From an uncultured delta proteobacterium (GTDB lineage Bacteria > Desulfobacterota > Syntrophobacteria > BM002), in the NCBI GenBank assembly GCA_963712115.1, contig CAVQGX010000037.1, forward strand, positions 125,875 to 189,874: a stretch of 64,000 nt of DNA, read 5' to 3'. This document shows, one piece after another, positions 1 through 64,000 of this stretch. Made by a program: the position numbers and the translations under genes. A model generated the notes under the pieces. The model ran no database searches and had not been told where the DNA came from. It was given only the letters and a program-made list of their open reading frames with translations. Position 1 is the stretch's first letter; every line of letters begins with the position of its first letter.

Positions 1-2
1 GG

Positions 3-317
3 CAGTCTGGAGCAGTTGCAACCGGCCTGCAGGCAGGTCTCATACCCATTGTAAGCCGCGAAAGTGGATTCGATGTTGGCGATTTCGGATTTATCTTAAA
101 GGAATGTTCACTCGAGGAGATTAAAAACTCGATACAAACAATTTCCAGCCTTTCCTCTAAAGAACTTAAAGTGATGGCCAGAAATACATGGGAGTATGCC
201 AGGCTAAATCACACCCGGGAGACATACGCTAAAAACTATCAGAAGTTTGTAGCTAAGATCACAAGCTCTTATTTCAGCAAGGAAGAACTCAAACAAAGTC
301 TTGAGTGCCTGGGCTAG
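3..317 (+). CDS. C-terminal end of a glycosyltransferase (GT-B/GT4-like), truncated by the window edge
   Basis: Hand translation of frame 3: QSGAVATGLQAGLIPIVSRESGFDV...MARNTWEYARLNHTRETYAKNY...TAG(315-317); resembles a GT4 C-terminal AGLPxI segment and final helix. Confidence 0.6.
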   Translation, partial: QSGAVATGLQAGLIPIVSRESGFDVGDFGFILKECSLEEIKNSIQTISSLSSKELKVMARNTWEYARLNHTRETYAKNYQKFVAKITSSYFSKEELKQSLECLG

Positions 318-559
318 GTCAATAGCTTGGTTAAGTTCTGCTTCGCTCACTTTCCGCGGGACCCGTTTTAATCAATCCGTGGATGTAGACCAGTCTGACA
401 ATTTTGGATAATTTTACTAACTAAGTGAAAAAGTTTTCTTTTTTTATAGATCTTTTTTCCACAAGCAAAGAAGACACCTTCGATTTTCTGAAATCGTGAA
501 TATAACCACCTTAAATCATTAGAAAAAGATTATGTAATTATTTCAAAAGACTCTTGGTT

Positions 560-575
560 TGGCATGGCACTTGAA
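560..575 (+). promoter_or_regulatory. sigma54 (-24/-12)-like promoter
   Basis: TGGCATGGCACTTGAA = TGGCAY-N5-TTGA (variant -12), preceded by AT-rich DNA, upstream of the 738 ORF. Confidence 0.5.
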
Positions 576-737
576 TAATATCTGTATAATCGATAAGGCC
601 CATAGTCACATAAAATTTTTATTTTGATTATAGATGCAATTTTAATATTTCATCAGAATTATTTTCAAATAACTAAATGCCAGAGGATCTTTGATTTCAA
701 ACAATCATAAAATGCTAACACAAAAAAGGAGGCATCT

Positions 738-2595
738 ATGAAAGCATTGATCAAAAGTGATTTTAAACAAATGGTGTTGCGCTTTTTGTTGATAGCGGCT
801 TCGGTGCTCATCTTTTCGCTTATGGGATGTGGCGGCGGTGGCAGCAGCAACAACAACGATGGTAATGGGGGTATTACAAACGATCCACCGGTTGCTAATG
901 CTTCTGCCCCTGCAGTTGTGGATGAACGGACCCCTGCTGTTACCCTTGACGGCACAGGGAGTACTGATAGTGATGGCAACATTACCAGCTACTCCTGGAC
1001 TCAGGTTAGTGGGCCTGCGGTTAACATTACCAATGCTGATGCTGATGTTGCCCAGTTTGTCGCTCCCGCCGTTTCTGCCCAGACTGAGCTAATCTTCCGT
1101 CTCACAGTGACCGACAACGATGGAGCCAGTGATACCGATGATGTAACTGTCAATGTAGACAATGCTGGCAACCTTTCTGTCTCCGTTGCAGACGCTCCAG
1201 ACATAGTCGATCTAGAGGTCGAGGGCGGATTGGACTGGTCTCACTGGGGACTTGATGCAGGCGACCCAGCGAGCTTCAACCAGAAGGCGCCCGGTGGGCT
1301 TGCGGCTGATCTCATTGGGAATTATACTAGTCTTAGCGCTGGGGCCGCCACCCAGTTTAGCAACGCGCCCATAGGTGTGACCTGGACTAACGGTAGCGAT
1401 ACAGCCACGGTTTCTGATCCGTCGACCACCGGACTGTATTTTGTTACTCCAGCCTTAGCAGATGGTGATGGCATTCAGTTAGATATACCTGCCGATGCAG
1501 CCGATAAGACTCTAAAGATCTATATTGGCACCACCTCACTCGAGGGAGAACTCACTGCAACACTGAGTGACGGTACCCCGCCACTGACGGTTACTCTGGA
1601 TAACACCTTAAATGTAGGCAAGGTGAGGGTCGTGACGATTGACTTCGGTGCGGCAGCTGACGGCGAACACGCTCACGGTTACCTTCACCCGGTCTGCCGA
1701 TACGGGAGCAGACGCTGGCGGCGCCATCAACTTGGTGGCTGCAACACTCGCTGATGCAACTCCAGGAACGCCTATGATAAGTCGATCTGGAGGCACTTCG
1801 GGGTCTGTAGATGTGACCCTGGATACTGCCACCTCTGATGCAATTATTCGCTACACCACCAATGGAAACGATCCGGACAGTAATTCCACCCTTTACTCCG
1901 GACCATTTACTCTTACTGCCAGCGCCACAGTGAAGGCAAGAGCCTTCTTTCCGGGACTCAATCCAAGCGCTGTAGCCACAGCCGACTTCGAAATAGCAAG
2001 CGGCGCTGGCAGCCTTGCTGCTTTTGTTGAAAACGCGCCAGACACAGTCGATCTTGAGGTTGAGGGCGGATTAGACTGGTCTCACTGGGGACTCGATGCA
2101 GGCGACCCAACGAGCTTCAACCAGAAGGCGCCCGGTGGGGTTCCGGCTGATCTCATTGGGAATTATACTAGTCTTAGCGCTGGGGCCGCCACCCAGTTTA
2201 GCAACGCGCCCATAGGTGTTACCTGGACTAACGGTAGCGATACAGCCACGGTTTCTGATCCGTCGACCACCGGACTGTATTTTGTTACTCCAGGCTTAGG
2301 AGATGGTGATGGCATTCAGTTAGATGTACCCGCCGATGCCGCCGATAAGACTCTAAAGATCTATATTGGCACCACCTCACTCGAGGGAGAACTCACTGCA
2401 ACACTGAGTGATGGTACCCCGCCATTGACGGTTACTCTGGATAACACCTTAAATGTAGGCAAGGTGAGGGTCGTGACGATTGACTTCGCTGCGGCAGCTG
2501 ACGGCAACACGCTCACGGTTACCTTCACCCGGTCTGCCGATACGGGAGCAGACGCTGGTGGCGCCATCAACTTGGTGGCTGCAACACTCTTCTAA
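738..2595 (+). CDS. Surface lipoprotein: PKD/REJ-like domain, two copies of an uncharacterised beta-rich domain (DWSHWG motif) and a chitobiase/Fn3-associated domain; split by a +1 frameshift at about 1665
   Basis: Lipobox LMG-C and GGAGG RBS. ORFs 738-1754 and 1639-2595 join if the extra G in gacggcGaacacg is removed; repeat copy 2 reads gacggcaacacg. Confidence 0.8.
1191..2589 (+). repeat. Intragenic direct repeat of about 560 bp (1191-1749 and 2032-2589), nearly identical
   Basis: Long identical stretches, e.g. gactggtctcactgggga...gccatcaacttggtggctgcaacactc in both copies. Confidence 0.9.
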
Positions 2596-2613
2596 TCTGG
2601 CGTCTAGGAGAAG

Positions 2614-2644
2614 GCCACCCGCCGCCTGAAAGGCGGCGGGTGGC
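2614..2644 (+). terminator. GC-rich hairpin after the lipoprotein gene (no U-tract)
   Basis: gccacccgccgcct-gaa-aggcggcgggtggc, perfect 14-bp stem. Confidence 0.55.
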
Positions 2645-2784
2645 ACATCACCTGATTCTCCTATCGCAACACCAATAATTACACTGCTTCGAGGGCAAAA
2701 CAATGTCAGTTTTTGCTCTACTGCAATATAATATGTTCTTGCTGGGCTTGAAGGTCTATGCAATAAATGTAATAATACGTCCGA

Positions 2785-2994
2785 CTAGCGCACATATTTC
2801 ATGAATGGTCTAGTGCGACCGCTGATATAACCATCCTCTCGGGCGGCTTCGGGTGTTCCTTCGAGAGGCTCAGGACAAGCTCACCTTGCGACGCACTTTT
2901 CAAGTACGCCTCGGATTAGAGTCCCTGCGGTTAGCCAGTTGCCCACCCATCTATAACGATCTTGTGGTGGCAATTCATGGAATATGCGGGCTAG
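2785..2994. mobile_element. MITE family A, copy 1 (degenerate)
   Basis: ctag-cgcacatatttcatgaat ... attcatggaatatgcggg-ctag; homologous to copies at 32216, 54940, 59753 and 63147. Confidence 0.8.
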
Positions 2995-3110
2995 GAGTGA
3001 TGAGCTAATGACGGGTTCTGGTCCTTAGCACAGAAGGAGTGAATGCAACTTTGAACATGCTCCAGGGAGTTTCAATATTTAATGCGGCATATAGGAGAGA
3101 AAGGTAGCTA

Positions 3111-4352
3111 ATGAAAGTAAGAACATCTTTTATCTTTTTCTTTGTACCACTGATATTTCTCCACATTGTCATAATTGAACCGGCCAGGTCCGAGATTGTA
3201 ATCATGCCACTGGGCGACTCAATCACTCTAGGCAGCGATGGATCGGTTGATGATCCAAACCTTTGGGTTTCATACCGTAAAGACCTGTGGGACCAACTCA
3301 GGGCTGCAGGGCATGAGGTGAACTTCGTGGGAAACCTCAACAATGGATCAGCAGTACCAAACTTCGACCCAGATCATGAAGGGCACGGTGGATGGGGAGA
3401 TTACGATATAGGAGATGAGGTGTTCGGCTGGCTCAACCAACAAGACCCGGTACACATAGTGCTACTTCACATCGGGACCAACGGTCTCAAAAGCAGCCCG
3501 GCCGGTGTTGAATACATCCTTGATGAGATTGATAGCTATAGTCAAGACGTGTGGGTTGTCCTAGCCCGTATCATTAACCGGAGGTGCATCACTGATACTC
3601 CACCATGCCCCCAGAGTGCGACGACAACTCTGTTTAACAACAATGTGGTTGCTATGGCGCAGAATCGCATCAATCTTTTGCAGGATAAGATCGTTATCGT
3701 CGATATGGAAAATGGGGCAGGCATTAATTATCTCGGAGTGCCCCAGGGGGGGGATATGTGGGACGAACTTCATCCCTACAACCTTCGTCCCTTTGCAGAA
3801 GGATATCAAAAGATGGCAGATGTCTGGTTTGCCGCCCTGCAGGCAATGGTACCAGTAGCGGATGCTGGAACTGATCAAAATGTGGATGAGGGTGAACTGG
3901 TTACGCTTGATGGCTCAGGGTCAGATGTGCCGAATTCTAATGTTCAGATTGTTTCCTACCAATGGGAACAGGAAGCCGGTGGAACCCAAGTAACCCTGTC
4001 CGATCCCGAAGTAGCCCAGCCCACCTTCACTGCGCCTGACATCGCAACAGATGTAGAAACACTCGCTTTCAGATTGACGGTCACTAGTGAGCCCGGTTTC
4101 CAGTCCACTGACACAATTTCCGTAGAGGTTCACAATCCCACCAGCTCCAGCGGAAGTGGTGGTGGCGGAGGGGGTGGGGTTTGCTTCATAACCACCGCGG
4201 CCTATGGCTCACCTCTCGCCTCGCACGTAGAGGTGCGCCGTGATTTCCGAGACACCTATTTCATTACCAATTATCTGCGTGAGGTATTCCTGGATATTTC
4301 GATAACCTCTTACCGCTTGTTGTCGACTTTATCAGTAAGCATAACACCTTAA
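3111..4352 (+). CDS. Secreted SGNH/GDSL esterase + PKD domain + frameshifted CFI-box-CTERM tail
   Basis: [23 protein letters not shown] and DELHP motifs; ADAGTDQ PKD repeat; [15 protein letters not shown]; the tail continues in another frame ([16 protein letters not shown]) to TAG at 4396. Confidence 0.85.
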
Positions 4353-4418
4353 GGGCAGCAGTGCGGTTGAATTCACAGCAGTACGGTTTTTTCTAGATCC
4401 ACCATCTCAGTTTACAGT

Positions 4419-5108
4419 ATGAAAAATTCCATGATGCCCTTGGGATTTAAGAGGATATGGGCCCGTTTGTGGATGCGCTGCTCCGGGGTCGGACCGCTCG
4501 GAAGGACTGCTACCTGGTTCGCTACTTTGTCAGTGCCACCCTATTACAGCCGGGTTTACTTGGCTGGACTAAACCCAAGAGGCTATGTTTCACCCAGAGC
4601 CACCATACATCATTCTAAGCTGCTCCGGAGCACTGGTGTTTTCATAGACGATCGCGTTTTAATCTACCAGGACCTGAATGGCGGCCAGGTAGAACTTAAG
4701 AGAAACGTTCAGATTTATCGAGATACTATCATTCAGACCGGAGAAGGAGGCAGTGTAACTATAGGCTCTCGCACCACTATTCAACCGCGCTGCCAGCTAT
4801 CGGCATACATGGCCCCGATTCAGATTGGTGAAGACGTCCAGATTGCTCCGAACTGTGTCTTCTACCCATACGGTCATAGTTTTGCAGCGGGAGAGCTTAT
4901 TAAGAACCAACCTTTACAGACCAAGGGAGGTATCGTGGTTGAGGATGATGTGTGGCTTGGTGTGGGAGTCATCGTATTGGACGGTGTAAGAATTGGCAAA
5001 GGTGCGGTTATTGGTGCTGGTTCAGTGGTCTCCCGGAATATACCTGAGCATGCCATAGCTATTGGTGTACCTGCACAAGTTGCAAATATGCGTGGCGCAT
5101 CACCCTAG
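4419..5108 (+). CDS. Hexapeptide-repeat (LbH) O-acyltransferase
   Basis: VEDDVWLGVGVIVLDGVRIGKGAVIGAGSVVSRNIP...GVPA motif. Confidence 0.9.
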   Translation: MKNSMMPLGFKRIWARLWMRCSGVGPLGRTATWFATLSVPPYYSRVYLAGLNPRGYVSPRATIHHSKLLRSTGVFIDDRVLIYQDLNGGQVELKRNVQIYRDTIIQTGEGGSVTIGSRTTIQPRCQLSAYMAPIQIGEDVQIAPNCVFYPYGHSFAAGELIKNQPLQTKGGIVVEDDVWLGVGVIVLDGVRIGKGAVIGAGSVVSRNIPEHAIAIGVPAQVANMRGASP

Positions 5109-5291
5109 ACCCAAACTTGAAAAACCGTGGATATTAGACTAATTACGATGTTCGCAATTTGCAGTTCTTCTCTACCAGAAACAAATCAGGAAGCCACGGC
5201 TTAATTCCGCCGTTTTTATAGATACTTCCTGTATCGAGTAAAGCAATTTCATCTAAACACAAATTATTTTGAAGAAAGGAGCTGAAGTTAA

Positions 5292-5960
5292 ATGAAAGAT
5301 GAAAAGAGGATTGCACTAGCCAGTTTCCCAAGAAGTGGCAATACATGGATTAGATATTTACTAAAATACTATACAGACCTAGCTCCTACATCCGCTTATA
5401 AAGGTGATACAAGTAAAGATCATGATACAACATTATTCATAAAAACACATGATATCGTTCTTGATAAATTTAGGAAAATAATTCATATAATTCGCAATCC
5501 TTTTGACAGCTTTTACTCATATTGGAATTACAGGTTAAACTATATTAAAGATAATCCCGAATGGGACGAACATTTGGACCATTGCTGTAGTTTTTGGAAA
5601 AAACATACCAAAAATTGTCTCAATATAAAGAGTTTAAAAATTCATATTAGATATGAAGATTTAATTACAGATTGTTATGATCAATTAAAAAAGATAGTAG
5701 AATTTTCTGATTTGGAAGTCAATCCTGAAAAAATTGGATATGCAGTTAAACAAGCCGATTTTAGGAGATTGAGAAAACTACCTAAAAGAAAAAGAATAGA
5801 ATGGGAAAAAAAGCCAAAAAAGTTCTTTTCCTCTGGAAAAGCTGGTTATGGTAAAAAGTATTTTTCACTAGCTCATCAAAAACGAGTTATTGATAAGGTT
5901 GGAGACTTGATGGAAATGTTTGGATACAATACGAACGCGGATTGCAAGTCAGCTTGCTGA
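5292..5960 (+). CDS. Sulfotransferase (Sulfotransfer_1-like)
   Basis: 5'-PSB motif SFPRSGNTW, IKTH, IRNPFDS and RYEDL. Confidence 0.9.
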   Translation: MKDEKRIALASFPRSGNTWIRYLLKYYTDLAPTSAYKGDTSKDHDTTLFIKTHDIVLDKFRKIIHIIRNPFDSFYSYWNYRLNYIKDNPEWDEHLDHCCSFWKKHTKNCLNIKSLKIHIRYEDLITDCYDQLKKIVEFSDLEVNPEKIGYAVKQADFRRLRKLPKRKRIEWEKKPKKFFSSGKAGYGKKYFSLAHQKRVIDKVGDLMEMFGYNTNADCKSAC

Positions 5961-6331
5961 TATTAGTGGACCGGGAAAAGGATAAAGGAAGCAGCTAGAG
6001 CGATTTTAGCTGGATTATTTTTAGAAGTACTTACAAAATTCACCTTTAAAAAGCAAGTCACCACAATACAGGTAGGTCCTGATTACTATGCGTTCTTGTG
6101 ATCACGATTTATTTCATAATACAGATCATATTATAATTCGCCACCACTCGAAGAGGCACAGAATGTTAGGTACTTTTGTTTTTCTTTTCGTGTGCTCAAC
6201 TTATAGGGATAAACTGTATTGCTCGGTTTGATGTGAGTACTTCAGTAGTCCGTGTGACATTTCCGTTTGTTGGCAATGTGGAGGGAAGGTACTATTGAAA
6301 GTTTTTTACATGATGGGCTGATAATTTCAGT

Positions 6332-7399
6332 GTGGAGGCAGAGTTTCAAGTGAAAGAGAAGAAATTTCTGGTTATCCGGGAATTTTTGACGGCAGGAATG
6401 TGTGCTTGCTTAATGCATGTAGTCAATGGCCTGTTGTGTGCCAAGCTTAGTAACAGAATACCCATTGTATATTGGGGGAAAGGATCATCTTACTATGAAG
6501 CGTCAGAGTATTTGGCAGGTATTGTGCCGAATAACGTCTTTGAGAATTACTTTGAGCCAATCTCAGAATACTCTATCGAAGACGTTCTTGGAAAAGGTTA
6601 TGCGTACTTCCCATCATATTGGACAGATTCAACCATAGTCGACGGAAAATTTCCAAAATCTGACCCCTTGCGTTACGATCTGAACTTTCGCTCAAATAAG
6701 GCTAATGTATTAGTAAGTTTTTTGATGCAACGCATTGAGGATTTGCAGTCACTGATCCCTCCGAATAGCGAACTTAGCGGGCTCTCAAGGGATGAGTTGT
6801 GGCATCATTTCTACAGTAAGAACCTCCGTCTGAAGGAAAACGTTAAGGAGCGCATTGATAAGTTTTATGACGAGAACATGCGAGATGGTCATATTATAGG
6901 GGTGCATGTCAGAAAAACCGACAAGAAGTCCGAACAAGTATCGCCCTACACCTCGAGATACTTGAGAGCTGCAGAAACTCTTCTGTCATCAAACATTGAT
7001 GCGAAGTTGTTTGTTGCGACTGATTGCGAAAAAACCCTAGACAGATTTGTAGGTAGATTCAAGGAAAGAGTGATTTTTACAAATTCAATACGCTCTACTG
7101 ATTCAAGTGCTCTCCACACTAGCGCTGGCAACAAATTGATAAAGGGTGAGCAGATTCTAATGGATGTTTACTTGCTTAGCAGGTGCAAGCACTACATCGG
7201 GTCTCTTGCGACTAGCATCTCTTTCGTCGTTCTATTCATGCTCAGTGATCCTGCTGCATCAAGGAGTAGGTCGACGATTATAGGGCCCTCCTTTCTTGAG
7301 AGAGCAGAGTGGAACTTGACAAAATATTTGCCTAAAAAAACTAAATGGTTCTTTAGACGGCTTAAAGGAAAATTCAAAGCATCGTATAATCATCTGTGA
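6332..7399 (+). CDS. GT23/NodZ-like fucosyltransferase
   Basis: GVHVRKTDK, LFVATD and DVYLLSRC motifs of alpha-1,6/O-fucosyltransferases. Confidence 0.75.
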   Translation: MEAEFQVKEKKFLVIREFLTAGMCACLMHVVNGLLCAKLSNRIPIVYWGKGSSYYEASEYLAGIVPNNVFENYFEPISEYSIEDVLGKGYAYFPSYWTDSTIVDGKFPKSDPLRYDLNFRSNKANVLVSFLMQRIEDLQSLIPPNSELSGLSRDELWHHFYSKNLRLKENVKERIDKFYDENMRDGHIIGVHVRKTDKKSEQVSPYTSRYLRAAETLLSSNIDAKLFVATDCEKTLDRFVGRFKERVIFTNSIRSTDSSALHTSAGNKLIKGEQILMDVYLLSRCKHYIGSLATSISFVVLFMLSDPAASRSRSTIIGPSFLERAEWNLTKYLPKKTKWFFRRLKGKFKASYNHL

Positions 7400-7571
7400 C
7401 AAACATGCTATGCATCTACTAGGCGCTTTGTTGTCTTTATCATTGTTCTCCCAACTATATTGATTTTTGAATTAAAAAAACGAACTGTATCTCGTTCACT
7501 AAAGCGAAAACAAATCTTACGCTAAAAAATTTTGTCATCAAAAAGAGGTCTTTCTTTTAAATATTTTCCCT

Positions 7572-8591
7572 TTGAGAATAGTTTCAATGTCAACTTCTGA
7601 ACCCCTTGTAAGTGTTGTAACACCAGTATACAACGGTGAAGAATATCTAGCTGATTGTATCAAGAGTGTCTTGAGGCAAGACTACGAAAATTGGGAATAT
7701 ATTATAATAAATAATTGTAGCACAGATAGATCGCTAGAAATTGCAAAAGACTGCGCAAAAAAAGACTCGAGAATTAGAGTACATAACAATGAAGAATTCT
7801 TGTCAATGGTTGACAACTTTCATCACGCCTTACGCCAAATATCGAATAAAAGCAAATATTGTAAAATAGTTCACGCCGATGATCTTTTGTTCCCAAACTG
7901 CTTGCATGAAATGGTGAAATTAGCCGAAGAAAATCCTTCAGTTGGTATAGTTTCATCTTACGCACTTGAAGGAAACAAGATTAAGGGGAACGGTTTTCCA
8001 TACCCTAGCGCCAGTCTATCTGGACGTGAAGTTTGCAGGTTGTCCTTGTTGGGTAAAATACCATATGTATTTGGATCACCTTCCTCGCTGCTGATAAGGG
8101 CAGATCTTATTCGCAGGCGTAACTCATTCTATAACAAACGTTATTTGCAGCTTTTGGACCAAACAGCGTGTTATGATATTCTCCATAACTCAGATTTTGG
8201 TTTTGTCCATCAAATTTTGACCTTTTCACGACTGCACGACTCATCTCAGACCACCTCGGCCACTAGATTTAACAGGCTAATCATAGAGCAACTTATATTT
8301 CTTCAGGAATATGGCCCGAAATACTTGACCGAAGATGAATTAGAAAACCGTTTTCAGGAAAAACTCCGAATTTATTATAGGTTTCTAAGTAAAAATATAT
8401 TTAAGTTCAGAGACAAGGAGTTCTGCGCTTATCATGCGAATCGTTTTAGAGAGCTTACAGTGTCTTTTAGTTTTTTCAAGTTATTGAGAGGCTTGATCGA
8501 AACCGTGTACATTAGTTCAATGGAATTTTTGGTACATCCCAAAAGGAATTTTGTAAATCTCATACGCTCCTGGAGAAAAAACAGCGGTTAG
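7572..8591 (+). CDS. Glycosyltransferase family 2 (probable start ATG 7587)
   Basis: VSVVTPVYNGE, NNCSTD, HADD. Confidence 0.9.
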   Translation: MRIVSMSTSEPLVSVVTPVYNGEEYLADCIKSVLRQDYENWEYIIINNCSTDRSLEIAKDCAKKDSRIRVHNNEEFLSMVDNFHHALRQISNKSKYCKIVHADDLLFPNCLHEMVKLAEENPSVGIVSSYALEGNKIKGNGFPYPSASLSGREVCRLSLLGKIPYVFGSPSSLLIRADLIRRRNSFYNKRYLQLLDQTACYDILHNSDFGFVHQILTFSRLHDSSQTTSATRFNRLIIEQLIFLQEYGPKYLTEDELENRFQEKLRIYYRFLSKNIFKFRDKEFCAYHANRFRELTVSFSFFKLLRGLIETVYISSMEFLVHPKRNFVNLIRSWRKNSG

Positions 8592-8602
8592 ATTATTTTA
8601 AA

Positions 8603-8800
8603 TTAACCCTAATGTTGCAAACCCAGACCGGCAAAACGCGCTGCGCTCGCGCGATAGCACGCCATCTGAGGCTGTGCTCACCTCTGACAGAACTTAACGT
8701 ACAGTCAAGTACGCCTCGACCTGTCCGAGCCTGTGCGCAGCCACATCTGACGCACTCTTGCGCGTTTTTTCTCGGAATGGGTCTGCAACATTAGGGTTAA
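8603..8800. mobile_element. MITE family C (TTAA-flanked, terminal inverted repeats)
   Basis: ttaa-ccctaatgttgcaaaccca ... tgggtctgcaacattaggg-ttaa; intergenic; shares the central acgtac..aagtacgcctcg motif with family A. Confidence 0.75.
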
Positions 8801-8884
8801 GTCTAGGCTATCAATACCATGCCAAGTCTACTCATTGGTAAAATTTCCCTTCATTTACAGTTCCGTCCAGTATAAGTCTTTATA

Positions 8885-9941
8885 ATGATTTATTCCAGAG
8901 AACCTATCAGGTTGGGAATAATCGGTTGCGGAGCGATAACCGAAAGAGGATATTTGCCTGCCCTTAAATCAGTATCCAACATAGTTCTTACACACGTTGT
9001 TGATTTGGACCTTGAAAGGGCTGAAAGCGTAGCAAAGCATTTCGATATCCCAAACTTCGTTGACGACTACCGTCTATTATACGGGAAAATAGACGCTGTG
9101 GTCGTAGCTACCCCGCCCAATTCACATGCTCCCATCAGTATAGACTGCTTAAACCATGGACTGCACGTGCTATGTGAGAAACCATTGGCACCCTCTGCGA
9201 GGGAAGCTGAGGAAATGATTGCCGTTAGTCGAAATAAGGGCAATCATCTTGCGGTTGGAATGGTTCGTCGCTTAAGCCCCAGCTTTCAGTTACTGAAAAG
9301 AGTGCTGGAAACGGACATTCTAGGTGAGATTCAAGGTTTCGATTTAGAAGAGGGAAGCCAGTTCAATTGGCCACTTCGCACTGGTCACCTCTTTCAGGAT
9401 AAAATTTCCGGAGGGGTGCTCGCCGACACAGGGCCACATGTGCTGGATTTGCTTTTGTGGCTTTTTGAGAGTGAATCTTTAAACCTTGTCAATTATAGCG
9501 ATGACAGATGGGGTGGTGTCGAGGCGAACGCCTTAATAGAGTTGGAAATAGAGCTTGGCTTGCGAAAAATAATCGGCACCATAGACCTTAGCTTCACCAG
9601 AAGCTTGCGGAATACCTTGCAGGCTTTATGGAGAAAAGGGATGGCTTGAAGCTCCAACAATGGGAGGGAGTGAGATAAGATTCTATCGTGGGAATCACGC
9701 AACAGATCCAATGATTTTGAAACCCGAAGGTGTGGAATCGCGGAAGTTTTTTGAAGATTTTGTTATCCAACTCTCAAACTTTGCAGACTCGATAATCAAC
9801 AATTCCAAAAATTACGTTGGAGCACATGAAGCTCTCCCAACACTATCCTTAATAGAAGAATGCCGCAGCTCAGGAAGACTCATCGCCCATCCCTGGGAGA
9901 TAAAACATCTGGAATCCTTTTTTCCCGGACAAAATGAATGA
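8885..9941 (+). CDS. Gfo/Idh/MocA family oxidoreductase, split by a +1 frameshift near 9620
   Basis: GIIGCG, HVLCEKPLA, GGVLADTGPHVLD; removing one base gives RNTL-RLYGEKGWLEAPTMGG, joining ORF 9660-9941. Confidence 0.85.
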
Positions 9942-11131
9942 CTCGTAAAACTGTCTTGATCACAGGCGCTTCGGGTTTCGTTGGATGTCGCCTTGCCGAA
10001 AGGCTGGCGTTGGGATCAAAGTGCAAAGTTGTAGCCGCGGTTCACAGATTCTCGGGGCATGGTGTGGCTCGGCTTGGCCGACTCCCCGTAGAATTGGTCG
10101 CAGCAGACTTGTTGGACCTCCAGTCTTTGACCAAGGCCGCTGAGAACGCCGACATTATCGTGCACCTTGCATATGGAAGCCGGGGTAGCAAAAAAGAAAA
10201 AAGGGCGGCAACCGTGAGAGGAACCGATAATGTGATGAAGGCTGCGATTCAGAGCAGAGTAGAAAAAGTAATACATGTCAGCACAGCGGCTGTCCATGGG
10301 TTGCATCCTAAAACTTCGATTGTGTACGAATCCGCACCATACGAACGCACCCGTGATGTGTACCGGGCGAGTAAGATCGAAGCGGAGAAAATTGTTTGGC
10401 GATATCACAGGAAGTTTGGACTTCCGGTTGTCGTTTTCCGTCCTCCACTTATATACGGCCCTTATGGGCAGGATTGGACTGTGAGAATCGTTAAGGAAAT
10501 TCAATCTGGTGCTGTTTTAGTAAATGACGGAAACGGCGCGGCTAATCTCATTTATGTTGACAACCTGATAGACGCTTTCATTCTTGCCATGGAAAAGGAC
10601 TCAGGAGATGGAGAGGCTTTTTTCGTTGTTGACGATGAACATCTGAATTGGAAAGAGGTATATGACAGATACGCGGTTACACTCAATGGCCACCCTCCTT
10701 TTCGGCTCATGTCAGGAGAAGAAATTTATGCGCAGAGAAAAAGGAATGAACCGACCACAATCGACAAATGGGCTTTCGCTCCATTTGCAACCGGCGTGGA
10801 AATGGCACGTCACGCTCTCAGGTCACCTGAGATTAGAAGTAAAATTAAAGAAATCCCTTGGCTGCAAATTTGTATCAAAAATGTCTGCCCAAGACAAATC
10901 AAGGATTCTTTGAAAGGTGAAAACGGGAGCGTCTTCACAAAGACTGCTACCCAGCCGCAATCTAACCCATTGCGACTGCCCAGTAAGGACATGGTAGAGC
11001 TGTACTCATCGCAGTCCCGCTTTTCAAGTGACAAAATCAAGAAAGTCCTTGGTTACACTCAAAGGATTAATTTTGAGGAAGGCATGGATTTGACTTGCTC
11101 CTGGCTGCGCTACCAGAGGTTGATTCCATGA
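9938..11131 (+). CDS. NAD-dependent epimerase/dehydratase (extended SDR)
   Basis: TGASGFVG, YRASK (YxxxK), RPPLIYGP. Confidence 0.9.
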   Translation: MTRKTVLITGASGFVGCRLAERLALGSKCKVVAAVHRFSGHGVARLGRLPVELVAADLLDLQSLTKAAENADIIVHLAYGSRGSKKEKRAATVRGTDNVMKAAIQSRVEKVIHVSTAAVHGLHPKTSIVYESAPYERTRDVYRASKIEAEKIVWRYHRKFGLPVVVFRPPLIYGPYGQDWTVRIVKEIQSGAVLVNDGNGAANLIYVDNLIDAFILAMEKDSGDGEAFFVVDDEHLNWKEVYDRYAVTLNGHPPFRLMSGEEIYAQRKRNEPTTIDKWAFAPFATGVEMARHALRSPEIRSKIKEIPWLQICIKNVCPRQIKDSLKGENGSVFTKTATQPQSNPLRLPSKDMVELYSSQSRFSSDKIKKVLGYTQRINFEEGMDLTCSWLRYQRLIP

Positions 11132-12195
11132 CCACCCTGAAGTGTCTCTTTTACCCTCATTGGCCTGGCAATCCATACCAGAGGTTGCTGGCGGAGAAAC
11201 TCGGCAATCTAGGTGTCCGGGTTGAGGAGGCTGAGCCTCACTTCATCATTCTGCCCAATCTGATGAGGCGAGGCAAACCAGACATACTTCACCTCCATAC
11301 CCTTGCCCCTCTTTTTCTGTCGTCAACCACGCTGAGGTCTTTTTTAAGGATGATCATTTCAGTTTTCCAACTTGTAATTCTTCGTCTTATGGGGGTCAGG
11401 ATTATCTGGACAGCTCATGATTTGAAGAGCCATGCCAATCGTCACATCATGTTGGATCGAATATTTACCGTCCTTTTGAGCAGGCTGGTCCATGCGATTA
11501 TTACCCACTGCGAAACAGCGAAAAGAGAGGTTGCAAGAAAACTTTACGTAAGGAACCTCGACAAGACTTTCATTATCCCCCACGCTAACTATATTGACAC
11601 ATACAAGAACAATATCAGCCGCTCAGAGGCACGGAGGAAGTTGGGATTCTCAGAAAAAGATGTTGTTCTGCTTTCACTCGGACTGATCAGGCCGTACAAA
11701 GGAATTCCAGAGCTTATCGATGCTTTTAAAAAGATACCTCAAAATGGCGCTCAACTTGTGATTGCCGGCAAGCCAACAACAGCAACGCTTGGAGAATCGC
11801 TTGAACGAAAGGCGGCAGGATGCGAAAATATAAAGCTAATTCCAGAATTTATCCCCGATGAGGAAATTCAATTATACCTGAATGCCTGTGATGCCGCAGT
11901 TTTCGCCTTTCGAGACATCTTTACCTCCGGTTCTGTAATTTTGGCGATGTCTTTTGGCCGAGCGTGTATAGCACCGCGCAAGGGCTGCATTGGCGACGTG
12001 CTAGATGGCTCAGGGGGTTTTCTTTACGATCCTGATGAGCAAGATGGTTTATTGCAGGCCCTGAAAGGTGCCATCGAGAACAAGGCAGCACTTCAGGATA
12101 TGGGAGAACATAACCTAAAAGCTGTGGAGCAATGGAGTTGGAGTCGTATCGCTGAGATGACATTTAAAGTCTATCGACATTGTTTAGGCCGGTAG
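11128..12195 (+). CDS. Glycosyltransferase family 4
   Basis: ATGA overlap with the upstream stop; NPYQ, WTAHD, GLIRPYKG, SGSVILAMSFG. Confidence 0.9.
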   Translation: MTTLKCLFYPHWPGNPYQRLLAEKLGNLGVRVEEAEPHFIILPNLMRRGKPDILHLHTLAPLFLSSTTLRSFLRMIISVFQLVILRLMGVRIIWTAHDLKSHANRHIMLDRIFTVLLSRLVHAIITHCETAKREVARKLYVRNLDKTFIIPHANYIDTYKNNISRSEARRKLGFSEKDVVLLSLGLIRPYKGIPELIDAFKKIPQNGAQLVIAGKPTTATLGESLERKAAGCENIKLIPEFIPDEEIQLYLNACDAAVFAFRDIFTSGSVILAMSFGRACIAPRKGCIGDVLDGSGGFLYDPDEQDGLLQALKGAIENKAALQDMGEHNLKAVEQWSWSRIAEMTFKVYRHCLGR

Positions 12196-12277
12196 TGTCT
12201 GCCTGTCATATCTATTATTTGCGAAGAAAATGGAATACTGATGAAAGGGCTTACATAATAAGGACGAGCCGGTAAAC

Positions 12278-12427
12278 ATGGATTCCCGTCTAAAGATATT
12301 AGGCATGGAAATTGACGCGATTTCTATGCCGCAAGCTGTCTCTAGAATTCTCGACTGGAAAAAGACAAAACACATCGTTATTGGCATTACCTCGCAATAC
12401 CAAATAACGGTCAGGCTATCACTTTGA
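12278..12427 (+). pseudogene. N-terminal fragment of a WecB/TagA/CpsF glycosyltransferase
   Basis: Hand translation MDSRLKILGMEIDAISMPQAVSRILDW... resembles the WecB/TagA N-terminus but stops after 49 aa. Confidence 0.5.
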
Positions 12428-12473
12428 AAATTCAAAACTGCAAACTGTAGAGAGCACTTAATAAGGGCAACTA

Positions 12474-14226
12474 ATGCCGGGTATTCTCGGTCTTACAAGT
12501 GTAGATAAAGTAAACGAACTTTTATCTATGAAAGATGCCTTGTTCAGGTCACCTTATGTGCACTATCAGGGCTGTGATCACATGGGCGAAGCATGGGTTG
12601 TGGCAAGTTTGAGGAAGGACAATGCTTCAATTGAGCACCGGAATGTAAAGCTGGCCTTTGAAGGCTATATTATTAACGGCCCTAAACCAGGAACTGAATT
12701 GCTTGTCAGGCTCGTGGATCTCTTTCTTGGAAAAAGGTGAAAGGTTCGTTCGAGAGTTACGCGGCTCTTTCCAAATTGCCATCAGGTATAAAAGCCGAAC
12801 ATACGTTTACGTGGATCATACGTGTTCCAGACCACTCTTTTTCCTGCACACAGAAGGTATTCTGTATTTCTCGCCCGAAATTGCACCGCTTATGGTTCAC
12901 CTGAAAAATGGAGACCTTGATGAAGCGAATCTGATTCAGTTCCTAATAGCAGGACATTTTTTTAGTGGTGAGACGTTGGTCAAAGAGATTCGCACTCTAA
13001 GACCTGGAGAGTTCCTGACTTTTGATGGAAGGAGAATCAAGCGCGAGGGTTACTATACCTATAAAGTAAGTCCCGACGGTCATTTAGACAAAAGAGAAGC
13101 CATTGAGACATTACACCAGTTGCTTGAGGAAGCCATTGTGGGGCAATGGCAGAGAGCTGAAAACCCCGGTATATTGCTAAGCGGTGGGATAGATTCCAGG
13201 TACATTTTGTTAACAGTAGCGGAATGTGTTGAGAATACGACCAAGCTGAAGACAATTTGTTGGGGGGAGAATTTTAAAAAAAGTGGATCTGATATAGATG
13301 TATCCGTGAAGTTAGCCAGGAGATTGGGAACTCAACACATCCTGGTTAGAAGGCATGAGAAGAATGTTAGATCCGCTTTTACAAACATGTTCTATGCTCA
13401 ATCTGGGATGACGGACAGTGCCTTCATTCATGCAGATGAACTTGATATCTGCAAAGAACTGAGAGAAAAGCATGGTATCTACTCCCTCATAAGGGGAGAC
13501 CATTCATTTGGAGGCTCGCAGGAACGAAAAACTATTCAGCATGGACTTTTGGATCTTGGGATGAGCCTCACTCGACATATAGCCAATAGAGATAAATGGT
13601 TTAATGGAAGAGATAATAGTTATTATGACTCCTACTCGCAGGTACTTACAAAACTGATTTCTCCGCTCGCAAATGACCCCAACATGATGAGAGATACTCT
13701 CCGATTTCGAGAACGCGTACCAATGTATTTACAGTATATTAACTATTTCAAATACCATTATCTGGAAGTCTTTAATCCTTTTTTGGACAGGATACTATTG
13801 GATATATCCACAACAATTCCATGTCGCTATCGATCAAAAAAAAGAATGCTCAAAGATTGCTATCGTCATAGATTTCCAGAATATGAAAATGTTCCGCTTG
13901 CACGTAAAGACAATATGATTAACTGGCCACAAGCAATCGTTAGATCACCTATGTTGTATTCATATCTTTATAAAGGAATAGATCAACTACCTGAAATATT
14001 CAATAAGCCCTACATTAAGGAGTGCCTTTCTTCGATAAAATATGACAATTACACACGGGCCGTGAAGTGGAGTTACAATATTGCGAAAAATGCTACAAAG
14101 AGCCTTCACTTACCGAAATCTTTTGTTGAGAAACTAAGAGGAGAAGAGCTGGTGGTTTCTCCCATCCTACTTATTTCAAGATCAGTAGTGCTTTCAAAGT
14201 GGTTCAATACGTGGACAATAGTTTGA
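12474..14226 (+). CDS. Asparagine synthetase-like ATP-dependent amide ligase lacking the Ntn Cys (starts MPGILG); +1 frameshift near 12730
   Basis: LRGSF, LRPGE, PP-loop LLSGGIDS and NPFLD; ORFs 12474-12740 and 12658-14226 join as VDLFL-EKGERF. Confidence 0.85.
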
Positions 14227-14272
14227 ACCGAAGCAAAAAATCGGCCACTAAACAAAACCTTACATTTGCAGG

Positions 14273-14590
14273 GTGCCACCTCAACACCAATGTGCAGCGC
14301 GCAAGAGCATGGCCCACATTTTTATCCTCCCCAGCCTTTTAGAATGCGGAGGAGCAAATGTGCTTGAAGAAATAGCGGTCAACCCGCCTCTTATAGTAAT
14401 AACTCTGGGAGGCCCCGCAGATTATCTGGACCAAAATTATGGAATTTTGCTAAATCCCTCTCCCCGCGAATAATTCATGGTAAGCTTCACTGATGCAATG
14501 CTTCACCCAGGACCGTCAGCTCAAATAAAATTGGGAATGGGAAAAATGGCGAGACAACGAGCATTACAGTATATGATTGGGAGAAAAAAC
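14273..14590 (+). pseudogene. Decayed C-terminal fragment of a GT4 glycosyltransferase
   Basis: HIFILPSLLECGGANVLE...GGPADYLD..GILL, then an in-frame stop and MGKMARQRAL. Confidence 0.6.
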
Positions 14591-14775
14591 TAATGTGAAT
14601 ATAGAGCACTTACAAAGAAACAATGTAGCGCGCAGCGGCTTGACTATAACAGGTAGAAGTGAACAAAGTTACCCAAAAAAAGTTTAAGAATTTCAGAGAA
14701 ACGAGAATAAGATATTAACATAAACATTTTAAAAGCTTACGAAAAACAATTCAGTAACGTAAAAACATAATAAAA

Positions 14776-15534
14776 ATGACAAAATTTATAATACTGGGCT
14801 TTCAAAGAAGCGGAACAAGCTGGCTTGAAACGATGCTTAACAGTCATCCTGAAATACTCTGTCTTGGAGAATTATTCTATTTTAGCAGTGGACTGGTACC
14901 TTTTTTAAACCCTCGTGGCAGAAAAACTAATTTCAGCTATCGGAAATACGTCGAAGCATCAAAAAGTAATAGAATGAAACATTTGGTAAATAGAAAAAAA
15001 ACAGTCGTTGAATGTTTAGACAACGTCTATTCAATTCAAGGAAATCATGCAATTGGATTCAAGTTAATGTACGATCAAGCTAAAAATTTTTCTAGTGTTG
15101 TAGATTATGTTGAAAATAAACAAGTAAAAGTTATACATCTTGTTAGAAAAAATGTTCTCAAAACACTGATATCATTATATAGTGCGAAAAATAGAAAGCT
15201 ATATCACACTACAAAGCAGATTAACCCTGATAAAATATATTTGCCAACAAGGTTTTTATTTTATCGATTGAAAAAGTTAGCTAGAAAAATAAAATATTGG
15301 GACAGTAGGTTTTTTTTATCAAAAAATTATTATAAAATATTTTATGAAGATGTGCTCAACGATACCAAGCTACATATGCATAAGATACTTAAATTTCTAG
15401 AGGTAAAAGACAATATTAGGTTGTCATCAAGCCTGCGTAAAATTAACCCCGAGAAAATAGAGAATATTTTAATAAACTATGAAGAAGTTGAAAAGCTTCT
15501 CAAAGACTCACCCTACGAATGGTGCTTACGATAA
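14776..15534 (+). CDS. Sulfotransferase (Stf0-like)
   Basis: FIILGFQRSGTSWL, LNSHPEI..GELF, GFKLMY, YED. Confidence 0.85.
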   Translation: MTKFIILGFQRSGTSWLETMLNSHPEILCLGELFYFSSGLVPFLNPRGRKTNFSYRKYVEASKSNRMKHLVNRKKTVVECLDNVYSIQGNHAIGFKLMYDQAKNFSSVVDYVENKQVKVIHLVRKNVLKTLISLYSAKNRKLYHTTKQINPDKIYLPTRFLFYRLKKLARKIKYWDSRFFLSKNYYKIFYEDVLNDTKLHMHKILKFLEVKDNIRLSSSLRKINPEKIENILINYEEVEKLLKDSPYEWCLR

Positions 15535-15555
15535 GAAATATAGCCAGGAAAGAGC

Positions 15556-16434
15556 ATGCTGCCTAACTTTTTCGTTGTGGGTACCCAGAAATCTGCCACA
15601 ACATCTTTACACTTTTATTTGGCAGAGCACCCTGAAATTTTTCTACCGAAAGAGAAGGAAAGCAAATTTTTCGTTAATGACGAACGGTATATTTTAGGAA
15701 TAAAATACTATGAGAATAAGTACTTTTGTGATTGGAAGGGTCAAAAAATTGTCGGTGAAGTAGATCCGGATTATATGTATTTTGAAGTAGCGGTTGAAAG
15801 GATATTAAAGCATTTTGACATGAAAAAACTGAAGTTTATTTTCATATTTAGAAATCCAGTCGACCGGGCTTTCTCACATTACCTCATGACAGTTAGGCGA
15901 GGGATTGAACGGCTGTCATTTGAAAAGGCAATTGAGTGTGAAAAACAAAGGATACAACGCGATTACAGAAGCAAAATGCACTTTAGTTATACTGATAGAG
16001 GATTTTATTATGATCAAGTTATGAGATTTTTGCGCTACGTGGATAAATCACAGATCCTGTTTTTGCTTTATGAGGACTTAGTTGAGTCACCGATTGATTC
16101 GCTCGAAAGGGTGTTTAAATTTTTGAACATTTCAGAGGAGTTTGCTCCACCAAATCTCAATACTAAATTCAATCCATCTCGAGTGCCTAGAAATGTTGTT
16201 CTACACAATAGGCTCACAGGAAATGGTATTGAAAAAAGGTTTATTCGGCTTCTACTCCCATGGGAAAAGTTTAGACATAATCTTCTTGAGAAATTAATGA
16301 ATTTCAATTTATCTTCTAAACACAATTCTTACTTATCTGAAAAGCAAAAAAAAGAGTTGTCTCTGAGGTTCAAGGATTCCAACGAGGCACTCTCGAAGCT
16401 TATAAACCGTGATCTGGATTATTGGATGTTGTGA
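15556..16434 (+). CDS. Sulfotransferase (heparan-sulfate sulfotransferase-like fold)
   Basis: PNFFVVGTQKSATTSL, HPEI, RNPVDRAFSHY. Confidence 0.9.
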   Translation: MLPNFFVVGTQKSATTSLHFYLAEHPEIFLPKEKESKFFVNDERYILGIKYYENKYFCDWKGQKIVGEVDPDYMYFEVAVERILKHFDMKKLKFIFIFRNPVDRAFSHYLMTVRRGIERLSFEKAIECEKQRIQRDYRSKMHFSYTDRGFYYDQVMRFLRYVDKSQILFLLYEDLVESPIDSLERVFKFLNISEEFAPPNLNTKFNPSRVPRNVVLHNRLTGNGIEKRFIRLLLPWEKFRHNLLEKLMNFNLSSKHNSYLSEKQKKELSLRFKDSNEALSKLINRDLDYWML

Positions 16435-16524
16435 TATGGTAATTACCTTTTGCAGAGTGTGGGGCTTATTCTGATTCAGAACGAGGTTATCATAGGATGT
16501 TGAATACTTTGAACCTCTCAGGAG

Positions 16525-17709
16525 ATGATTTTTTCGGCGAGAATTTTTCAAAAATTAAAGGGACTTTTTATGAAGATTGCATTTTTAACTTTTGCAGATC
16601 CGGAAAATCGTAGGGTATGGTCTGGGATACCTTACTATATGAAAAATGCGTTGCAAGCACACTGTGGGGAGGTATTTTACATTGGACCGGTGACATCCTA
16701 TATAGATATTTTTGGAAAAATTTGCAACCGAATTTCATCAGGACTTTTAAAAAAGAAATATGATTATAAAAGAAGTATCATCGCAGCAAAGAGATATGGA
16801 TCGATTATTGAAAAAAGGATAAAAGGAAGATCTTTCGATGTTATTTTTGTTGCAGCGGGCGCCCCACTAATTGCTTATCTAAATACAAGTGTACCGATTG
16901 TTCTGTCTGTGGATACGACTTTCTCAAACATGGTCGATTACTATCCTGAGTACAGTAGGCTTACTCGGGTGTCAATAGCTGAGGGTCACAGAATTGCAAA
17001 ATTAGCTATAAAGCGAGCAACTCTGCTTATTTATTCATCCTCTTATGCGGGAGAATCTGCTATTAATTATTATGGGGCTCCGCCGGAAAGAGTACACGTA
17101 ATTCCATTTGGAGCTAATATTGAAGAGGGAGATATACCTACTAAAGAGAGTATATACAAGAAATGCAAAGGAAATGAATGTCGGCTTCTTTTCCTTGGAG
17201 TAGATTGGAAAAGAAAAGGTGGAGACATTGCATTTGACTCAATGGTGGAACTTGAACGAGCTGGTATTAAGACATCATTGACTGTGTGTGGATGTCAACC
17301 TCCTGCTTCTTATTCTCATTCAAAAATGAAAGTCATCCCATTTTTGGATAAAAATAATTCCGATGACCGCGCAAAATTAATTGATTTATTCTTGAACGCT
17401 GATTTCCTCCTTTTGCCAACCCGCAGCGAGGCATATGGGATTGTGTTTTGCGAGGCTAACGCATTCGGTTTGCCTGTGATTGCCACCGATACTGGTGGAG
17501 TTTCAGAGATTGTTAAAAATGGGTACAATGGTTTTCTTTTAAGTCGTAATGCTGAGGCAAATGATTATGCAAGGACTATCATGCAAATATGGAATGATGA
17601 ATTAAAATATTTTGAATTAGTGCAAAATAGTAGAAAATCATACGACCAGCGGCTCAATTGGGATGCCTGGGGAAAAGCGGTAAAAAAGGCCATAGCTACA
17701 ATTTTATAG
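16525..17709 (+). CDS. Glycosyltransferase family 4 (probable start ATG 16570)
   Basis: WSGIPY, FLGVDWKRKGG, EAYGIVFCEANAFGLPV. Confidence 0.9.
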   Translation: MIFSARIFQKLKGLFMKIAFLTFADPENRRVWSGIPYYMKNALQAHCGEVFYIGPVTSYIDIFGKICNRISSGLLKKKYDYKRSIIAAKRYGSIIEKRIKGRSFDVIFVAAGAPLIAYLNTSVPIVLSVDTTFSNMVDYYPEYSRLTRVSIAEGHRIAKLAIKRATLLIYSSSYAGESAINYYGAPPERVHVIPFGANIEEGDIPTKESIYKKCKGNECRLLFLGVDWKRKGGDIAFDSMVELERAGIKTSLTVCGCQPPASYSHSKMKVIPFLDKNNSDDRAKLIDLFLNADFLLLPTRSEAYGIVFCEANAFGLPVIATDTGGVSEIVKNGYNGFLLSRNAEANDYARTIMQIWNDELKYFELVQNSRKSYDQRLNWDAWGKAVKKAIATIL

Positions 17710-17858
17710 GGGATAAATCATACGATTATATCTTTCCATATAAACTAACATGTTTTATAGCCAAATCAAAATTGTTAAGATTCTCACGTCGAGCAAACTT
17801 TTCCATAAATATTCATAAATTTTATGATTATGATTGGTTTCAAGATTGGCTGTAAAAC

Positions 17859-19151
17859 TTGGTGCAAATTAGAATCGAGCTAATGTTTAAAATTGTCTAT
17901 TTAGTTTCCATTTACATTTGTGGAGAAAAGTTATTCTATCTTTTCGAATGGATTCATATACCAGGGGTTTTCAATATTTTAGATTTAGGGAATCTTCTGA
18001 TTCTGTGCGGTTTGATCTTTTTGACTTTCAAATCAAAGGATTTGTACGTATTGCATAATATTTTTTCAGTGTACATTATTATAGTGTTGTTTTTAATCCT
18101 TTTGCAGGCACCTTTGGCCTCGATGTATTATAATGAGTCTATAAAAAGTGGTGTTTTTGCTATTCGGCACATGTTCTACTATTCGTCATTTTTTGTTTTT
18201 GTTTTGCTTTTGAGATCCAGTGCTGAGGTATCTAAGCTGCTGAACTTGTTGTCTATTATTTCTTTGATGGTGATAATTGTCGCAATTGTTAACTATTTTG
18301 GTCCTACTATTTTTTACCACCAGTGGGCAGATGGGCATTACTCAAGGGCGGGGGTCAAGAGAGCGTTCATTCCCGGTATGGATCTAATTAGTTTATCAGT
18401 GTTATGGCAGTTTAGTAAATGGCTTGTAGGAGGTTCTTTCGATAGGTTCAGGTCGAAGTTGTCTTGCTGTGGTTTTTTGTTTTTTCTTGCTGCTCACTTT
18501 TTTCGACAAACTCGGAGTCGTATTATTGCTGTGTCTTTAGTGATTTTTTCGTATCTTGCATCAAGTAAAAGATTTGGCCTGTTGGTAGCTTTGTCTCTTA
18601 TTGTGAGCTTTGGTATCGCCGTTAATGAAATGCGAGGTGGCGAAAGTGTCGTGTTGGACGCTTACACAAGCAGTTATGAGAGTGTTGCTGAGGGCGAGGG
18701 AACTTGGCTATCGCGAGTTGAGATGATGAGGAGGGATATGGAGTTTTTTCTTAAGCATCCGATTGCAGGTAGTGGTGCTAGTGCCATAAGGTTAAGACCA
18801 GCACTTGAGAAGTCAAGAGAAGGAAGAATTTTGATCGATCTTTCTAAAATGGATGACTTAGGATACACTCGCTGGATCAAGTCGTTCGGTATCGTTGGTA
18901 TGATTTGGTTCGGCTGTTTTTTTTACGCTTTAATTGTTAGAGGATTGAAAGTACTTTCGAGTGTTGATGATGATCGCAGGGTATTTGCGGTTTTCTGTCT
19001 CTGCTATATCGGCTATGTATTGATCTCTTTCGTTACCTTGAATCATTTGACCTTTCCCAACAGAATTGTACCTCTTTGTTTAGTTACTGCGATTCTAGTT
19101 AGATTATCAAATCCGAAATATTTTTCAACACTTGAGGAAGAGTCTGCCTGA
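17859..19151 (+). CDS. Wzy polymerase / O-antigen ligase-like polytopic membrane protein
   Basis: About 10-12 hydrophobic segments, QTRS motif, periplasmic loop followed by HPIAGSG; located within the GT cluster. Confidence 0.75.
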   Translation: MVQIRIELMFKIVYLVSIYICGEKLFYLFEWIHIPGVFNILDLGNLLILCGLIFLTFKSKDLYVLHNIFSVYIIIVLFLILLQAPLASMYYNESIKSGVFAIRHMFYYSSFFVFVLLLRSSAEVSKLLNLLSIISLMVIIVAIVNYFGPTIFYHQWADGHYSRAGVKRAFIPGMDLISLSVLWQFSKWLVGGSFDRFRSKLSCCGFLFFLAAHFFRQTRSRIIAVSLVIFSYLASSKRFGLLVALSLIVSFGIAVNEMRGGESVVLDAYTSSYESVAEGEGTWLSRVEMMRRDMEFFLKHPIAGSGASAIRLRPALEKSREGRILIDLSKMDDLGYTRWIKSFGIVGMIWFGCFFYALIVRGLKVLSSVDDDRRVFAVFCLCYIGYVLISFVTLNHLTFPNRIVPLCLVTAILVRLSNPKYFSTLEEESA

Positions 19152-19195
19152 TATTTTAAGTTTTTTAATCTCGCATTATTTGTAAATTTGCCAAA

Positions 19196-20116
19196 ATGGA
19201 CATTTCAATCATTATAGTAAATTGGAACACAAGAGATCTTTTAGAGTCATGTCTTCTATCTTTAAAAAATCATCTACCCGAGACTGTACACTACGAAGTG
19301 ATTGTCGTCGATAATGGTTCATCAGATGGAAGTGCCGTGCTTGTCAAAAGACACTTTCCGAATGTTTTCCTAATCGAAAGTGAGGATAATCTGGGTTTTG
19401 TTCGAGCAAACAATCTAGCGGTTGCACAGGCCAGTGGTAGATATATTCTTTTACTCAATAGCGATACTGAGCTTCTGGATGCTGGAATCGTTGACATTAT
19501 TCGTTATTTGGATCGTCACCCCAAGGTTGGCGTGTTAACTGGGAGGGTTCTGTATCCTGACGGATCGTTCCAGAGACCTTTTCGTCGTTTTCCGCATTGG
19601 CTTGGCTCTATTTTCAGGAACACTATTCAGCTTGTTGTCAAAATCAAGCCATCTTTTGAGAGGAAATTTCGTCTTGAGCACCTGGACCAAATGGAGGAGC
19701 ATGAAGTTGACTGGGTATCTGGTGCCTATTTATTTATCCGAAGCGAATTACTAGATGGTGGGAAAATATTTGACGAGGATTTGTACATGTGGCACGAGGA
19801 CACTTTGTTATGTTATAGGGTTCGCCAATTGGGTTACCGTGTCATGTATGTTCCATACGGGCCAATTATTCACCATGCTGGAATGAGCCGGCGAGAGATC
19901 CCTGTAGAAGCAAGCTACAATAGCTACAAATCTAGTGTAATTTATTTTGAAAAAGTGCAGGGTTACTCAGTAGCTAGATTTTATTCCACGATGGTAAGAA
20001 TTATCTGGTGTCTATTTGCAGGAGTTTTTGGAGTTGCTCAGATTATTCCCTATAAAAAATTTAGAGACAAGGCTAACCTTTTCAGGAACCTCGTGAGTAT
20101 GGGATCTGCACTTTGA
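19196..20116 (+). CDS. Glycosyltransferase family 2
   Basis: SIIIVNWN, VVDNGSSDGS, NLGF, LLNSD, DWVSGA. Confidence 0.9.
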   Translation: MDISIIIVNWNTRDLLESCLLSLKNHLPETVHYEVIVVDNGSSDGSAVLVKRHFPNVFLIESEDNLGFVRANNLAVAQASGRYILLLNSDTELLDAGIVDIIRYLDRHPKVGVLTGRVLYPDGSFQRPFRRFPHWLGSIFRNTIQLVVKIKPSFERKFRLEHLDQMEEHEVDWVSGAYLFIRSELLDGGKIFDEDLYMWHEDTLLCYRVRQLGYRVMYVPYGPIIHHAGMSRREIPVEASYNSYKSSVIYFEKVQGYSVARFYSTMVRIIWCLFAGVFGVAQIIPYKKFRDKANLFRNLVSMGSAL

Positions 20117-21225
20117 GAGTACTGCATGTACTTTGGGACTTAGAACTGGGTGGTGCTCAAACATACTTGCATGACCTTTTAAAGCATCACACAGCATCCG
20201 GAAAGGTTTTACCTGAGGTTGTGGCCCTCGGTGAAACTGGGGAGGTTGGCAAGGCAATCGAAAAATTAGGTGTTCCAATTGAAGAATTTGGAATGAGGAA
20301 TGGCCATGATCTAATTCCACTCCGGAAACTACGCAGGTATCTGGGAAAAGTTAACGTAGACATCATACATTCACATGCACACAATTTTTCTTTCAACTTG
20401 CTGCTCAAAGAAATTCCTGTTCCAAAAATATATACTGAACACGGAGGGGGACTGTTAGCTGAAAACAGGCGCAATATATTGTTTTATAAATTCTTTTGGG
20501 GTAACTATGAAAAATTCATTGCTATTTCAAATGAGATGAAAAGGGTAATGAAAAATGCAAATGCAAAAATCGCCGATCGAATTTCTGTAATATATAATGG
20601 CGTTGATCTCGAAACTATAGACAACAACATTAGTGTTGAATTTAACTCTCTACCCGGTGGATTGCTTGATGCCAAGTTTGTTGTTGGTACCATAGCTCGC
20701 CTCGTCCCCGCTAAGGGTATAGACACTTTTCTGAAAACGGCTGCAATCATTACTAGTAAAAGAGATGACGTTAAATTTCTTATTTTGGGTGACGGTCCCC
20801 TACGTTTTGAATTGCTGGCGGAGGCTAAGAAGTTAAATATAGAGCGGCATGTATTTTTCCTCGGCTTCAGGTCTGATGCCAGAAGGATTCTTAAATTTTT
20901 TGATGTTCTTCTATCTACTTCGAATTATGAAGCCTTTGGTTTGGTATTGACCGAGGCCATGGCAAAGAGAGTTCCAGTGGTCGCGCTGCACTCGAAAGGA
21001 GCAGTGCCGGAAATTATCAAAAACAGTGTTGAAGGTTTTGTTGTCGATCGTAAAGATCCATCTTTGTTGGCTGATAAGGTTTTAAGGTTGCTCGATGATA
21101 AGAAACTGAGGGATTATTTCACTCGAAACGCTCGCAAGAAAGTGGAGAGATGTTTTACCATAGAGCAGAATGCAGTTAAGATTCTCAGGATTTACCAAGA
21201 ATGTGCAGACACAGGCAACACCTAG
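20113..21225 (+). CDS. Glycosyltransferase family 4
   Basis: GGAQ, YTEHG, ARLVPAKG, EAFGLVLTEAMA. Confidence 0.9.
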   Translation: MRVLHVLWDLELGGAQTYLHDLLKHHTASGKVLPEVVALGETGEVGKAIEKLGVPIEEFGMRNGHDLIPLRKLRRYLGKVNVDIIHSHAHNFSFNLLLKEIPVPKIYTEHGGGLLAENRRNILFYKFFWGNYEKFIAISNEMKRVMKNANAKIADRISVIYNGVDLETIDNNISVEFNSLPGGLLDAKFVVGTIARLVPAKGIDTFLKTAAIITSKRDDVKFLILGDGPLRFELLAEAKKLNIERHVFFLGFRSDARRILKFFDVLLSTSNYEAFGLVLTEAMAKRVPVVALHSKGAVPEIIKNSVEGFVVDRKDPSLLADKVLRLLDDKKLRDYFTRNARKKVERCFTIEQNAVKILRIYQECADTGNT

Positions 21226-21281
21226 CTCAATGTGTTCAGTATAAATGAATAGAGCTAGGCTTCTCTATTATTCTTGTAATA

Positions 21282-21557
21282 TTATTTCTGGATTATGCCG
21301 CAAGGTGAGTAAAAAGGGGCTTGGATATCCCATAACTATTTGATATAAAGGCACTATCAAGAATATCGGAGGTTCTGGCGATGCTCGGAAATGGCGAACG
21401 GCAAAAAGAGGCGATACGACCGTATTTCAATAGGTCCATTTTCATTGATTTTGCCGGTGCAAAGATTACGTCGTATACGGGGTTCCTTCTGATGCGGGAA
21501 GTTGACGAACCACCTCTTGGAGGCGGTTGCCCCAATAATCTCGGATAATTCAGATAA
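21282..21557 (+). mobile_element. Internally deleted IS1380-family remnant
   Basis: Encodes GERQKEAIRPYFNRSIFIDFAGAKITSYTGFLLMREVDE, resembling an IS1380 transposase N-terminus; imperfect IRs ttatttctggattatgccg / cggataattcagataa. Confidence 0.6.
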
Positions 21558-21571
21558 AAGGTAACTGGATT

Positions 21572-22516
21572 ATGGCGCCAAATATAACAGGTATTGAACG
21601 CCTCGACGGGCAAATTGGGACATCACCCAGTCATATCTTTATCGTAGGATCACCCAGGTCAGGCACGACTTTACTTCGATTTATTTTGAATTGCTCGGAT
21701 GAAGTTGCTATTTGTGGCGAAACCCACTTCTTGGGGACTCCAGGTGGCCAACGTCACACTTTTCGAAAAAGGTTCGCCAGGGTGGGTGACATAAAGACAG
21801 ATACGGGAGCCAAGAGAGTCGTTGATTATATTTATAAACTTCGTGTAAAAATCTTTTGGCTCTGGATCCAGCGAAACGTTGCTCGATCGGATTTTCTGTC
21901 AGAATTACTGAAGTCTGACCGAACCGACAGGGCGTTACTTGACCTGGTTACAGCCTTCTATGCCAGAGATAAGCCTGTCCGAGGCGAGAAAACGCCATCC
22001 CACATCTATCACGTACATACCCTGTTGGAATGGTTTCCGAGGGCGAAGATAGTTCACGTCGTTAGGGACCCACGTGCAATTTTCATGTCGAAGATAAAAA
22101 AGAAAATTCATCAAAAGGATGTTCCCCTGGTTCATCGTATCGTCAGAAAAAGTAATTTCGCTCTGAACTGTTATTATGGTCTCAGTATTCAAATAGATTG
22201 GCTTAGAATTATGCAATTACATCAAAAATACCAGCGCTTTTATCCAAACAATTATTGTCTTGTGCGCTATGAGGATCTGATTACGGATCCTCTGAACCAG
22301 TTGAAACAACTGTGCGACTTCCTGAATATACAGATGACAGAGAAAATGCTCGAGCCACAATTTGACAATTCTAGCTTTCGATTCAATCAAGATCAAACCA
22401 GAGGATTCAATACCGATGCTGTTGATCGCTGGCGCCAGCAAGTGTCTCCATTTGTCAGAAAGTGGTTTACTTTGTGGTGCAGACAGCACTTCCTGGAACT
22501 TGGTTACCCGTTATAG
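21572..22516 (+). CDS. Sulfotransferase (Sulfotransfer_3-like)
   Basis: IFIVGSPRSGTTLL, GEKTP, RDPRA, RYEDL. Confidence 0.9.
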   Translation: MAPNITGIERLDGQIGTSPSHIFIVGSPRSGTTLLRFILNCSDEVAICGETHFLGTPGGQRHTFRKRFARVGDIKTDTGAKRVVDYIYKLRVKIFWLWIQRNVARSDFLSELLKSDRTDRALLDLVTAFYARDKPVRGEKTPSHIYHVHTLLEWFPRAKIVHVVRDPRAIFMSKIKKKIHQKDVPLVHRIVRKSNFALNCYYGLSIQIDWLRIMQLHQKYQRFYPNNYCLVRYEDLITDPLNQLKQLCDFLNIQMTEKMLEPQFDNSSFRFNQDQTRGFNTDAVDRWRQQVSPFVRKWFTLWCRQHFLELGYPL

Positions 22517-22881
22517 TTAGAGTGGTCTGATTTGAGCCTGATGAATGTACCACTTTGAAAGTTAGAATTTGCTAGTTTTGCCCTTGGTAGTACAATTCTT
22601 TGAGCTTTTCCGCGACTAATCGTTATGATTGAGTATTCTAGTGGACAATACTATATCACATAATTTCATTCATTTTATGACAAAAAAGGGTTACGTCAAC
22701 TAGTACATAATCAGGTAAATTCTTTATTGAAGGAGGCTTTATATAGTCATTAATAAACATGCTCGTTAATGCTATTTTATTTACTGTTTTTTCTAATGGA
22801 AATTTCTGCAATCTCAATACTTCTGCCCCTTTCCTTCGAGTCTAAATATATCGTTTATCGATATCTTATATATATTTTGAA

Positions 22882-24069
22882 ATGAGCAAGAAAGTCACTT
22901 TTGTATATCCTTTTGATCCTACCGGAACTAAGGTGGGTGGTGTGGAAACCTTTATAAAAGGGTTTATCAAGCATGCACCTCCAAACCTGGAACTCGAGCA
23001 CATTGGTATAACTTCTTCTCCTTCTGAGAGACCTGTAAATGTGTGGCAATGGAATCACATTGATGATATGAAGTTCAGGTTTTATCCAATACTTTGTGAA
23101 GAGAAAGAAAACAGAAAACACATTATTCCCTTATCGCTGCGATTTACGGCAAAATTGACTAAATTGCCTATGGAGCTATCGGACAGAATTATCGTTTTCA
23201 ACAGACTCGAACCTTGTCTTGCTTTCATGTCCTCAAAGCATAGGAAAATTGGCTTAGTGCACAATGATGTAAAAAAACAGTTGATGAAAGGGAGCGACAG
23301 TTACTGGAAATACTTACCCTGGGTATACTCTATTGCCGAAAAGAGGATCCTGAGTTCATTGGATTATATTTACACAGTGAACATGCAGACATTCGATTTT
23401 TATAAACGGAAATATCCAAAGATTTCTTACAAAGTCAAATTCCTGCCCACTTGGGTTGATCAAGAGATCTTTTACGCGACTGATGAACCTAAGAATCATA
23501 TCCGCCAAGAACTTGCTGCCAGGTCTCAAATCCCCCTGGCGCACACGTGGATCCTTTTTGTCGGTAGGTTGCAAGAACAAAAGGCACCCATAAGGCTTAT
23601 AGAAACATTCCAGGAATATAAAAAAATTGATCCCAAATCTTGTTTGTTGATTGTAGGCGAAGGCAACTTAATGGAAGAAGTGGCTAAAAAAGCTAAAGAC
23701 TTGGGCGTTTATCCTTACATTCACTTCCTAGGATATAGAAGTCAAAGAGAACTTGTCAGGTTTTATCAAGCTGCCGACGTCCTGGTGCTTACGAGCAATT
23801 ATGAGGGCATGCCTCGCTCTTGCATGGAAGCACTTGGCTGTGGTCTACCCGTTGTCTCAACGGACGTGGGAGAAGTGCGGCGAGTTGTTCGAAATGGCTT
23901 TTCAGGAGAAATTGTAGAGGGTTTCTCTCCGGTTTCAATAGCTCGCCAGATAGACCGGGTGGTAAGAAGTCCTATGCAATATACAAGTGAAAATTGTTTG
24001 GCTGCGGTTAGTGATTATACTCCGGAGAATGTGCTTGGCCAAGTCTACGAACTAATCACGAGTCTTTAA
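22882..24069 (+). CDS. Glycosyltransferase family 4
   Basis: GGVET, FVGRLQEQK, EGMPRSCMEALGCGLPVV. Confidence 0.9.
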   Translation: MSKKVTFVYPFDPTGTKVGGVETFIKGFIKHAPPNLELEHIGITSSPSERPVNVWQWNHIDDMKFRFYPILCEEKENRKHIIPLSLRFTAKLTKLPMELSDRIIVFNRLEPCLAFMSSKHRKIGLVHNDVKKQLMKGSDSYWKYLPWVYSIAEKRILSSLDYIYTVNMQTFDFYKRKYPKISYKVKFLPTWVDQEIFYATDEPKNHIRQELAARSQIPLAHTWILFVGRLQEQKAPIRLIETFQEYKKIDPKSCLLIVGEGNLMEEVAKKAKDLGVYPYIHFLGYRSQRELVRFYQAADVLVLTSNYEGMPRSCMEALGCGLPVVSTDVGEVRRVVRNGFSGEIVEGFSPVSIARQIDRVVRSPMQYTSENCLAAVSDYTPENVLGQVYELITSL

Positions 24070-24202
24070 ATCCGGTTCGGAAGGATCTTCTACTCATGGT
24101 ATGATAGGCCCCTAATGATAAGCAGTTTAAGACAATATTATATCGAGAATAGAGAAATCCCTAAATTAAAATTTAGAAAATTAACTGGAGAATATACTGC
24201 TC

Positions 24203-24661
24203 GTGGCCATTCATCCTAGACGCATTCTAGCTATTGCTTCTGGGGGTGGGCATTGGGTCGAATTGCGGCGCCTCTTGCCTGCTTTTGAAGGGCATAAAAT
24301 AATTTTTGCTACTGTAGATAGCTTTTATCGACATGAAGTCGGCTGCCAGAAATTGTATGTTGTAGAAGACGCAACTCGCTGGAACAAGATCAAATTAGTG
24401 AAACTCGCACTGCAGGTGATAGTATTACTTTTACGCGAGCGACCCGAGATTATTGTTTCAACCGGAGCGGCGCCTGGATATTTTGCCTTGCGTTTAGGAA
24501 AGTTCCTTGGAGCTAGGACCATTTGGGTTGATAGCATAGCCAATGTCGGGGAACTCTCGCTGTCAGGAAGACTTGTTGGTAAATATGCAGACCTTTGGCT
24601 CACGCAGTGGCCACATTTAGCACATCCGGGGGGGCCTGAATATAAAGGTTCCGTCTTATGA
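24203..24661 (+). CDS. PssD/Cps14F (Alg14-like) glycosyltransferase subunit
   Basis: ASGGGHW, STGAAPG, DSIAN, TQWP. Confidence 0.85.
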   Translation: MAIHPRRILAIASGGGHWVELRRLLPAFEGHKIIFATVDSFYRHEVGCQKLYVVEDATRWNKIKLVKLALQVIVLLLRERPEIIVSTGAAPGYFALRLGKFLGARTIWVDSIANVGELSLSGRLVGKYADLWLTQWPHLAHPGGPEYKGSVL

Positions 24662-25134
24662 TTTTTGTAACAGTGGGCAGCCAAACGCCATTCGACAGGC
24701 TGATAAAACAAGTCGATTATTGGGCTAATAGGTGCGGTCGTAAAGACATTCTCGCACAAATTGGTTCAGGTGAATGGCTCCCCGGATATATCAATTGGAT
24801 CCGATTCCTCGACCCTGAAGAGTATCGAGATAAGCTGACCCAAGCGGATATTGTCATAGCACACGCCGGCACTGGGATAATCCTTAACGCCCTTGAGTTA
24901 GGTAAACCGTTACTGGTATTTCCTCGAAGCGCTTCACTGGGGGAGACTCGTAACGATCACCAAGTGGCAACGGCGAAGAAATTCGTTACTTTAGGATTGC
25001 TAGATGTAGCTTTTGATGAGCACGAATTAAACCAGAAGCTAGAACAAATCGAACAAGTTAGACCTGCTAGGCAAATCGGGTCCCACGCATCAGGAAAGTT
25101 GTTGAGTGCGATAGAGCGCTTTATTAATGGGTAA
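24658..25134 (+). CDS. PssE/Cps14G (Alg13-like, GT28 C-terminal) glycosyltransferase subunit
   Basis: MIFVTVGS..FDRL, HAGTG, NDHQ; overlaps its partner gene. Confidence 0.85.
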   Translation: MIFVTVGSQTPFDRLIKQVDYWANRCGRKDILAQIGSGEWLPGYINWIRFLDPEEYRDKLTQADIVIAHAGTGIILNALELGKPLLVFPRSASLGETRNDHQVATAKKFVTLGLLDVAFDEHELNQKLEQIEQVRPARQIGSHASGKLLSAIERFING

Positions 25135-25402
25135 GTTCGACATGCTGATGGTCACAAACAACATTTCATTCTTACATGGTAATGCCTAAGCTGTTTGCAC
25201 CTAATTCAATCCGTAGTATCGTAATAAATGAATTTAAATGAAAAGATTTTGAAGAATGGCCTTTCTCAATGGCCATCTAATTCTGCATCAAAATTATTTG
25301 AGTAGAGTCGGTAAGTATCTGCAAAAGTCAGAAAGTAATGTACTTGGTCAGTTCTTTTTTTTCGGGTTTTATACTCAAAGAAGAAATAGTAATTCTCTAT
25401 TA

Positions 25403-27070
25403 TCAATTTTGTGTAGTCGTGAAGTAATTAGGCTTTGACCATTCTCCCCAGAGAATATCACCACTGTATAACTCATAACCATGACGAACTCTCCATTTGT
25501 ACTTCATGTTATATTCTAGACTAACGCTGGAGAAGTTGAGCTCAACAAGAGCATCGGTTCGCTTTCCCGAATCGTAAACAGGTGTTTCAAAGCTTGTGTT
25601 TGCTAAGGCAACTTGCCACTGGGAGTAATGATGAGCTCGGGGACCCAAATAAGCTGAGGAGCGAAGTGTCGGTTTAATCCTAACAGCAGTTTTCTCATTT
25701 CCAGGGAAAGAACAAATAGCCTGATCTGGCTTAAGATCATCCCTGCTTAAAACCCAAGGGTGTGAAAGAAACTGCCCGATATTTTTCCCTCCCTTCAAGT
25801 CCGCTTCTCCGAGCCATACAAGACCATACGTGATCTTTGGAAAGGTATTCTGAACATGATACAGGAAATCGTTGTAAAAGTCATAGTCCTCGCCAGCTCC
25901 ACAACATCCGGTGGCTCCAAAAGGCTTGGGTAAGGCCGTCATGTCATCGTAAGGTGTCCAAGTCCAAGATGTCTTACCTTCTGTCATATTTTCATATAAT
26001 GCCCAAAGACGACACGGATTACCGGTATTCCCACTGACATACTGACGTGCTATGCTGACGCCATCATAGATCGAGCTTCCTACCATGTCCACGTAATTAT
26101 CCCCAGGATAGTAATCGTGCCAGTGTCCTCTCTGACTGGCAGTGTCACCAACATAGTAATGAGCTCCAAATACCCAGATAAGGTTGTTGAGCCCTTTTTT
26201 GACCGTCAGGTACTCAAAAGTATCTCGCCAGAGTTTGATGAAATCAGTGGCAGTTCCTTTCCCCCACCAGAAGTTCAGCTGATTCATCTCGTCGTACGGG
26301 AAAAATAATACTGTGACGCCAGCATCTTGTAATGTTTGAAGAGAAGTTGAGTACTTCTCTAGTGCATTATACCAGAACTCATGAATAGACTTTGTCGGGT
26401 CTGTCAGGTCACCCAAAGAGCTGTCAGAAGGGATTGCTGACTTGATACCCTCGCTAGTCCAAGGGTTTCTAGGGGCAAAGTTTACAAAAACAAGACCGCC
26501 ACTTTTCCAGTATTCGATTAGAGTGGGCGTGATGTCTGACTCTCCCCCCAATCCCCACCCAGTGCCTATCAGTGGCATCCATACACCGTAATTCTGATGT
26601 ATGTACTCAATGTAATTCGGGTAGTTATTTAGAGCCGTCCCCCCTGTATTGCCGAGAAATTGCCCCATGAGCAGTCTTTTTTCACTCTTGTTAGGCAAGT
26701 TCTTGAGCCAATTGAGAAATGCTTTAACATCATTATTCGCATTGGGATTTGCTGTCTCTATTTCTGTAGAATCCTTAGAGATGGCTAGATTCCCAGGAGT
26801 TGGGAAGGCGGCCTCGGACAAGGCACTCTTGTTGAGTAGACCAATTGCTGTAAAGATGCAGCAAAATACCATAAGCGCCCGAGATAGACTTGTTCTGCTT
26901 TGGGCATCTGAACGTATCTTCAACAATGAAAGGCAAGTTCTTTTACAGTACTTTAGTTTCATCTGTTCCCCCTGTTGTTTCTTGGGCTTGTGAAGTTCTG
27001 TGGCTTCGGTTCCAGATGCAATCGCATCCAATGTTGCGTGTCTTTTGTTATCTTCAGAGTCTTTGGACAA
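25403..27070 (-). CDS. Secreted GH26-like protein with a C-terminal FN3-like domain; nucleophile apparently substituted
   Basis: DEMNQLNFWWG, GLNNLIWV, YYPGDNYVDMVG; KPFGATGCCG lies where KPxxxxE is expected. Confidence 0.75.
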   Translation of the reverse strand: MSKDSEDNKRHATLDAIASGTEATELHKPKKQQGEQMKLKYCKRTCLSLLKIRSDAQSRTSLSRALMVFCCIFTAIGLLNKSALSEAAFPTPGNLAISKDSTEIETANPNANNDVKAFLNWLKNLPNKSEKRLLMGQFLGNTGGTALNNYPNYIEYIHQNYGVWMPLIGTGWGLGGESDITPTLIEYWKSGGLVFVNFAPRNPWTSEGIKSAIPSDSSLGDLTDPTKSIHEFWYNALEKYSTSLQTLQDAGVTVLFFPYDEMNQLNFWWGKGTATDFIKLWRDTFEYLTVKKGLNNLIWVFGAHYYVGDTASQRGHWHDYYPGDNYVDMVGSSIYDGVSIARQYVSGNTGNPCRLWALYENMTEGKTSWTWTPYDDMTALPKPFGATGCCGAGEDYDFYNDFLYHVQNTFPKITYGLVWLGEADLKGGKNIGQFLSHPWVLSRDDLKPDQAICSFPGNEKTAVRIKPTLRSSAYLGPRAHHYSQWQVALANTSFETPVYDSGKRTDALVELNFSSVSLEYNMKYKWRVRHGYELYSGDILWGEWSKPNYFTTTQN

Positions 27071-27332
27071 GTCATAACAACGTTGCGGAGCTATTTCATA
27101 ATCTATTTAAGATATCACCTAATGCGAACGTTTACAACAATACGCCCATTCCAGCATCAGTGAATCGACCTTCTAGATTCATGCCTGCCCCGCTCAACTG
27201 GACTCTGCTTGCTCCACAGCACAGGAGAATTCACAATTAGCTTCAGCTCGCAAATTTTATTACTTTCCGATTTTGGAGTCATTTCTAGGATTTCTATGTG
27301 GTATATGGCTCGAACTACCAATGAAATTTTGA

Positions 27333-27348
27333 AGCAATATGGATGCCA
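27333..27348 (-). promoter_or_regulatory. sigma54 promoter for the GH26-like gene
   Basis: Minus strand TGGCATCCATATTGCT, consensus match. Confidence 0.7.
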
Positions 27349-27851
27349 TATCTGAAATATCGTTCACATCCAAAATAAATCTATCTCTATCTTAAAATTT
27401 TGTCAGCAGAATATCGCAAGGGATTCCACTGGAGTACCTAGTTTCTATTGGCGATTAATACAAAAAGATTGAGGGATATTTGAGGGTCTTGAAAAATTAA
27501 GCATTTGACTATTAAAGATATTTTCAGCCCAGGGTAAGGGCTTTTTGTATCGGATTTGGTACACTGCTGTACACTCCAGTTCACTACAAATTACTCCATT
27601 TGGCTGGGCCAGCTCGAGGTCAAAAAGTATCCGTACTATCCAAGCTGTTGGTAAATGGCCGGATGAGGCATAGTCCTGAGCAGGGTAGATTCCGTAAGAT
27701 TCAGAAAATATCGTCTGGTTCCACACAAATGATCGCGGCCTGCTATCTGCAGAATACGGCCAGTCAGCTATGAGCGTAAGCAACTAATATCCCTTGGTAA
27801 TCACCAGATTTAGATTCTCAGTACTGACTGATACCGAAGGAGTATTCAAAG

Positions 27852-29228
27852 ATGACTTTCGAGAAAAATATACTGTGCATCGGCGCCGGTCATGTTGGTG
27901 GACCGACCATGGGCGTAATTGCCCACAAATGCCCACAATACAGGGTTATGGTGGTGGATATAGACCCGTTGCGCATCGCTGAGTGGAATTCTAATAATCT
28001 TCCTATTTTTGAGCCGGGGCTGGATGAAATTGTCCAAGAAGCTAGAGGCAAGAATCTCTTTTTCAGTACAGACATAGCAAGAGGCATAAAGGAAAGTGAA
28101 ATCATATTCGTTAGCGTCAACACGCCCACCAAGGAGTTCGGTGCGGGGGCAGGCCAGGCCGCCGACCTTCAGTACTGGGAAAAAACAGCCAGACAAATAC
28201 TTCAATATTCTGAGTCAGACAAGATAATCGTTGAAAAGAGCACCGTGCCGGTAAAGACAGCAGAGGCAATGAGGTGCATTCTAGCGGCAGGAGGTAATGG
28301 TGTCAGGTTCGAGGTGCTCTCCAACCCTGAATTTCTTGCCGAAGGCACGGCCGTCGCTGACTTACTCTATCCCGACAGGGTTCTCATTGGCTCCGCCAAC
28401 AGTGACAGCGGGCTGCTGGCGCGTGACGCATTAGTAAAGCTTTATGCTAACTGGGTTCCAAGAGAACGTATCATAACCACTGATCTGTGGAGCAGCGAGC
28501 TTTCCAAGCTGGTGGCAAACGCCTTTCTGGCTCAGAGGGTTTCTTCAATAAACTCTATTTCTGCACTGTGCGAAAAGACCCATGCCGACATTTGTGAAGT
28601 AGCTTCGGCTGTAGGAATGGACAAGCGTATTGGCGACAAATTCTTGAATGCCAGTGTGGGTTTTGGGGGCTCGTGCTTCAAAAAAGATATTTTGAACCTT
28701 GTATACCTGTGCAAACATTACGGCCTCCAGGAGGTTGCGGATTACTGGGATAGCGTTGTCAAAATAAATGTCTATCAACAGGAGCGATTCGTACTCAACA
28801 TGTTAAACTCCATGTTTAACACCTTATCGGGTAAGACAATCTGTCTCTTCGGATTCGCTTTCAAGGCCAATACAGCAGACACCAGGGAGAGCCCAGCACT
28901 TTCAATAGCCAAGCGACTGCTGGAGGAAAATGCTGAAGTGGTCGTTACTGACCCTAAGGCCTTGAAGAACGCAAGGAATGACCTCAAAGATATGGACGGG
29001 AGAGTGGCCTACAAAGAAGATCCATACGAAGCAGTTCAGGGCTGCCATGCAATAGCTGTAATGACAGAATGGGATCTGTATCGAAGTTTGGATTACGAAA
29101 GGATTTTCCACTGCATGAGTAAACCTGCATTCATTTTTGACGGTAGGAATATTCTGGATCATAAGAGACTCTTTACCATCGGGTTCAACGTTTACCCCAC
29201 AGGTAAACCGCCTTTAAGTCATTTTTGA
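27852..29228 (+). CDS. ugd: UDP-glucose 6-dehydrogenase
   Basis: CIGAGHVGGPT, EKSTVP, SNPEFLAEG, GFGGSCFKKD, FDGRN. Confidence 0.95.
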   Translation: MTFEKNILCIGAGHVGGPTMGVIAHKCPQYRVMVVDIDPLRIAEWNSNNLPIFEPGLDEIVQEARGKNLFFSTDIARGIKESEIIFVSVNTPTKEFGAGAGQAADLQYWEKTARQILQYSESDKIIVEKSTVPVKTAEAMRCILAAGGNGVRFEVLSNPEFLAEGTAVADLLYPDRVLIGSANSDSGLLARDALVKLYANWVPRERIITTDLWSSELSKLVANAFLAQRVSSINSISALCEKTHADICEVASAVGMDKRIGDKFLNASVGFGGSCFKKDILNLVYLCKHYGLQEVADYWDSVVKINVYQQERFVLNMLNSMFNTLSGKTICLFGFAFKANTADTRESPALSIAKRLLEENAEVVVTDPKALKNARNDLKDMDGRVAYKEDPYEAVQGCHAIAVMTEWDLYRSLDYERIFHCMSKPAFIFDGRNILDHKRLFTIGFNVYPTGKPPLSHF

Positions 29229-29345
29229 TACCATTTGAAAAGTAACAATCCTGCATCATCATTTTGACTCCTAAAAATTTAGTCTAAACTTTCCCATTCG
29301 AGCAGCTAGCTTACATACTCCTCACAAATTGATGCGGTGGCATAA

Positions 29346-29894
29346 ATGATTGAAAGAAATGTCTTTTATACCTCTTTTCTAAACTGCTTAAGGCCAGAGG
29401 GGTTTTTGAATCGGACCAGAACGTGGAGAGAAGTAAGATATTTTGCGAGATTTTTATCAAGTTGGTCCTTTGTGGTCATCTTATTCTTGGCATTTTGTGC
29501 CACTCCGATTGTATTAGTGCATGGCTATGTGGTCCCAATCCCGATAGCTCTGAAGATTTTTGGCGCCTTTCACATCAATCCGGTTGCTTGGGAATATAAC
29601 ATAGAGAAAGGTGATCTTGGGGATGTGGGAGCAGAATACGAAGCTTGGGGTAATAAGAAAGGGTTTGGCAAACGAACCGCGGTCTTCTGGCAATACTTCC
29701 TGTGGTATGCTTGGCCTTTTTTGATTGCTTACGCACTCTATATTTTTGTTTCTTTTTATATACTCATCCACAAGCTTTCCAATGTATTATTCGCCGAGTA
29801 CAAAAGCAAAGTGTTGCGGCGAAAAACAGCTTATTATCTAAAAAGTCAAGGCCTTAGTGAGAACCCAGATCTCTATGAAACTCCATTCTTCTAA
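29346..29894 (+). CDS. Hypothetical membrane protein
   Basis: 182-aa ORF with two hydrophobic segments; no recognised motif. Confidence 0.55.
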   Translation: MIERNVFYTSFLNCLRPEGFLNRTRTWREVRYFARFLSSWSFVVILFLAFCATPIVLVHGYVVPIPIALKIFGAFHINPVAWEYNIEKGDLGDVGAEYEAWGNKKGFGKRTAVFWQYFLWYAWPFLIAYALYIFVSFYILIHKLSNVLFAEYKSKVLRRKTAYYLKSQGLSENPDLYETPFF

Positions 29895-29987
29895 GTTGGT
29901 GTGCTTTCTCCTTGGCTCGTCGTGCAATATATCCAAACCACCCCACTCTGCGCAGGTATACTTTTGCTATACTCGTAAATTAATAAT

Positions 29988-30722
29988 GGGTCATGACTAG
30001 AACAGCGGGTACTGTCTGCACATTCTAAGTAGGATTGCGGAGGGATTTTCACCTCTATGGTTGAATCTAAACTCGCACTCCTTTAAGTGCAAATAAAAGG
30101 TGGATTTACTCATACCCCTGAACTTAGAGAGTCTGGTTTTTGAATAACCCCAAAAGCTTTCGATTCCGTTGATATGAGATTTGCCCTGAACGAACTGATC
30201 AGTGGCATGTTGAACCCGAAAATGTTTTTTGTAACCCAAGTCAACGAGGCCGTTGTAGCCACGCCAGTAATCGGAATGGATAACACTATCAGGACTCACA
30301 CGGCCCCTGATAACCGCCTGAAGGGTCTTGCGTCTACAGTCAGGAACAATTTCCGTGTAGACTTTACCATTTCGTTGGAAAATGCCAAATACAATGGTTT
30401 TACCACCCGCCCCGCGGCCTCTTCGGCCTTTGAAGCGGCGGGCACCGAAATAGGACTCGTCAACCTCAACTACGCCAGAAAAGGGTGATTGTTCTTCACA
30501 ATGCTGAGCAATCCTCTTTCGAATTTCATTGAGGTAACGGTTGACTGTATTGCGGTTGAGTCCGGTGACTTTGGCAATCTGAGAGGCGTCCAAATCGACA
30601 GAGAAAAGCTTGATAAACTCTCGAAATTTCCTCTCAGAAAGTTTCGCACCTTTTGCATACTTGTTTTTCCGCGTCATGACTACTTTTAGCACGATTTAAC
30701 AGTGCTGTTCTAGTCATGACCC
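29988..30722 (-). mobile_element. Complete IS1595-family insertion sequence (735 bp)
   Basis: Perfect 19-bp TIRs gggtcatgactagaacagc / gctgttctagtcatgaccc; 8-bp TSD ttaataat at 29980-29987 and 30723-30730. Confidence 0.95.
29997..30692 (-). CDS. IS1595-family transposase
   Basis: VEVDESYFG, RGRGAGGK, HSDYWRGY, HINGIESFW, LKECEFRFN. Confidence 0.95.
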   Translation of the reverse strand: MLKVVMTRKNKYAKGAKLSERKFREFIKLFSVDLDASQIAKVTGLNRNTVNRYLNEIRKRIAQHCEEQSPFSGVVEVDESYFGARRFKGRRGRGAGGKTIVFGIFQRNGKVYTEIVPDCRRKTLQAVIRGRVSPDSVIHSDYWRGYNGLVDLGYKKHFRVQHATDQFVQGKSHINGIESFWGYSKTRLSKFRGMSKSTFYLHLKECEFRFNHRGENPSAILLRMCRQYPLF

Positions 30723-30841
30723 TTAATAATTTGTGATTTGGCTTGATGAGCTTGTAGTCGAGACAAAAAATCTCTCTTTGGAGCCTGTTCGACAACTAGT
30801 TTCACCTCCTGCGGAAACTGTGTCAGAATTCGCCGAACGCA

Positions 30842-30884
30842 TCATTCCGGGCGAGCTCCGCTTCGCGAGGCGAGATCCGGAATT
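30842..30884. repeat. Short palindromic REP-like element
   Basis: tcattccgggc...gatccggaatt inverted arms. Confidence 0.4.
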
Positions 30885-30900
30885 TAGTGAAAGTGATGAA

Positions 30901-31040
30901 GTGCGACACATTCTCCCAGAGGACGGGAAGAGTGGTTTTCAGTCCGGTCGAAAAGGCTGAAACCGAGGAACTGGATGAGGGAAACCTTCACGTCCGGGTC
31001 TGTGGCGGGAGCGCTGGGTAACCGGTGCTTCTACCCGGAA
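30901..31040 (+). mobile_element. Miniature group II intron-like element (GTGCG 5' end + domains V and VI)
   Basis: Starts gtgcgacac; DV gaactggatgagg-gaaa-ccttcacgtccgggtc; DVI ending ctacccggaa. Confidence 0.7.
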
Positions 31041-31106
31041 ATGCAAGTTTCAGACTGCTCTAGTAGAGATTCACTACTAATCACTATATGCACTTGAGAC
31101 ACTTAG

Positions 31107-32129
31107 ATGTTTGGCCAGACGGGTCTGGGGGTTGCAAGGCTAACGGAGGTTAATATGGATATTCCTGTTGTGATTATTATATTCCGGCGAGCTAAGATCA
31201 CCGAGCGAGTTCTCAAGCAAATCGCTAAGGCGAAGCCCCGCAGACTGTTTGTGATTGCTGACGGGCCGCGACCGGATAGGCCTGAAGACATAGATGAATG
31301 TGCAGATACTCGTGCGGTTATCGATCGCATAGATTGGGACTGTGAGGTATACAAGAACTATTCAGACGTAAACATGGGAGTCGATCATCGCATACCCACG
31401 GGGCTTACCTGGGTGTTTGAACAGGTGGATATGGCCATCATCCTTGAAGATGACTGCGTGCCTCATCCGACTTTTTTCCAATACTGTGAAGAGCTTTTGG
31501 AAAGATTTAGAGACGACGAGAGAGTGATGCATATCTCTGGAAGGAGTGTTTTTCCGGAGAAACCAAGGGCGCCTTATAGTTACTATTTTTCTAGCTCTAT
31601 GTCTTGGTTGGGCTGGGCCACTTGGGCAAGAGCGTGGAGACATTTTGATCTTGATATAAGCTTATGGCCAGAACTACGCAATACGCGGTGGCTGTGGGAA
31701 ACTTGGGGAGATAAGAGAGCAGTCAAATTTTTTTCGAACTTATTTGAGAAACATTACGTGGAAAAACAGCCGAAGTCTGATCTCTTTTGGCTCCTGGCAG
31801 TTTGGTCACAGAATGGCCTTGGTATCAGGCCATATTCTAACCTTGTCTACTATGCAGGTTATGAAGACGCTACTAATCCTGATTTTTCCCGCAGGGAACA
31901 TTTCGATTTTCCAACTTCAGCAATGCAGTTCCCAATTCGGCACCCACCCTCTATAGCTAGGGATACCGAAGCCGACAAATTTGCCTTGGATCGATTTTTT
32001 GCGGACTATAAGGGTGTATACTATAATATAGTTGGTTATCCCTTATATCTTAAAATATATCGAAAATTGAGGCGGCATCTTTCGGGGATTATCCCTAGCA
32101 GGATACGTAATCTTGTCGATAGGTCATGA
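31107..32129 (+). CDS. GT-A fold glycosyltransferase (HlpA-like GT2; probable start 31155)
   Basis: PVVIIIFRR, ADGPR, IILEDDC, WLGWATWARAW. Confidence 0.85.
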   Translation: MFGQTGLGVARLTEVNMDIPVVIIIFRRAKITERVLKQIAKAKPRRLFVIADGPRPDRPEDIDECADTRAVIDRIDWDCEVYKNYSDVNMGVDHRIPTGLTWVFEQVDMAIILEDDCVPHPTFFQYCEELLERFRDDERVMHISGRSVFPEKPRAPYSYYFSSSMSWLGWATWARAWRHFDLDISLWPELRNTRWLWETWGDKRAVKFFSNLFEKHYVEKQPKSDLFWLLAVWSQNGLGIRPYSNLVYYAGYEDATNPDFSRREHFDFPTSAMQFPIRHPPSIARDTEADKFALDRFFADYKGVYYNIVGYPLYLKIYRKLRRHLSGIIPSRIRNLVDRS

Positions 32130-32215
32130 TAGGTCCTTTTCTTATTTCAATAGACCAAAATAGTTATGGGGCCAATTTCCTAACATCTAAGGTTCGATAC
32201 ATTCTCTGTGTTTAA

Positions 32216-32401
32216 CTAGCCCGGATATTTCATGAATCACCTGCTGCGACCACGGATATGGCCGTCCTTCCTGGCGTCCTCGGGTGTCGGCCCCTGCGAC
32301 GTACCGTTCAGGTAAGCCTCGGGACCAACACCCTGCGGTTGCTCGGTTGCACGCCCATCTTCGCGGTCTCGCGACAGAAATTCATGAAATATCCGGGCTA
32401 G
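32216..32401. mobile_element. MITE family A, copy 2 (186 bp)
   Basis: ctag-cccggatatttcatgaat ... attcatgaaatatccggg-ctag, perfect 18-bp TIR. Confidence 0.9.
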
Positions 32402-32509
32402 GTCTGGATGACCAAGAGTCCATCAGGGAATTCGCTGAGCAGATGCCTGCGAGATTTGGCTCCATGGTGCTTTCTGCTCAGGATGCTGAGAGCGCTATGA
32501 ACCCCTATG

Positions 32510-33084
32510 GGATATGGACCTGGCTTATCTCATGCTAGGTTAGTCTTGTGGGGCTCCCTATAGCGCTGGTCAGGCATATAATTTCGTAAAGGAAACGGTG
32601 ATCGCTTTCGGCTTTCCGGATATAGTCTTTGAATCTGAAGATGCCTTTGTTAGGTTTCTCTCCAGAAAAACAATCAGTGTAGCAACTGTAGTCTTAGGTA
32701 TATTTGCCGCTGACGTTCAAAAGAAAGTGGACATGGTGGACATGAACAATGATGGGAAGATACGGCAAATTGTCATAAAATTTAAGAAGACTGATCTACG
32801 GCGCACATGAGGAATTGCCGTATGGAGCCCAGATTTTGGCTCGTTTCATGCACGAATACCTCGCGACGATACGAGAAGCAGTGGAAAGATCGCCGGACCT
32901 CTTTATGGAAAACATTATTCAAGTAGCAATTGATGAGGGTCTGCAAGTGGAAACAGTGCAAATCTCCGATGAACCATATCTCGATATTGGAACAGCTGAT
33001 GGCTTGCTCAAAGCTGTAAAAGGTTGCCCAATTAGGGGTGGTATTGACTTGTGGATGTTTGCTTTTGGCGGGGTAAGACTTTAA
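32510..33084 (+). pseudogene. Decayed paralog of the sugar-phosphate nucleotidyltransferase at 35633
   Basis: DLAYLMLG*..APYS..QAYNFVK..IAFGFPD...LRRT*GIAVW...FMHEYL..YLDIGT; two in-frame stops, a frameshift, N-terminus missing. Confidence 0.8.
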
Positions 33085-33117
33085 ACCTCTTATCATTGGC
33101 GAATTGATGAGGTCGAT

Positions 33118-34203
33118 ATGAAACGAGCATTAATAACTGGTATCACCGGGCAAGACGGAGCCCACCTCGCCGAGTTCCTTCTAGATAAAGGTTACGAAGT
33201 CCACGGCATAAAACGCCGCTCTTCATCTTTCAATACAGCTCGCGTGGATCATCTTTACAAAGATCCACATGAAGAAGGCGTTAACTTCTTCATGCACTAT
33301 GGTGATTTGACTGATGCAACAAATCTTATTCGTATTATTCAACAGGTCCAACCCGAGGAGATTTATAATCTTGCCGCACAAAGTCATGTCAAGGTCTCTT
33401 TTGAAACACCTGAGTACACAGCGAATTCTGATGCGCTTGGTACTTTGCGCATTCTTGAGGCACTGCGAATATTAGGTCTTAAGAAAATGACAAGATTCTA
33501 CCAGGCCTCCACCAGTGAGATGTATGGCAATGTGCAAGAAGTTCCCCAGAGGGAGACAACCCCTTTTTATCCTAGAAGCCCTTACGGTGCGGCCAAGGTC
33601 TATGCCTACTGGATTACTGTAAACTACCGTGAGGCCTACAATATGTTTGCCTGCAACGGTATTCTGTTTAACCATGAGTCCCCCATTCGGGGTGAGACCT
33701 TTGTCACTCGCAAGATCACGAGGGCGGTGGCCAGGATCAAGCTCGGTCTGCAAGAAAGGCTCTATCTCGGTAACCTAAATTCCTCCAGGGACTGGGGCTA
33801 TGCAGGCGACTACGTACGCGCCATGTGGCTGATGCTTCAGCATGACGAACCTGAAGATTTTGTGATCGCAACTGGTAAATCTCATACAGTCAGGGAATTT
33901 GTAGAAAAAGCCTTGCGGGAAGTTGCCATAGAAATTGTCTGGGAAGGTTCAGGTGTGGATGAAGTCGGGAAGGATAACATGACAGGCAAGGTTCTTATCC
34001 AAGTTGATCCCCGCTACTTCCGCCCAACAGAAGTGGACTTTTTACTTGGCGATCCTTCTAAAGCAAGGGCAAGACTTGGCTGGAATGCTGAGGTCTCTTT
34101 CGACGAACTCGTAAAGCTAATGGTCGAGGAGGATATTAAAGAAGCCGAAAGAGATCATTTGCTTGAGACGAAGGGCTTTCAGACCTATCAAAATAACGAG
34201 TAA
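33118..34203 (+). CDS. gmd: GDP-mannose 4,6-dehydratase
   Basis: [49 protein letters not shown]. Confidence 0.97.
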
Positions 34204-34367
34204 AAGGGGAGTAAACAGATTTTTTCGACACCAGTCGCCCAAGGCGACACACAGATGACCAAGATGATATGATAATTGAGAAGGGCTGTGTGAATCCTTT
34301 TGCTTTGGGCAGCGAGAACTGTTTATAAGGTTTCTGTTTCCCGCGACCGTTAACCACTAATGTATAG

Positions 34368-35468
34368 ATGAAAAGAACATCGAGAATATACGTTGCTGGC
34401 CACCGAGGCCTTGTTGGAAGTGCCATTCTCCGCCGCCTACATGGCGAGGGTTACAGCAAAGTGATTACGAGAACTCGCCAGGAACTGGATCTAACATGCG
34501 CAGAGACAGTCGCTGAATTTTTCAAGAAAGAGCAACCCGAATACGTTTTTCTGGCAGCAGCGAAGGTGGGCGGTATTTGGGCAAATAAGACCTATCCGGC
34601 GGAGTTCATCCACATCAACTTGAACATCCAGACGAATGTGCTCCACGCTGCCTGGCAGTCGGGCGTAGAAAGACTCATATTTCTGGGATCATCGTGCATC
34701 TATCCTCGGGAGTGTCCTCAGCCCATGAAAGAGGAACACCTCCTTATCGGTCCCCTGGAGCCTACCAATCAGCCTTACGCCGTAGCCAAAATCGCAGGAG
34801 TGGTTCAGTGTGAGGCCTATAATCGGCAGTATGAAACCCGCTTTCTTGCGGTGATGCCTACAAACCTCTATGGAGAAAACGATAATTTCGATTTGGAAGA
34901 TTCCCATGTGCTCCCTGCGTTGATACGCAAATTTCATCTTGCTAAACTAGCAGCAAGTGGCGACTGGAAAGGTATACAAAGGGATGAAACAAAGTATGGC
35001 GCAATCCCTGACAACTTTCGAGATCGTCTATTGGCTATTGCCAAAGGGAGTGGTCACTCCATCTCTTCACCTGCCGCCCTATCCTCGCTGCCGGATCCAA
35101 CGGTAGCTGTTTGGGGTTCCGGCAATCCACGGCGGGAGTTTCTTTATGTTGATGATCTTGCCGACGCCTGTGTTTTTATTATGAATCTTGACCAAAATGT
35201 TTTCCGCTCATTGCTCACCGCTACACACCTACCTCTGCTCAACATTGGTTATGGCAAGGACATCACCATAGGTGAACTGGCGCTGCTTATTAAAGATATC
35301 GCTGGATTCGAAGGAGCATTAGTCTTCGACCCAACTAGGCCAGATGGCACGCCCAGAAAATTGCTGGATGTTTCCAAATTAGACAACCTAGGCTGGAGAC
35401 CAAGTATTTCGTTAAAGCATGGAATTCTGAAAACTTATGACTGGTATACGAAAAACATTGATCTTTGA
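34368..35468 (+). CDS. fcl: GDP-L-fucose synthase (with an insertion of about 50 aa)
   Basis: VAGHRGLVGSA, AAAKVGGI, LGSSCIYP, SHVLPALIRKFH, PDGTPRK. Confidence 0.95.
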   Translation: MKRTSRIYVAGHRGLVGSAILRRLHGEGYSKVITRTRQELDLTCAETVAEFFKKEQPEYVFLAAAKVGGIWANKTYPAEFIHINLNIQTNVLHAAWQSGVERLIFLGSSCIYPRECPQPMKEEHLLIGPLEPTNQPYAVAKIAGVVQCEAYNRQYETRFLAVMPTNLYGENDNFDLEDSHVLPALIRKFHLAKLAASGDWKGIQRDETKYGAIPDNFRDRLLAIAKGSGHSISSPAALSSLPDPTVAVWGSGNPRREFLYVDDLADACVFIMNLDQNVFRSLLTATHLPLLNIGYGKDITIGELALLIKDIAGFEGALVFDPTRPDGTPRKLLDVSKLDNLGWRPSISLKHGILKTYDWYTKNIDL

Positions 35469-35632
35469 GTGCTGGAGTCCTTCCGGACGTTTGGAGATCA
35501 ACGGTCAGCAGTGAGGAGGAGGCGGTTTTTGATACGGATCGCCTAGAGGTTCCGCGGAGCGGAGGTGGCGACATTATATGCGATTCGCGAACAGTTCATG
35601 TGAACTCTCTCAAAAAGCGGTGAGATCTGACC

Positions 35633-36451
35633 ATGCCCAGAAAGAATGCCTTGGCCGCAACCAGTAAAGAATCTCAGCAGGAGGTAATTGGCCTGATTCC
35701 GGCGGCAGGACAAGCGACCCGTCTTTCCCCACTACCTTGTAGCAAGGAATTATTCCCTATCGGGTTTGGAGCCATTAACAAAGACCATAATTTGATCCCA
35801 AAGGTTGTTTGTCACTATTTACTGGAGAAAATGCGATTAGCCGGTATTGCCAATGCGTATATTGTAATCCGGGAGGGCAAGTGGGACATACCAGCCTACT
35901 TTGGCGATGGTTCCATTTTGGGATTGAATTTGGCATATTTGATGATGGGCTTGCCCTTCGGGGTACCTTACACCATTGACCAGGCCTATCCGTTTGTAAA
36001 GGATAAGATAATCGCCCTGGGCTTTCCAGATATAATCTTTGCATCAAAAGAGGCATTTATTCAAGTATTGCACAAATTGGCGTCCACTAATGCCGATGTA
36101 GTCGTCGGCATCTTTCCTGCTGACCTTCCTCACAAGGTTGATATGCTGGATTTCGGGGATGACTTCCGGATAAAGCGATTTGTTATTAAGCCTCAAAAAA
36201 CACATTTGCGTTACACATGGGGTCTTGCAGTCTGGACTCCAGTTTTCACCCGTTACATGCACGAATACCTCTTGACCACGCGAGAGCCAGCTGCGAACTC
36301 TAAGGAGCTTTTCATGGGGGATTTAATCCAGGCGGCAATAAATGGGGGATTGCGGGTAGAGGGAGTGAAAGTCTCCGATGAACCTTACATTGATGTTGGA
36401 ACGGGTGATGACTTGCTAAGAGCGACCAAACGTTATGTCACGCATGAATGA
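35633..36451 (+). CDS. Sugar-1-phosphate nucleotidyltransferase (RmlA-like)
   Basis: GLIPAAGQATRL.P..CSKEL, YIDVGT. Confidence 0.85.
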   Translation: MPRKNALAATSKESQQEVIGLIPAAGQATRLSPLPCSKELFPIGFGAINKDHNLIPKVVCHYLLEKMRLAGIANAYIVIREGKWDIPAYFGDGSILGLNLAYLMMGLPFGVPYTIDQAYPFVKDKIIALGFPDIIFASKEAFIQVLHKLASTNADVVVGIFPADLPHKVDMLDFGDDFRIKRFVIKPQKTHLRYTWGLAVWTPVFTRYMHEYLLTTREPAANSKELFMGDLIQAAINGGLRVEGVKVSDEPYIDVGTGDDLLRATKRYVTHE

Positions 36452-36746
36452 GTTGCTAAAATAAAACAATGTTGATCTTCTAAAATCAAGGGGAAAGGCC
36501 TTTTCGAATAATTATGGGCCAAGTTTTTGCGTGACTGGAAGACAAACCTGAAAAGACTTGCAGTGTATGGATTCGCGGTGGCTTCCGGCCTGTATGTCCA
36601 GTGATGTTGGTCTTTCGAAAGGCCGGGAATAGCTGCTTTGTCCCCCTTCTTGACCTTGTTCTGAACATACTTGTCGCATTGAGAAGAAAGTAGGACTCCT
36701 ATACAGACTTCCACTAGGGCCAGTCTTTAGCTTTAATGATTTGATG

Positions 36747-36785
36747 AAAAGAGCGAGGGGAGTTGCTAACTCCCCTCGCTCTTTT
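36747..36785. terminator. Bidirectional intrinsic terminator between convergent genes
   Basis: aaaagagcgaggggagtt-gct-aactcccctcgctctttt. Confidence 0.85.
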
Positions 36786-36819
36786 GGTTAATCCACATGA
36801 AGATTCTATAAGTACTTCG

Positions 36820-37202
36820 CTATTGATTCACAAACTTCACGGCATCCGCACAGGTACTACATTGGTTTCCTACAGCAAAGATTATCACTTCTGCCGTGCC
36901 ATCGAAGTAATACGGACCAGAGTCCACTGAATTCCACTGGCCACCATTTTGGCTCTGGTTTACCGCTAAAATATCAATGACGCCCGAGGAGTCTGATATC
37001 CTTACCTGGACACTCTGACAGAGAGTATCCGTTTGCGTCCACCATAGATAAAGTTCAAATAATCCCTCAAGAGTAGCTTCATAAGTATAAGTGGCAGTGG
37101 ATCCGTGCTGTAAGCAGAGTATGAACCATAGGGATTTGAACTACCTGAGACGCGCCAAACACCAGTATGCGAAACGCCCTGTTCACCATTGTCAATAATG
37201 AC
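36820..37202 (-). pseudogene. Detached golvesin/xanthan-lyase-type C-terminal domain after the TAG of the 37203-39236 gene
   Basis: In frame after the TAG: VIIDNGEQGVSHTGVW..; after a frameshift: ATYTY..LYLWW..VNQSQNGGQW..YYF..ADAVKFV*. Confidence 0.7.
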
Positions 37203-39236
37203 CTAAGGGTCTGTCATAGTAGGCGCCTGGCCCAACATATTCAACTCCGCCACCGACGTCCAAGGGTTTCCATTCGCCTCGCTCAACGCCACCAGGCGAA
37301 TGTACCTACCTGTCACTACCGTCCCAAAGAGCACTTCTTGTTCTGTCTTCGTGTTCGGAAACGTACCTTTATTCACCGGCGCACCCCAGGCCACTCCATC
37401 ATCGCTCACGTAAAATTCGTAATCGGCAATCTGACCGTTCTGATACCAATCCGGCCGCGGCAAATAAAGAAAACCACTGAGCTCATACACATCGCCGAGA
37501 TCAATCTGGATCTCATGTGGTGGTGGCGGATCTTGCAGAAACCACTCCGTATGCCACCACGTGCCCGAATCCCCGTCAAACGCAGCGGTCGCCGGCTTGA
37601 AAACAGCCACCAACTCCTCACTGTCCACATACAACAGGCTCCAACCCACCTGCGAAATCACACTTGTCGGCGCCGGCGTGACAGAGTCCCTGATAGTTAG
37701 GTCGTGGGAGTTCGCACTGGCTATTGCACCTTCGGTGTAAGAAGCCGAAATCTGGCATGCTTGGTCTGAATTGACATCATAGGTGGTAAGAAGACCCGTG
37801 GCTGAGATACTTGCAGAGGCACAGTCCACATCCCAAATATCCGGCTCCACCAGTCGATTGGTGCCATCAGTGTAATATGCCCGGCAGTTGTAGTCCGCAT
37901 CGGTATTTTCTATTACATTAACAGGACCTTCGATCTCAATATAATCGAGTATACCAGTCGGGACCGCCACGCCCAGCATATTTAACTCCGCCACCGACGT
38001 CCAAGGGTTTCCATTCACCTCGCTCAACGCCACCAGGCGAATGTACCGGCCTGTCACTACGGTTCCAAACAGCACTTCCTGTTCCGTCTTCGCGTTCGGA
38101 AACGTACCACTAGCCACCGGCGCACCCCAGGCCACTCCATCATCGCTCACGTAAAATTCGTAATCGGCAATCTGACCGTTCTGTTCCCAATCCGGCCGCG
38201 GCAAATAACGAAAACCACTGAGCTCATACACATCGCCGAGATCAATCTGGATCTCATGTGGTGGTGGCGGATCTTGCAGAAACCACTCCGTATGCCACCA
38301 CGTTCTCGAATCCCCGTCAAACGCAGCGGTCGCCGGCTTGAAAACAGCCACCAACTCCTCACTGTCCACATACAACAGGCTCCAACCCACCTGCGAAATC
38401 ACACTTGTCGGCGGCGGTGGTGGTGGTGGTGGTGGTGGTGGTGGTGTGACAGAGTCCCTGATAGTTAGGTCATGGGTGTCCGAACTCGTTATACCACCTC
38501 TGGTATAAGAAGCCGTAATCCGGCATGCTTGGTCTGAATCGACATTATAGGTGGTAAGAAGACCCGTGACCGTGATACTTGCGTAGGAACAGGCGACATC
38601 CCAGGTGTCGGGCTGCACCAATTGACTGCTCCCATCAGGGTAATATGCCCGGCAGTTGTAATCCGCATTGGAATTCTCGTTGACATTGAGCGCACCCTCT
38701 ATCTCAATATAATCGAGGTCAGGTGTAATAACAGGACTTCCGATTGTGATTGATACTTCATTGGAATCGCCACTTTCACCGTAGGCATTGTAAGATCTTA
38801 TAACGAGATAATAGGTGGGCTCGCTGTCCAGATCAATTGTGCAGATTGTGCCTGAACCTTCCCAAGCTGGAGAGCTGTATTTATAGCTCTGCCCGTCCTG
38901 GCGTTTGAAGAGTCTATATCCATCAGCCCCGCTGGAAGCATCCCATGCCAGGGTGACCTGATCCGCGTGAGCGTTTGGTTTGAAGAAAGCAAATATCGAG
39001 ACTACGAGTAAGGCCAAAACCATGCGCCAAAACAGTTTCGAATGCGAACTAGATAAAGTGATGGAAAATCGAGGCACAGAAGTTCTGGCTCTGAGCTGCC
39101 TCCATAGTGGGCTATTGGGGTCTTTCCTACTTGCAGAAGTCTGCCGGAGTAATGAAGTAATGGAGTAATGGTTTAATGAGAAGACTTGTTCGAGTTGAAA
39201 TTCGGGGTTTAGCTTTTTCCAATTTAAAGCTACCAT
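37203..39236 (-). CDS. Secreted protein: FN3 + two (Ig-like + F5/8 type C/CBM32) modules with a poly-Pro linker
   Basis: VTLAWDAS FN3; two near-identical AFDGD..TWWHTEW..PHEIQIDLG..YLPR..NGQI..GRYIRL domains; (GGT)n at about 38410-38445; real start probably downstream of 39236. Confidence 0.85.
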   Translation of the reverse strand: MVALNWKKLNPEFQLEQVFSLNHYSITSLLRQTSASRKDPNSPLWRQLRARTSVPRFSITLSSSHSKLFWRMVLALLVVSIFAFFKPNAHADQVTLAWDASSGADGYRLFKRQDGQSYKYSSPAWEGSGTICTIDLDSEPTYYLVIRSYNAYGESGDSNEVSITIGSPVITPDLDYIEIEGALNVNENSNADYNCRAYYPDGSSQLVQPDTWDVACSYASITVTGLLTTYNVDSDQACRITASYTRGGITSSDTHDLTIRDSVTPPPPPPPPPPPPTSVISQVGWSLLYVDSEELVAVFKPATAAFDGDSRTWWHTEWFLQDPPPPHEIQIDLGDVYELSGFRYLPRPDWEQNGQIADYEFYVSDDGVAWGAPVASGTFPNAKTEQEVLFGTVVTGRYIRLVALSEVNGNPWTSVAELNMLGVAVPTGILDYIEIEGPVNVIENTDADYNCRAYYTDGTNRLVEPDIWDVDCASASISATGLLTTYDVNSDQACQISASYTEGAIASANSHDLTIRDSVTPAPTSVISQVGWSLLYVDSEELVAVFKPATAAFDGDSGTWWHTEWFLQDPPPPHEIQIDLGDVYELSGFLYLPRPDWYQNGQIADYEFYVSDDGVAWGAPVNKGTFPNTKTEQEVLFGTVVTGRYIRLVALSEANGNPWTSVAELNMLGQAPTMTDP

Positions 39237-39429
39237 TTATCTCTTTCCAAAGCGCTAGCGGTTCAAAAGCTGAGAATGCAGTAAATTAAGCCATTAGCAG
39301 ATTATTGTAAGCTCAGAGCCGACCGGGAATGTTTTTCTTCGAATAAATTTCCGGTCAATCTTCATTGAAAAACGCCCCTTGAACACCGACCTTTGCCGGC
39401 GCGCGTGGTGAGAAAGTTGCAATAAGGTA

Positions 39430-39445
39430 GGCAAATAATGTACCA
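39430..39445 (-). promoter_or_regulatory. sigma54 promoter
   Basis: Minus strand TGGTACATTATTTGCC, with AT-rich upstream DNA. Confidence 0.6.
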
Positions 39446-39798
39446 ACTTTTAACAAAAATATATCTTGATGTCTAGTCTAAAATTAAACTTAAATTTATA
39501 CGTAAAAACAGAGAATTACAAATTTTACGTGTCAGAAGTTCATGATAAACAAGGATTGTAAGACTTTGAGATTGCTTCAAACTAGTATACTTTTGAACAC
39601 ACTAGAAGAGCAGGATCTGTTGTAATTTTAATATAGGTTTCGAGGAGTTATTAATTAAGGGGGAGAGCTGCGTATTGTGAAGATAAATATTTGAAAAAGA
39701 GGAAATACATATGAAATAGGAAGTTTAGAAGTAAAGATCCCATAGGTTGTACAATTAATTGCACCCATATTTGGAATCAGCAGGGGCGCTTAGGAAGG

Positions 39799-40791
39799 TC
39801 AATCGGAAGTGAAAACAGGCTGTCTCGCATAGATAGATTCGATGACCCTCTCCAAAGGGGGGTCCGTGATAGCTATGTCTTGAACGGGAAAATTGCTGAA
39901 TAGATGAGCAGCCACGGCAGGGGCCTTATCCGGTTCAACTTCAAGCAAAACTTCGTCTTCTTTTTTTTCTAGCAGATGTCCAAGCTTTTCGAGTTGCTCT
40001 ACAGCCCACGGGCCACTGAACACAACTCTGATTTGCTTCGTGTGGCCATTTATGCGGCTCAAGTCTCGGATGCTCCCGTCAAAGACGATCTCTCCCTGGT
40101 TTATGATCACAATCCTGTCGCAGACTTGCTCAATGTCGGACATGTTATGCGAGGTCAGGAGAACTGTTTGCTTGCCTTCCCTTCCTTTTTCTCTGATAAA
40201 TTCCCTGATCTTCCTGGCATTGATCAGATCGATAGCGTTTGTAGGTTCATCGAGAAAAATGACGCTAGGATTGTGGAGCAGAGCTGCAACCAGCTCACAT
40301 CGCTTTCTCTGACCGAAGGAAAGCTTTCTTTGTGGAACCCTGAGAATGTGTTGGATGTCAGCCAACTCGAGCAAGCTACTTAAGCTCGCCTTGAAGGACT
40401 TCTCGGGGATTTCATAGACAACCTTGCAGAAGTGGAAATAATCTTCGGCGGGCAGGTCCCAAAACAAGCGGTTCCTTTGCCCGGCAACCAATGTGATGTT
40501 TTTGAGAAACTTCTTCTCCCGCTTGAAAGGCAAAGACCCCATAACCTCCACATAACCTCTCGTGGGATGGAGAATACCGGCCAGCATCTTCAAGGTAGTA
40601 GTTTTTCCGGCGCCATTTGGTCCAATAAAGCCCACAATCTCGCCTAATTCAACATCCAGATTAATTTCCTTGACAGCCTCCACGAAGACCTTCCTGCCCC
40701 TAAACAGTGATTTCATTGAACCGGTTAGCCCTGCCTCTTTGTCATAGAACCAGTATGTTTTCGATAGGTCTCTCGCCGTGATTGCTTTCAT
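39799..40791 (-). CDS. ABC transporter ATP-binding protein
   Basis: GPNGAGKTT, LSFGQ, FLDEPT, SH. Confidence 0.95.
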   Translation of the reverse strand: MKAITARDLSKTYWFYDKEAGLTGSMKSLFRGRKVFVEAVKEINLDVELGEIVGFIGPNGAGKTTTLKMLAGILHPTRGYVEVMGSLPFKREKKFLKNITLVAGQRNRLFWDLPAEDYFHFCKVVYEIPEKSFKASLSSLLELADIQHILRVPQRKLSFGQRKRCELVAALLHNPSVIFLDEPTNAIDLINARKIREFIREKGREGKQTVLLTSHNMSDIEQVCDRIVIINQGEIVFDGSIRDLSRINGHTKQIRVVFSGPWAVEQLEKLGHLLEKKEDEVLLEVEPDKAPAVAAHLFSNFPVQDIAITDPPLERVIESIYARQPVFTSD

Positions 40792-40843
40792 TGGTATTCT
40801 CCAAGTCGGTGTTTCTAATTTCTGGCTCCTGCCTATTCCACAA

Positions 40844-41644
40844 TCAAGTGCTTGCAGATAGGTAGGTCCTCAAACCGAATCTCCAAAAATTCAATGCGAG
40901 GACAAGTAAAATCGCCGTTACACCAATGGCAAAAAGGCCAAACTCGGGAGATAGGGTGAGCAACAAAGCTTGCGACGGCAGCTGAGCGATCAAGACCAAA
41001 GGCAGAAAGTAGATAAAAACCACCTTCCAAAAATATCCGAAGATATCCAGAGGATATCGACCTATTTTAAAAAGATTGTCAAATATTTTTGCCAGGCCAC
41101 TGGATTGGGTTGTCCAAAATGAGAGAGTGGCGATGATAAGGACTACAGAAAAAAGAAAGGTCAGGGCGTTGATCAGGAGCAAAATATAGATCAAAACCTG
41201 AAACCATGAGAAGGCGAACTCCAAGCGGTAGAGCACGTAGACCAAAAAACCCAGTGCCGGGAGAAAACTGATGGCATCGATGAGATCTATCTTTTCGAAG
41301 GATACAAAAAACAGCAAATTCACAGGCAGTAACAAGTGCGCATCCAGTTCGCCGGTCTGAATTTGATTTGGGAGTTGAAAAGCCAACCCGCGATAAAAGG
41401 TGATGCTCATCAAATAGTCCACCAGATGGAAGGTGGCAAAGAGGAGCAGCACCTGATCAAAGTTCCAGTGGCCGATTCGATCCACCTTTAAGAAAATGGC
41501 CTGAAAAAAGAAGAAAAGTAGGCCCATGCGGATCACTTTCCCAACGATCATTACGAAGAAATGTGGCCGGTAAGCCATCTGGCGCATAAGGCCAATCTTT
41601 GTAAAAAGTCCAAGCAGAATAGCATAGCGGCGCAATCCACTCAC
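40844..41644 (-). CDS. ABC-2 family permease (DUF990-like)
   Basis: Hydrophobic; GELD..LL.P, RYP.DIF; adjacent to the ATPase. Confidence 0.85.
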   Translation of the reverse strand: MSGLRRYAILLGLFTKIGLMRQMAYRPHFFVMIVGKVIRMGLLFFFFQAIFLKVDRIGHWNFDQVLLLFATFHLVDYLMSITFYRGLAFQLPNQIQTGELDAHLLLPVNLLFFVSFEKIDLIDAISFLPALGFLVYVLYRLEFAFSWFQVLIYILLLINALTFLFSVVLIIATLSFWTTQSSGLAKIFDNLFKIGRYPLDIFGYFWKVVFIYFLPLVLIAQLPSQALLLTLSPEFGLFAIGVTAILLVLALNFWRFGLRTYLSAST

Positions 41645-41648
41645 TCGA

Positions 41649-42470
41649 CTAATCCCCCATGGAAACGTACTGCTGGATACCTCTTTTCCAAACGATGATG
41701 TTTACAAGAGCAAGGCCAACTATCCAGGCAGCCTCCTTCGACAACTCCACAGTTGCCTGATCTAGCGAGATCTTGCCCAGATAGATTCTCATGGGCAAGT
41801 AAATAAAAAAGTGGAAAGGGAAGAAAAGAAATATCTTCTGGAGAATTGCAGGAAAAAACGAGAGAGGAATTATAACTCCCCCGGCCACCTCCATAAAAAC
41901 TCGCACAGTGAATCGCATGCCGGCAGTATTTTCAAACCAGAAGGCGAGGAGGCCCAAGGCCTCAAAAAGAAAGAACTGAAGCAAACTACCCATAAAAATA
42001 GATAGTAGGAGAAAGAAAAAATGCTTGAGACTGGCTGGAGAAACCAGGTAGTCCCTGAAGAAGACAAATACCACAAGGTAACCCGTAAAGCCCAGCAACA
42101 AGAGGAAGGCCTTGTTTCCGAGGTCCCGTACAAACCAGACCAGGTATGGGCTAATGGGGACGCTTAGCATATTGGAAAGGCTGCCGTCTCGGATACTCTG
42201 ACTGGCTTCTGCGTTCCAGGCCATGGTCAGGACAAAGCTGCTGATTAATCCGCCCCCCAGGAGATAGGTAACCATCTCTGCGACTGAATATCCGCCGATT
42301 ACACCGCGGGTGGAACTCCGATAAACTGCCAGCCAAAGAAATACCACGATGAGCGAGGAAAGGATGCCGCTCAGTATCTCCAAGCAGAAATTCACCCGGT
42401 AGATCATCCTTTGGATCCATGCCAGCTTAAAGACATGCCAAAATTTGATTAGTGAGTGATGGGTCGCCAT
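41649..42470 (-). CDS. ABC-2 family permease (DUF990-like)
   Basis: YR.NF, IRDGSL..ML..P, GG..IPLSFFP, C-terminal YVSMGD. Confidence 0.85.
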   Translation of the reverse strand: MATHHSLIKFWHVFKLAWIQRMIYRVNFCLEILSGILSSLIVVFLWLAVYRSSTRGVIGGYSVAEMVTYLLGGGLISSFVLTMAWNAEASQSIRDGSLSNMLSVPISPYLVWFVRDLGNKAFLLLLGFTGYLVVFVFFRDYLVSPASLKHFFFLLLSIFMGSLLQFFLFEALGLLAFWFENTAGMRFTVRVFMEVAGGVIIPLSFFPAILQKIFLFFPFHFFIYLPMRIYLGKISLDQATVELSKEAAWIVGLALVNIIVWKRGIQQYVSMGD

Positions 42471-42717
42471 GTAAATGATTTTTGGAAGGTTAAAGAGTTT
42501 ATTTGACTAACGACACTTAGTTTTTTGCCACTCCCCTTGATTATTTTTTTTATTTTAGCATAGTTTAGGCGTTCATTCATTCCGTGTTGCTCACCCCGTT
42601 GAGCCAGTGAACACAAAGAACTCTAGGGTGCTCGGCAAAGTCTACAGAGAACCGCCCCAAAACTTCTAGGTCTCAATTGAGTAGTAACGCACCATTCACG
42701 CCATGCGATTCGTCACA

Positions 42718-42757
42718 TCTGGAAGATTTTTTCCCATTTTATGCAGTCCATTACCCA
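42718..42757 (+). promoter_or_regulatory. Candidate bEBP enhancer (TTTTTCC-N17-TACCCA)
   Basis: Same motif, spacing and distance (75-78 bp) from the -24 box as at 55277-55316 and 60265-60304. Confidence 0.55.
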
Positions 42758-42831
42758 CACATCCAGGTTGATCATCAAACCATACTGACATAACTAATTG
42801 GTATATTAAGATAATGTTTCTTCTTCTTCCT

Positions 42832-42847
42832 TGGCACACTTCTGGCT
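42832..42847 (+). promoter_or_regulatory. sigma54 promoter
   Basis: TGGCACACTTCTGGCT (GG-N10-GC). Confidence 0.6.
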
Positions 42848-42908
42848 TACTGTTATTTCAGCAGGTTCTTCTAATTAAAATAAATTTGTTAAGAGAAGGA
42901 GTGGTTAA

Positions 42909-43292
42909 TTGCTTATGAAAAGAGGAAGGCTGAAGTTTCTATTTTTGATCATAACTTGCTTTTTCATGCTAAAGGGCTTGGTACACAGTAGCCTTGGAGA
43001 CCACTCGATTACTGCGAGGACCGATGGCTCCTTAAAAGAACACAATTTTACCACAACATCAGAATCCGATGAGATAGCTGTGGGCTCTGACCAGTATGAC
43101 GTGCAAATCGCCAATAATAACCTTAAAGTTTCTCCTGCGCACACAAGAGAGAACCCTATTGTAGAGGGGCCAAGCAATTCAGAGGTGGAAATTGATGAAG
43201 ATCAGAACAGTGGACCTGGAGTAGCAAGTTTTATATTATTTTTTGTAGTTATAGCCTGGCTTACCACTGCGGGGGGGCCAAAAGAGAATTAA
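42909..43292 (+). CDS. Small exported protein with a C-terminal transmembrane anchor
   Basis: RBS ggagtgg, signal-like N-terminus, acidic linker, hydrophobic tail SFILFFVVIAWL; flanked by a promoter and a hairpin. Confidence 0.65.
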   Translation: MLMKRGRLKFLFLIITCFFMLKGLVHSSLGDHSITARTDGSLKEHNFTTTSESDEIAVGSDQYDVQIANNNLKVSPAHTRENPIVEGPSNSEVEIDEDQNSGPGVASFILFFVVIAWLTTAGGPKEN

Positions 43293-43350
43293 CGGCTCAA
43301 ATCATTAGAGTTAGGCCGGCCCTTGCCACCAAGGGCACAGCTCATATAGT

Positions 43351-43381
43351 TTGGAGGGGAGTACTACTTACTCCCCTCCAA
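43351..43381 (+). terminator. Terminator-like hairpin
   Basis: ttggaggggagta-ctact-tactcccctccaa. Confidence 0.65.
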
Positions 43382-43726
43382 TGCTTTCGGCTGCAGGAGC
43401 TTCATAATCGTTAAAGGATGCTGTGACGCTATCTCGCCTACAATTAAATCATCACCTCTGAAAATATTCAAGTAAGCTTTATCGAATGCAAAACACCTAA
43501 TTCAGAGTTCAAATGGAGTAGCATGTAGTTAACAATAATTGAGCAAGATTTCGTTCTTATTTATTTATTAGTTTGATAACAAACTGTAGAGTAATTGTTT
43601 TTACTTACCAAGAAGTTGCAATTGTTTTCCACTTTTATGACAAATATTGCTTTGTTTTTCGAATCTAAATTCAGTTGATATTTTATAACATACTGCAATA
43701 ATTAAAAAAAATATTGCAATGGTTAT

Positions 43727-43742
43727 TGGCATGATCTTTGAT
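43727..43742 (+). promoter_or_regulatory. sigma54-like promoter of the RiPP operon
   Basis: TGGCATGATCTTTGAT (variant -12), with AT-rich upstream DNA. Confidence 0.55.
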
Positions 43743-43805
43743 ATAAATGTAGGTCGAGCATTAGGCTATATTTTCAGAAGAAACCACTTGGAGAAGAAGC
43801 GTTTG

Positions 43806-43983
43806 TTCTGATCGCAACATCAGGAAGCCCAGTTAAGTCCGGTACACCTAACTGGGCTCCAATGCAAACCCGTAACGTCGCCCAAAGGATTTGTCACGGG
43901 ACATGTTTATTAAATACCATAAGGCCAGATGTGTCAAGCCGTAAAAGGATGCTCTATTTGTGGCAAATGAGTGTCCTTTTTTT
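43806..43983 (+). ncRNA. Structured leader or sRNA: three hairpins plus an intrinsic terminator before the PqqD gene
   Basis: Stems at 43806-43825, 43826-43858 (agcccagtta/taactgggct) and 43869-43900; terminator aaaaggatgctc..gagtgtccttttttt at 43943-43983. Confidence 0.5.
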
Positions 43984-44061
43984 ATGTTATGTACACTACC
44001 TGATGGACGTAGGGGTTGTTAAGTGCATAAGAGTGGTTGCTCTTTAAAGAGGGAGTAAATA

Positions 44062-44337
44062 ATGAATGAAACTAAGCTATATCGTCGTAACCCTTCGGTC
44101 ATAAGCACCGAGTTAGACGGTGGCGCAATTCTCCTAAATCTTGATAACAAACATTACTACAATTTAAATGAGACTGCATTTCGAATCTGGCAAATTCTTG
44201 AAGAAACCGAAAGTACATTAGATTTGGCGAAACAGTTAGCTATTGAGTACCAGGTGGATCTAAGAACAGCCAGAGCAAGTTTGAATAGGATGATGGGGGA
44301 GTTTGAAAGGGAGGGCTTGACCCTAACCAAAAAGTAA
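44062..44337 (+). CDS. PqqD-family RiPP recognition element (lasso B1/E-like)
   Basis: ELDGGAILLNL..YYNLNETA.RIW, LAIEYQVD, EGL. Confidence 0.9.
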   Translation: MNETKLYRRNPSVISTELDGGAILLNLDNKHYYNLNETAFRIWQILEETESTLDLAKQLAIEYQVDLRTARASLNRMMGEFEREGLTLTKK

Positions 44338-44491
44338 TGTGGACATGCCACAATGAAAAATTTTGTCGAGAGTCTGTTTGAAGCACTCGAGGATCCACCC
44401 AGTAGCGGTGCCTCGTTTTGATAAGTTGAATGCGGGGAAAAGAATTATCTGTAACTCAAGCTTCCCATCTTAAATAAAGGAGGTGATTTGT

Positions 44492-44611
44492 TTGAAAGAT
44501 GACAAAAGAAAGAAATTTGTTGAACCTGAGCTAAATAAGTATGACAAGCGGTTAGATGAGGTGACTTTGTGTATTCCTCCCCCATATGGGTGGGACAACA
44601 AGCCACGGTAA
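44492..44611 (+). CDS. Lasso-type RiPP precursor, 39 aa: MKDDKRKKFVEPELNKYDKRLDEVTL-CIPPPYGWDNKPR
   Basis: Strong RBS aaggaggtga before TTG; FxxPxL leader motif, Thr at -2, Cys1 and Asp9 in the core; lies between the RRE and kinase genes; below the ORF-track cutoff. Confidence 0.8.
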   Translation: MKDDKRKKFVEPELNKYDKRLDEVTLCIPPPYGWDNKPR

Positions 44612-44707
44612 CCATATTTGGTCGAAAGCTGGAGAGAGGATCCTCGAGTGCTTTGCATCACCTTAACTTGATGATTGAGAAGGTGTTTGATTCTGTAGGG
44701 AGCGCAT

Positions 44708-45682
44708 GTGACGAGAACAGGTCTTTTCCTTGTTCAAGACCTAACCGTAAGAGTTGCGGTTGAGGAGGACCTGTACCCACTCGTCGCAGGCTACTTCAGT
44801 TCACTTTGTACCCAAGAAGGCCGCCCAGGAAAAAATTCCCTGGACTTGGGAATAAGCATAGAAAAAAAACCACCATCTATTCCTCCTGACTCAGTCTTGG
44901 CAATAAGAAAACCATTAACGACATCCTACATCAGAGGAAACGAAATCTACCTCACATCAGCAGATGGTTCGGTAATCCAATTGGATACGGAAGTTAGAAA
45001 ATCGCGGGCAATTTTTTCGAAAGAGATTTTAAATGACAAAGAAAAGTTGTTCATATTATTGGGAGGACTTCTGGTTGAAGTGCTGAGATACAACGGGCTC
45101 CATTTCTTACATTCTGCTGCTGTCAAAAATAATGGCATAAGTCTTCTAATCTCTGGGGATGGTGGGAGTGGAAAGACAACGGCATCGTTAAGTTTGGTTA
45201 ACGAGGGTTTCAAATACGTGTCAGATGATTCTATTTTCATTAGGGAAGAAAGTGCAGAGATAATTGTTTATCCCCTGTACAGAGCCTTCAATATCGATAG
45301 AGATTTGTCAAAACGTTTTCCAAACCTAATCAAAGAAAGAATACGGCCGATACCCAAAGGAGTGAAGCTGTCAGTAGATATTTCAAAAATTTATCCATAT
45401 TCCTTTACTCCATTCATGAGACCAAATGTGATCATTTTTCCGAAAATAACACCTCTGCGAAAGAGCGCGGTGCACCCTCTCAGCCAAGTCGAAATCTACG
45501 ACAGACTGCTTAGGCAGACCGTCCTGGCAATTGACAATGAAATAGCCAAAAACCAACTGCTATCATTAGAAACATTGGTAAAACAAGCAGCTGGATATGA
45601 ACTCCTCAGCGGTAAGGACATATACGAAGATTCTTCAAAATACATTGACCTTATCACCGAATTAGAAGGCCAATTGACCTGA
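44708..45682 (+). CDS. HPr-kinase-like RiPP kinase
   Basis: LHSAAV, Walker A GDGGSGKTT, YVSDD; gene context as in paeninodin-type clusters. Confidence 0.85.
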   Translation: MTRTGLFLVQDLTVRVAVEEDLYPLVAGYFSSLCTQEGRPGKNSLDLGISIEKKPPSIPPDSVLAIRKPLTTSYIRGNEIYLTSADGSVIQLDTEVRKSRAIFSKEILNDKEKLFILLGGLLVEVLRYNGLHFLHSAAVKNNGISLLISGDGGSGKTTASLSLVNEGFKYVSDDSIFIREESAEIIVYPLYRAFNIDRDLSKRFPNLIKERIRPIPKGVKLSVDISKIYPYSFTPFMRPNVIIFPKITPLRKSAVHPLSQVEIYDRLLRQTVLAIDNEIAKNQLLSLETLVKQAAGYELLSGKDIYEDSSKYIDLITELEGQLT

Positions 45683-46158
45683 TGTCAAAAAAAAGAAAAA
45701 TTCATACTGATTTTTTTGGGAAAGTTTGGCTTTTAACAAAAATCTTCATACTAACGAGTCTTTTACCTCTACTTGTTAGATTTCTGTCATTACCGCAACT
45801 TATGCAATTACTCACGCCCAAAAGTATAAGAGTTGCGAAAAATATCGAGTTACAAAAATATAGAATTAAAAAATTTGTAGACTACATATTAAATAAAAAC
45901 ATTTTAATGTGGAAAAAAACGTGTCTGAAGCGATGCCTAATTCAATATTATTTTTTACGAAAAACAGGGTTACATGTTAAAATATTTTTTGGAGTGAGAT
46001 ATAAAAAATTATATCCTTACAGTTGTAACAAAAAAGAAATCGAAGGCCACTCATGGCTTGTATTAAACAATGATGTTTTTTTCAATGAAGATCGTGAGGA
46101 GGTAAAATCGTATAGTATAATATATTGTTTTCCACATGTTGAATTACAACGTTTTTGA
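45682..46158 (+). CDS. Lasso peptide B2-type leader protease (transglutaminase-like)
   Basis: CLKRCL...LR..G....FGVR...GHSWL with the catalytic Cys and His. Confidence 0.88.
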   Translation: MSKKRKIHTDFFGKVWLLTKIFILTSLLPLLVRFLSLPQLMQLLTPKSIRVAKNIELQKYRIKKFVDYILNKNILMWKKTCLKRCLIQYYFLRKTGLHVKIFFGVRYKKLYPYSCNKKEIEGHSWLVLNNDVFFNEDREEVKSYSIIYCFPHVELQRF

Positions 46159-46300
46159 CAAAAATAATTTAAAAAACTTTTGTTCAAGCAGTTATTAAAA
46201 ATCAACACGCATTATTTAGATAATAAAGTAAATTGTTAGTTTGTATAATATAATAATTTTCGATAACCATTTAGTCTTTTTTATATAAGGAGAATCTGAA

Positions 46301-47305
46301 TTGTCGTATGCAATTCAGACAAAAAATCTGGGTAAGAAGTTCACGGCAGGAAAGAGATACCGAGATCTATTGATGAATCCGTTCAAAACTGCTCAGATTA
46401 CGGCACTCCAAGGGATAAATATCGAAGTTAATAAGGGTGAAGTCTTTGGGCTGTTGGGACCAAATGGTGCAGGAAAAACCACGCTCATAAAAATCCTGTG
46501 CACATTAGTCCTACCAAGTGAAGGAAGTGCCTTCGTCAACGGGCTTGACGTGACGAAGCGCGAGGATATGGTTAAGCGATTAATTGGATACGTGATTAGC
46601 GAGGACCGAAGTTTTTTCTGGCGACTAACTGGAAGAGAAAATCTCAGCTTTTTCTCAGCGCTTAATAACCTCTCACGTGAGGAAAGCACCAAGCGGATAA
46701 ATGAGGTAACAGAACTAGTTGGGTTAAGTCATGATATTGATAATCCATTCAAAAACTACTCGTCAGGGACCAAACAAAAACTGGCTATTGCTAGAGGGAT
46801 GCTTACAGATCCAGAGATACTATTCCTGGATGAACCCACGAGGACTCTAGATCCAATCACAACGAGGAATTTGCGTGAATTTATCAGACAAATAATTGTG
46901 AAGGAGCAACGAAAAACGGTAATCGTCGCTACAAACAATATGCAAGAGGCAGAGGAATTATGTGATCGAATTGCAATCTTGAGAAAAGGAAGATTGATGC
47001 TTTGCGAGTCAGTTAAGAATGCCAAGGTTGCTTTTAACGGTGGCAGTAGATACATAATCAAATTAAAAGAGAATTGTCATGATATTCATCGAAAACTTCA
47101 GTCACACATTTTAGGTGCTAAAATTGTTAATTCGAGTCGTGAATTTTCCGACCTTAGTGGCTCTGTGCTTACTGTAGAAGTTGAAACCAAAAATGGCAAC
47201 ATATCCGAGATAATTAAAGCCATTGTCTTATCTGGCATCAGGGTAGAGACATTCAGTCCCAAGAGATCTTCTCTTGATGAAATCTTTGCGAAAATTGTTG
47301 AATAG
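46301..47305 (+). CDS. ABC transporter ATP-binding protein
   Basis: GPNGAGKTT, YSSG.KQKL, FLDEPT. Confidence 0.95.
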   Translation: MSYAIQTKNLGKKFTAGKRYRDLLMNPFKTAQITALQGINIEVNKGEVFGLLGPNGAGKTTLIKILCTLVLPSEGSAFVNGLDVTKREDMVKRLIGYVISEDRSFFWRLTGRENLSFFSALNNLSREESTKRINEVTELVGLSHDIDNPFKNYSSGTKQKLAIARGMLTDPEILFLDEPTRTLDPITTRNLREFIRQIIVKEQRKTVIVATNNMQEAEELCDRIAILRKGRLMLCESVKNAKVAFNGGSRYIIKLKENCHDIHRKLQSHILGAKIVNSSREFSDLSGSVLTVEVETKNGNISEIIKAIVLSGIRVETFSPKRSSLDEIFAKIVE

Positions 47306-47313
47306 GGAGTTTT

Positions 47314-48126
47314 ATGGCATATCTTAGAAAACCACTAGCTTTCCTATATAAGGATTTTTTAAGTCAGGCGAGTTACAAGCTAGCATTTATTTCTGAAATG
47401 TTTGGTATATTTCTTTCAGCTTTGGCTTGGTTTTTCTTGTCAAAAATATTCGGAGAAGCCGTTTCGCCACATCTCAAATCTTATGGTGGTGATTATTTTT
47501 CCTTCGTTCTCATCGGTGTAGCTTTTAGCAGTTATTTACAGGTAGCGCTAAATAGTTTCGCAACTAATATAAGGAACGCACAAACTTTGGGCACACTGGA
47601 AGCAATGTTGGTTACGCAGACCAGACTTTCAACATTAATTTTCTCCTCTTCACTATATAGTTTTTTATTCACTTCACTCAGAGTAGTCGTTTATTTGCTT
47701 ATAGGTGCTTTTGTTTTTGGTGTGCACATCGGTGGGGGTAATTACTCAGCGGCATTACTAGTCTTGCTACTTACTGTGACGTGTTTTAGCAGTATGGGTA
47801 TAATGTCTGCTAGTGTTATTATGGTGATAAAGAAAGGCAATCCCTTGAACTGGATCTTTATTAATTTATCGTGGTTAGTTGGTGGAGTGTATTATCCTAT
47901 TACGGTTTTGCCTGATTGGCTAAAAAAAATATCGTATTTTTTGCCCATAACCTATGCATTGGAGGGTATGCGAATGGCTCTCCTAAAGGGATCAAGTTTA
48001 ATGTCATTGTTACCCACCGTAATTCCCTTGGTTATTTTTTCGGCTTTTATGTTGCCAGTTAGTTTGGGTGTTTTTAGCTTAGCTGTTAAGAGGGCAAAGA
48101 TCGAAGGCTCTTTAATACAATATTAA
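47314..48126 (+). CDS. ABC-2 type permease
   Basis: GTLE, GGVYYP..VLP.WL..IS..LP.TY. Confidence 0.9.
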   Translation: MAYLRKPLAFLYKDFLSQASYKLAFISEMFGIFLSALAWFFLSKIFGEAVSPHLKSYGGDYFSFVLIGVAFSSYLQVALNSFATNIRNAQTLGTLEAMLVTQTRLSTLIFSSSLYSFLFTSLRVVVYLLIGAFVFGVHIGGGNYSAALLVLLLTVTCFSSMGIMSASVIMVIKKGNPLNWIFINLSWLVGGVYYPITVLPDWLKKISYFLPITYALEGMRMALLKGSSLMSLLPTVIPLVIFSAFMLPVSLGVFSLAVKRAKIEGSLIQY

Positions 48127-48212
48127 TATTATGATTGGACGAATTATCTTTTTTGGTTTCTTTGATAAACAATAATTCATCTTGATAGGAAATGAAAACC
48201 TCGTAATTCCCC

Positions 48213-49562
48213 TTGTGTGAAACGATGACGCGGTCACGGAGAAAGGGCGAACAAGTGCTGAGCAGAAATGCAGTTCATGGTGGTAGGATAGAGCATGAAC
48301 TCCTTCTTGCTTGTGCTAGGGTTAAAGTCGAGCATGAGACAGTTGATGAAATTAGGGTATATCTTAGCGAACACATTGATTGGGAATATTTAATTCGGAT
48401 AGCCCTTAGACATGGAGTTATCCCTCTATTGTCCCGGAACTTGGCCAAGACCTTCCCGGAGGTTCTACCTGGGGACGTTAAGGACCGTCTAGGTAAGTAT
48501 TTCTTAACGAACGCCCAACGTAATCTTCTTTTGACGGGCGAAATGCTAAAGGTACTAGATCTTTTCGAGGCACAAGGGATCTTGGCCATACCTTTCAAGG
48601 GACCTGTGCTGGCATCTCTAGCTTATGGTGACCAGTCGTTGCGACAGTTCTCAGATTTAGATATCTTGATCCGTGAACGATTCGTTCCAACTGCCAGAGA
48701 CTTGCTTATTTCAATGGGCTACAGGCCTGATCCTGAACATCAACTGGACTTTGAGGCTCACTTTTTTCATCCTGAAAGCCTCTGCGTGCTAGATCTTCAC
48801 TGGGGCATCACCTACAAAAACATCAACAGAGGAAAGGATGCCTCCTTTGCTATAGATCTTGAGGGCGTATGGGAACGTGCCAAGAACATTTCTTTTGCTG
48901 GAAGGAGAGTGCTCCACTTTTCACCAGAAGATTTGCTGATGATCCGATGTCAGGACGCTGCGAAGGAGTACTGGAAAGATTCCTGGCCCCAACTCAAGTG
49001 GATTTGTGATGTCGCAAGAATAATCCGTACATATCAAGACATGGATTGGGGGCTAGTATTTGAGGAAGCCAAGAGTCGAGGTAATCAAAGATTACTATCA
49101 CTTTGCCTTTTACTAGCAAAAAATCTTCTCAATGCAACCATACCCGATGTTGTTCTGCAAAATCTAAAAAACGATTCTCAAGTAGCTTCTCTTACCTCCG
49201 ATGTGGGTGAGCTGCTTTTCCGTGAACCCGGTTCCCCGAATCGGTTCCTTGATCGTAAGTCTGGGTTTTTGGCACGGAACCTATTCTGTATCAGGTTAAA
49301 AGAACGCCCGCGAGATAGATGGGCGTACTATTTGCGCTTTTTGGAAGAATATCGTTGCAGTGCCTGCGAAGCAATAAAGAGTAAAGAGTCCCGAGACCTC
49401 CTGTTAGTGCCCGTATCTTTGCCATACTTACATCATCTTCTAGCCTTTCTCTACTATTTATTTTGGCCAATCTGGCGTAGTGGAAGGTATGGGGTAGGGC
49501 GGTTGAAGCTCATCAGGAAAATGCTGAAGACTCGAAGGTTGCAATCAATTGAGGGAAGTTGA
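48213..49562 (+). CDS. Nucleotidyltransferase (NTP_transf_5 family)
   Basis: IDW..L...A.RHGV.PL, FKGPVLA..AY...LRQFSDLDIL, DLHW, LKWICD. Confidence 0.88.
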   Translation: MCETMTRSRRKGEQVLSRNAVHGGRIEHELLLACARVKVEHETVDEIRVYLSEHIDWEYLIRIALRHGVIPLLSRNLAKTFPEVLPGDVKDRLGKYFLTNAQRNLLLTGEMLKVLDLFEAQGILAIPFKGPVLASLAYGDQSLRQFSDLDILIRERFVPTARDLLISMGYRPDPEHQLDFEAHFFHPESLCVLDLHWGITYKNINRGKDASFAIDLEGVWERAKNISFAGRRVLHFSPEDLLMIRCQDAAKEYWKDSWPQLKWICDVARIIRTYQDMDWGLVFEEAKSRGNQRLLSLCLLLAKNLLNATIPDVVLQNLKNDSQVASLTSDVGELLFREPGSPNRFLDRKSGFLARNLFCIRLKERPRDRWAYYLRFLEEYRCSACEAIKSKESRDLLLVPVSLPYLHHLLAFLYYLFWPIWRSGRYGVGRLKLIRKMLKTRRLQSIEGS

Positions 49563-49733
49563 GGGAAGCTCTTTGGCCACCACTGCGAAAGCAAACAGAG
49601 GCTTGAGGCTAATATTTTCAGTGCTTGAACTTGTTTCGCGCTTGAAGCTTCGTAATCGGTGATGAGAATACAGCTTTTGCCCGTTGATGAACAGGTTGTT
49701 GCCCAAATATGACTTGCCAATTTGCAGGTCGAA

Positions 49734-49757
49734 TCGCGGCTTAAAGCCGCTCCCACA
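49734..49757 (-). repeat. REP-like palindrome between convergent genes
   Basis: Minus strand tGTGGGAGCGGCTTTAAGCCGCGA (GTRG-type REP). Confidence 0.55.
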
Positions 49758-49760
49758 GGA

Positions 49761-51308
49761 TCAGGTGGAATAATGCTGTTTGAATAAGTGAAATACTGCA
49801 AGCATGACTAACCCTAGTACAAAGGGAAACGATAATACCCAATATCCTTTTAAGAACATGTAGCTGAAACCTACCAGAGGCATGAGGGCTAGACGGACTG
49901 CAGGTTTCAAGTATTCATGGACCTCAATGAAATCTGCCGCCTGAGGACCAGAGCGGTAATACGGTTTTACAAACCACTTTCCTGGTGCATTATTCAGTAG
50001 ATGCTTATCCCTGAAGTCTCTAAGAAGTTTTACGTTTGGCTCCATATAAGAACCGAAGGCAGCAGTGGCGATAAAGCAGGAGGAATTGACTGCACCTGAA
50101 TCTCTATTTTCGATTACAAGTGCACTGGGGTCCATTATGATACCGTTAGCAACACCGTCTACATCCCCGTAGTCGCCATCTTTTAGCTCAACTGTCACCG
50201 ATTTTCCTTGTTCACCGAAAGTGCAGTAGTGGGTGTAATCATACCAACCACGGATTGAATCGTATTTATAGAATCGGTGACCCGTCGATACATTATCCGA
50301 AAAATAGATTGTCACTTTAGCCACAGCACCCGGCTGGTCCAGGATTAAACGATAGGCCATGAGGCCGACCGAGATGTCACCAGGGGCGTTATGATCTTCC
50401 ATGACCGTTGCAGGATCTATGATGTCCACCGCCTCAATCGCTTGAATGGATTCCGAAGCCTTACCGATGCCGATCACAGTAGTGCCGTCGATGGATTTCA
50501 CAGACTTTATTACCTCAGGTTGAAGGACGTCATCGACTCCGTCTTCGTTCAGGTCCACACCATAGTCAACTTCCTGTTCATCGGGAATGCCGTTGTCATC
50601 CAGGTCTTTGTTGGTTGCGGTAGTGGTAAACTCAATCCACTCTGACCAGCCTGAATCCGCATCATGACTATCGTAATGTTGAACTCGAACGTAATACGTA
50701 CTGTACTCATCTAACACCATTAAGGGAACAGACAGACTGGTGAGATGCTGAATTGTACGGGCATCGAGAAGCAGGGAAGAAGAACTCGGCAATTCACTGA
50801 TCTGCCAGCGACTGGACAAATGTGAGTCATCGTCCGGATCTACAAAAGGCTCCGTTGTGATAACAGGAGTAAGTTCACATTCGTGTTGTCCCGGGTAGGG
50901 CGAGATTATAAGCGGCTCATCGGGAGGCATATTAAAGCCTGGCGAATCGCTCCAGCAAACTTCATTGGAATCATCACTTTCGTTACCGGAAATGTCAAAG
51001 GCCCTGACCACGAAACAGTAGTTTGTCTGATCTTCGAGTTTGTCAACCGTGCAGGTTGTTTCGGTGCCAACCCATATCGGATTTGTATAATCATAAGGTT
51101 GAGATTGCTTGCGGTAGAACATTTTGTAACCGCCTAGTTCCGGGTGAATAACCGGATCCCAAATCAGAGAGACCTCTGAGGCATAAGCGGCTCTGGTGGA
51201 ATGGAAGAACACTGATAAAAATAAGGTACAAACTAAGATCAATCTGAAAAGGGCGGGTGATTGCGATCTCTTCCGCTTTGATATTGGGTGATGAGAAATG
51301 CTCTTCAT
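49761..51308 (-). CDS. Secreted FN3 + FN3-like + choice-of-anchor U domain protein with CFI-box-CTERM
   Basis: Signal peptide; VSLIWDP FN3; [20 protein letters not shown]; [12 protein letters not shown]...LRDFRD...TM tail. Confidence 0.85.
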
Positions 51309-51368
51309 GAGAGATTACCTCTGAGGGTGAACTACAGTCCTCAGGAGGTAATCTACTGACTGTATTCA

Positions 51369-51458
51369 CCCGGCAGCCCTGCCACCATCTCCCGAGAATC
51401 CGGGACTTAGGCCAGTAGCTTTGCGTCGCACCCTTTCGAGTGGTTTGCCTTTTTCGGG
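51369..51458 (-). ncRNA. c-di-GMP-I (GEMM) riboswitch
   Basis: Minus strand aaaGGCAAACCactcGAAAgggtgcGACGCAAAGCtactGGCCTAAg...atGGTGGCAGGGCTGCCG, matching the consensus. Confidence 0.92.
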
Positions 51459-51557
51459 CTCTATTTTTTATTCGTTATACACTGCGCCATGATGAGGCAA
51501 GAGATGAATGTTGCCGGATCAGGTCAGGATCCGCTTTATCCATTCAGGCTTATCTAG

Positions 51558-51573
51558 AGCAAATGGGATGCCA
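51558..51573 (-). promoter_or_regulatory. sigma54 promoter upstream of the riboswitch
   Basis: Minus strand TGGCATCCCATTTGCT, consensus match. Confidence 0.75.
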
Positions 51574-51814
51574 AGAAGTCTGAAGGAGGAAACGGACTGC
51601 TGTCTCCGGAAATGCTGGCAGGAGGATATGGTTGTAGGGGTCTGTTATTATTTATTTTTTCTAGTACGGAGGGATGTGAGTTTGAAGTCAGAAAACTAAT
51701 GATGGAAATGAGTAAGAGTATAATGCTGGTATATTGTTTTGTACGACAAGTGAAAAGATATATACTAATAAGTCTTTAGTAAAATGGCCGAACTGGAGGC
51801 TCCAACAACCAATT

Positions 51815-51889
51815 AGGGCGGGCGTAAAGCCCGCTCCTACGACATGCAGGTTGATACTTTTGGTAGGGGAGGGGGTTTATCCCCGCCCG
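51815..51889. repeat. Inverted pair of GTAG-type REP palindromes
   Basis: agggcgggcgtaaagcccgctcCTAC ... GTAGgggagggggtttatccccgcccg. Confidence 0.6.
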
Positions 51890-51918
51890 CAAAGAACTTA
51901 TAGAGGAGGCGGGAGTAT

Positions 51919-54864
51919 TCATTTACTCCCGCTTTTTTTAATGGCTAGGGCTATCCGAGGGAAGATCAATATTATGAGTAACGTTGCAAGGCTCAACATT
52001 GACGTCTCAGCACCAAGATAGAGCATTACGTAAGCCATTGCAGCAAAAGGCAATAGACTAAAGCGAACCACTTTACGTAGCGTTTCATGTTTGGCAACAA
52101 GGTCTGCCAGCGTAGGCGAGTAGGTATAGTAAAGTTTCAAAAACTCTTCGCCCAGAGGATTGATAATTAGGAAACGATCTCGGAACTCTCTAGGTAAGTT
52201 AACATGATAATCCGTCGACGAACCATAAGTCGCTGTGGCGATGAAGCAACCGCCGCCAGATGCACCGGGGTTTTTTTTCTCGAAATTGTTAACAGTGACA
52301 TCAGTGCTGTCGGTAGCTTTCTGACCACCAGCATCGGTGACAGTCAACATGAATGTGATGATTGTTATCTCTTCGTTATCTTGAAGCTCAGGCGCTGTAA
52401 ATGATGCTTGAACCGTGTCTCCATCTGACAACGTCACCCTAGGGCCGACTACTTGCACCCATGAGTAAGATTGAATGCCATCGTCTTTGTCGGAGGAGTT
52501 AGATCCATCCAGAACCACACTACTTTTTTCAAGCGGGCTCTGATCGGGACCCGCATCTGCAATCGGTAGAAAGTTTCCGGTTACTACGTTCAAACTGGCA
52601 GGGGGGTCACTGTCCACCCTGCCATCATTGACGATGAGCTGAATCCCATAAGTGCCAACTACATCAACATCAAAGGTGGGATTTACCGCCGTGGGATTAG
52701 ACAAGGTAGTACTGCTTCCAGGCGGCCGTGAAGTAAAGGACCACTGGAAAGTGAGAGGATGATCGTCGACGTCACTGGAACCACTACCGTCTAGGGTGGC
52801 TGTGTCTCCCACAAAGACCTGTCCAGCCGGTGGAGGCTCAAGTACTGCATTTGCCACCGGGGCAGAGTTTAGCGTGTCTATGGTCACGCTGTCAGGGGCA
52901 CTGTTTACAGTACCATCATTGACAATGAGCTGCACTACATATGTGCCAAATTTATCAACGACAAAGGTGGGATTTGCCAACGTGGGATTAAACAAAGTAG
53001 TACTGCTTCCAGGCGGCCGGGAAGTAAAGGACCAGGAGTAGGTCAAAGGATCACCGTCCACATCACTGGAACCACTACCATCCAAAGTAACCGTATCCGT
53101 TACAAAGGGCGTCTGATCAGGTCCCGCGTCCGCCACCGGGGCAGAGTTTAGCGTGTCTATGGTCACGCTGTCAGGGGCACTGTTTACCGTACCGTCGTTG
53201 ACAATAAGCTGCACCACATAGGTGCCAAATACATCTACGAAAAAAGTGGGATTAACCGCCGTGGGATCAGACAAAGTAGTAGTGCTTCCAGGCGGCCGGG
53301 AAGTAAAAGACCAGGAGTAGGTCAAAGGATCACCATCCACATCACTGGAACCACTACCATCTAAAGTAACCGTATCCGTTACAAAAGGTGTCTGATCAGG
53401 TCCGGCATCCGCCACCGGGGCAGAGTTTAGCGTATTTATGGTGACGCTGTCAGGGGCACTGTTTACCGTACCATCGTTGACAATCAGTTGCACAACATAA
53501 TCACCAAACTCATCAACATCAAAGGTGGGCTTGACCGCAGAGGGATCAGAAAGTGTTGCTGTACTTCCAGCAGGTATTGAGACAAACGACCATGCGAAAG
53601 TCAGAGAATCGCCGTCCACATCACTGGAACCACTACCATCCAAAGTGACCGTATCTCCAACAAAGACTGACTGATCAGGCCCGGCATTTGCCACCGGAGG
53701 AGAATTCAGGGTGGATATGGTGACGCTGTCAGGGGCACTGTTTACCGTACCGTCGTTGACAATCAGTTGCACAACATAATCACCAAACTCATCAACATCA
53801 AAGGTGGGCTTGACCGCAGAGGGATCAGAAAGTGTTGCTGTACTTCCTAGAGGCCGGGAAGTAATGGACCAAAAGTAGGTCAGAGAATCACCGTCCACAT
53901 CACTGGAACCACTACCATCCAAAGTGACCGTATCTCCAACAAAGACTGACTGATCAGGCCCGGCATTTGCCACCGGAGGAGAGTTCAGGGTAGATATGGT
54001 GACGCTGTCAGGGGCACTGTTTACCGCACCGTCGTTGACAATCAGTTGCACAACATAGGTGCCAAAAACATCTACGTCGAAGGTAGGATTAACCGCCGTG
54101 GGATCAGACAAAGTAGTAGTGCTTCCAGGCGGCCGGGAAGTAAAAGACCAGGAGTAAGTCAAAGAATCACCGTCCACATCACTGGATCCACTACCATCTA
54201 AAGTAACTGTATCTCCAACAAAGACTGACTGATCAGGCCCGGCATTTGCCACCGGAGGAGAGTTCAAGGTGGATATGGTGACGCTGTCAGGGGCGCTGTC
54301 TACTGTACCGTCGTTGACAATCAGTTGCACAACATAATCACCAAACTCATCAACATCAAAGGTGGGCTTGACCGCAGAGGGATCAGAGAGTGTTGCTGTA
54401 CTTCCTAAAGGCCGGGAAGTAAATGACCAGGAGTAGGTCAAAGAATCACCGTCCACATCACTGGATCCACTACCATCTAAAGTAACTGTATCTCCAACAA
54501 AGACTGACTGATCAGATCCGGCATTTGCCACCGGAGGTGAGTTTAGCGTAATTGTTTGAGTGTCCGTATCAATTAAAGTATCACTATCAGTAACGGTCAG
54601 TGTAACGGTGTATGTGCCGGCAGTGGCGTATGTGTGGCTAGGTGTCACACCACTGCCATTGGGGCTACTATCGCCAAAATCCCAGGAGTACGAAGCAATG
54701 GGACCATCTGGATCGGACGACGAGGAAGCATCAAAGTCTACAGTTAGCCCTGAAGCCGTGAATGTAAAACTTGCCGATGGCGGGTCTGCAAAAGCCGGCT
54801 TAGCTGTGAGTGTGGTGAGGAAACAAAGAGAAAATGCTAAGAATATAAGAATCTTGGTCTTCAT
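51919..54864 (-). CDS. Adhesin-like protein: nine PKD/REJ-type Ig repeats + CFI-box-CTERM
   Basis: Signal peptide; [26 protein letters not shown] repeats at 279-bp period; GGGCFIATATYGS...TM + KKSGSK. Confidence 0.92.
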   Translation of the reverse strand: MKTKILIFLAFSLCFLTTLTAKPAFADPPSASFTFTASGLTVDFDASSSSDPDGPIASYSWDFGDSSPNGSGVTPSHTYATAGTYTVTLTVTDSDTLIDTDTQTITLNSPPVANAGSDQSVFVGDTVTLDGSGSSDVDGDSLTYSWSFTSRPLGSTATLSDPSAVKPTFDVDEFGDYVVQLIVNDGTVDSAPDSVTISTLNSPPVANAGPDQSVFVGDTVTLDGSGSSDVDGDSLTYSWSFTSRPPGSTTTLSDPTAVNPTFDVDVFGTYVVQLIVNDGAVNSAPDSVTISTLNSPPVANAGPDQSVFVGDTVTLDGSGSSDVDGDSLTYFWSITSRPLGSTATLSDPSAVKPTFDVDEFGDYVVQLIVNDGTVNSAPDSVTISTLNSPPVANAGPDQSVFVGDTVTLDGSGSSDVDGDSLTFAWSFVSIPAGSTATLSDPSAVKPTFDVDEFGDYVVQLIVNDGTVNSAPDSVTINTLNSAPVADAGPDQTPFVTDTVTLDGSGSSDVDGDPLTYSWSFTSRPPGSTTTLSDPTAVNPTFFVDVFGTYVVQLIVNDGTVNSAPDSVTIDTLNSAPVADAGPDQTPFVTDTVTLDGSGSSDVDGDPLTYSWSFTSRPPGSSTTLFNPTLANPTFVVDKFGTYVVQLIVNDGTVNSAPDSVTIDTLNSAPVANAVLEPPPAGQVFVGDTATLDGSGSSDVDDHPLTFQWSFTSRPPGSSTTLSNPTAVNPTFDVDVVGTYGIQLIVNDGRVDSDPPASLNVVTGNFLPIADAGPDQSPLEKSSVVLDGSNSSDKDDGIQSYSWVQVVGPRVTLSDGDTVQASFTAPELQDNEEITIITFMLTVTDAGGQKATDSTDVTVNNFEKKNPGASGGGCFIATATYGSSTDYHVNLPREFRDRFLIINPLGEEFLKLYYTYSPTLADLVAKHETLRKVVRFSLLPFAAMAYVMLYLGAETSMLSLATLLIILIFPRIALAIKKSGSK

Positions 54865-54939
54865 AGGCTTATCACGTAACAGTCAGTGGTCTTCACCGGG
54901 TTGCTTGCGTGCGAAGGAAAGATACATTCGAGCACACCT

Positions 54940-55125
54940 TTAGCCCGGATAATTCATGAATTGGCTACTCCGACTGTGGATATGAACGCCCTTCCGGGCG
55001 TCCTCGGGCCTCGAGCCCTGCGGCGTACCGTTCAGGTACGCCTCGGATTCAAGCCCCTGCGGTTTCCCGGTGGTACGTCCATCTTCACAGTCTCGCAACA
55101 CCAATTCGTGAATTATCCGGGCTAG
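54940..55125. mobile_element. MITE family A, copy 3 (in the predicted 5' UTR of the PKD adhesin)
   Basis: ttag-cccggataattcatgaatt ... aattcgtgaattatccggg-ctag. Confidence 0.9.
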
Positions 55126-55184
55126 TGGATTTTTCGTAGGGGCTCACACGGATTTATGACCAATCTAAGTTGCTGGTATAATAA

Positions 55185-55199
55185 GCGCAAATCGTGCCA
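55185..55199 (-). promoter_or_regulatory. sigma54 promoter of the PKD adhesin
   Basis: Minus strand TGGCACGATTTGCGC (GG-N10-GC). Confidence 0.6.
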
Positions 55200-55276
55200 C
55201 ATCGGGTGCCTAGCAATATTATTTAATAAATACATATACTTATCTTAAAACTCGAAGAGTCTAAGCTTTCGAGGTA

Positions 55277-55316
55277 TGGGTAATCTAATTCTTACTGTGG
55301 GAAAAAACTTACCAAC
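55277..55316 (-). promoter_or_regulatory. Candidate bEBP enhancer
   Basis: Plus strand TGGGTA-N17-GGAAAAA-act-TACCAAC, 78 bp from the -24 box. Confidence 0.55.
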
Positions 55317-55502
55317 AGTGGTCCTAACTAATTCGTATTTTCCTATTCTGAATTTATCGAGAACATAAAACTAAAGACTGATATGCGAATTAGTACTTTT
55401 GTACTAGAAAAATTCTTGTCCTTATTCACAGTGACTTGAGATAATGCGGCTGCCGGAAGTCGAAGCTATTTTACCACATTTGCGGCTTCTTTTCTGATTT
55501 AA

Positions 55503-56363
55503 TCAAGGTTCTATTGCATTGCCGCATAAGATTACCGATACACGGCGATTCTTCTGCCGCCCCTCAGGGGTATCATTGCTGGCAATTGGCCTAGTCTCCC
55601 CAAACCCTTCTGCAGTTATCCGTTCTGGGGAAATTCCAAAAGTATCTGTAAAGTATTTCTTCATACTCTGGGCTCGTCTCTGGGAAATTTCCAGATTTCT
55701 TGCGGCAGCACCCCTGCTGTCAGTATGGCCTTCTATTACCGCAGTTGTATCCGGATAAGTCTTCATTAGCTCACCCATCTGTCTTATTTGATCAAGGTCG
55801 GTGGTCCTAATAGTCACGCTATTCGCATTGAAATTAATGTTCAGTTGCATAATGATCTTTTTCTCGAGACCAGCAGAGTTCTCATTTTTCTTATCGCTTG
55901 TTTCCACCACATAGTCTGAACTTTGATCAAAGTCACTGTAATTCGTAACTATTTTATCATTGCACAATTCTTTTATAATAACATCATCAGTATTTATAAT
56001 AAAATAGCATATTTTTTCAGAATATTTTTCTTCACTTAAATTTAAAACTATCCTATTTCTAACATAATAGTGCCAAACTTCATATGTGCCATCGGGGATG
56101 ATATAGCTTTTTGTTGGCGATAAGCTATTAAGTAGACTTTCTATTGATGATTTGTCATGCCCAAAAACAATCTGATCAGGTTCACCAAGGATAGACATGA
56201 GTTCGTATTTTGTAGACCTGCCTTCGTTTACTTTCGCAAGATTGCTTTGCGTCAAGTCTGCATTTCCAGTTAAGTAAAGACTGCGTGAACATGAATTTAG
56301 CAAAAACATACAGATCAAAAATAGGAATATCAATAGTATGCTTTGGATAGCCTGCATATTCAT
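55503..56363 (-). CDS. Lipoprotein with a BamE/SmpA-like N-domain and an OmpA peptidoglycan-binding C-domain
   Basis: LLNSC lipobox; G.STK.EL..ILGEP..W.Y; IEGHTDSRG..RN..ISQRRA, GFGETRP, NRRV. Confidence 0.85.
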   Translation of the reverse strand: MNMQAIQSILLIFLFLICMFLLNSCSRSLYLTGNADLTQSNLAKVNEGRSTKYELMSILGEPDQIVFGHDKSSIESLLNSLSPTKSYIIPDGTYEVWHYYVRNRIVLNLSEEKYSEKICYFIINTDDVIIKELCNDKIVTNYSDFDQSSDYVVETSDKKNENSAGLEKKIIMQLNINFNANSVTIRTTDLDQIRQMGELMKTYPDTTAVIEGHTDSRGAAARNLEISQRRAQSMKKYFTDTFGISPERITAEGFGETRPIASNDTPEGRQKNRRVSVILCGNAIEP

Positions 56364-56754
56364 TAGAGTCCCGGAAACCTGGTTCTTCTCCGCATAGCGG
56401 GATCTTCGACGGGTCTGGATTCTTTACTTAAAACTGGGTGAACAACCCAGAAGGTCCGTACTTAATTACGGTATCTTGACATAATATGCCCTGGATGGTC
56501 AATGGGAAGAAATTGTAAAAAATAAGGGAAGTCTGACTAAAACTGAAAAAGCACTTCGCGACAGATGGTTTCGTGACTTGTATGCAACAGGATGAAAACT
56601 TAATAGAAATACCGCGAGTAGCCAGGCGGGCGTTGGTATTATTCTTGCAGAAATTGAGAAAAAATGGCAAAGAAAGCGAATGCCGTAGCTTGCTGCTTCA
56701 ATGCGGAACCTCCACCGCAATTACTTCAAGTGGGTTGAATGAGGTGACATCAGG

Positions 56755-58992
56755 GTGAGACTTTTCTCTAACCTAGTACTAGTTGTAGTGACACTTCTCG
56801 CATGCTATCTGGAAAGCTTCTACTTGTCTGTTCTGCCGCCCCAGGTAGGAGAGATTGCTCCCTTCACTATTCGGTCGCAGCGAACGTTCGAATTTGATCA
56901 GGAAAAAGCCCTGGGCAGCTATCGGAAAGTGGCTCTTTCGCGCTATATCCCCCTGTACACCTATGCTCCAGACGGAGTCAGTGAAGCAGGAAAAAAGCTT
57001 GAGGCATTCAGCGCCATGGTCTCCACTCTCCAAAACCTGCACTTAACTGGAGGGGAAGAACTCGTTGAATACGTCCATAGGGAGTTCGACATAGAGCTCA
57101 GCCGAGATTCGGCAGCCAAGCTACTCCACTACCCTAAACTAAACGAAGTTTTGAATGGAATGCTAACCATAGAAGAGTCAATTCTACTTGCCAAGATTGT
57201 CAGAGATCCAGAACCCATTAAGGGAAAGGAATCCGTCGAGGTTAGGTATCCTGAACCCACTGGAGTTGTTGCCCATCCTGCAGAAGAGGTAATCACATTA
57301 GCAGAGGCCAAGCTCAAGCTGAGGCAAAAAGTCAAAAGTCTTTTCTGGCAGTTGGATGATGGTATTCTGAATCCTCTAATTGAGATATCACTCGCCACAA
57401 TATCTCCAAATCTAAAATTCAACCAAAGGGAAAATAAAAAAAGGATCGAAAAGATCATTCAACAGTACCCCTCCAGGGTTGTTACTTACAGACCAGGGGA
57501 TGTAGTTGTCCCAATGCGAAAAGTTCTGAGTGACCAGGACATGCTTATATTGCGCGCCTACTTGGAAGAAGGAAGGAAAGATCTTTTCAGAACTGCTCCG
57601 TGGATACTGATGCTTACTGTATTGCTGCTTGGGCTTTATGAGTTCTTTTTCGTAAAGATAGAATGGGCCGGGCGACGTGACAAGGCGGCTGATCGGCTTA
57701 GAGCTCCGTTGTTGATCATAAGTGTCGTTATTTTGAAAGGCTTCCAATTATTTACCCCATTCCCGACGTATGCAGCACCATTTGCTGTCCTTCCTTTCTT
57801 TTTGGTCTTACTCCATGATGAAAAAATATGTGCTCTATCCGCCACTCTCATTGGCGCGTTGCTGATAACCCTTTTTTCCGGCCGAACTCTGAATATCTTG
57901 CTTTTCTTTGCCTTCGGTGGAGCGGTAGCTGTATTGTTCTCTTTAAAAATGCGAAAGCGGCTTCATATAATGATTCCCTCACTCTTGGTAGGGATCGTCA
58001 ACGTTGTCATTATAACGGTCTTATCGATCAAATGGGAATTGGTGCCGGGGTTGGTTCCAAACTGGCAAAGCATTGACGCCTCTTCTCTGATAGCGGCCTT
58101 TGACAACAGTTTTCCACACAGTGCAGGGTTGGCCCTCCTTGGCGGCTTGGTAGCAGGACCAGTGGCCATTCTGCTTTTACCCCTCATAGAGCTGATTTTC
58201 CATGTTCCTTCGGCTTTTAGTCTTAATAGATACGCAGACCTGCAACATCCCCTGATGAAAGACCTTTTGACCAGGGCCCCAGCTACCTACCAGCACACCA
58301 TGACGGTTGCCTATCTTGCTCAGGCTGCGGGGGATGTAGTCGGAGCGAATACGACGCTTTTAAGGATAGGCGCTTATTACCATGATATTGGCAAGATAGA
58401 GAATACGGAGTTTTTTTCTGAAAATCAATTAGGCGCTGATAATCCACATGATGATTTGGAACCGGGAAAGAGCGCCAAACTAATTATCGATCATGTCAAA
58501 CATGGCCAGGCTCTTGGACGAGCGAGAGGGCTACCCGAGATAGTTGTGGATTTCATTGCGCAACATCACGGGACTCAAGTTGTCGAGTTCTTTTATGAAA
58601 AGGCCGTCGAGGGAAAGCAAGAATTTGAACCCTGCAAAGAGGATTTTAGATATCCTGGACCCAAGCCACAGAGCTTGGAGGCGGCAATATTGATGATTGT
58701 GGATGCCGTGGAAGCCGCCTCGCGTTCCATCAGAGAACCGTCACCGAAGAAGATTGAGACAATGATTCGTCTCTTGATTGTTAAGCGGCTTGCCGACGGT
58801 CAGTTGGATGAATGTAATCTTTCTACAAGTGATCTCGCTAAGATCGTCGCAACCTTAGTGAACTCTCTTATGGCCTCTGGACATTCGCGTGTTGCCTATC
58901 CCTGGCAGAAAAAGGAAACAAAGGCCAGATTGATCAAAATGCAAGATAAGCGAAATAACCCCAAGCTCTCAAGCGGGTTAGATGAGGGATAA
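56755..58992 (+). CDS. 7TM-HD (HDIG) phosphohydrolase, PgpH-like cyclic dinucleotide phosphodiesterase candidate
   Basis: Extracellular domain + TM block + HPL..L..APATYQH, GAYYHDIGK, QHHGT, FRYPGPKP, DAVEAA. Confidence 0.88.
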   Translation: MRLFSNLVLVVVTLLACYLESFYLSVLPPQVGEIAPFTIRSQRTFEFDQEKALGSYRKVALSRYIPLYTYAPDGVSEAGKKLEAFSAMVSTLQNLHLTGGEELVEYVHREFDIELSRDSAAKLLHYPKLNEVLNGMLTIEESILLAKIVRDPEPIKGKESVEVRYPEPTGVVAHPAEEVITLAEAKLKLRQKVKSLFWQLDDGILNPLIEISLATISPNLKFNQRENKKRIEKIIQQYPSRVVTYRPGDVVVPMRKVLSDQDMLILRAYLEEGRKDLFRTAPWILMLTVLLLGLYEFFFVKIEWAGRRDKAADRLRAPLLIISVVILKGFQLFTPFPTYAAPFAVLPFFLVLLHDEKICALSATLIGALLITLFSGRTLNILLFFAFGGAVAVLFSLKMRKRLHIMIPSLLVGIVNVVIITVLSIKWELVPGLVPNWQSIDASSLIAAFDNSFPHSAGLALLGGLVAGPVAILLLPLIELIFHVPSAFSLNRYADLQHPLMKDLLTRAPATYQHTMTVAYLAQAAGDVVGANTTLLRIGAYYHDIGKIENTEFFSENQLGADNPHDDLEPGKSAKLIIDHVKHGQALGRARGLPEIVVDFIAQHHGTQVVEFFYEKAVEGKQEFEPCKEDFRYPGPKPQSLEAAILMIVDAVEAASRSIREPSPKKIETMIRLLIVKRLADGQLDECNLSTSDLAKIVATLVNSLMASGHSRVAYPWQKKETKARLIKMQDKRNNPKLSSGLDEG

Positions 58993-59145
58993 TAGTAAAT
59001 TGTAATATGGGGCATCTTTGATTGCTGCTAGGCGTTACTCCTACCACCTGGCCCAGTCGGCTTACGAGTCGGGTTGGATTTTCTTTTTTCCTCACTTGCA
59101 TTTTACCTCGGTTCCCCCCTGCTATATTGCAAGGAAATATCCGGG

Positions 59146-59314
59146 CTAGGAGTCTGTCGGAGTACCTCTTTATTGGACACTTGGTGGTCATCGTGGCCCT
59201 AATGGGACCCTAAAACGGCGAATGGAGTGGTCAACGTTAGTCAGAATGCCAGTGCGACTGAACCTTGCGTCCCTATTTTTCCATTGAGAGCTAGCTAGTC
59301 CGACACACTCCTAG
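59146..59314 (+). mobile_element. MITE family B, copy 1 (169 bp including CTAG flanks)
   Basis: ctag-gagtctgtcggagta ... tagtccgacacactc-ctag; exact reverse complement of 63793-63961. Confidence 0.9.
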
Positions 59315-59616
59315 ACCTCCGAAATGAACCTCGCAAGAAGCTTGCCCTGTTGAGGGCGGTCGAGGTGGAATCTTACCCCCATTCCATTGTGTGTAGACCA
59401 TACCGTTTCTGCCATGCTCGTAAGGGAGACGGTGTCAGGGTAAATGTGGATTGATAAACAGAAAATGTGATTTGCTGGTAGAGGTCTTTCGCAATATATA
59501 AAAGCTCCGTTAGGACTTACATCTCTCGTTTCCCCATTAATAGTTTTTTGAGAGGACTTAATAGTGACAGGCCAGGTGAGGAGAGTTCTGGAGAATTGGC
59601 GGTTTTCTTTTTTCAT
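59311..59616 (-). CDS. Stand-alone PilZ domain protein
   Basis: RQFSR (RxxxR), DVSPNG (DxSxxG), GMGVRF. Confidence 0.9.
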   Translation of the reverse strand: MKKENRQFSRTLLTWPVTIKSSQKTINGETRDVSPNGAFIYCERPLPANHIFCLSIHIYPDTVSLTSMAETVWSTHNGMGVRFHLDRPQQGKLLARFISEV

Positions 59617-59752
59617 GGCTCTTAACCCGGATGCAGTAACCGCCGAGACGGCTCCATAGATTCAAGGGATGTAATAGATGCTGCAACTATGACCTCATGA
59701 GTTCCGACCAATTCAATTGTATTTCAGAAACGGGCAAGACAGGGTCATTGAC

Positions 59753-60155
59753 TTAACCCGGATGTTTCATGAATGGCCTACTGCGACCCTGAATATGGCC
59801 GTCCTTCCGGGCGTCCTCGGGTGTGGGCCCCTGCGACGTACCATTCAGGTATGCCTCGGCTTCGATCTTGGATTTGGGATTTCGGATCTCGGATTCTTGA
59901 GTACAATTGATGATATCGAACTTAACAGTTCAGATTTCACCATTTGTTTTCTGGTTCTCACGTACTCTTCAGCAAATTTTAAATCCGCATTCCGCATTCC
60001 GCATTCCGCAATCGTCGACCCGGTGGCCCGCCCGCCTCGCCTTGCCCGTCCGCCATCGGCTTCGCCTCAAGCGAATGCCGGGCGGGCTCGCATGGCGGGC
60101 AGGCACGTCCATCTTCATGGTCTCGCCACATCAATTCATGAAACATCCGGGTTAA
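59753..60155. mobile_element. MITE family A, copy 4, expanded by nested insertions
   Basis: ttaa-cccggatgtttcatgaat ... attcatgaaacatccggg-ttaa; internal heptamer repeats and a GC palindrome. Confidence 0.88.
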
Positions 60156-60173
60156 ATGGCAAATGATTATGGT

Positions 60174-60189
60174 GGCAATGTTCATGCCA
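60174..60189 (-). promoter_or_regulatory. sigma54 promoter (PilZ gene 59311-59616)
   Basis: Minus strand TGGCATGAACATTGCC, consensus match. Confidence 0.7.
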
Positions 60190-60264
60190 ATAATACTAAT
60201 TTGGCGTTTCTCTATAACTTTCAATAAGTTAACTTAGACTGGGGTCGCAAGTACTTTAGATATT

Positions 60265-60304
60265 TGGGTATTTTGAGTCACAGAATAGGAAAAAGACTAC
60301 CAAC
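60265..60304 (-). promoter_or_regulatory. Candidate bEBP enhancer
   Basis: Plus strand TGGGTA-N17-GGAAAAA-gac-TACCAAC, 76 bp from the -24 box. Confidence 0.55.
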
Positions 60305-60835
60305 TATAGTCAAGTGTATAATCACCTGGACTAGAGTATACAAATCCAATCTAGGCAAGTTTTTGCCAATCACTAGCTAGATTCGGCTTTTTTCTTTTGT
60401 AATACCATGAAGGGAAATAAGTCTAGGGCGGCAATTAATCCGAATTCGATCTGACAGTGATAGCAGAACAGTTTCGACTTACCCAGACAGTCATCAAGTG
60501 GAAGGGCAATTACGATCCCACCGGAGAATGGGGTTGGTTGCCGCCAATTTGGTAAATCTCAGAACTCACTGCTTTCCGGAATGTTTAATATATCTAGTGG
60601 GCGGATCACCAGGGACAGAATGTGGATTAAAAGTTTGTAATGTGAACTCCCACCAAAAGGGTAGGATAGTTTGCATACAGACGATTGAGACGATCAACAA
60701 TGCAGAGGGACTATGACTTTGTGGATTGTATTTGAGTGCAGGATAACCTCTTGTCTGCTTGAAAATGTATAATAGCCTCCGTTACCAGACAGTGTGAACT
60801 TATTGTGAGCCAACTGGCAAGTTATACCAAAGTTT

Positions 60836-61834
60836 TTACTTCTTAGTGTATCCAGCAGGAATCTCAAAAGTTTTGGCAGGCACTGGCTTTACCTCAATCG
60901 ATTTTACCTCGACCTGACTGGAGAACAGGGGTGCACCGCCAGCAGGTTCCTGCTGACCAGTGAGGCCAGCCAGTCCGCCGAAAAGGCAGCTTCGACCAGC
61001 CGTATCCTGTGTGGATGTTGAAGCACTGGGTCCCTCTTTTACCGAAGCGTCTCCCGCAGGTTCCAAATTCCAGGTCACCTCAGTTCGGATGGGGTAACCT
61101 TTAATCTTCGCCATCTCCTTTTTCACCCTCGAGAGCCCTTTACTGAGTTCTGCCTCAGACATTCCAGACATTGCGGCAAAGACCTCCATTCCCATCAATC
61201 TGGCTGCATCAGGGGTGACATTGACTCCAAGCTTCCTCGCAAATGCACGCTGAAATTCCATCACATCGGCCTGAGCACTACGCACTGCGGCCGTTTCTGG
61301 AGTGGACCACAAATTGGTTGTCATGGTGCTTAATGACCTCTGCTTGGTCTCAACGTCTTCCATCTCCAGAAGCCAGGTAATCAAATACTCCTTACATGGA
61401 AAACCATTGATGGTCTCCGAGGCCCCAGTTTCTTTCACTGTAAACTGAGATGTTATTACCTGGACTTTACTCTCACCCTCAGCCTTTTTGTCTGATGGTT
61501 TTTCCCCTGTCATCTGTTTCAGGGGAACAATCGGGGCTGCTTCATATGTCATTTCCTCAGGATCGAGTGTCCAGTAGATTCCTTTGTCTACCCGGGTAAT
61601 GGTGATGGTCTCTTCTTTGCCCGTGATTTTTGAGAGGATTGCCCCGGCGAATCCAGTAGTAGTGGATTCCCAGAGTTTGTAATCCTGATAACGCTGGATA
61701 GTTGTCCCTTTCGAAGCGGCTATTCCGCGAAAACCACTTGTTTTGTGAGTCGTCTCGATGGTGGCGTCGCTCCAGGCGAGACTGAAAGACAAAAGCGTTG
61801 CAAGCAAGGCTACAGGAATGATGTTCCGTTTCAT
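60836..61834 (-). CDS. Secreted DUF4412-like protein
   Basis: Signal peptide, RBS ggagttg, TGASETINGFPCKEY, GYPIRT, C-terminal FEIPAGYTKK. Confidence 0.75.
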   Translation of the reverse strand: MKRNIIPVALLATLLSFSLAWSDATIETTHKTSGFRGIAASKGTTIQRYQDYKLWESTTTGFAGAILSKITGKEETITITRVDKGIYWTLDPEEMTYEAAPIVPLKQMTGEKPSDKKAEGESKVQVITSQFTVKETGASETINGFPCKEYLITWLLEMEDVETKQRSLSTMTTNLWSTPETAAVRSAQADVMEFQRAFARKLGVNVTPDAARLMGMEVFAAMSGMSEAELSKGLSRVKKEMAKIKGYPIRTEVTWNLEPAGDASVKEGPSASTSTQDTAGRSCLFGGLAGLTGQQEPAGGAPLFSSQVEVKSIEVKPVPAKTFEIPAGYTKK

Positions 61835-62190
61835 GATTTCAACTCCTTCAGTATGATTCTATTCGGACCCAGCGTGACTTGAGGGCGGCTAAATCCCTAC
61901 CCAACAAAGAAGAGACGATCATCGGCAGTTAGGTCGAATGTACACGGCGGTATTACGAATTTCCGCGAAACCTGATCTCATAATAAGGCTATGAACGCCA
62001 GGAGTCAAACAAAAGAGAAGGCATGCAAGTCAAGTTTTCAGGGACACCCTTGGTTATGACAAACTGTATGTCGCTGAAGTCTTTGGGGACGGATTACAGG
62101 TTTGATGCAAGTCATTGCATTCAAAGGAAGTGTAAATAGTGATGAGAAACGCAAACCCACCTCAATCAGCACTAAGGTAGAGATTGCATC

Positions 62191-62320
62191 GTGCGCCACG
62201 AAGCTGTGCAGAAGATGAGGGCGGGCCTCTCGGAATCGGCTTGCAGGAGCCGTATGAATCAAGAGGTTCACGTACGGTTCTGTGAGAACGTGGGGGTGAG
62301 ATTCCCCTGCGCTACTCGAT
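62191..62320 (+). mobile_element. Miniature group II intron-like element (GTGCG 5' end + domains V and VI), 130 nt
   Basis: Starts gtgcgccacg; DV gAGCcgtatgaatc-aaga-ggttcacgtacggttc; DVI ending ctactcgAT. Confidence 0.75.
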
Positions 62321-62499
62321 CCTTAATTCACTCTTGGCTGGGTTTCATTCCGGCACAAAATATAGTTGTCTCTCAAAGCTCCAGTGGTCTGGGCAATCCA
62401 CTCCCACCAATACGACACACTTTCTCACTTGGATTAGCCATTAAAGTGGGCTCGCCCGAAGGATACCCTTGTTGCTTTAGGAACGACCATTAAGGAAGC

Positions 62500-62905
62500 T
62501 TATTTTGAAGTCCATGTGGGCTTGTAAATACGTTTGAGAATTACGTTAGTGTGCACCGTGATAAAATCATGGAGAAATTGGAGTTCTTTATCGGGGACTT
62601 CAATGAAGCGCAGACCCATTCCCAGTAATGTATTCTTCTCATCAGAACTCAGAATGTTGGACCATATGACCTCTGCGCAAATAAATAGAGGTGCTACACT
62701 GGGGGCTTCAATGATGAGGTCAACCACCTTATGCAGTTGTAGTGGTCGATCATCTCCGTGAGGCTGGAAGTAGTATATGAATGCGCCTTGGGGATTTGAT
62801 GTTTCTCGTTGTCCCATTTATTGACCTGTCTTTGATGAGAATCTTAGCCGGCCAATTTATTAGTCTAACCCGTTTAAATGCGCGTCTTTCAATCTTTGGT
62901 TCCAT
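62500..62905 (-). CDS. PilZ domain protein with a +1 frameshift near 62795
   Basis: MEPKIERRAFKRV..WP..INGTTRNI joins NPQGAF...AEVIWS..GMGLRF if one A is removed. Confidence 0.8.
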
Positions 62906-62985
62906 GGTTGCAGATTGTGATTATTCCTTTGATTTTCTTTTTTTCTCTCCATTGCATGCCGTGGTCTTGGAGATATTTGTCTGTG

Positions 62986-63500
62986 TCAGATATGTTCTGA
63001 GATTTCACCATAAAGAAACTCTCGGTCATGCAGCATCATACGAGTGAAGCGCACTCCTATTGCAAGGAATCTTCTCTGGTCTGAAAGATTACGTTCCTCT
63101 GACCAGACGATTTGGGCAGTGCAGGGTATAAACCTTCCCTTGGCATCTAGCCCGGATGTTTCATGAATGGCTTACTGCGACCACTGATATTGCCGTCCTT
63201 CCGTGCGTCCTCGGGGTCTCGGGCCCCTGCGACGTACCGTTTCAGGTAGGCCTCGGAACCAACACCCTGCGGTTGCCCTGTGGCACGCCCATCTTCGTGG
63301 TCTCGTGACACCAATTCATGAAACATCCGGGCTAGGACTAAAGGTATTTCGGCACTGGAGTTCAATTGCTTCGATAGGCGGATCAATGCACCGCTTAGAC
63401 TGAGGTTTTCCGTTGTTCCATCAATGATGCCAGTGGGGGCCTTTATTGAAACAGGCCATTTTACCTTGGCCCTGGTGTGAAGGCGGTTTTCAGTTCCCAT
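62986..63500 (-). pseudogene. PilZ gene interrupted by MITE A copy 5
   Basis: Removing the element and one CTAG gives a 330-nt ORF: RLHTR..NLSLSG..PLVL-DAKGRFIPCTAQIVWS..IGVRF..EHI*. Confidence 0.9.
63147..63335. mobile_element. MITE family A, copy 5, with a CTAG target duplication
   Basis: ctag-cccggatgtttcatgaat ... attcatgaaacatccggg-ctag. Confidence 0.92.
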
Positions 63501-63792
63501 AGCAGATTGGAGAGATTATCTGCTCAAGTTTCTTTCTATTAGTGCTTCAGATGGTCTTAGCCTGCTCTATAATTACAGGAATGAGGGGAGAGCTGGCAAC
63601 AAAAAAATCCACTGGTATTGGGCACCAAGGGCAATTAAGGCATGCTCCACCTCTAGGTAAACCACAAGCATATCTTAGCATATTGGAGACTTAGCCTACC
63701 CGCTGGACACCTCAGTTCAATGTAGGTGGAAACTACAACCCTGCTCCTGCCCATCTACCCTGGTAGGTTAAGGGTCAGCTGTTTTAAGTGTG

Positions 63793-63961
63793 CTAGGAGT
63801 GTGTCGGACTAGCTAGCTCTCAATGGAAAAATAGGGACGCAAGGTTCAGTCGCACTGGCATTCTGACTAACGTTGACCACTCCATTCGCCGTTTTAGGGT
63901 CCCATTAGGGCCACGATGACCACCAAGTGTCCAATAAAGAGGTACTCCGACAGACTCCTAG
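63793..63961 (-). mobile_element. MITE family B, copy 2
   Basis: Identical to 59146-59314 in inverted orientation. Confidence 0.9.
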
Positions 63962-64000
63962 TCACTTGGTCATGCTCTCCGGTTATGGTTGATTCCTTTT

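Follow-up and report, generated by a model that had tools for sequence, protein, structure and literature searches.

The 64,000-nucleotide stretch of DNA analysed here (the window) probably carries a cyclase-less, lasso-derived RiPP cassette, the product of which would be a linear 13-mer that is phosphorylated at Tyr6, extended by a nucleotidyltransferase-fold protein (N) and exported. The cassette runs in the order B1-A-K-B2-ABC-ABC-N, all on the + strand, with A being the precursor gene, and is embedded in 36 kb of DNA that encode glycosyltransferases, five sulfotransferases and sugar-nucleotide enzymes. Outside the cassette, the window is a polysaccharide locus, which also encodes large PKD / CFI-box-CTERM surface proteins.

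The precursor is encoded by a 39-codon open reading frame (ORF) at 44492-44611 (+), which begins with TTG at 44492 and ends with a TAA stop at 44609-44611. Its Shine-Dalgarno sequence, aaggaggtga (44477-44486, +), contains GGAGG at 44479-44483 with the TTG eight bases downstream, and the layout GG(A/G)GGTGAT...TTG is common to the window and two related loci (L023 and L027). An alternative in-frame GTG at 44483 falls inside the Shine-Dalgarno sequence, and the TTG is therefore preferred as the start. The 39-residue product, MKDDKRKKFVEPELNKYDKRLDEVTL / CIPPPYGWDNKPR, consists of a leader of residues 1-26, KKFVEPELNKYDKRLDEVTL (44492-44569, +), and the core CIPPPYGWDNKPR, which together with the stop codon occupies 44570-44611 (+). 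The leader contains FVEPEL, an instance of the FxxPxL motif, and Thr25 at position -2, and its assignment is supported by conservation and by pN/pS. The core begins with Cys27 (core 1), includes Tyr32 (core 6; codon 44585-44587, the proposed acceptor) and Asp35 (core 9), and ends in the tail NKPR. The ribosome-binding site, the TTG start and each of these residues had been named in a preliminary description of this DNA, and all were confirmed in the sequence. No second copy of the precursor was found in its own genome. Two further small ORFs nearby, of 61 residues (43862-44047) and 36 residues (44363-44473), were considered as precursors and rejected, having neither a family match nor a conserved counterpart. 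A sigma-70-like site at 44418-44445 (9/12 positions) is not relied on, because the region holds 23 such sites where 15.8 are expected.

To place the ORF among its relatives, we used a kinase profile built from approximately 30 homologues of 39-82% identity, which yielded 12 loci, six of them from species genomes and the other six from metagenomes, or 13 with the window. The preliminary description had proposed to look for conserved small ORFs between the PqqD and kinase genes of related clusters, the absence of which would refute it, and the ORF withstood this check: in 12 of the 13 loci (window counted), the two genes flank a small ORF with this leader, in tandem duplicate in L028. The remaining locus, L025, has no space for an ORF between PqqD and kinase, and its contig begins inside PqqD. 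The leader alignment of the 12 loci is free of gaps and shows K, F, P, K, L, D and T in every sequence, and the frame and stop are kept despite varying core length and sequence. A profile of the 12 precursors, run against 5.8 billion sequences, retrieved a further 112 small proteins (E <= 0.043), of which 111 have F at P-3, while all 112 have Thr at -2 and a distance of exactly 12 residues between this Thr and the leader Pro. The description of the ORF as a precursor with a lasso-type leader is thus upheld by its FxxPxL motif, its Thr at -2 and its homologues.

Selection on the leader can be read from the nucleotide changes. Over 20 leader codons, pN/pS is 0.05/0.77 between the window and L023 and 0.24/0.80 over all pairs; synonymous sites are near saturation and replacements are few, and selection therefore acts on the leader protein. 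Furthermore, a DNA contig from a near-identical strain in another study (~95% identity) carries the changes W34C and K37C and two synonymous changes in the core, with no change across the 43 leader bases that it covers. Core replacements beside an intact leader are, as far as sequence goes, the pattern expected of a RiPP core. Contigs from three runs of one study span the whole ORF with 0 differences (X1, 44310-44632, 323 nt; X3, 44432-44650, 219 nt; X4, 44434-44672, 239 nt), which marks its presence in an RNA library and cannot prove transcription. The bodies of the PqqD and kinase genes have no cover by these contigs, an observation that is not evidence of differential expression.

These results also bear on the possibility that the ORF is not a gene and that the conserved stretch separating PqqD and the kinase instead has a regulatory role, as an RNA or a DNA element. 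In keeping with such an element, the ORF is missing from the called genes of the protein collection, as its designation as "unannotated" in the preliminary description had implied, it has no Pfam or NCBIfam match, and a perfect inverted repeat brackets it. We nevertheless regard this explanation as extremely unlikely, since the leader protein sequence is kept while synonymous sites are saturated, a strong ribosome-binding site precedes the ORF in all 12 loci, frame and stop are maintained, other pipelines predicted genes for the 112 homologues, and an Rfam scan of 43200-44800 found nothing. Accordingly, the ORF is almost certainly the real precursor of the cassette.

The precursor gene is preceded by B1 (44062-44337, +), a discrete PqqD-type RiPP recognition element of 91 residues (Pfam PqqD, E 3.7e-13). 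It scores 48 bits against the NCBIfam lasso_PqqD models, which is under their cut-offs, and its closest solved relatives are TbiB1 (5v1u, E 1.3e-12), TfuB1, PbaB1 (9x90) and LppB (9x8z, 8.9e-4). Co-folding of B1 with the precursor gave a score of 0.54 (runs 0.54, 0.54 and 0.55), compared to 0.01 for the best of three controls; the runs share at least 79% of contacts, with a partner pLDDT of at least 56. Of 157 solved complexes, 116 attain the mark passed here, as do 2 of 215 mismatched pairs; the passes at 0.60 or less comprise only 18 of the 157 solved complexes plus both mismatches. Because similar complexes (TbiB1, LppB) are solved, the pass may show mere likeness, and the model lends weak support to the pairing of B1 with this precursor.

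Downstream of the precursor lies K (44708-45682, +), a P-loop kinase of 324 residues that resembles HPr kinase by Pfam, by PDB profile and by structure. Its match to Pfam Hpr_kinase_C (29.3 bits) is under the cut-off of 33.3, as are its matches to the curated NCBIfam models. By PDB profile it matches HPrK/P (1ko7, E 7e-8), and an AF2 model (pLDDT 85.5) matches PEPCK and HPrK/P in Foldseek. The motifs of kinases of the PadeK/BsfK/LppK type are all present, namely the P-loop GxxGxGK[ST], an upstream His and a downstream Asp-Asp. More specifically, H135, G153, G155, K156, T157, D173 and D174 are invariant among 26 sequences, and the spacing of H135, K156, T157, D173 and D174 equals that of H148, K169, S170, D186 and D187 in BsfK, as compared by published residue numbers and not by alignment; these five BsfK residues are reported to matter for its function (PMC10368454). 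The kinase clade is small, with eleven representatives at 50% identity scoring at least 319 bits and the next at 218 bits, within a larger family of 377 representatives at E <= 1e-30.

The start (ATG) of B2 overlaps the stop of the kinase gene. B2 (45682-46158, +; 158 residues) is a transglutaminase-like lasso leader peptidase by NF033537 and Pfam Transglut_core3, and its score of 38.6 bits against NF033537 lasso_biosyn_B2 exceeds the cut-off of 33. Its Cys (in TCLKR), His (in GHSW) and Asp are retained in 5/5 intact homologues; B2 of locus L017 is frameshifted. B2 stands in the place of the leader peptidase in every locus that reaches far enough. It is followed by a two-component ABC-2 exporter (46301-48126, +) that consists of an ATPase (46301-47305; Pfam ABC_tran) and a permease (47314-48126; Pfam ABC2_membrane). 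This DrrA/DrrB-like pair is present in L015 and absent from L016 and L017. The last gene of the cassette encodes N (48213-49562, +), an NTP_transf_5 protein of 449 residues with a nucleotidyltransferase fold (Pfam PF14907, E 3e-58), which also occurs in all three of these loci. The set conserved together with the precursor in L015, L016 and L017 is therefore B1, K, B2 and N, and in L016 and L017 these five genes stand alone, flanked by unrelated neighbours.

Judged by their sequences, the B1, B2 and kinase components are lasso-derived, and the question is whether the product is a lasso as well. In the canonical lasso leader, Y(-17)xxP(-14)...T(-2), Pro and Thr are 11 residues apart. The family described here differs in having 12 residues and F in place of Y/W. 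The canonical motif agrees with the residue numbers given in PMC10368454. Among the hallmarks of a lasso cluster, the leader with FxxPxL and Thr at -2 as well as B1 and B2 are present, and the cyclase is absent: no lasso cyclase was found at 36-56 kb of the window, and in L015, L016 and L017 the DNA up to 8 kb from the cassette contains no gene of the Asn_synthase family. Because no cyclase belongs to the cassette, we do not propose a macrolactam.

A true lasso would have to be closed in trans. In such a product, a Cys1-Asp9 ring with a tail of four residues would be formed by an amidotransferase homologue encoded elsewhere, either the only Asn_synthase-like protein of the window or another of the six Asn_synthase matches in the whole genome. 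The window core does agree with simple lasso rules in its Cys1, Asp9 and the Thr at -2, TbiB1 and TfuB1 are the closest relatives of B1, and B2 scores above the cut-off of the lasso B2 model. The Asn_synthase-like protein itself (522 residues, 12658-14226, same strand) is encoded 30 kb upstream within the glycosyltransferase/sulfotransferase block, and it weakly matches lasso cyclase models (NF033535, 48 bits against a cut-off of 525). It scores higher as an asparagine synthase (83.5 bits, likewise under the cut-off), amid sugar enzymes, and a search of 5 other genomes with the cassette returned no orthologue of it. A tail of four residues is, moreover, probably too short to stay threaded.

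The family of precursors also speaks against a ring. Among 111 distinct cores, 21 lack any Asp or Glu and are unable to form an isopeptide ring, and the family product is therefore taken to be linear and not a lasso. An acidic residue occurs at core positions 7-9 in 56 of the 111 cores (none there in the other 55), and at positions 10-12 at least as often. Cores may begin with Q (17), M (8) or N (7), among others, and are 4 to 44 residues long. Hence we consider a true lasso very improbable, and the Cys1 and Asp9 of the window core look like a coincidence. The macrolactam between these residues that had been considered in the preliminary description is not borne out, and its suggestion of an unthreaded product, either branched-cyclic or linear, is narrowed: the branched-cyclic form falls with the missing cyclase of the conserved cassette, and the product is very probably linear.

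What the cores do share is a hydroxyl. Of the 111 cores, 107 have Ser, Thr or Tyr somewhere in positions 4-7, compared to a mean of 57.6 in shuffled cores (sd 5.0, maximum 75 in 2000), although the 111 cores are kin and such counts overstate their independence; after crude dereplication, the count is 68 of 72. At position 5, 71 of 110 cores have one of these residues (52 Tyr, 16 Ser and 3 Thr), where shuffles give 18.2, and their share of all core residues is 15.7%. Tyr is present at positions 4-7 in 64 of the 111 cores, and 43 of the 47 cores without it carry Ser or Thr there instead, which leaves four cores with no hydroxyl in this region. The residue at -1 goes with the type of hydroxyl, Leu accompanying Tyr (42 Tyr vs 3 Ser/Thr) and Met accompanying Ser or Thr (33 vs 12). 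Apart from the hydroxyl near position 5, the cores are hypervariable; core position 3, for instance, is Pro in the window and Asn in 47 of the 111.

Because a Ser, Thr or Tyr near position 5 is the only conserved feature of the cores, Tyr6 is the best candidate acceptor in the window, one residue beyond the modal position 5. This agrees with the preliminary description, which had named Tyr6 as a possible kinase target. It had done so on the premise that lasso kinases act on a C-terminal Ser, which is out of date: BsfK and LppK are reported to phosphorylate Ser3 of the core, before the leader is removed (PMC10368454, PMC13381572). A C-terminal Ser occurs in 9 of the 111 cores and not in the window. 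Given the candidate position and what is known of these kinases, whether Tyr6 (Tyr32) is in fact the modified residue appears evenly balanced.

A difficulty for Tyr6 is that BsfK and LppK fail on variants with Tyr in place of Ser3 (PMC10368454, PMC13381572). It gives room to a rather unlikely reading in which the product is a linear, leader-cleaved peptide whose conserved Tyr, Ser or Thr serves only in recognition or structure, while K and N modify the peptide elsewhere (at its N-terminus, its C-terminus or a different side chain) or take a non-peptide substrate, for instance a sugar from the polysaccharide pathway. The glycosyltransferases, sulfotransferases and sugar-nucleotide enzymes that surround the cassette would suit such a substrate, LppN has no established substrate (PMC13381572), and the Gly or Ser that usually precedes the hydroxyl could form a turn motif. 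On the other hand, the presence of Ser or Thr at positions 4-7 in nearly all Tyr-less cores is what an acceptor hydroxyl predicts, and a swap of Tyr for Ser is hard to explain by shape, as the two differ greatly. Moreover, K always adjoins the precursor and B1, and all characterised homologues in such clusters are peptide kinases (PMC8498205, PMC13381572, PMC10368454). We therefore continue to favour the hydroxyl as acceptor. In a quick tree of the kinases, the S-type locus L024 and the S-type P0024 (tentatively paired) fall in one starred clade of five rows; with two S-type cases, this was too thin to claim that kinase clade and acceptor type co-evolve.

Taken with Tyr6 as the acceptor, the cassette suggests the following pathway. 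The precursor would be translated from the TTG at 44492, with its leader under selection at the sequence level, and the PqqD-type B1 would bind this leader via FxEPxL. Guided by the leader, the HPrK-like kinase would then phosphorylate the hydroxyl approximately five residues into the core, here that of Tyr32, and N may extend the phosphate with a sugar or a nucleotide-derived group, comparable to PsmN in pseudomycoidin. B2 is predicted to cut after Leu26, with Thr at -2, and the ABC-2 pump would export the linear 13-mer.

Several elements of this pathway have precedents. The nearest published counterpart is a family encoded by lppA-K-B-S-D-N, the linear polyphosphorylated peptides (LPP), which Popov et al. 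(Nat Commun 2026; PMC13381572) describe as restricted to Bacillota. Both systems combine a recognition element, an HprK-like kinase, an NTP transferase and an exporter (the latter missing in L016 and L017) with no cyclase. They also share a conserved [aromatic]xxP leader with a variable core, an acceptor a few residues past the cleavage site (here a candidate), an association with polysaccharide loci and a patchy distribution (PMC13381572). There are also differences. The LPP leader peptidase, LppS, is SpI-like (SipW-type), whereas a lasso B2 cysteine protease takes its place here; no member of a signal-peptidase family was found among the 48 ORFs of the window (at least 120 residues) scanned with Pfam. 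The leaders read YxxPxVLxHQxIxFETxxS in LPP and FxEPxLxKxxxxLDxVTx here, with Thr at -1 and cleavage after it in the former and Thr at -2 in the latter. The LPP acceptor is Ser3, which is polyphosphorylated, in contrast to a hydroxyl near core position 5 that is Tyr in about half of the present family. LPP clusters use an MsbA-like exporter in place of the two-component ABC-2 pump, and their hosts are Bacillota, whereas the relatives of the window cassette are found in records of Nitrospirota and Thermodesulfobacteriota. In addition, B1 is far nearer to TbiB1 than to LppB by E value (1.3e-12 vs 8.9e-4). LppN is reported to be inactive in a heterologous host (PMC13381572).

The phosphorylated lasso peptides of the Bsf type (bsfA,K,B1,B2,N,C,D), reported from Bradymonas sediminis by Duan et al. 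in 2023 (PMC10368454), involve the same five protein types, namely B1, B2, K, N and an exporter. BsfK is described as dependent on the leader and on B1 and as acting near the N-terminus of the core and not on a C-terminal Ser (PMC10368454), which the candidate acceptor of the window resembles in its position; the equal spacing of the catalytic residues in the two kinases is a further likeness. The Bsf cluster differs from the cassette described here in possessing the lasso cyclase BsfC, in its Ser3 acceptor, where Thr is tolerated and Tyr is not, compared to the candidate Tyr6, and in having Ile at -2 where the present family has Thr. Lastly, paeninodin and pseudomycoidin (PadeK, ThcoK, PsmK, PsmN) share the tailoring pair of an HPr-kinase homologue and a nucleotidyltransferase, and PsmN is reported to add a hexose to phospho-Ser (review PMC8498205). 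These are threaded lassos with a cyclase and a C-terminal Ser as acceptor (PMC8498205), unlike the family here, in which a C-terminal Ser is uncommon. A search of largely open-access literature, PMC12710340 and PMC13352647 included, returned neither a B2-type cyclase-less family nor a Tyr-phosphorylated RiPP.

The cassette is rare in reference genomes. A search of 40 close relatives for the kinase gave only weak P-loop matches, and the leader profile found one of 401 genomes in the G000 phylum sample and one of 401 in the G042 phylum sample, in each case the genome itself. This rarity, together with the lower GC content of the cassette (36-43%, compared to 45-52% in its flanks), fits horizontal acquisition.

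The first report of linear analogues of phosphorylated lasso peptides dates from 2026 and is confined to Bacillota and to a leader protease of the signal-peptidase type (PMC13381572). The locus described here would represent a second, independent route to such analogues outside Bacillota, in which the lasso B1 and B2 are kept and the cyclase is gone. What it adds is a family of more than 100 precursors, the rule of a Tyr, Ser or Thr near core position 5, and a repeat bracket around the precursor gene. Since BsfK and LppK reject Tyr, an HPrK-like kinase directed at Tyr would be a novelty and, if true, would broaden the range of reactions in RiPP tailoring. The recurrent link between such cassettes and polysaccharide loci bears on what these peptides are for. 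Since the window combines a sulfated-polysaccharide locus with a polymer-type ABC-2 exporter, the peptide may prime or cap a glycan through a phosphodiester link and not act as a free antibiotic. The broadest combination of these ideas, an HPrK-like kinase with a new acceptor logic (Tyr, Ser or Thr approximately five residues after the B2 cut, extended by N), a peptide that perhaps primes or caps a glycan, and expression gated by the bracket, we put forward as an unlikely one; if it is true, these would be the first tyrosine-O-phospho(glycosyl) ribosomal peptides.

The bracket is a perfect 16-nt inverted repeat with an upstream arm at 44381-44396 and a downstream arm at 44638-44653, which encloses both the ribosome-binding site and the ORF. 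The exact 16-nt arm occurs only at these two sites in the 4.9-Mb genome, and the repeat closes the MFE and centroid folds of the 44340-44707 RNA (z -1.98). Six of the 12 loci have a bracket around the precursor: the window, L023 (19 nt), L027 (11 nt), L018 (29 nt), L026 (41 nt at 90% identity) and L019 (61 nt at 97%, with a perfect core of 48 nt). The duplex energy is better than 200/200 shuffles in L023, L018, L026 and L019 and better than 199/200 in the window. In L028, L024, L016, L017, L015 and L020, long-range pairing is not significant, and the bracket is therefore not family-wide.

We know of no description of an inverted-repeat bracket around the precursor gene of a RiPP operon, and it represents a possible regulatory device. 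The bracket would fit a long mRNA duplex for processing or stabilising the precursor transcript as well as an invertible stretch of DNA, and may gate expression as an RNase III-type processing stem or as a DNA switch. Contigs from 4 runs contained no strand-changing joints of the bracketed segment, which is uninformative either way as contigs drop rare variants. The arms of the window and L023 are homologous, with several differences that are altered on both arms. In L018, L019 and L026, the 3' end of PqqD serves as the upstream arm and an inverted partial copy of it as the downstream arm, and changes between species are mirrored on both arms.

The precursor gene (44492-44611, plus strand), which encodes a predicted 39-aa RiPP precursor, is bracketed by perfect or near-perfect inverted repeats in six of the 12 loci that carry a precursor ORF. 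The arms are located at 44381-44396 and 44638-44653 in the window and, in the coordinates of the respective related loci, at 1610-1628 and 1872-1890 in L023, 1191-1219 and 1558-1586 in L018, 622-682 and 1049-1109 in L019, 4329-4369 and 4709-4749 in L026, and 605-615 and 887-897 in L027. In half of these bracketed loci (3/6), the PqqD gene contributes its 3' end as the upstream arm, and an inverted partial copy of that end constitutes the downstream arm. Changes between loci are mirrored, with both arms altered. The bracket could act as an RNA processing stem or as an invertible DNA switch.

The core of the precursor diversifies rapidly. Within the core region (44584-44605), a DNA contig from another study, representing a strain of approximately 95% identity, carries two synonymous changes together with the substitutions W34C and K37C, a gain of two cysteines. 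Some relatives harbor tandem precursors with differing cores, two or three per locus, as in L028 (351-590 and 733-888). Among the small predicted proteins matching the leader, P0084/P0111/P0112, P0091/P0098, and P0046/P0068 are candidate tandem sets, the members of each set coming from contigs of equal length.

The cassette, comprising the PqqD (B1), precursor, kinase, B2 protease, exporter, and NTP_transf_5 genes, was likely gained by horizontal transfer. Its GC content (window 43000-48000) is 36-43%, compared with 45-52% in the flanks, and a search of two 401-genome phylum samples with the leader profile returned the source genome itself as the only match in each.

Three related loci show features of their own. 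Immediately upstream of the cassette in L026 are two ORFs of 488 and 246 aa (1074-3280), which by eye look similar to an IS21-type transposase pair. Upstream of the L015 cassette, a PqqD domain is fused to a PGA_cap (capsule synthesis) domain (184-1773), followed by GMC oxidoreductase genes; this fusion is a second RRE, linked to capsule chemistry. In L017, from a Nitrospirota assembly, a frameshift divides the B2 gene (8953-9400), which means that the gene is a pseudogene or that the assembly is in error at this point.

Upstream of the cassette in the window, and in divergent orientation, lies a second ABC system consisting of an ATPase and two ABC2_membrane_6 permeases (39799-42470, minus strand); none was seen adjoining the cassette in the three long related loci (L015-L017). 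A 677-aa protein (37203-39236, minus strand) is made up of two near-identical halves, each with one F5/8 type C domain, separated by a poly-Pro run of twelve residues. Two large surface proteins (49761-51308 and 51919-54864, minus strand) both end in a C-terminal CFI-box-CTERM sorting-type domain (NF041770), and the larger contains eight PKD repeats.

A long polysaccharide locus occupies window positions 738-36451. It encodes GT2/GT4 glycosyltransferases, five sulfotransferases, a NodZ/FUT8-like fucosyltransferase, a GDP-mannose dehydratase, a UDP-glucose dehydrogenase, and a GH26 protein, and its product is likely a sulfated exopolysaccharide with fucose. An IS1595-family transposase gene (29997-30692, minus strand) is located within it. 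Flanked by a GT4 gene and sulfotransferases, a 522-aa Asn_synthase-like protein (12658-14226) lacks approximately the first 100 profile positions, corresponding to the glutaminase start, and is probably a sugar amidotransferase rather than a lasso cyclase.
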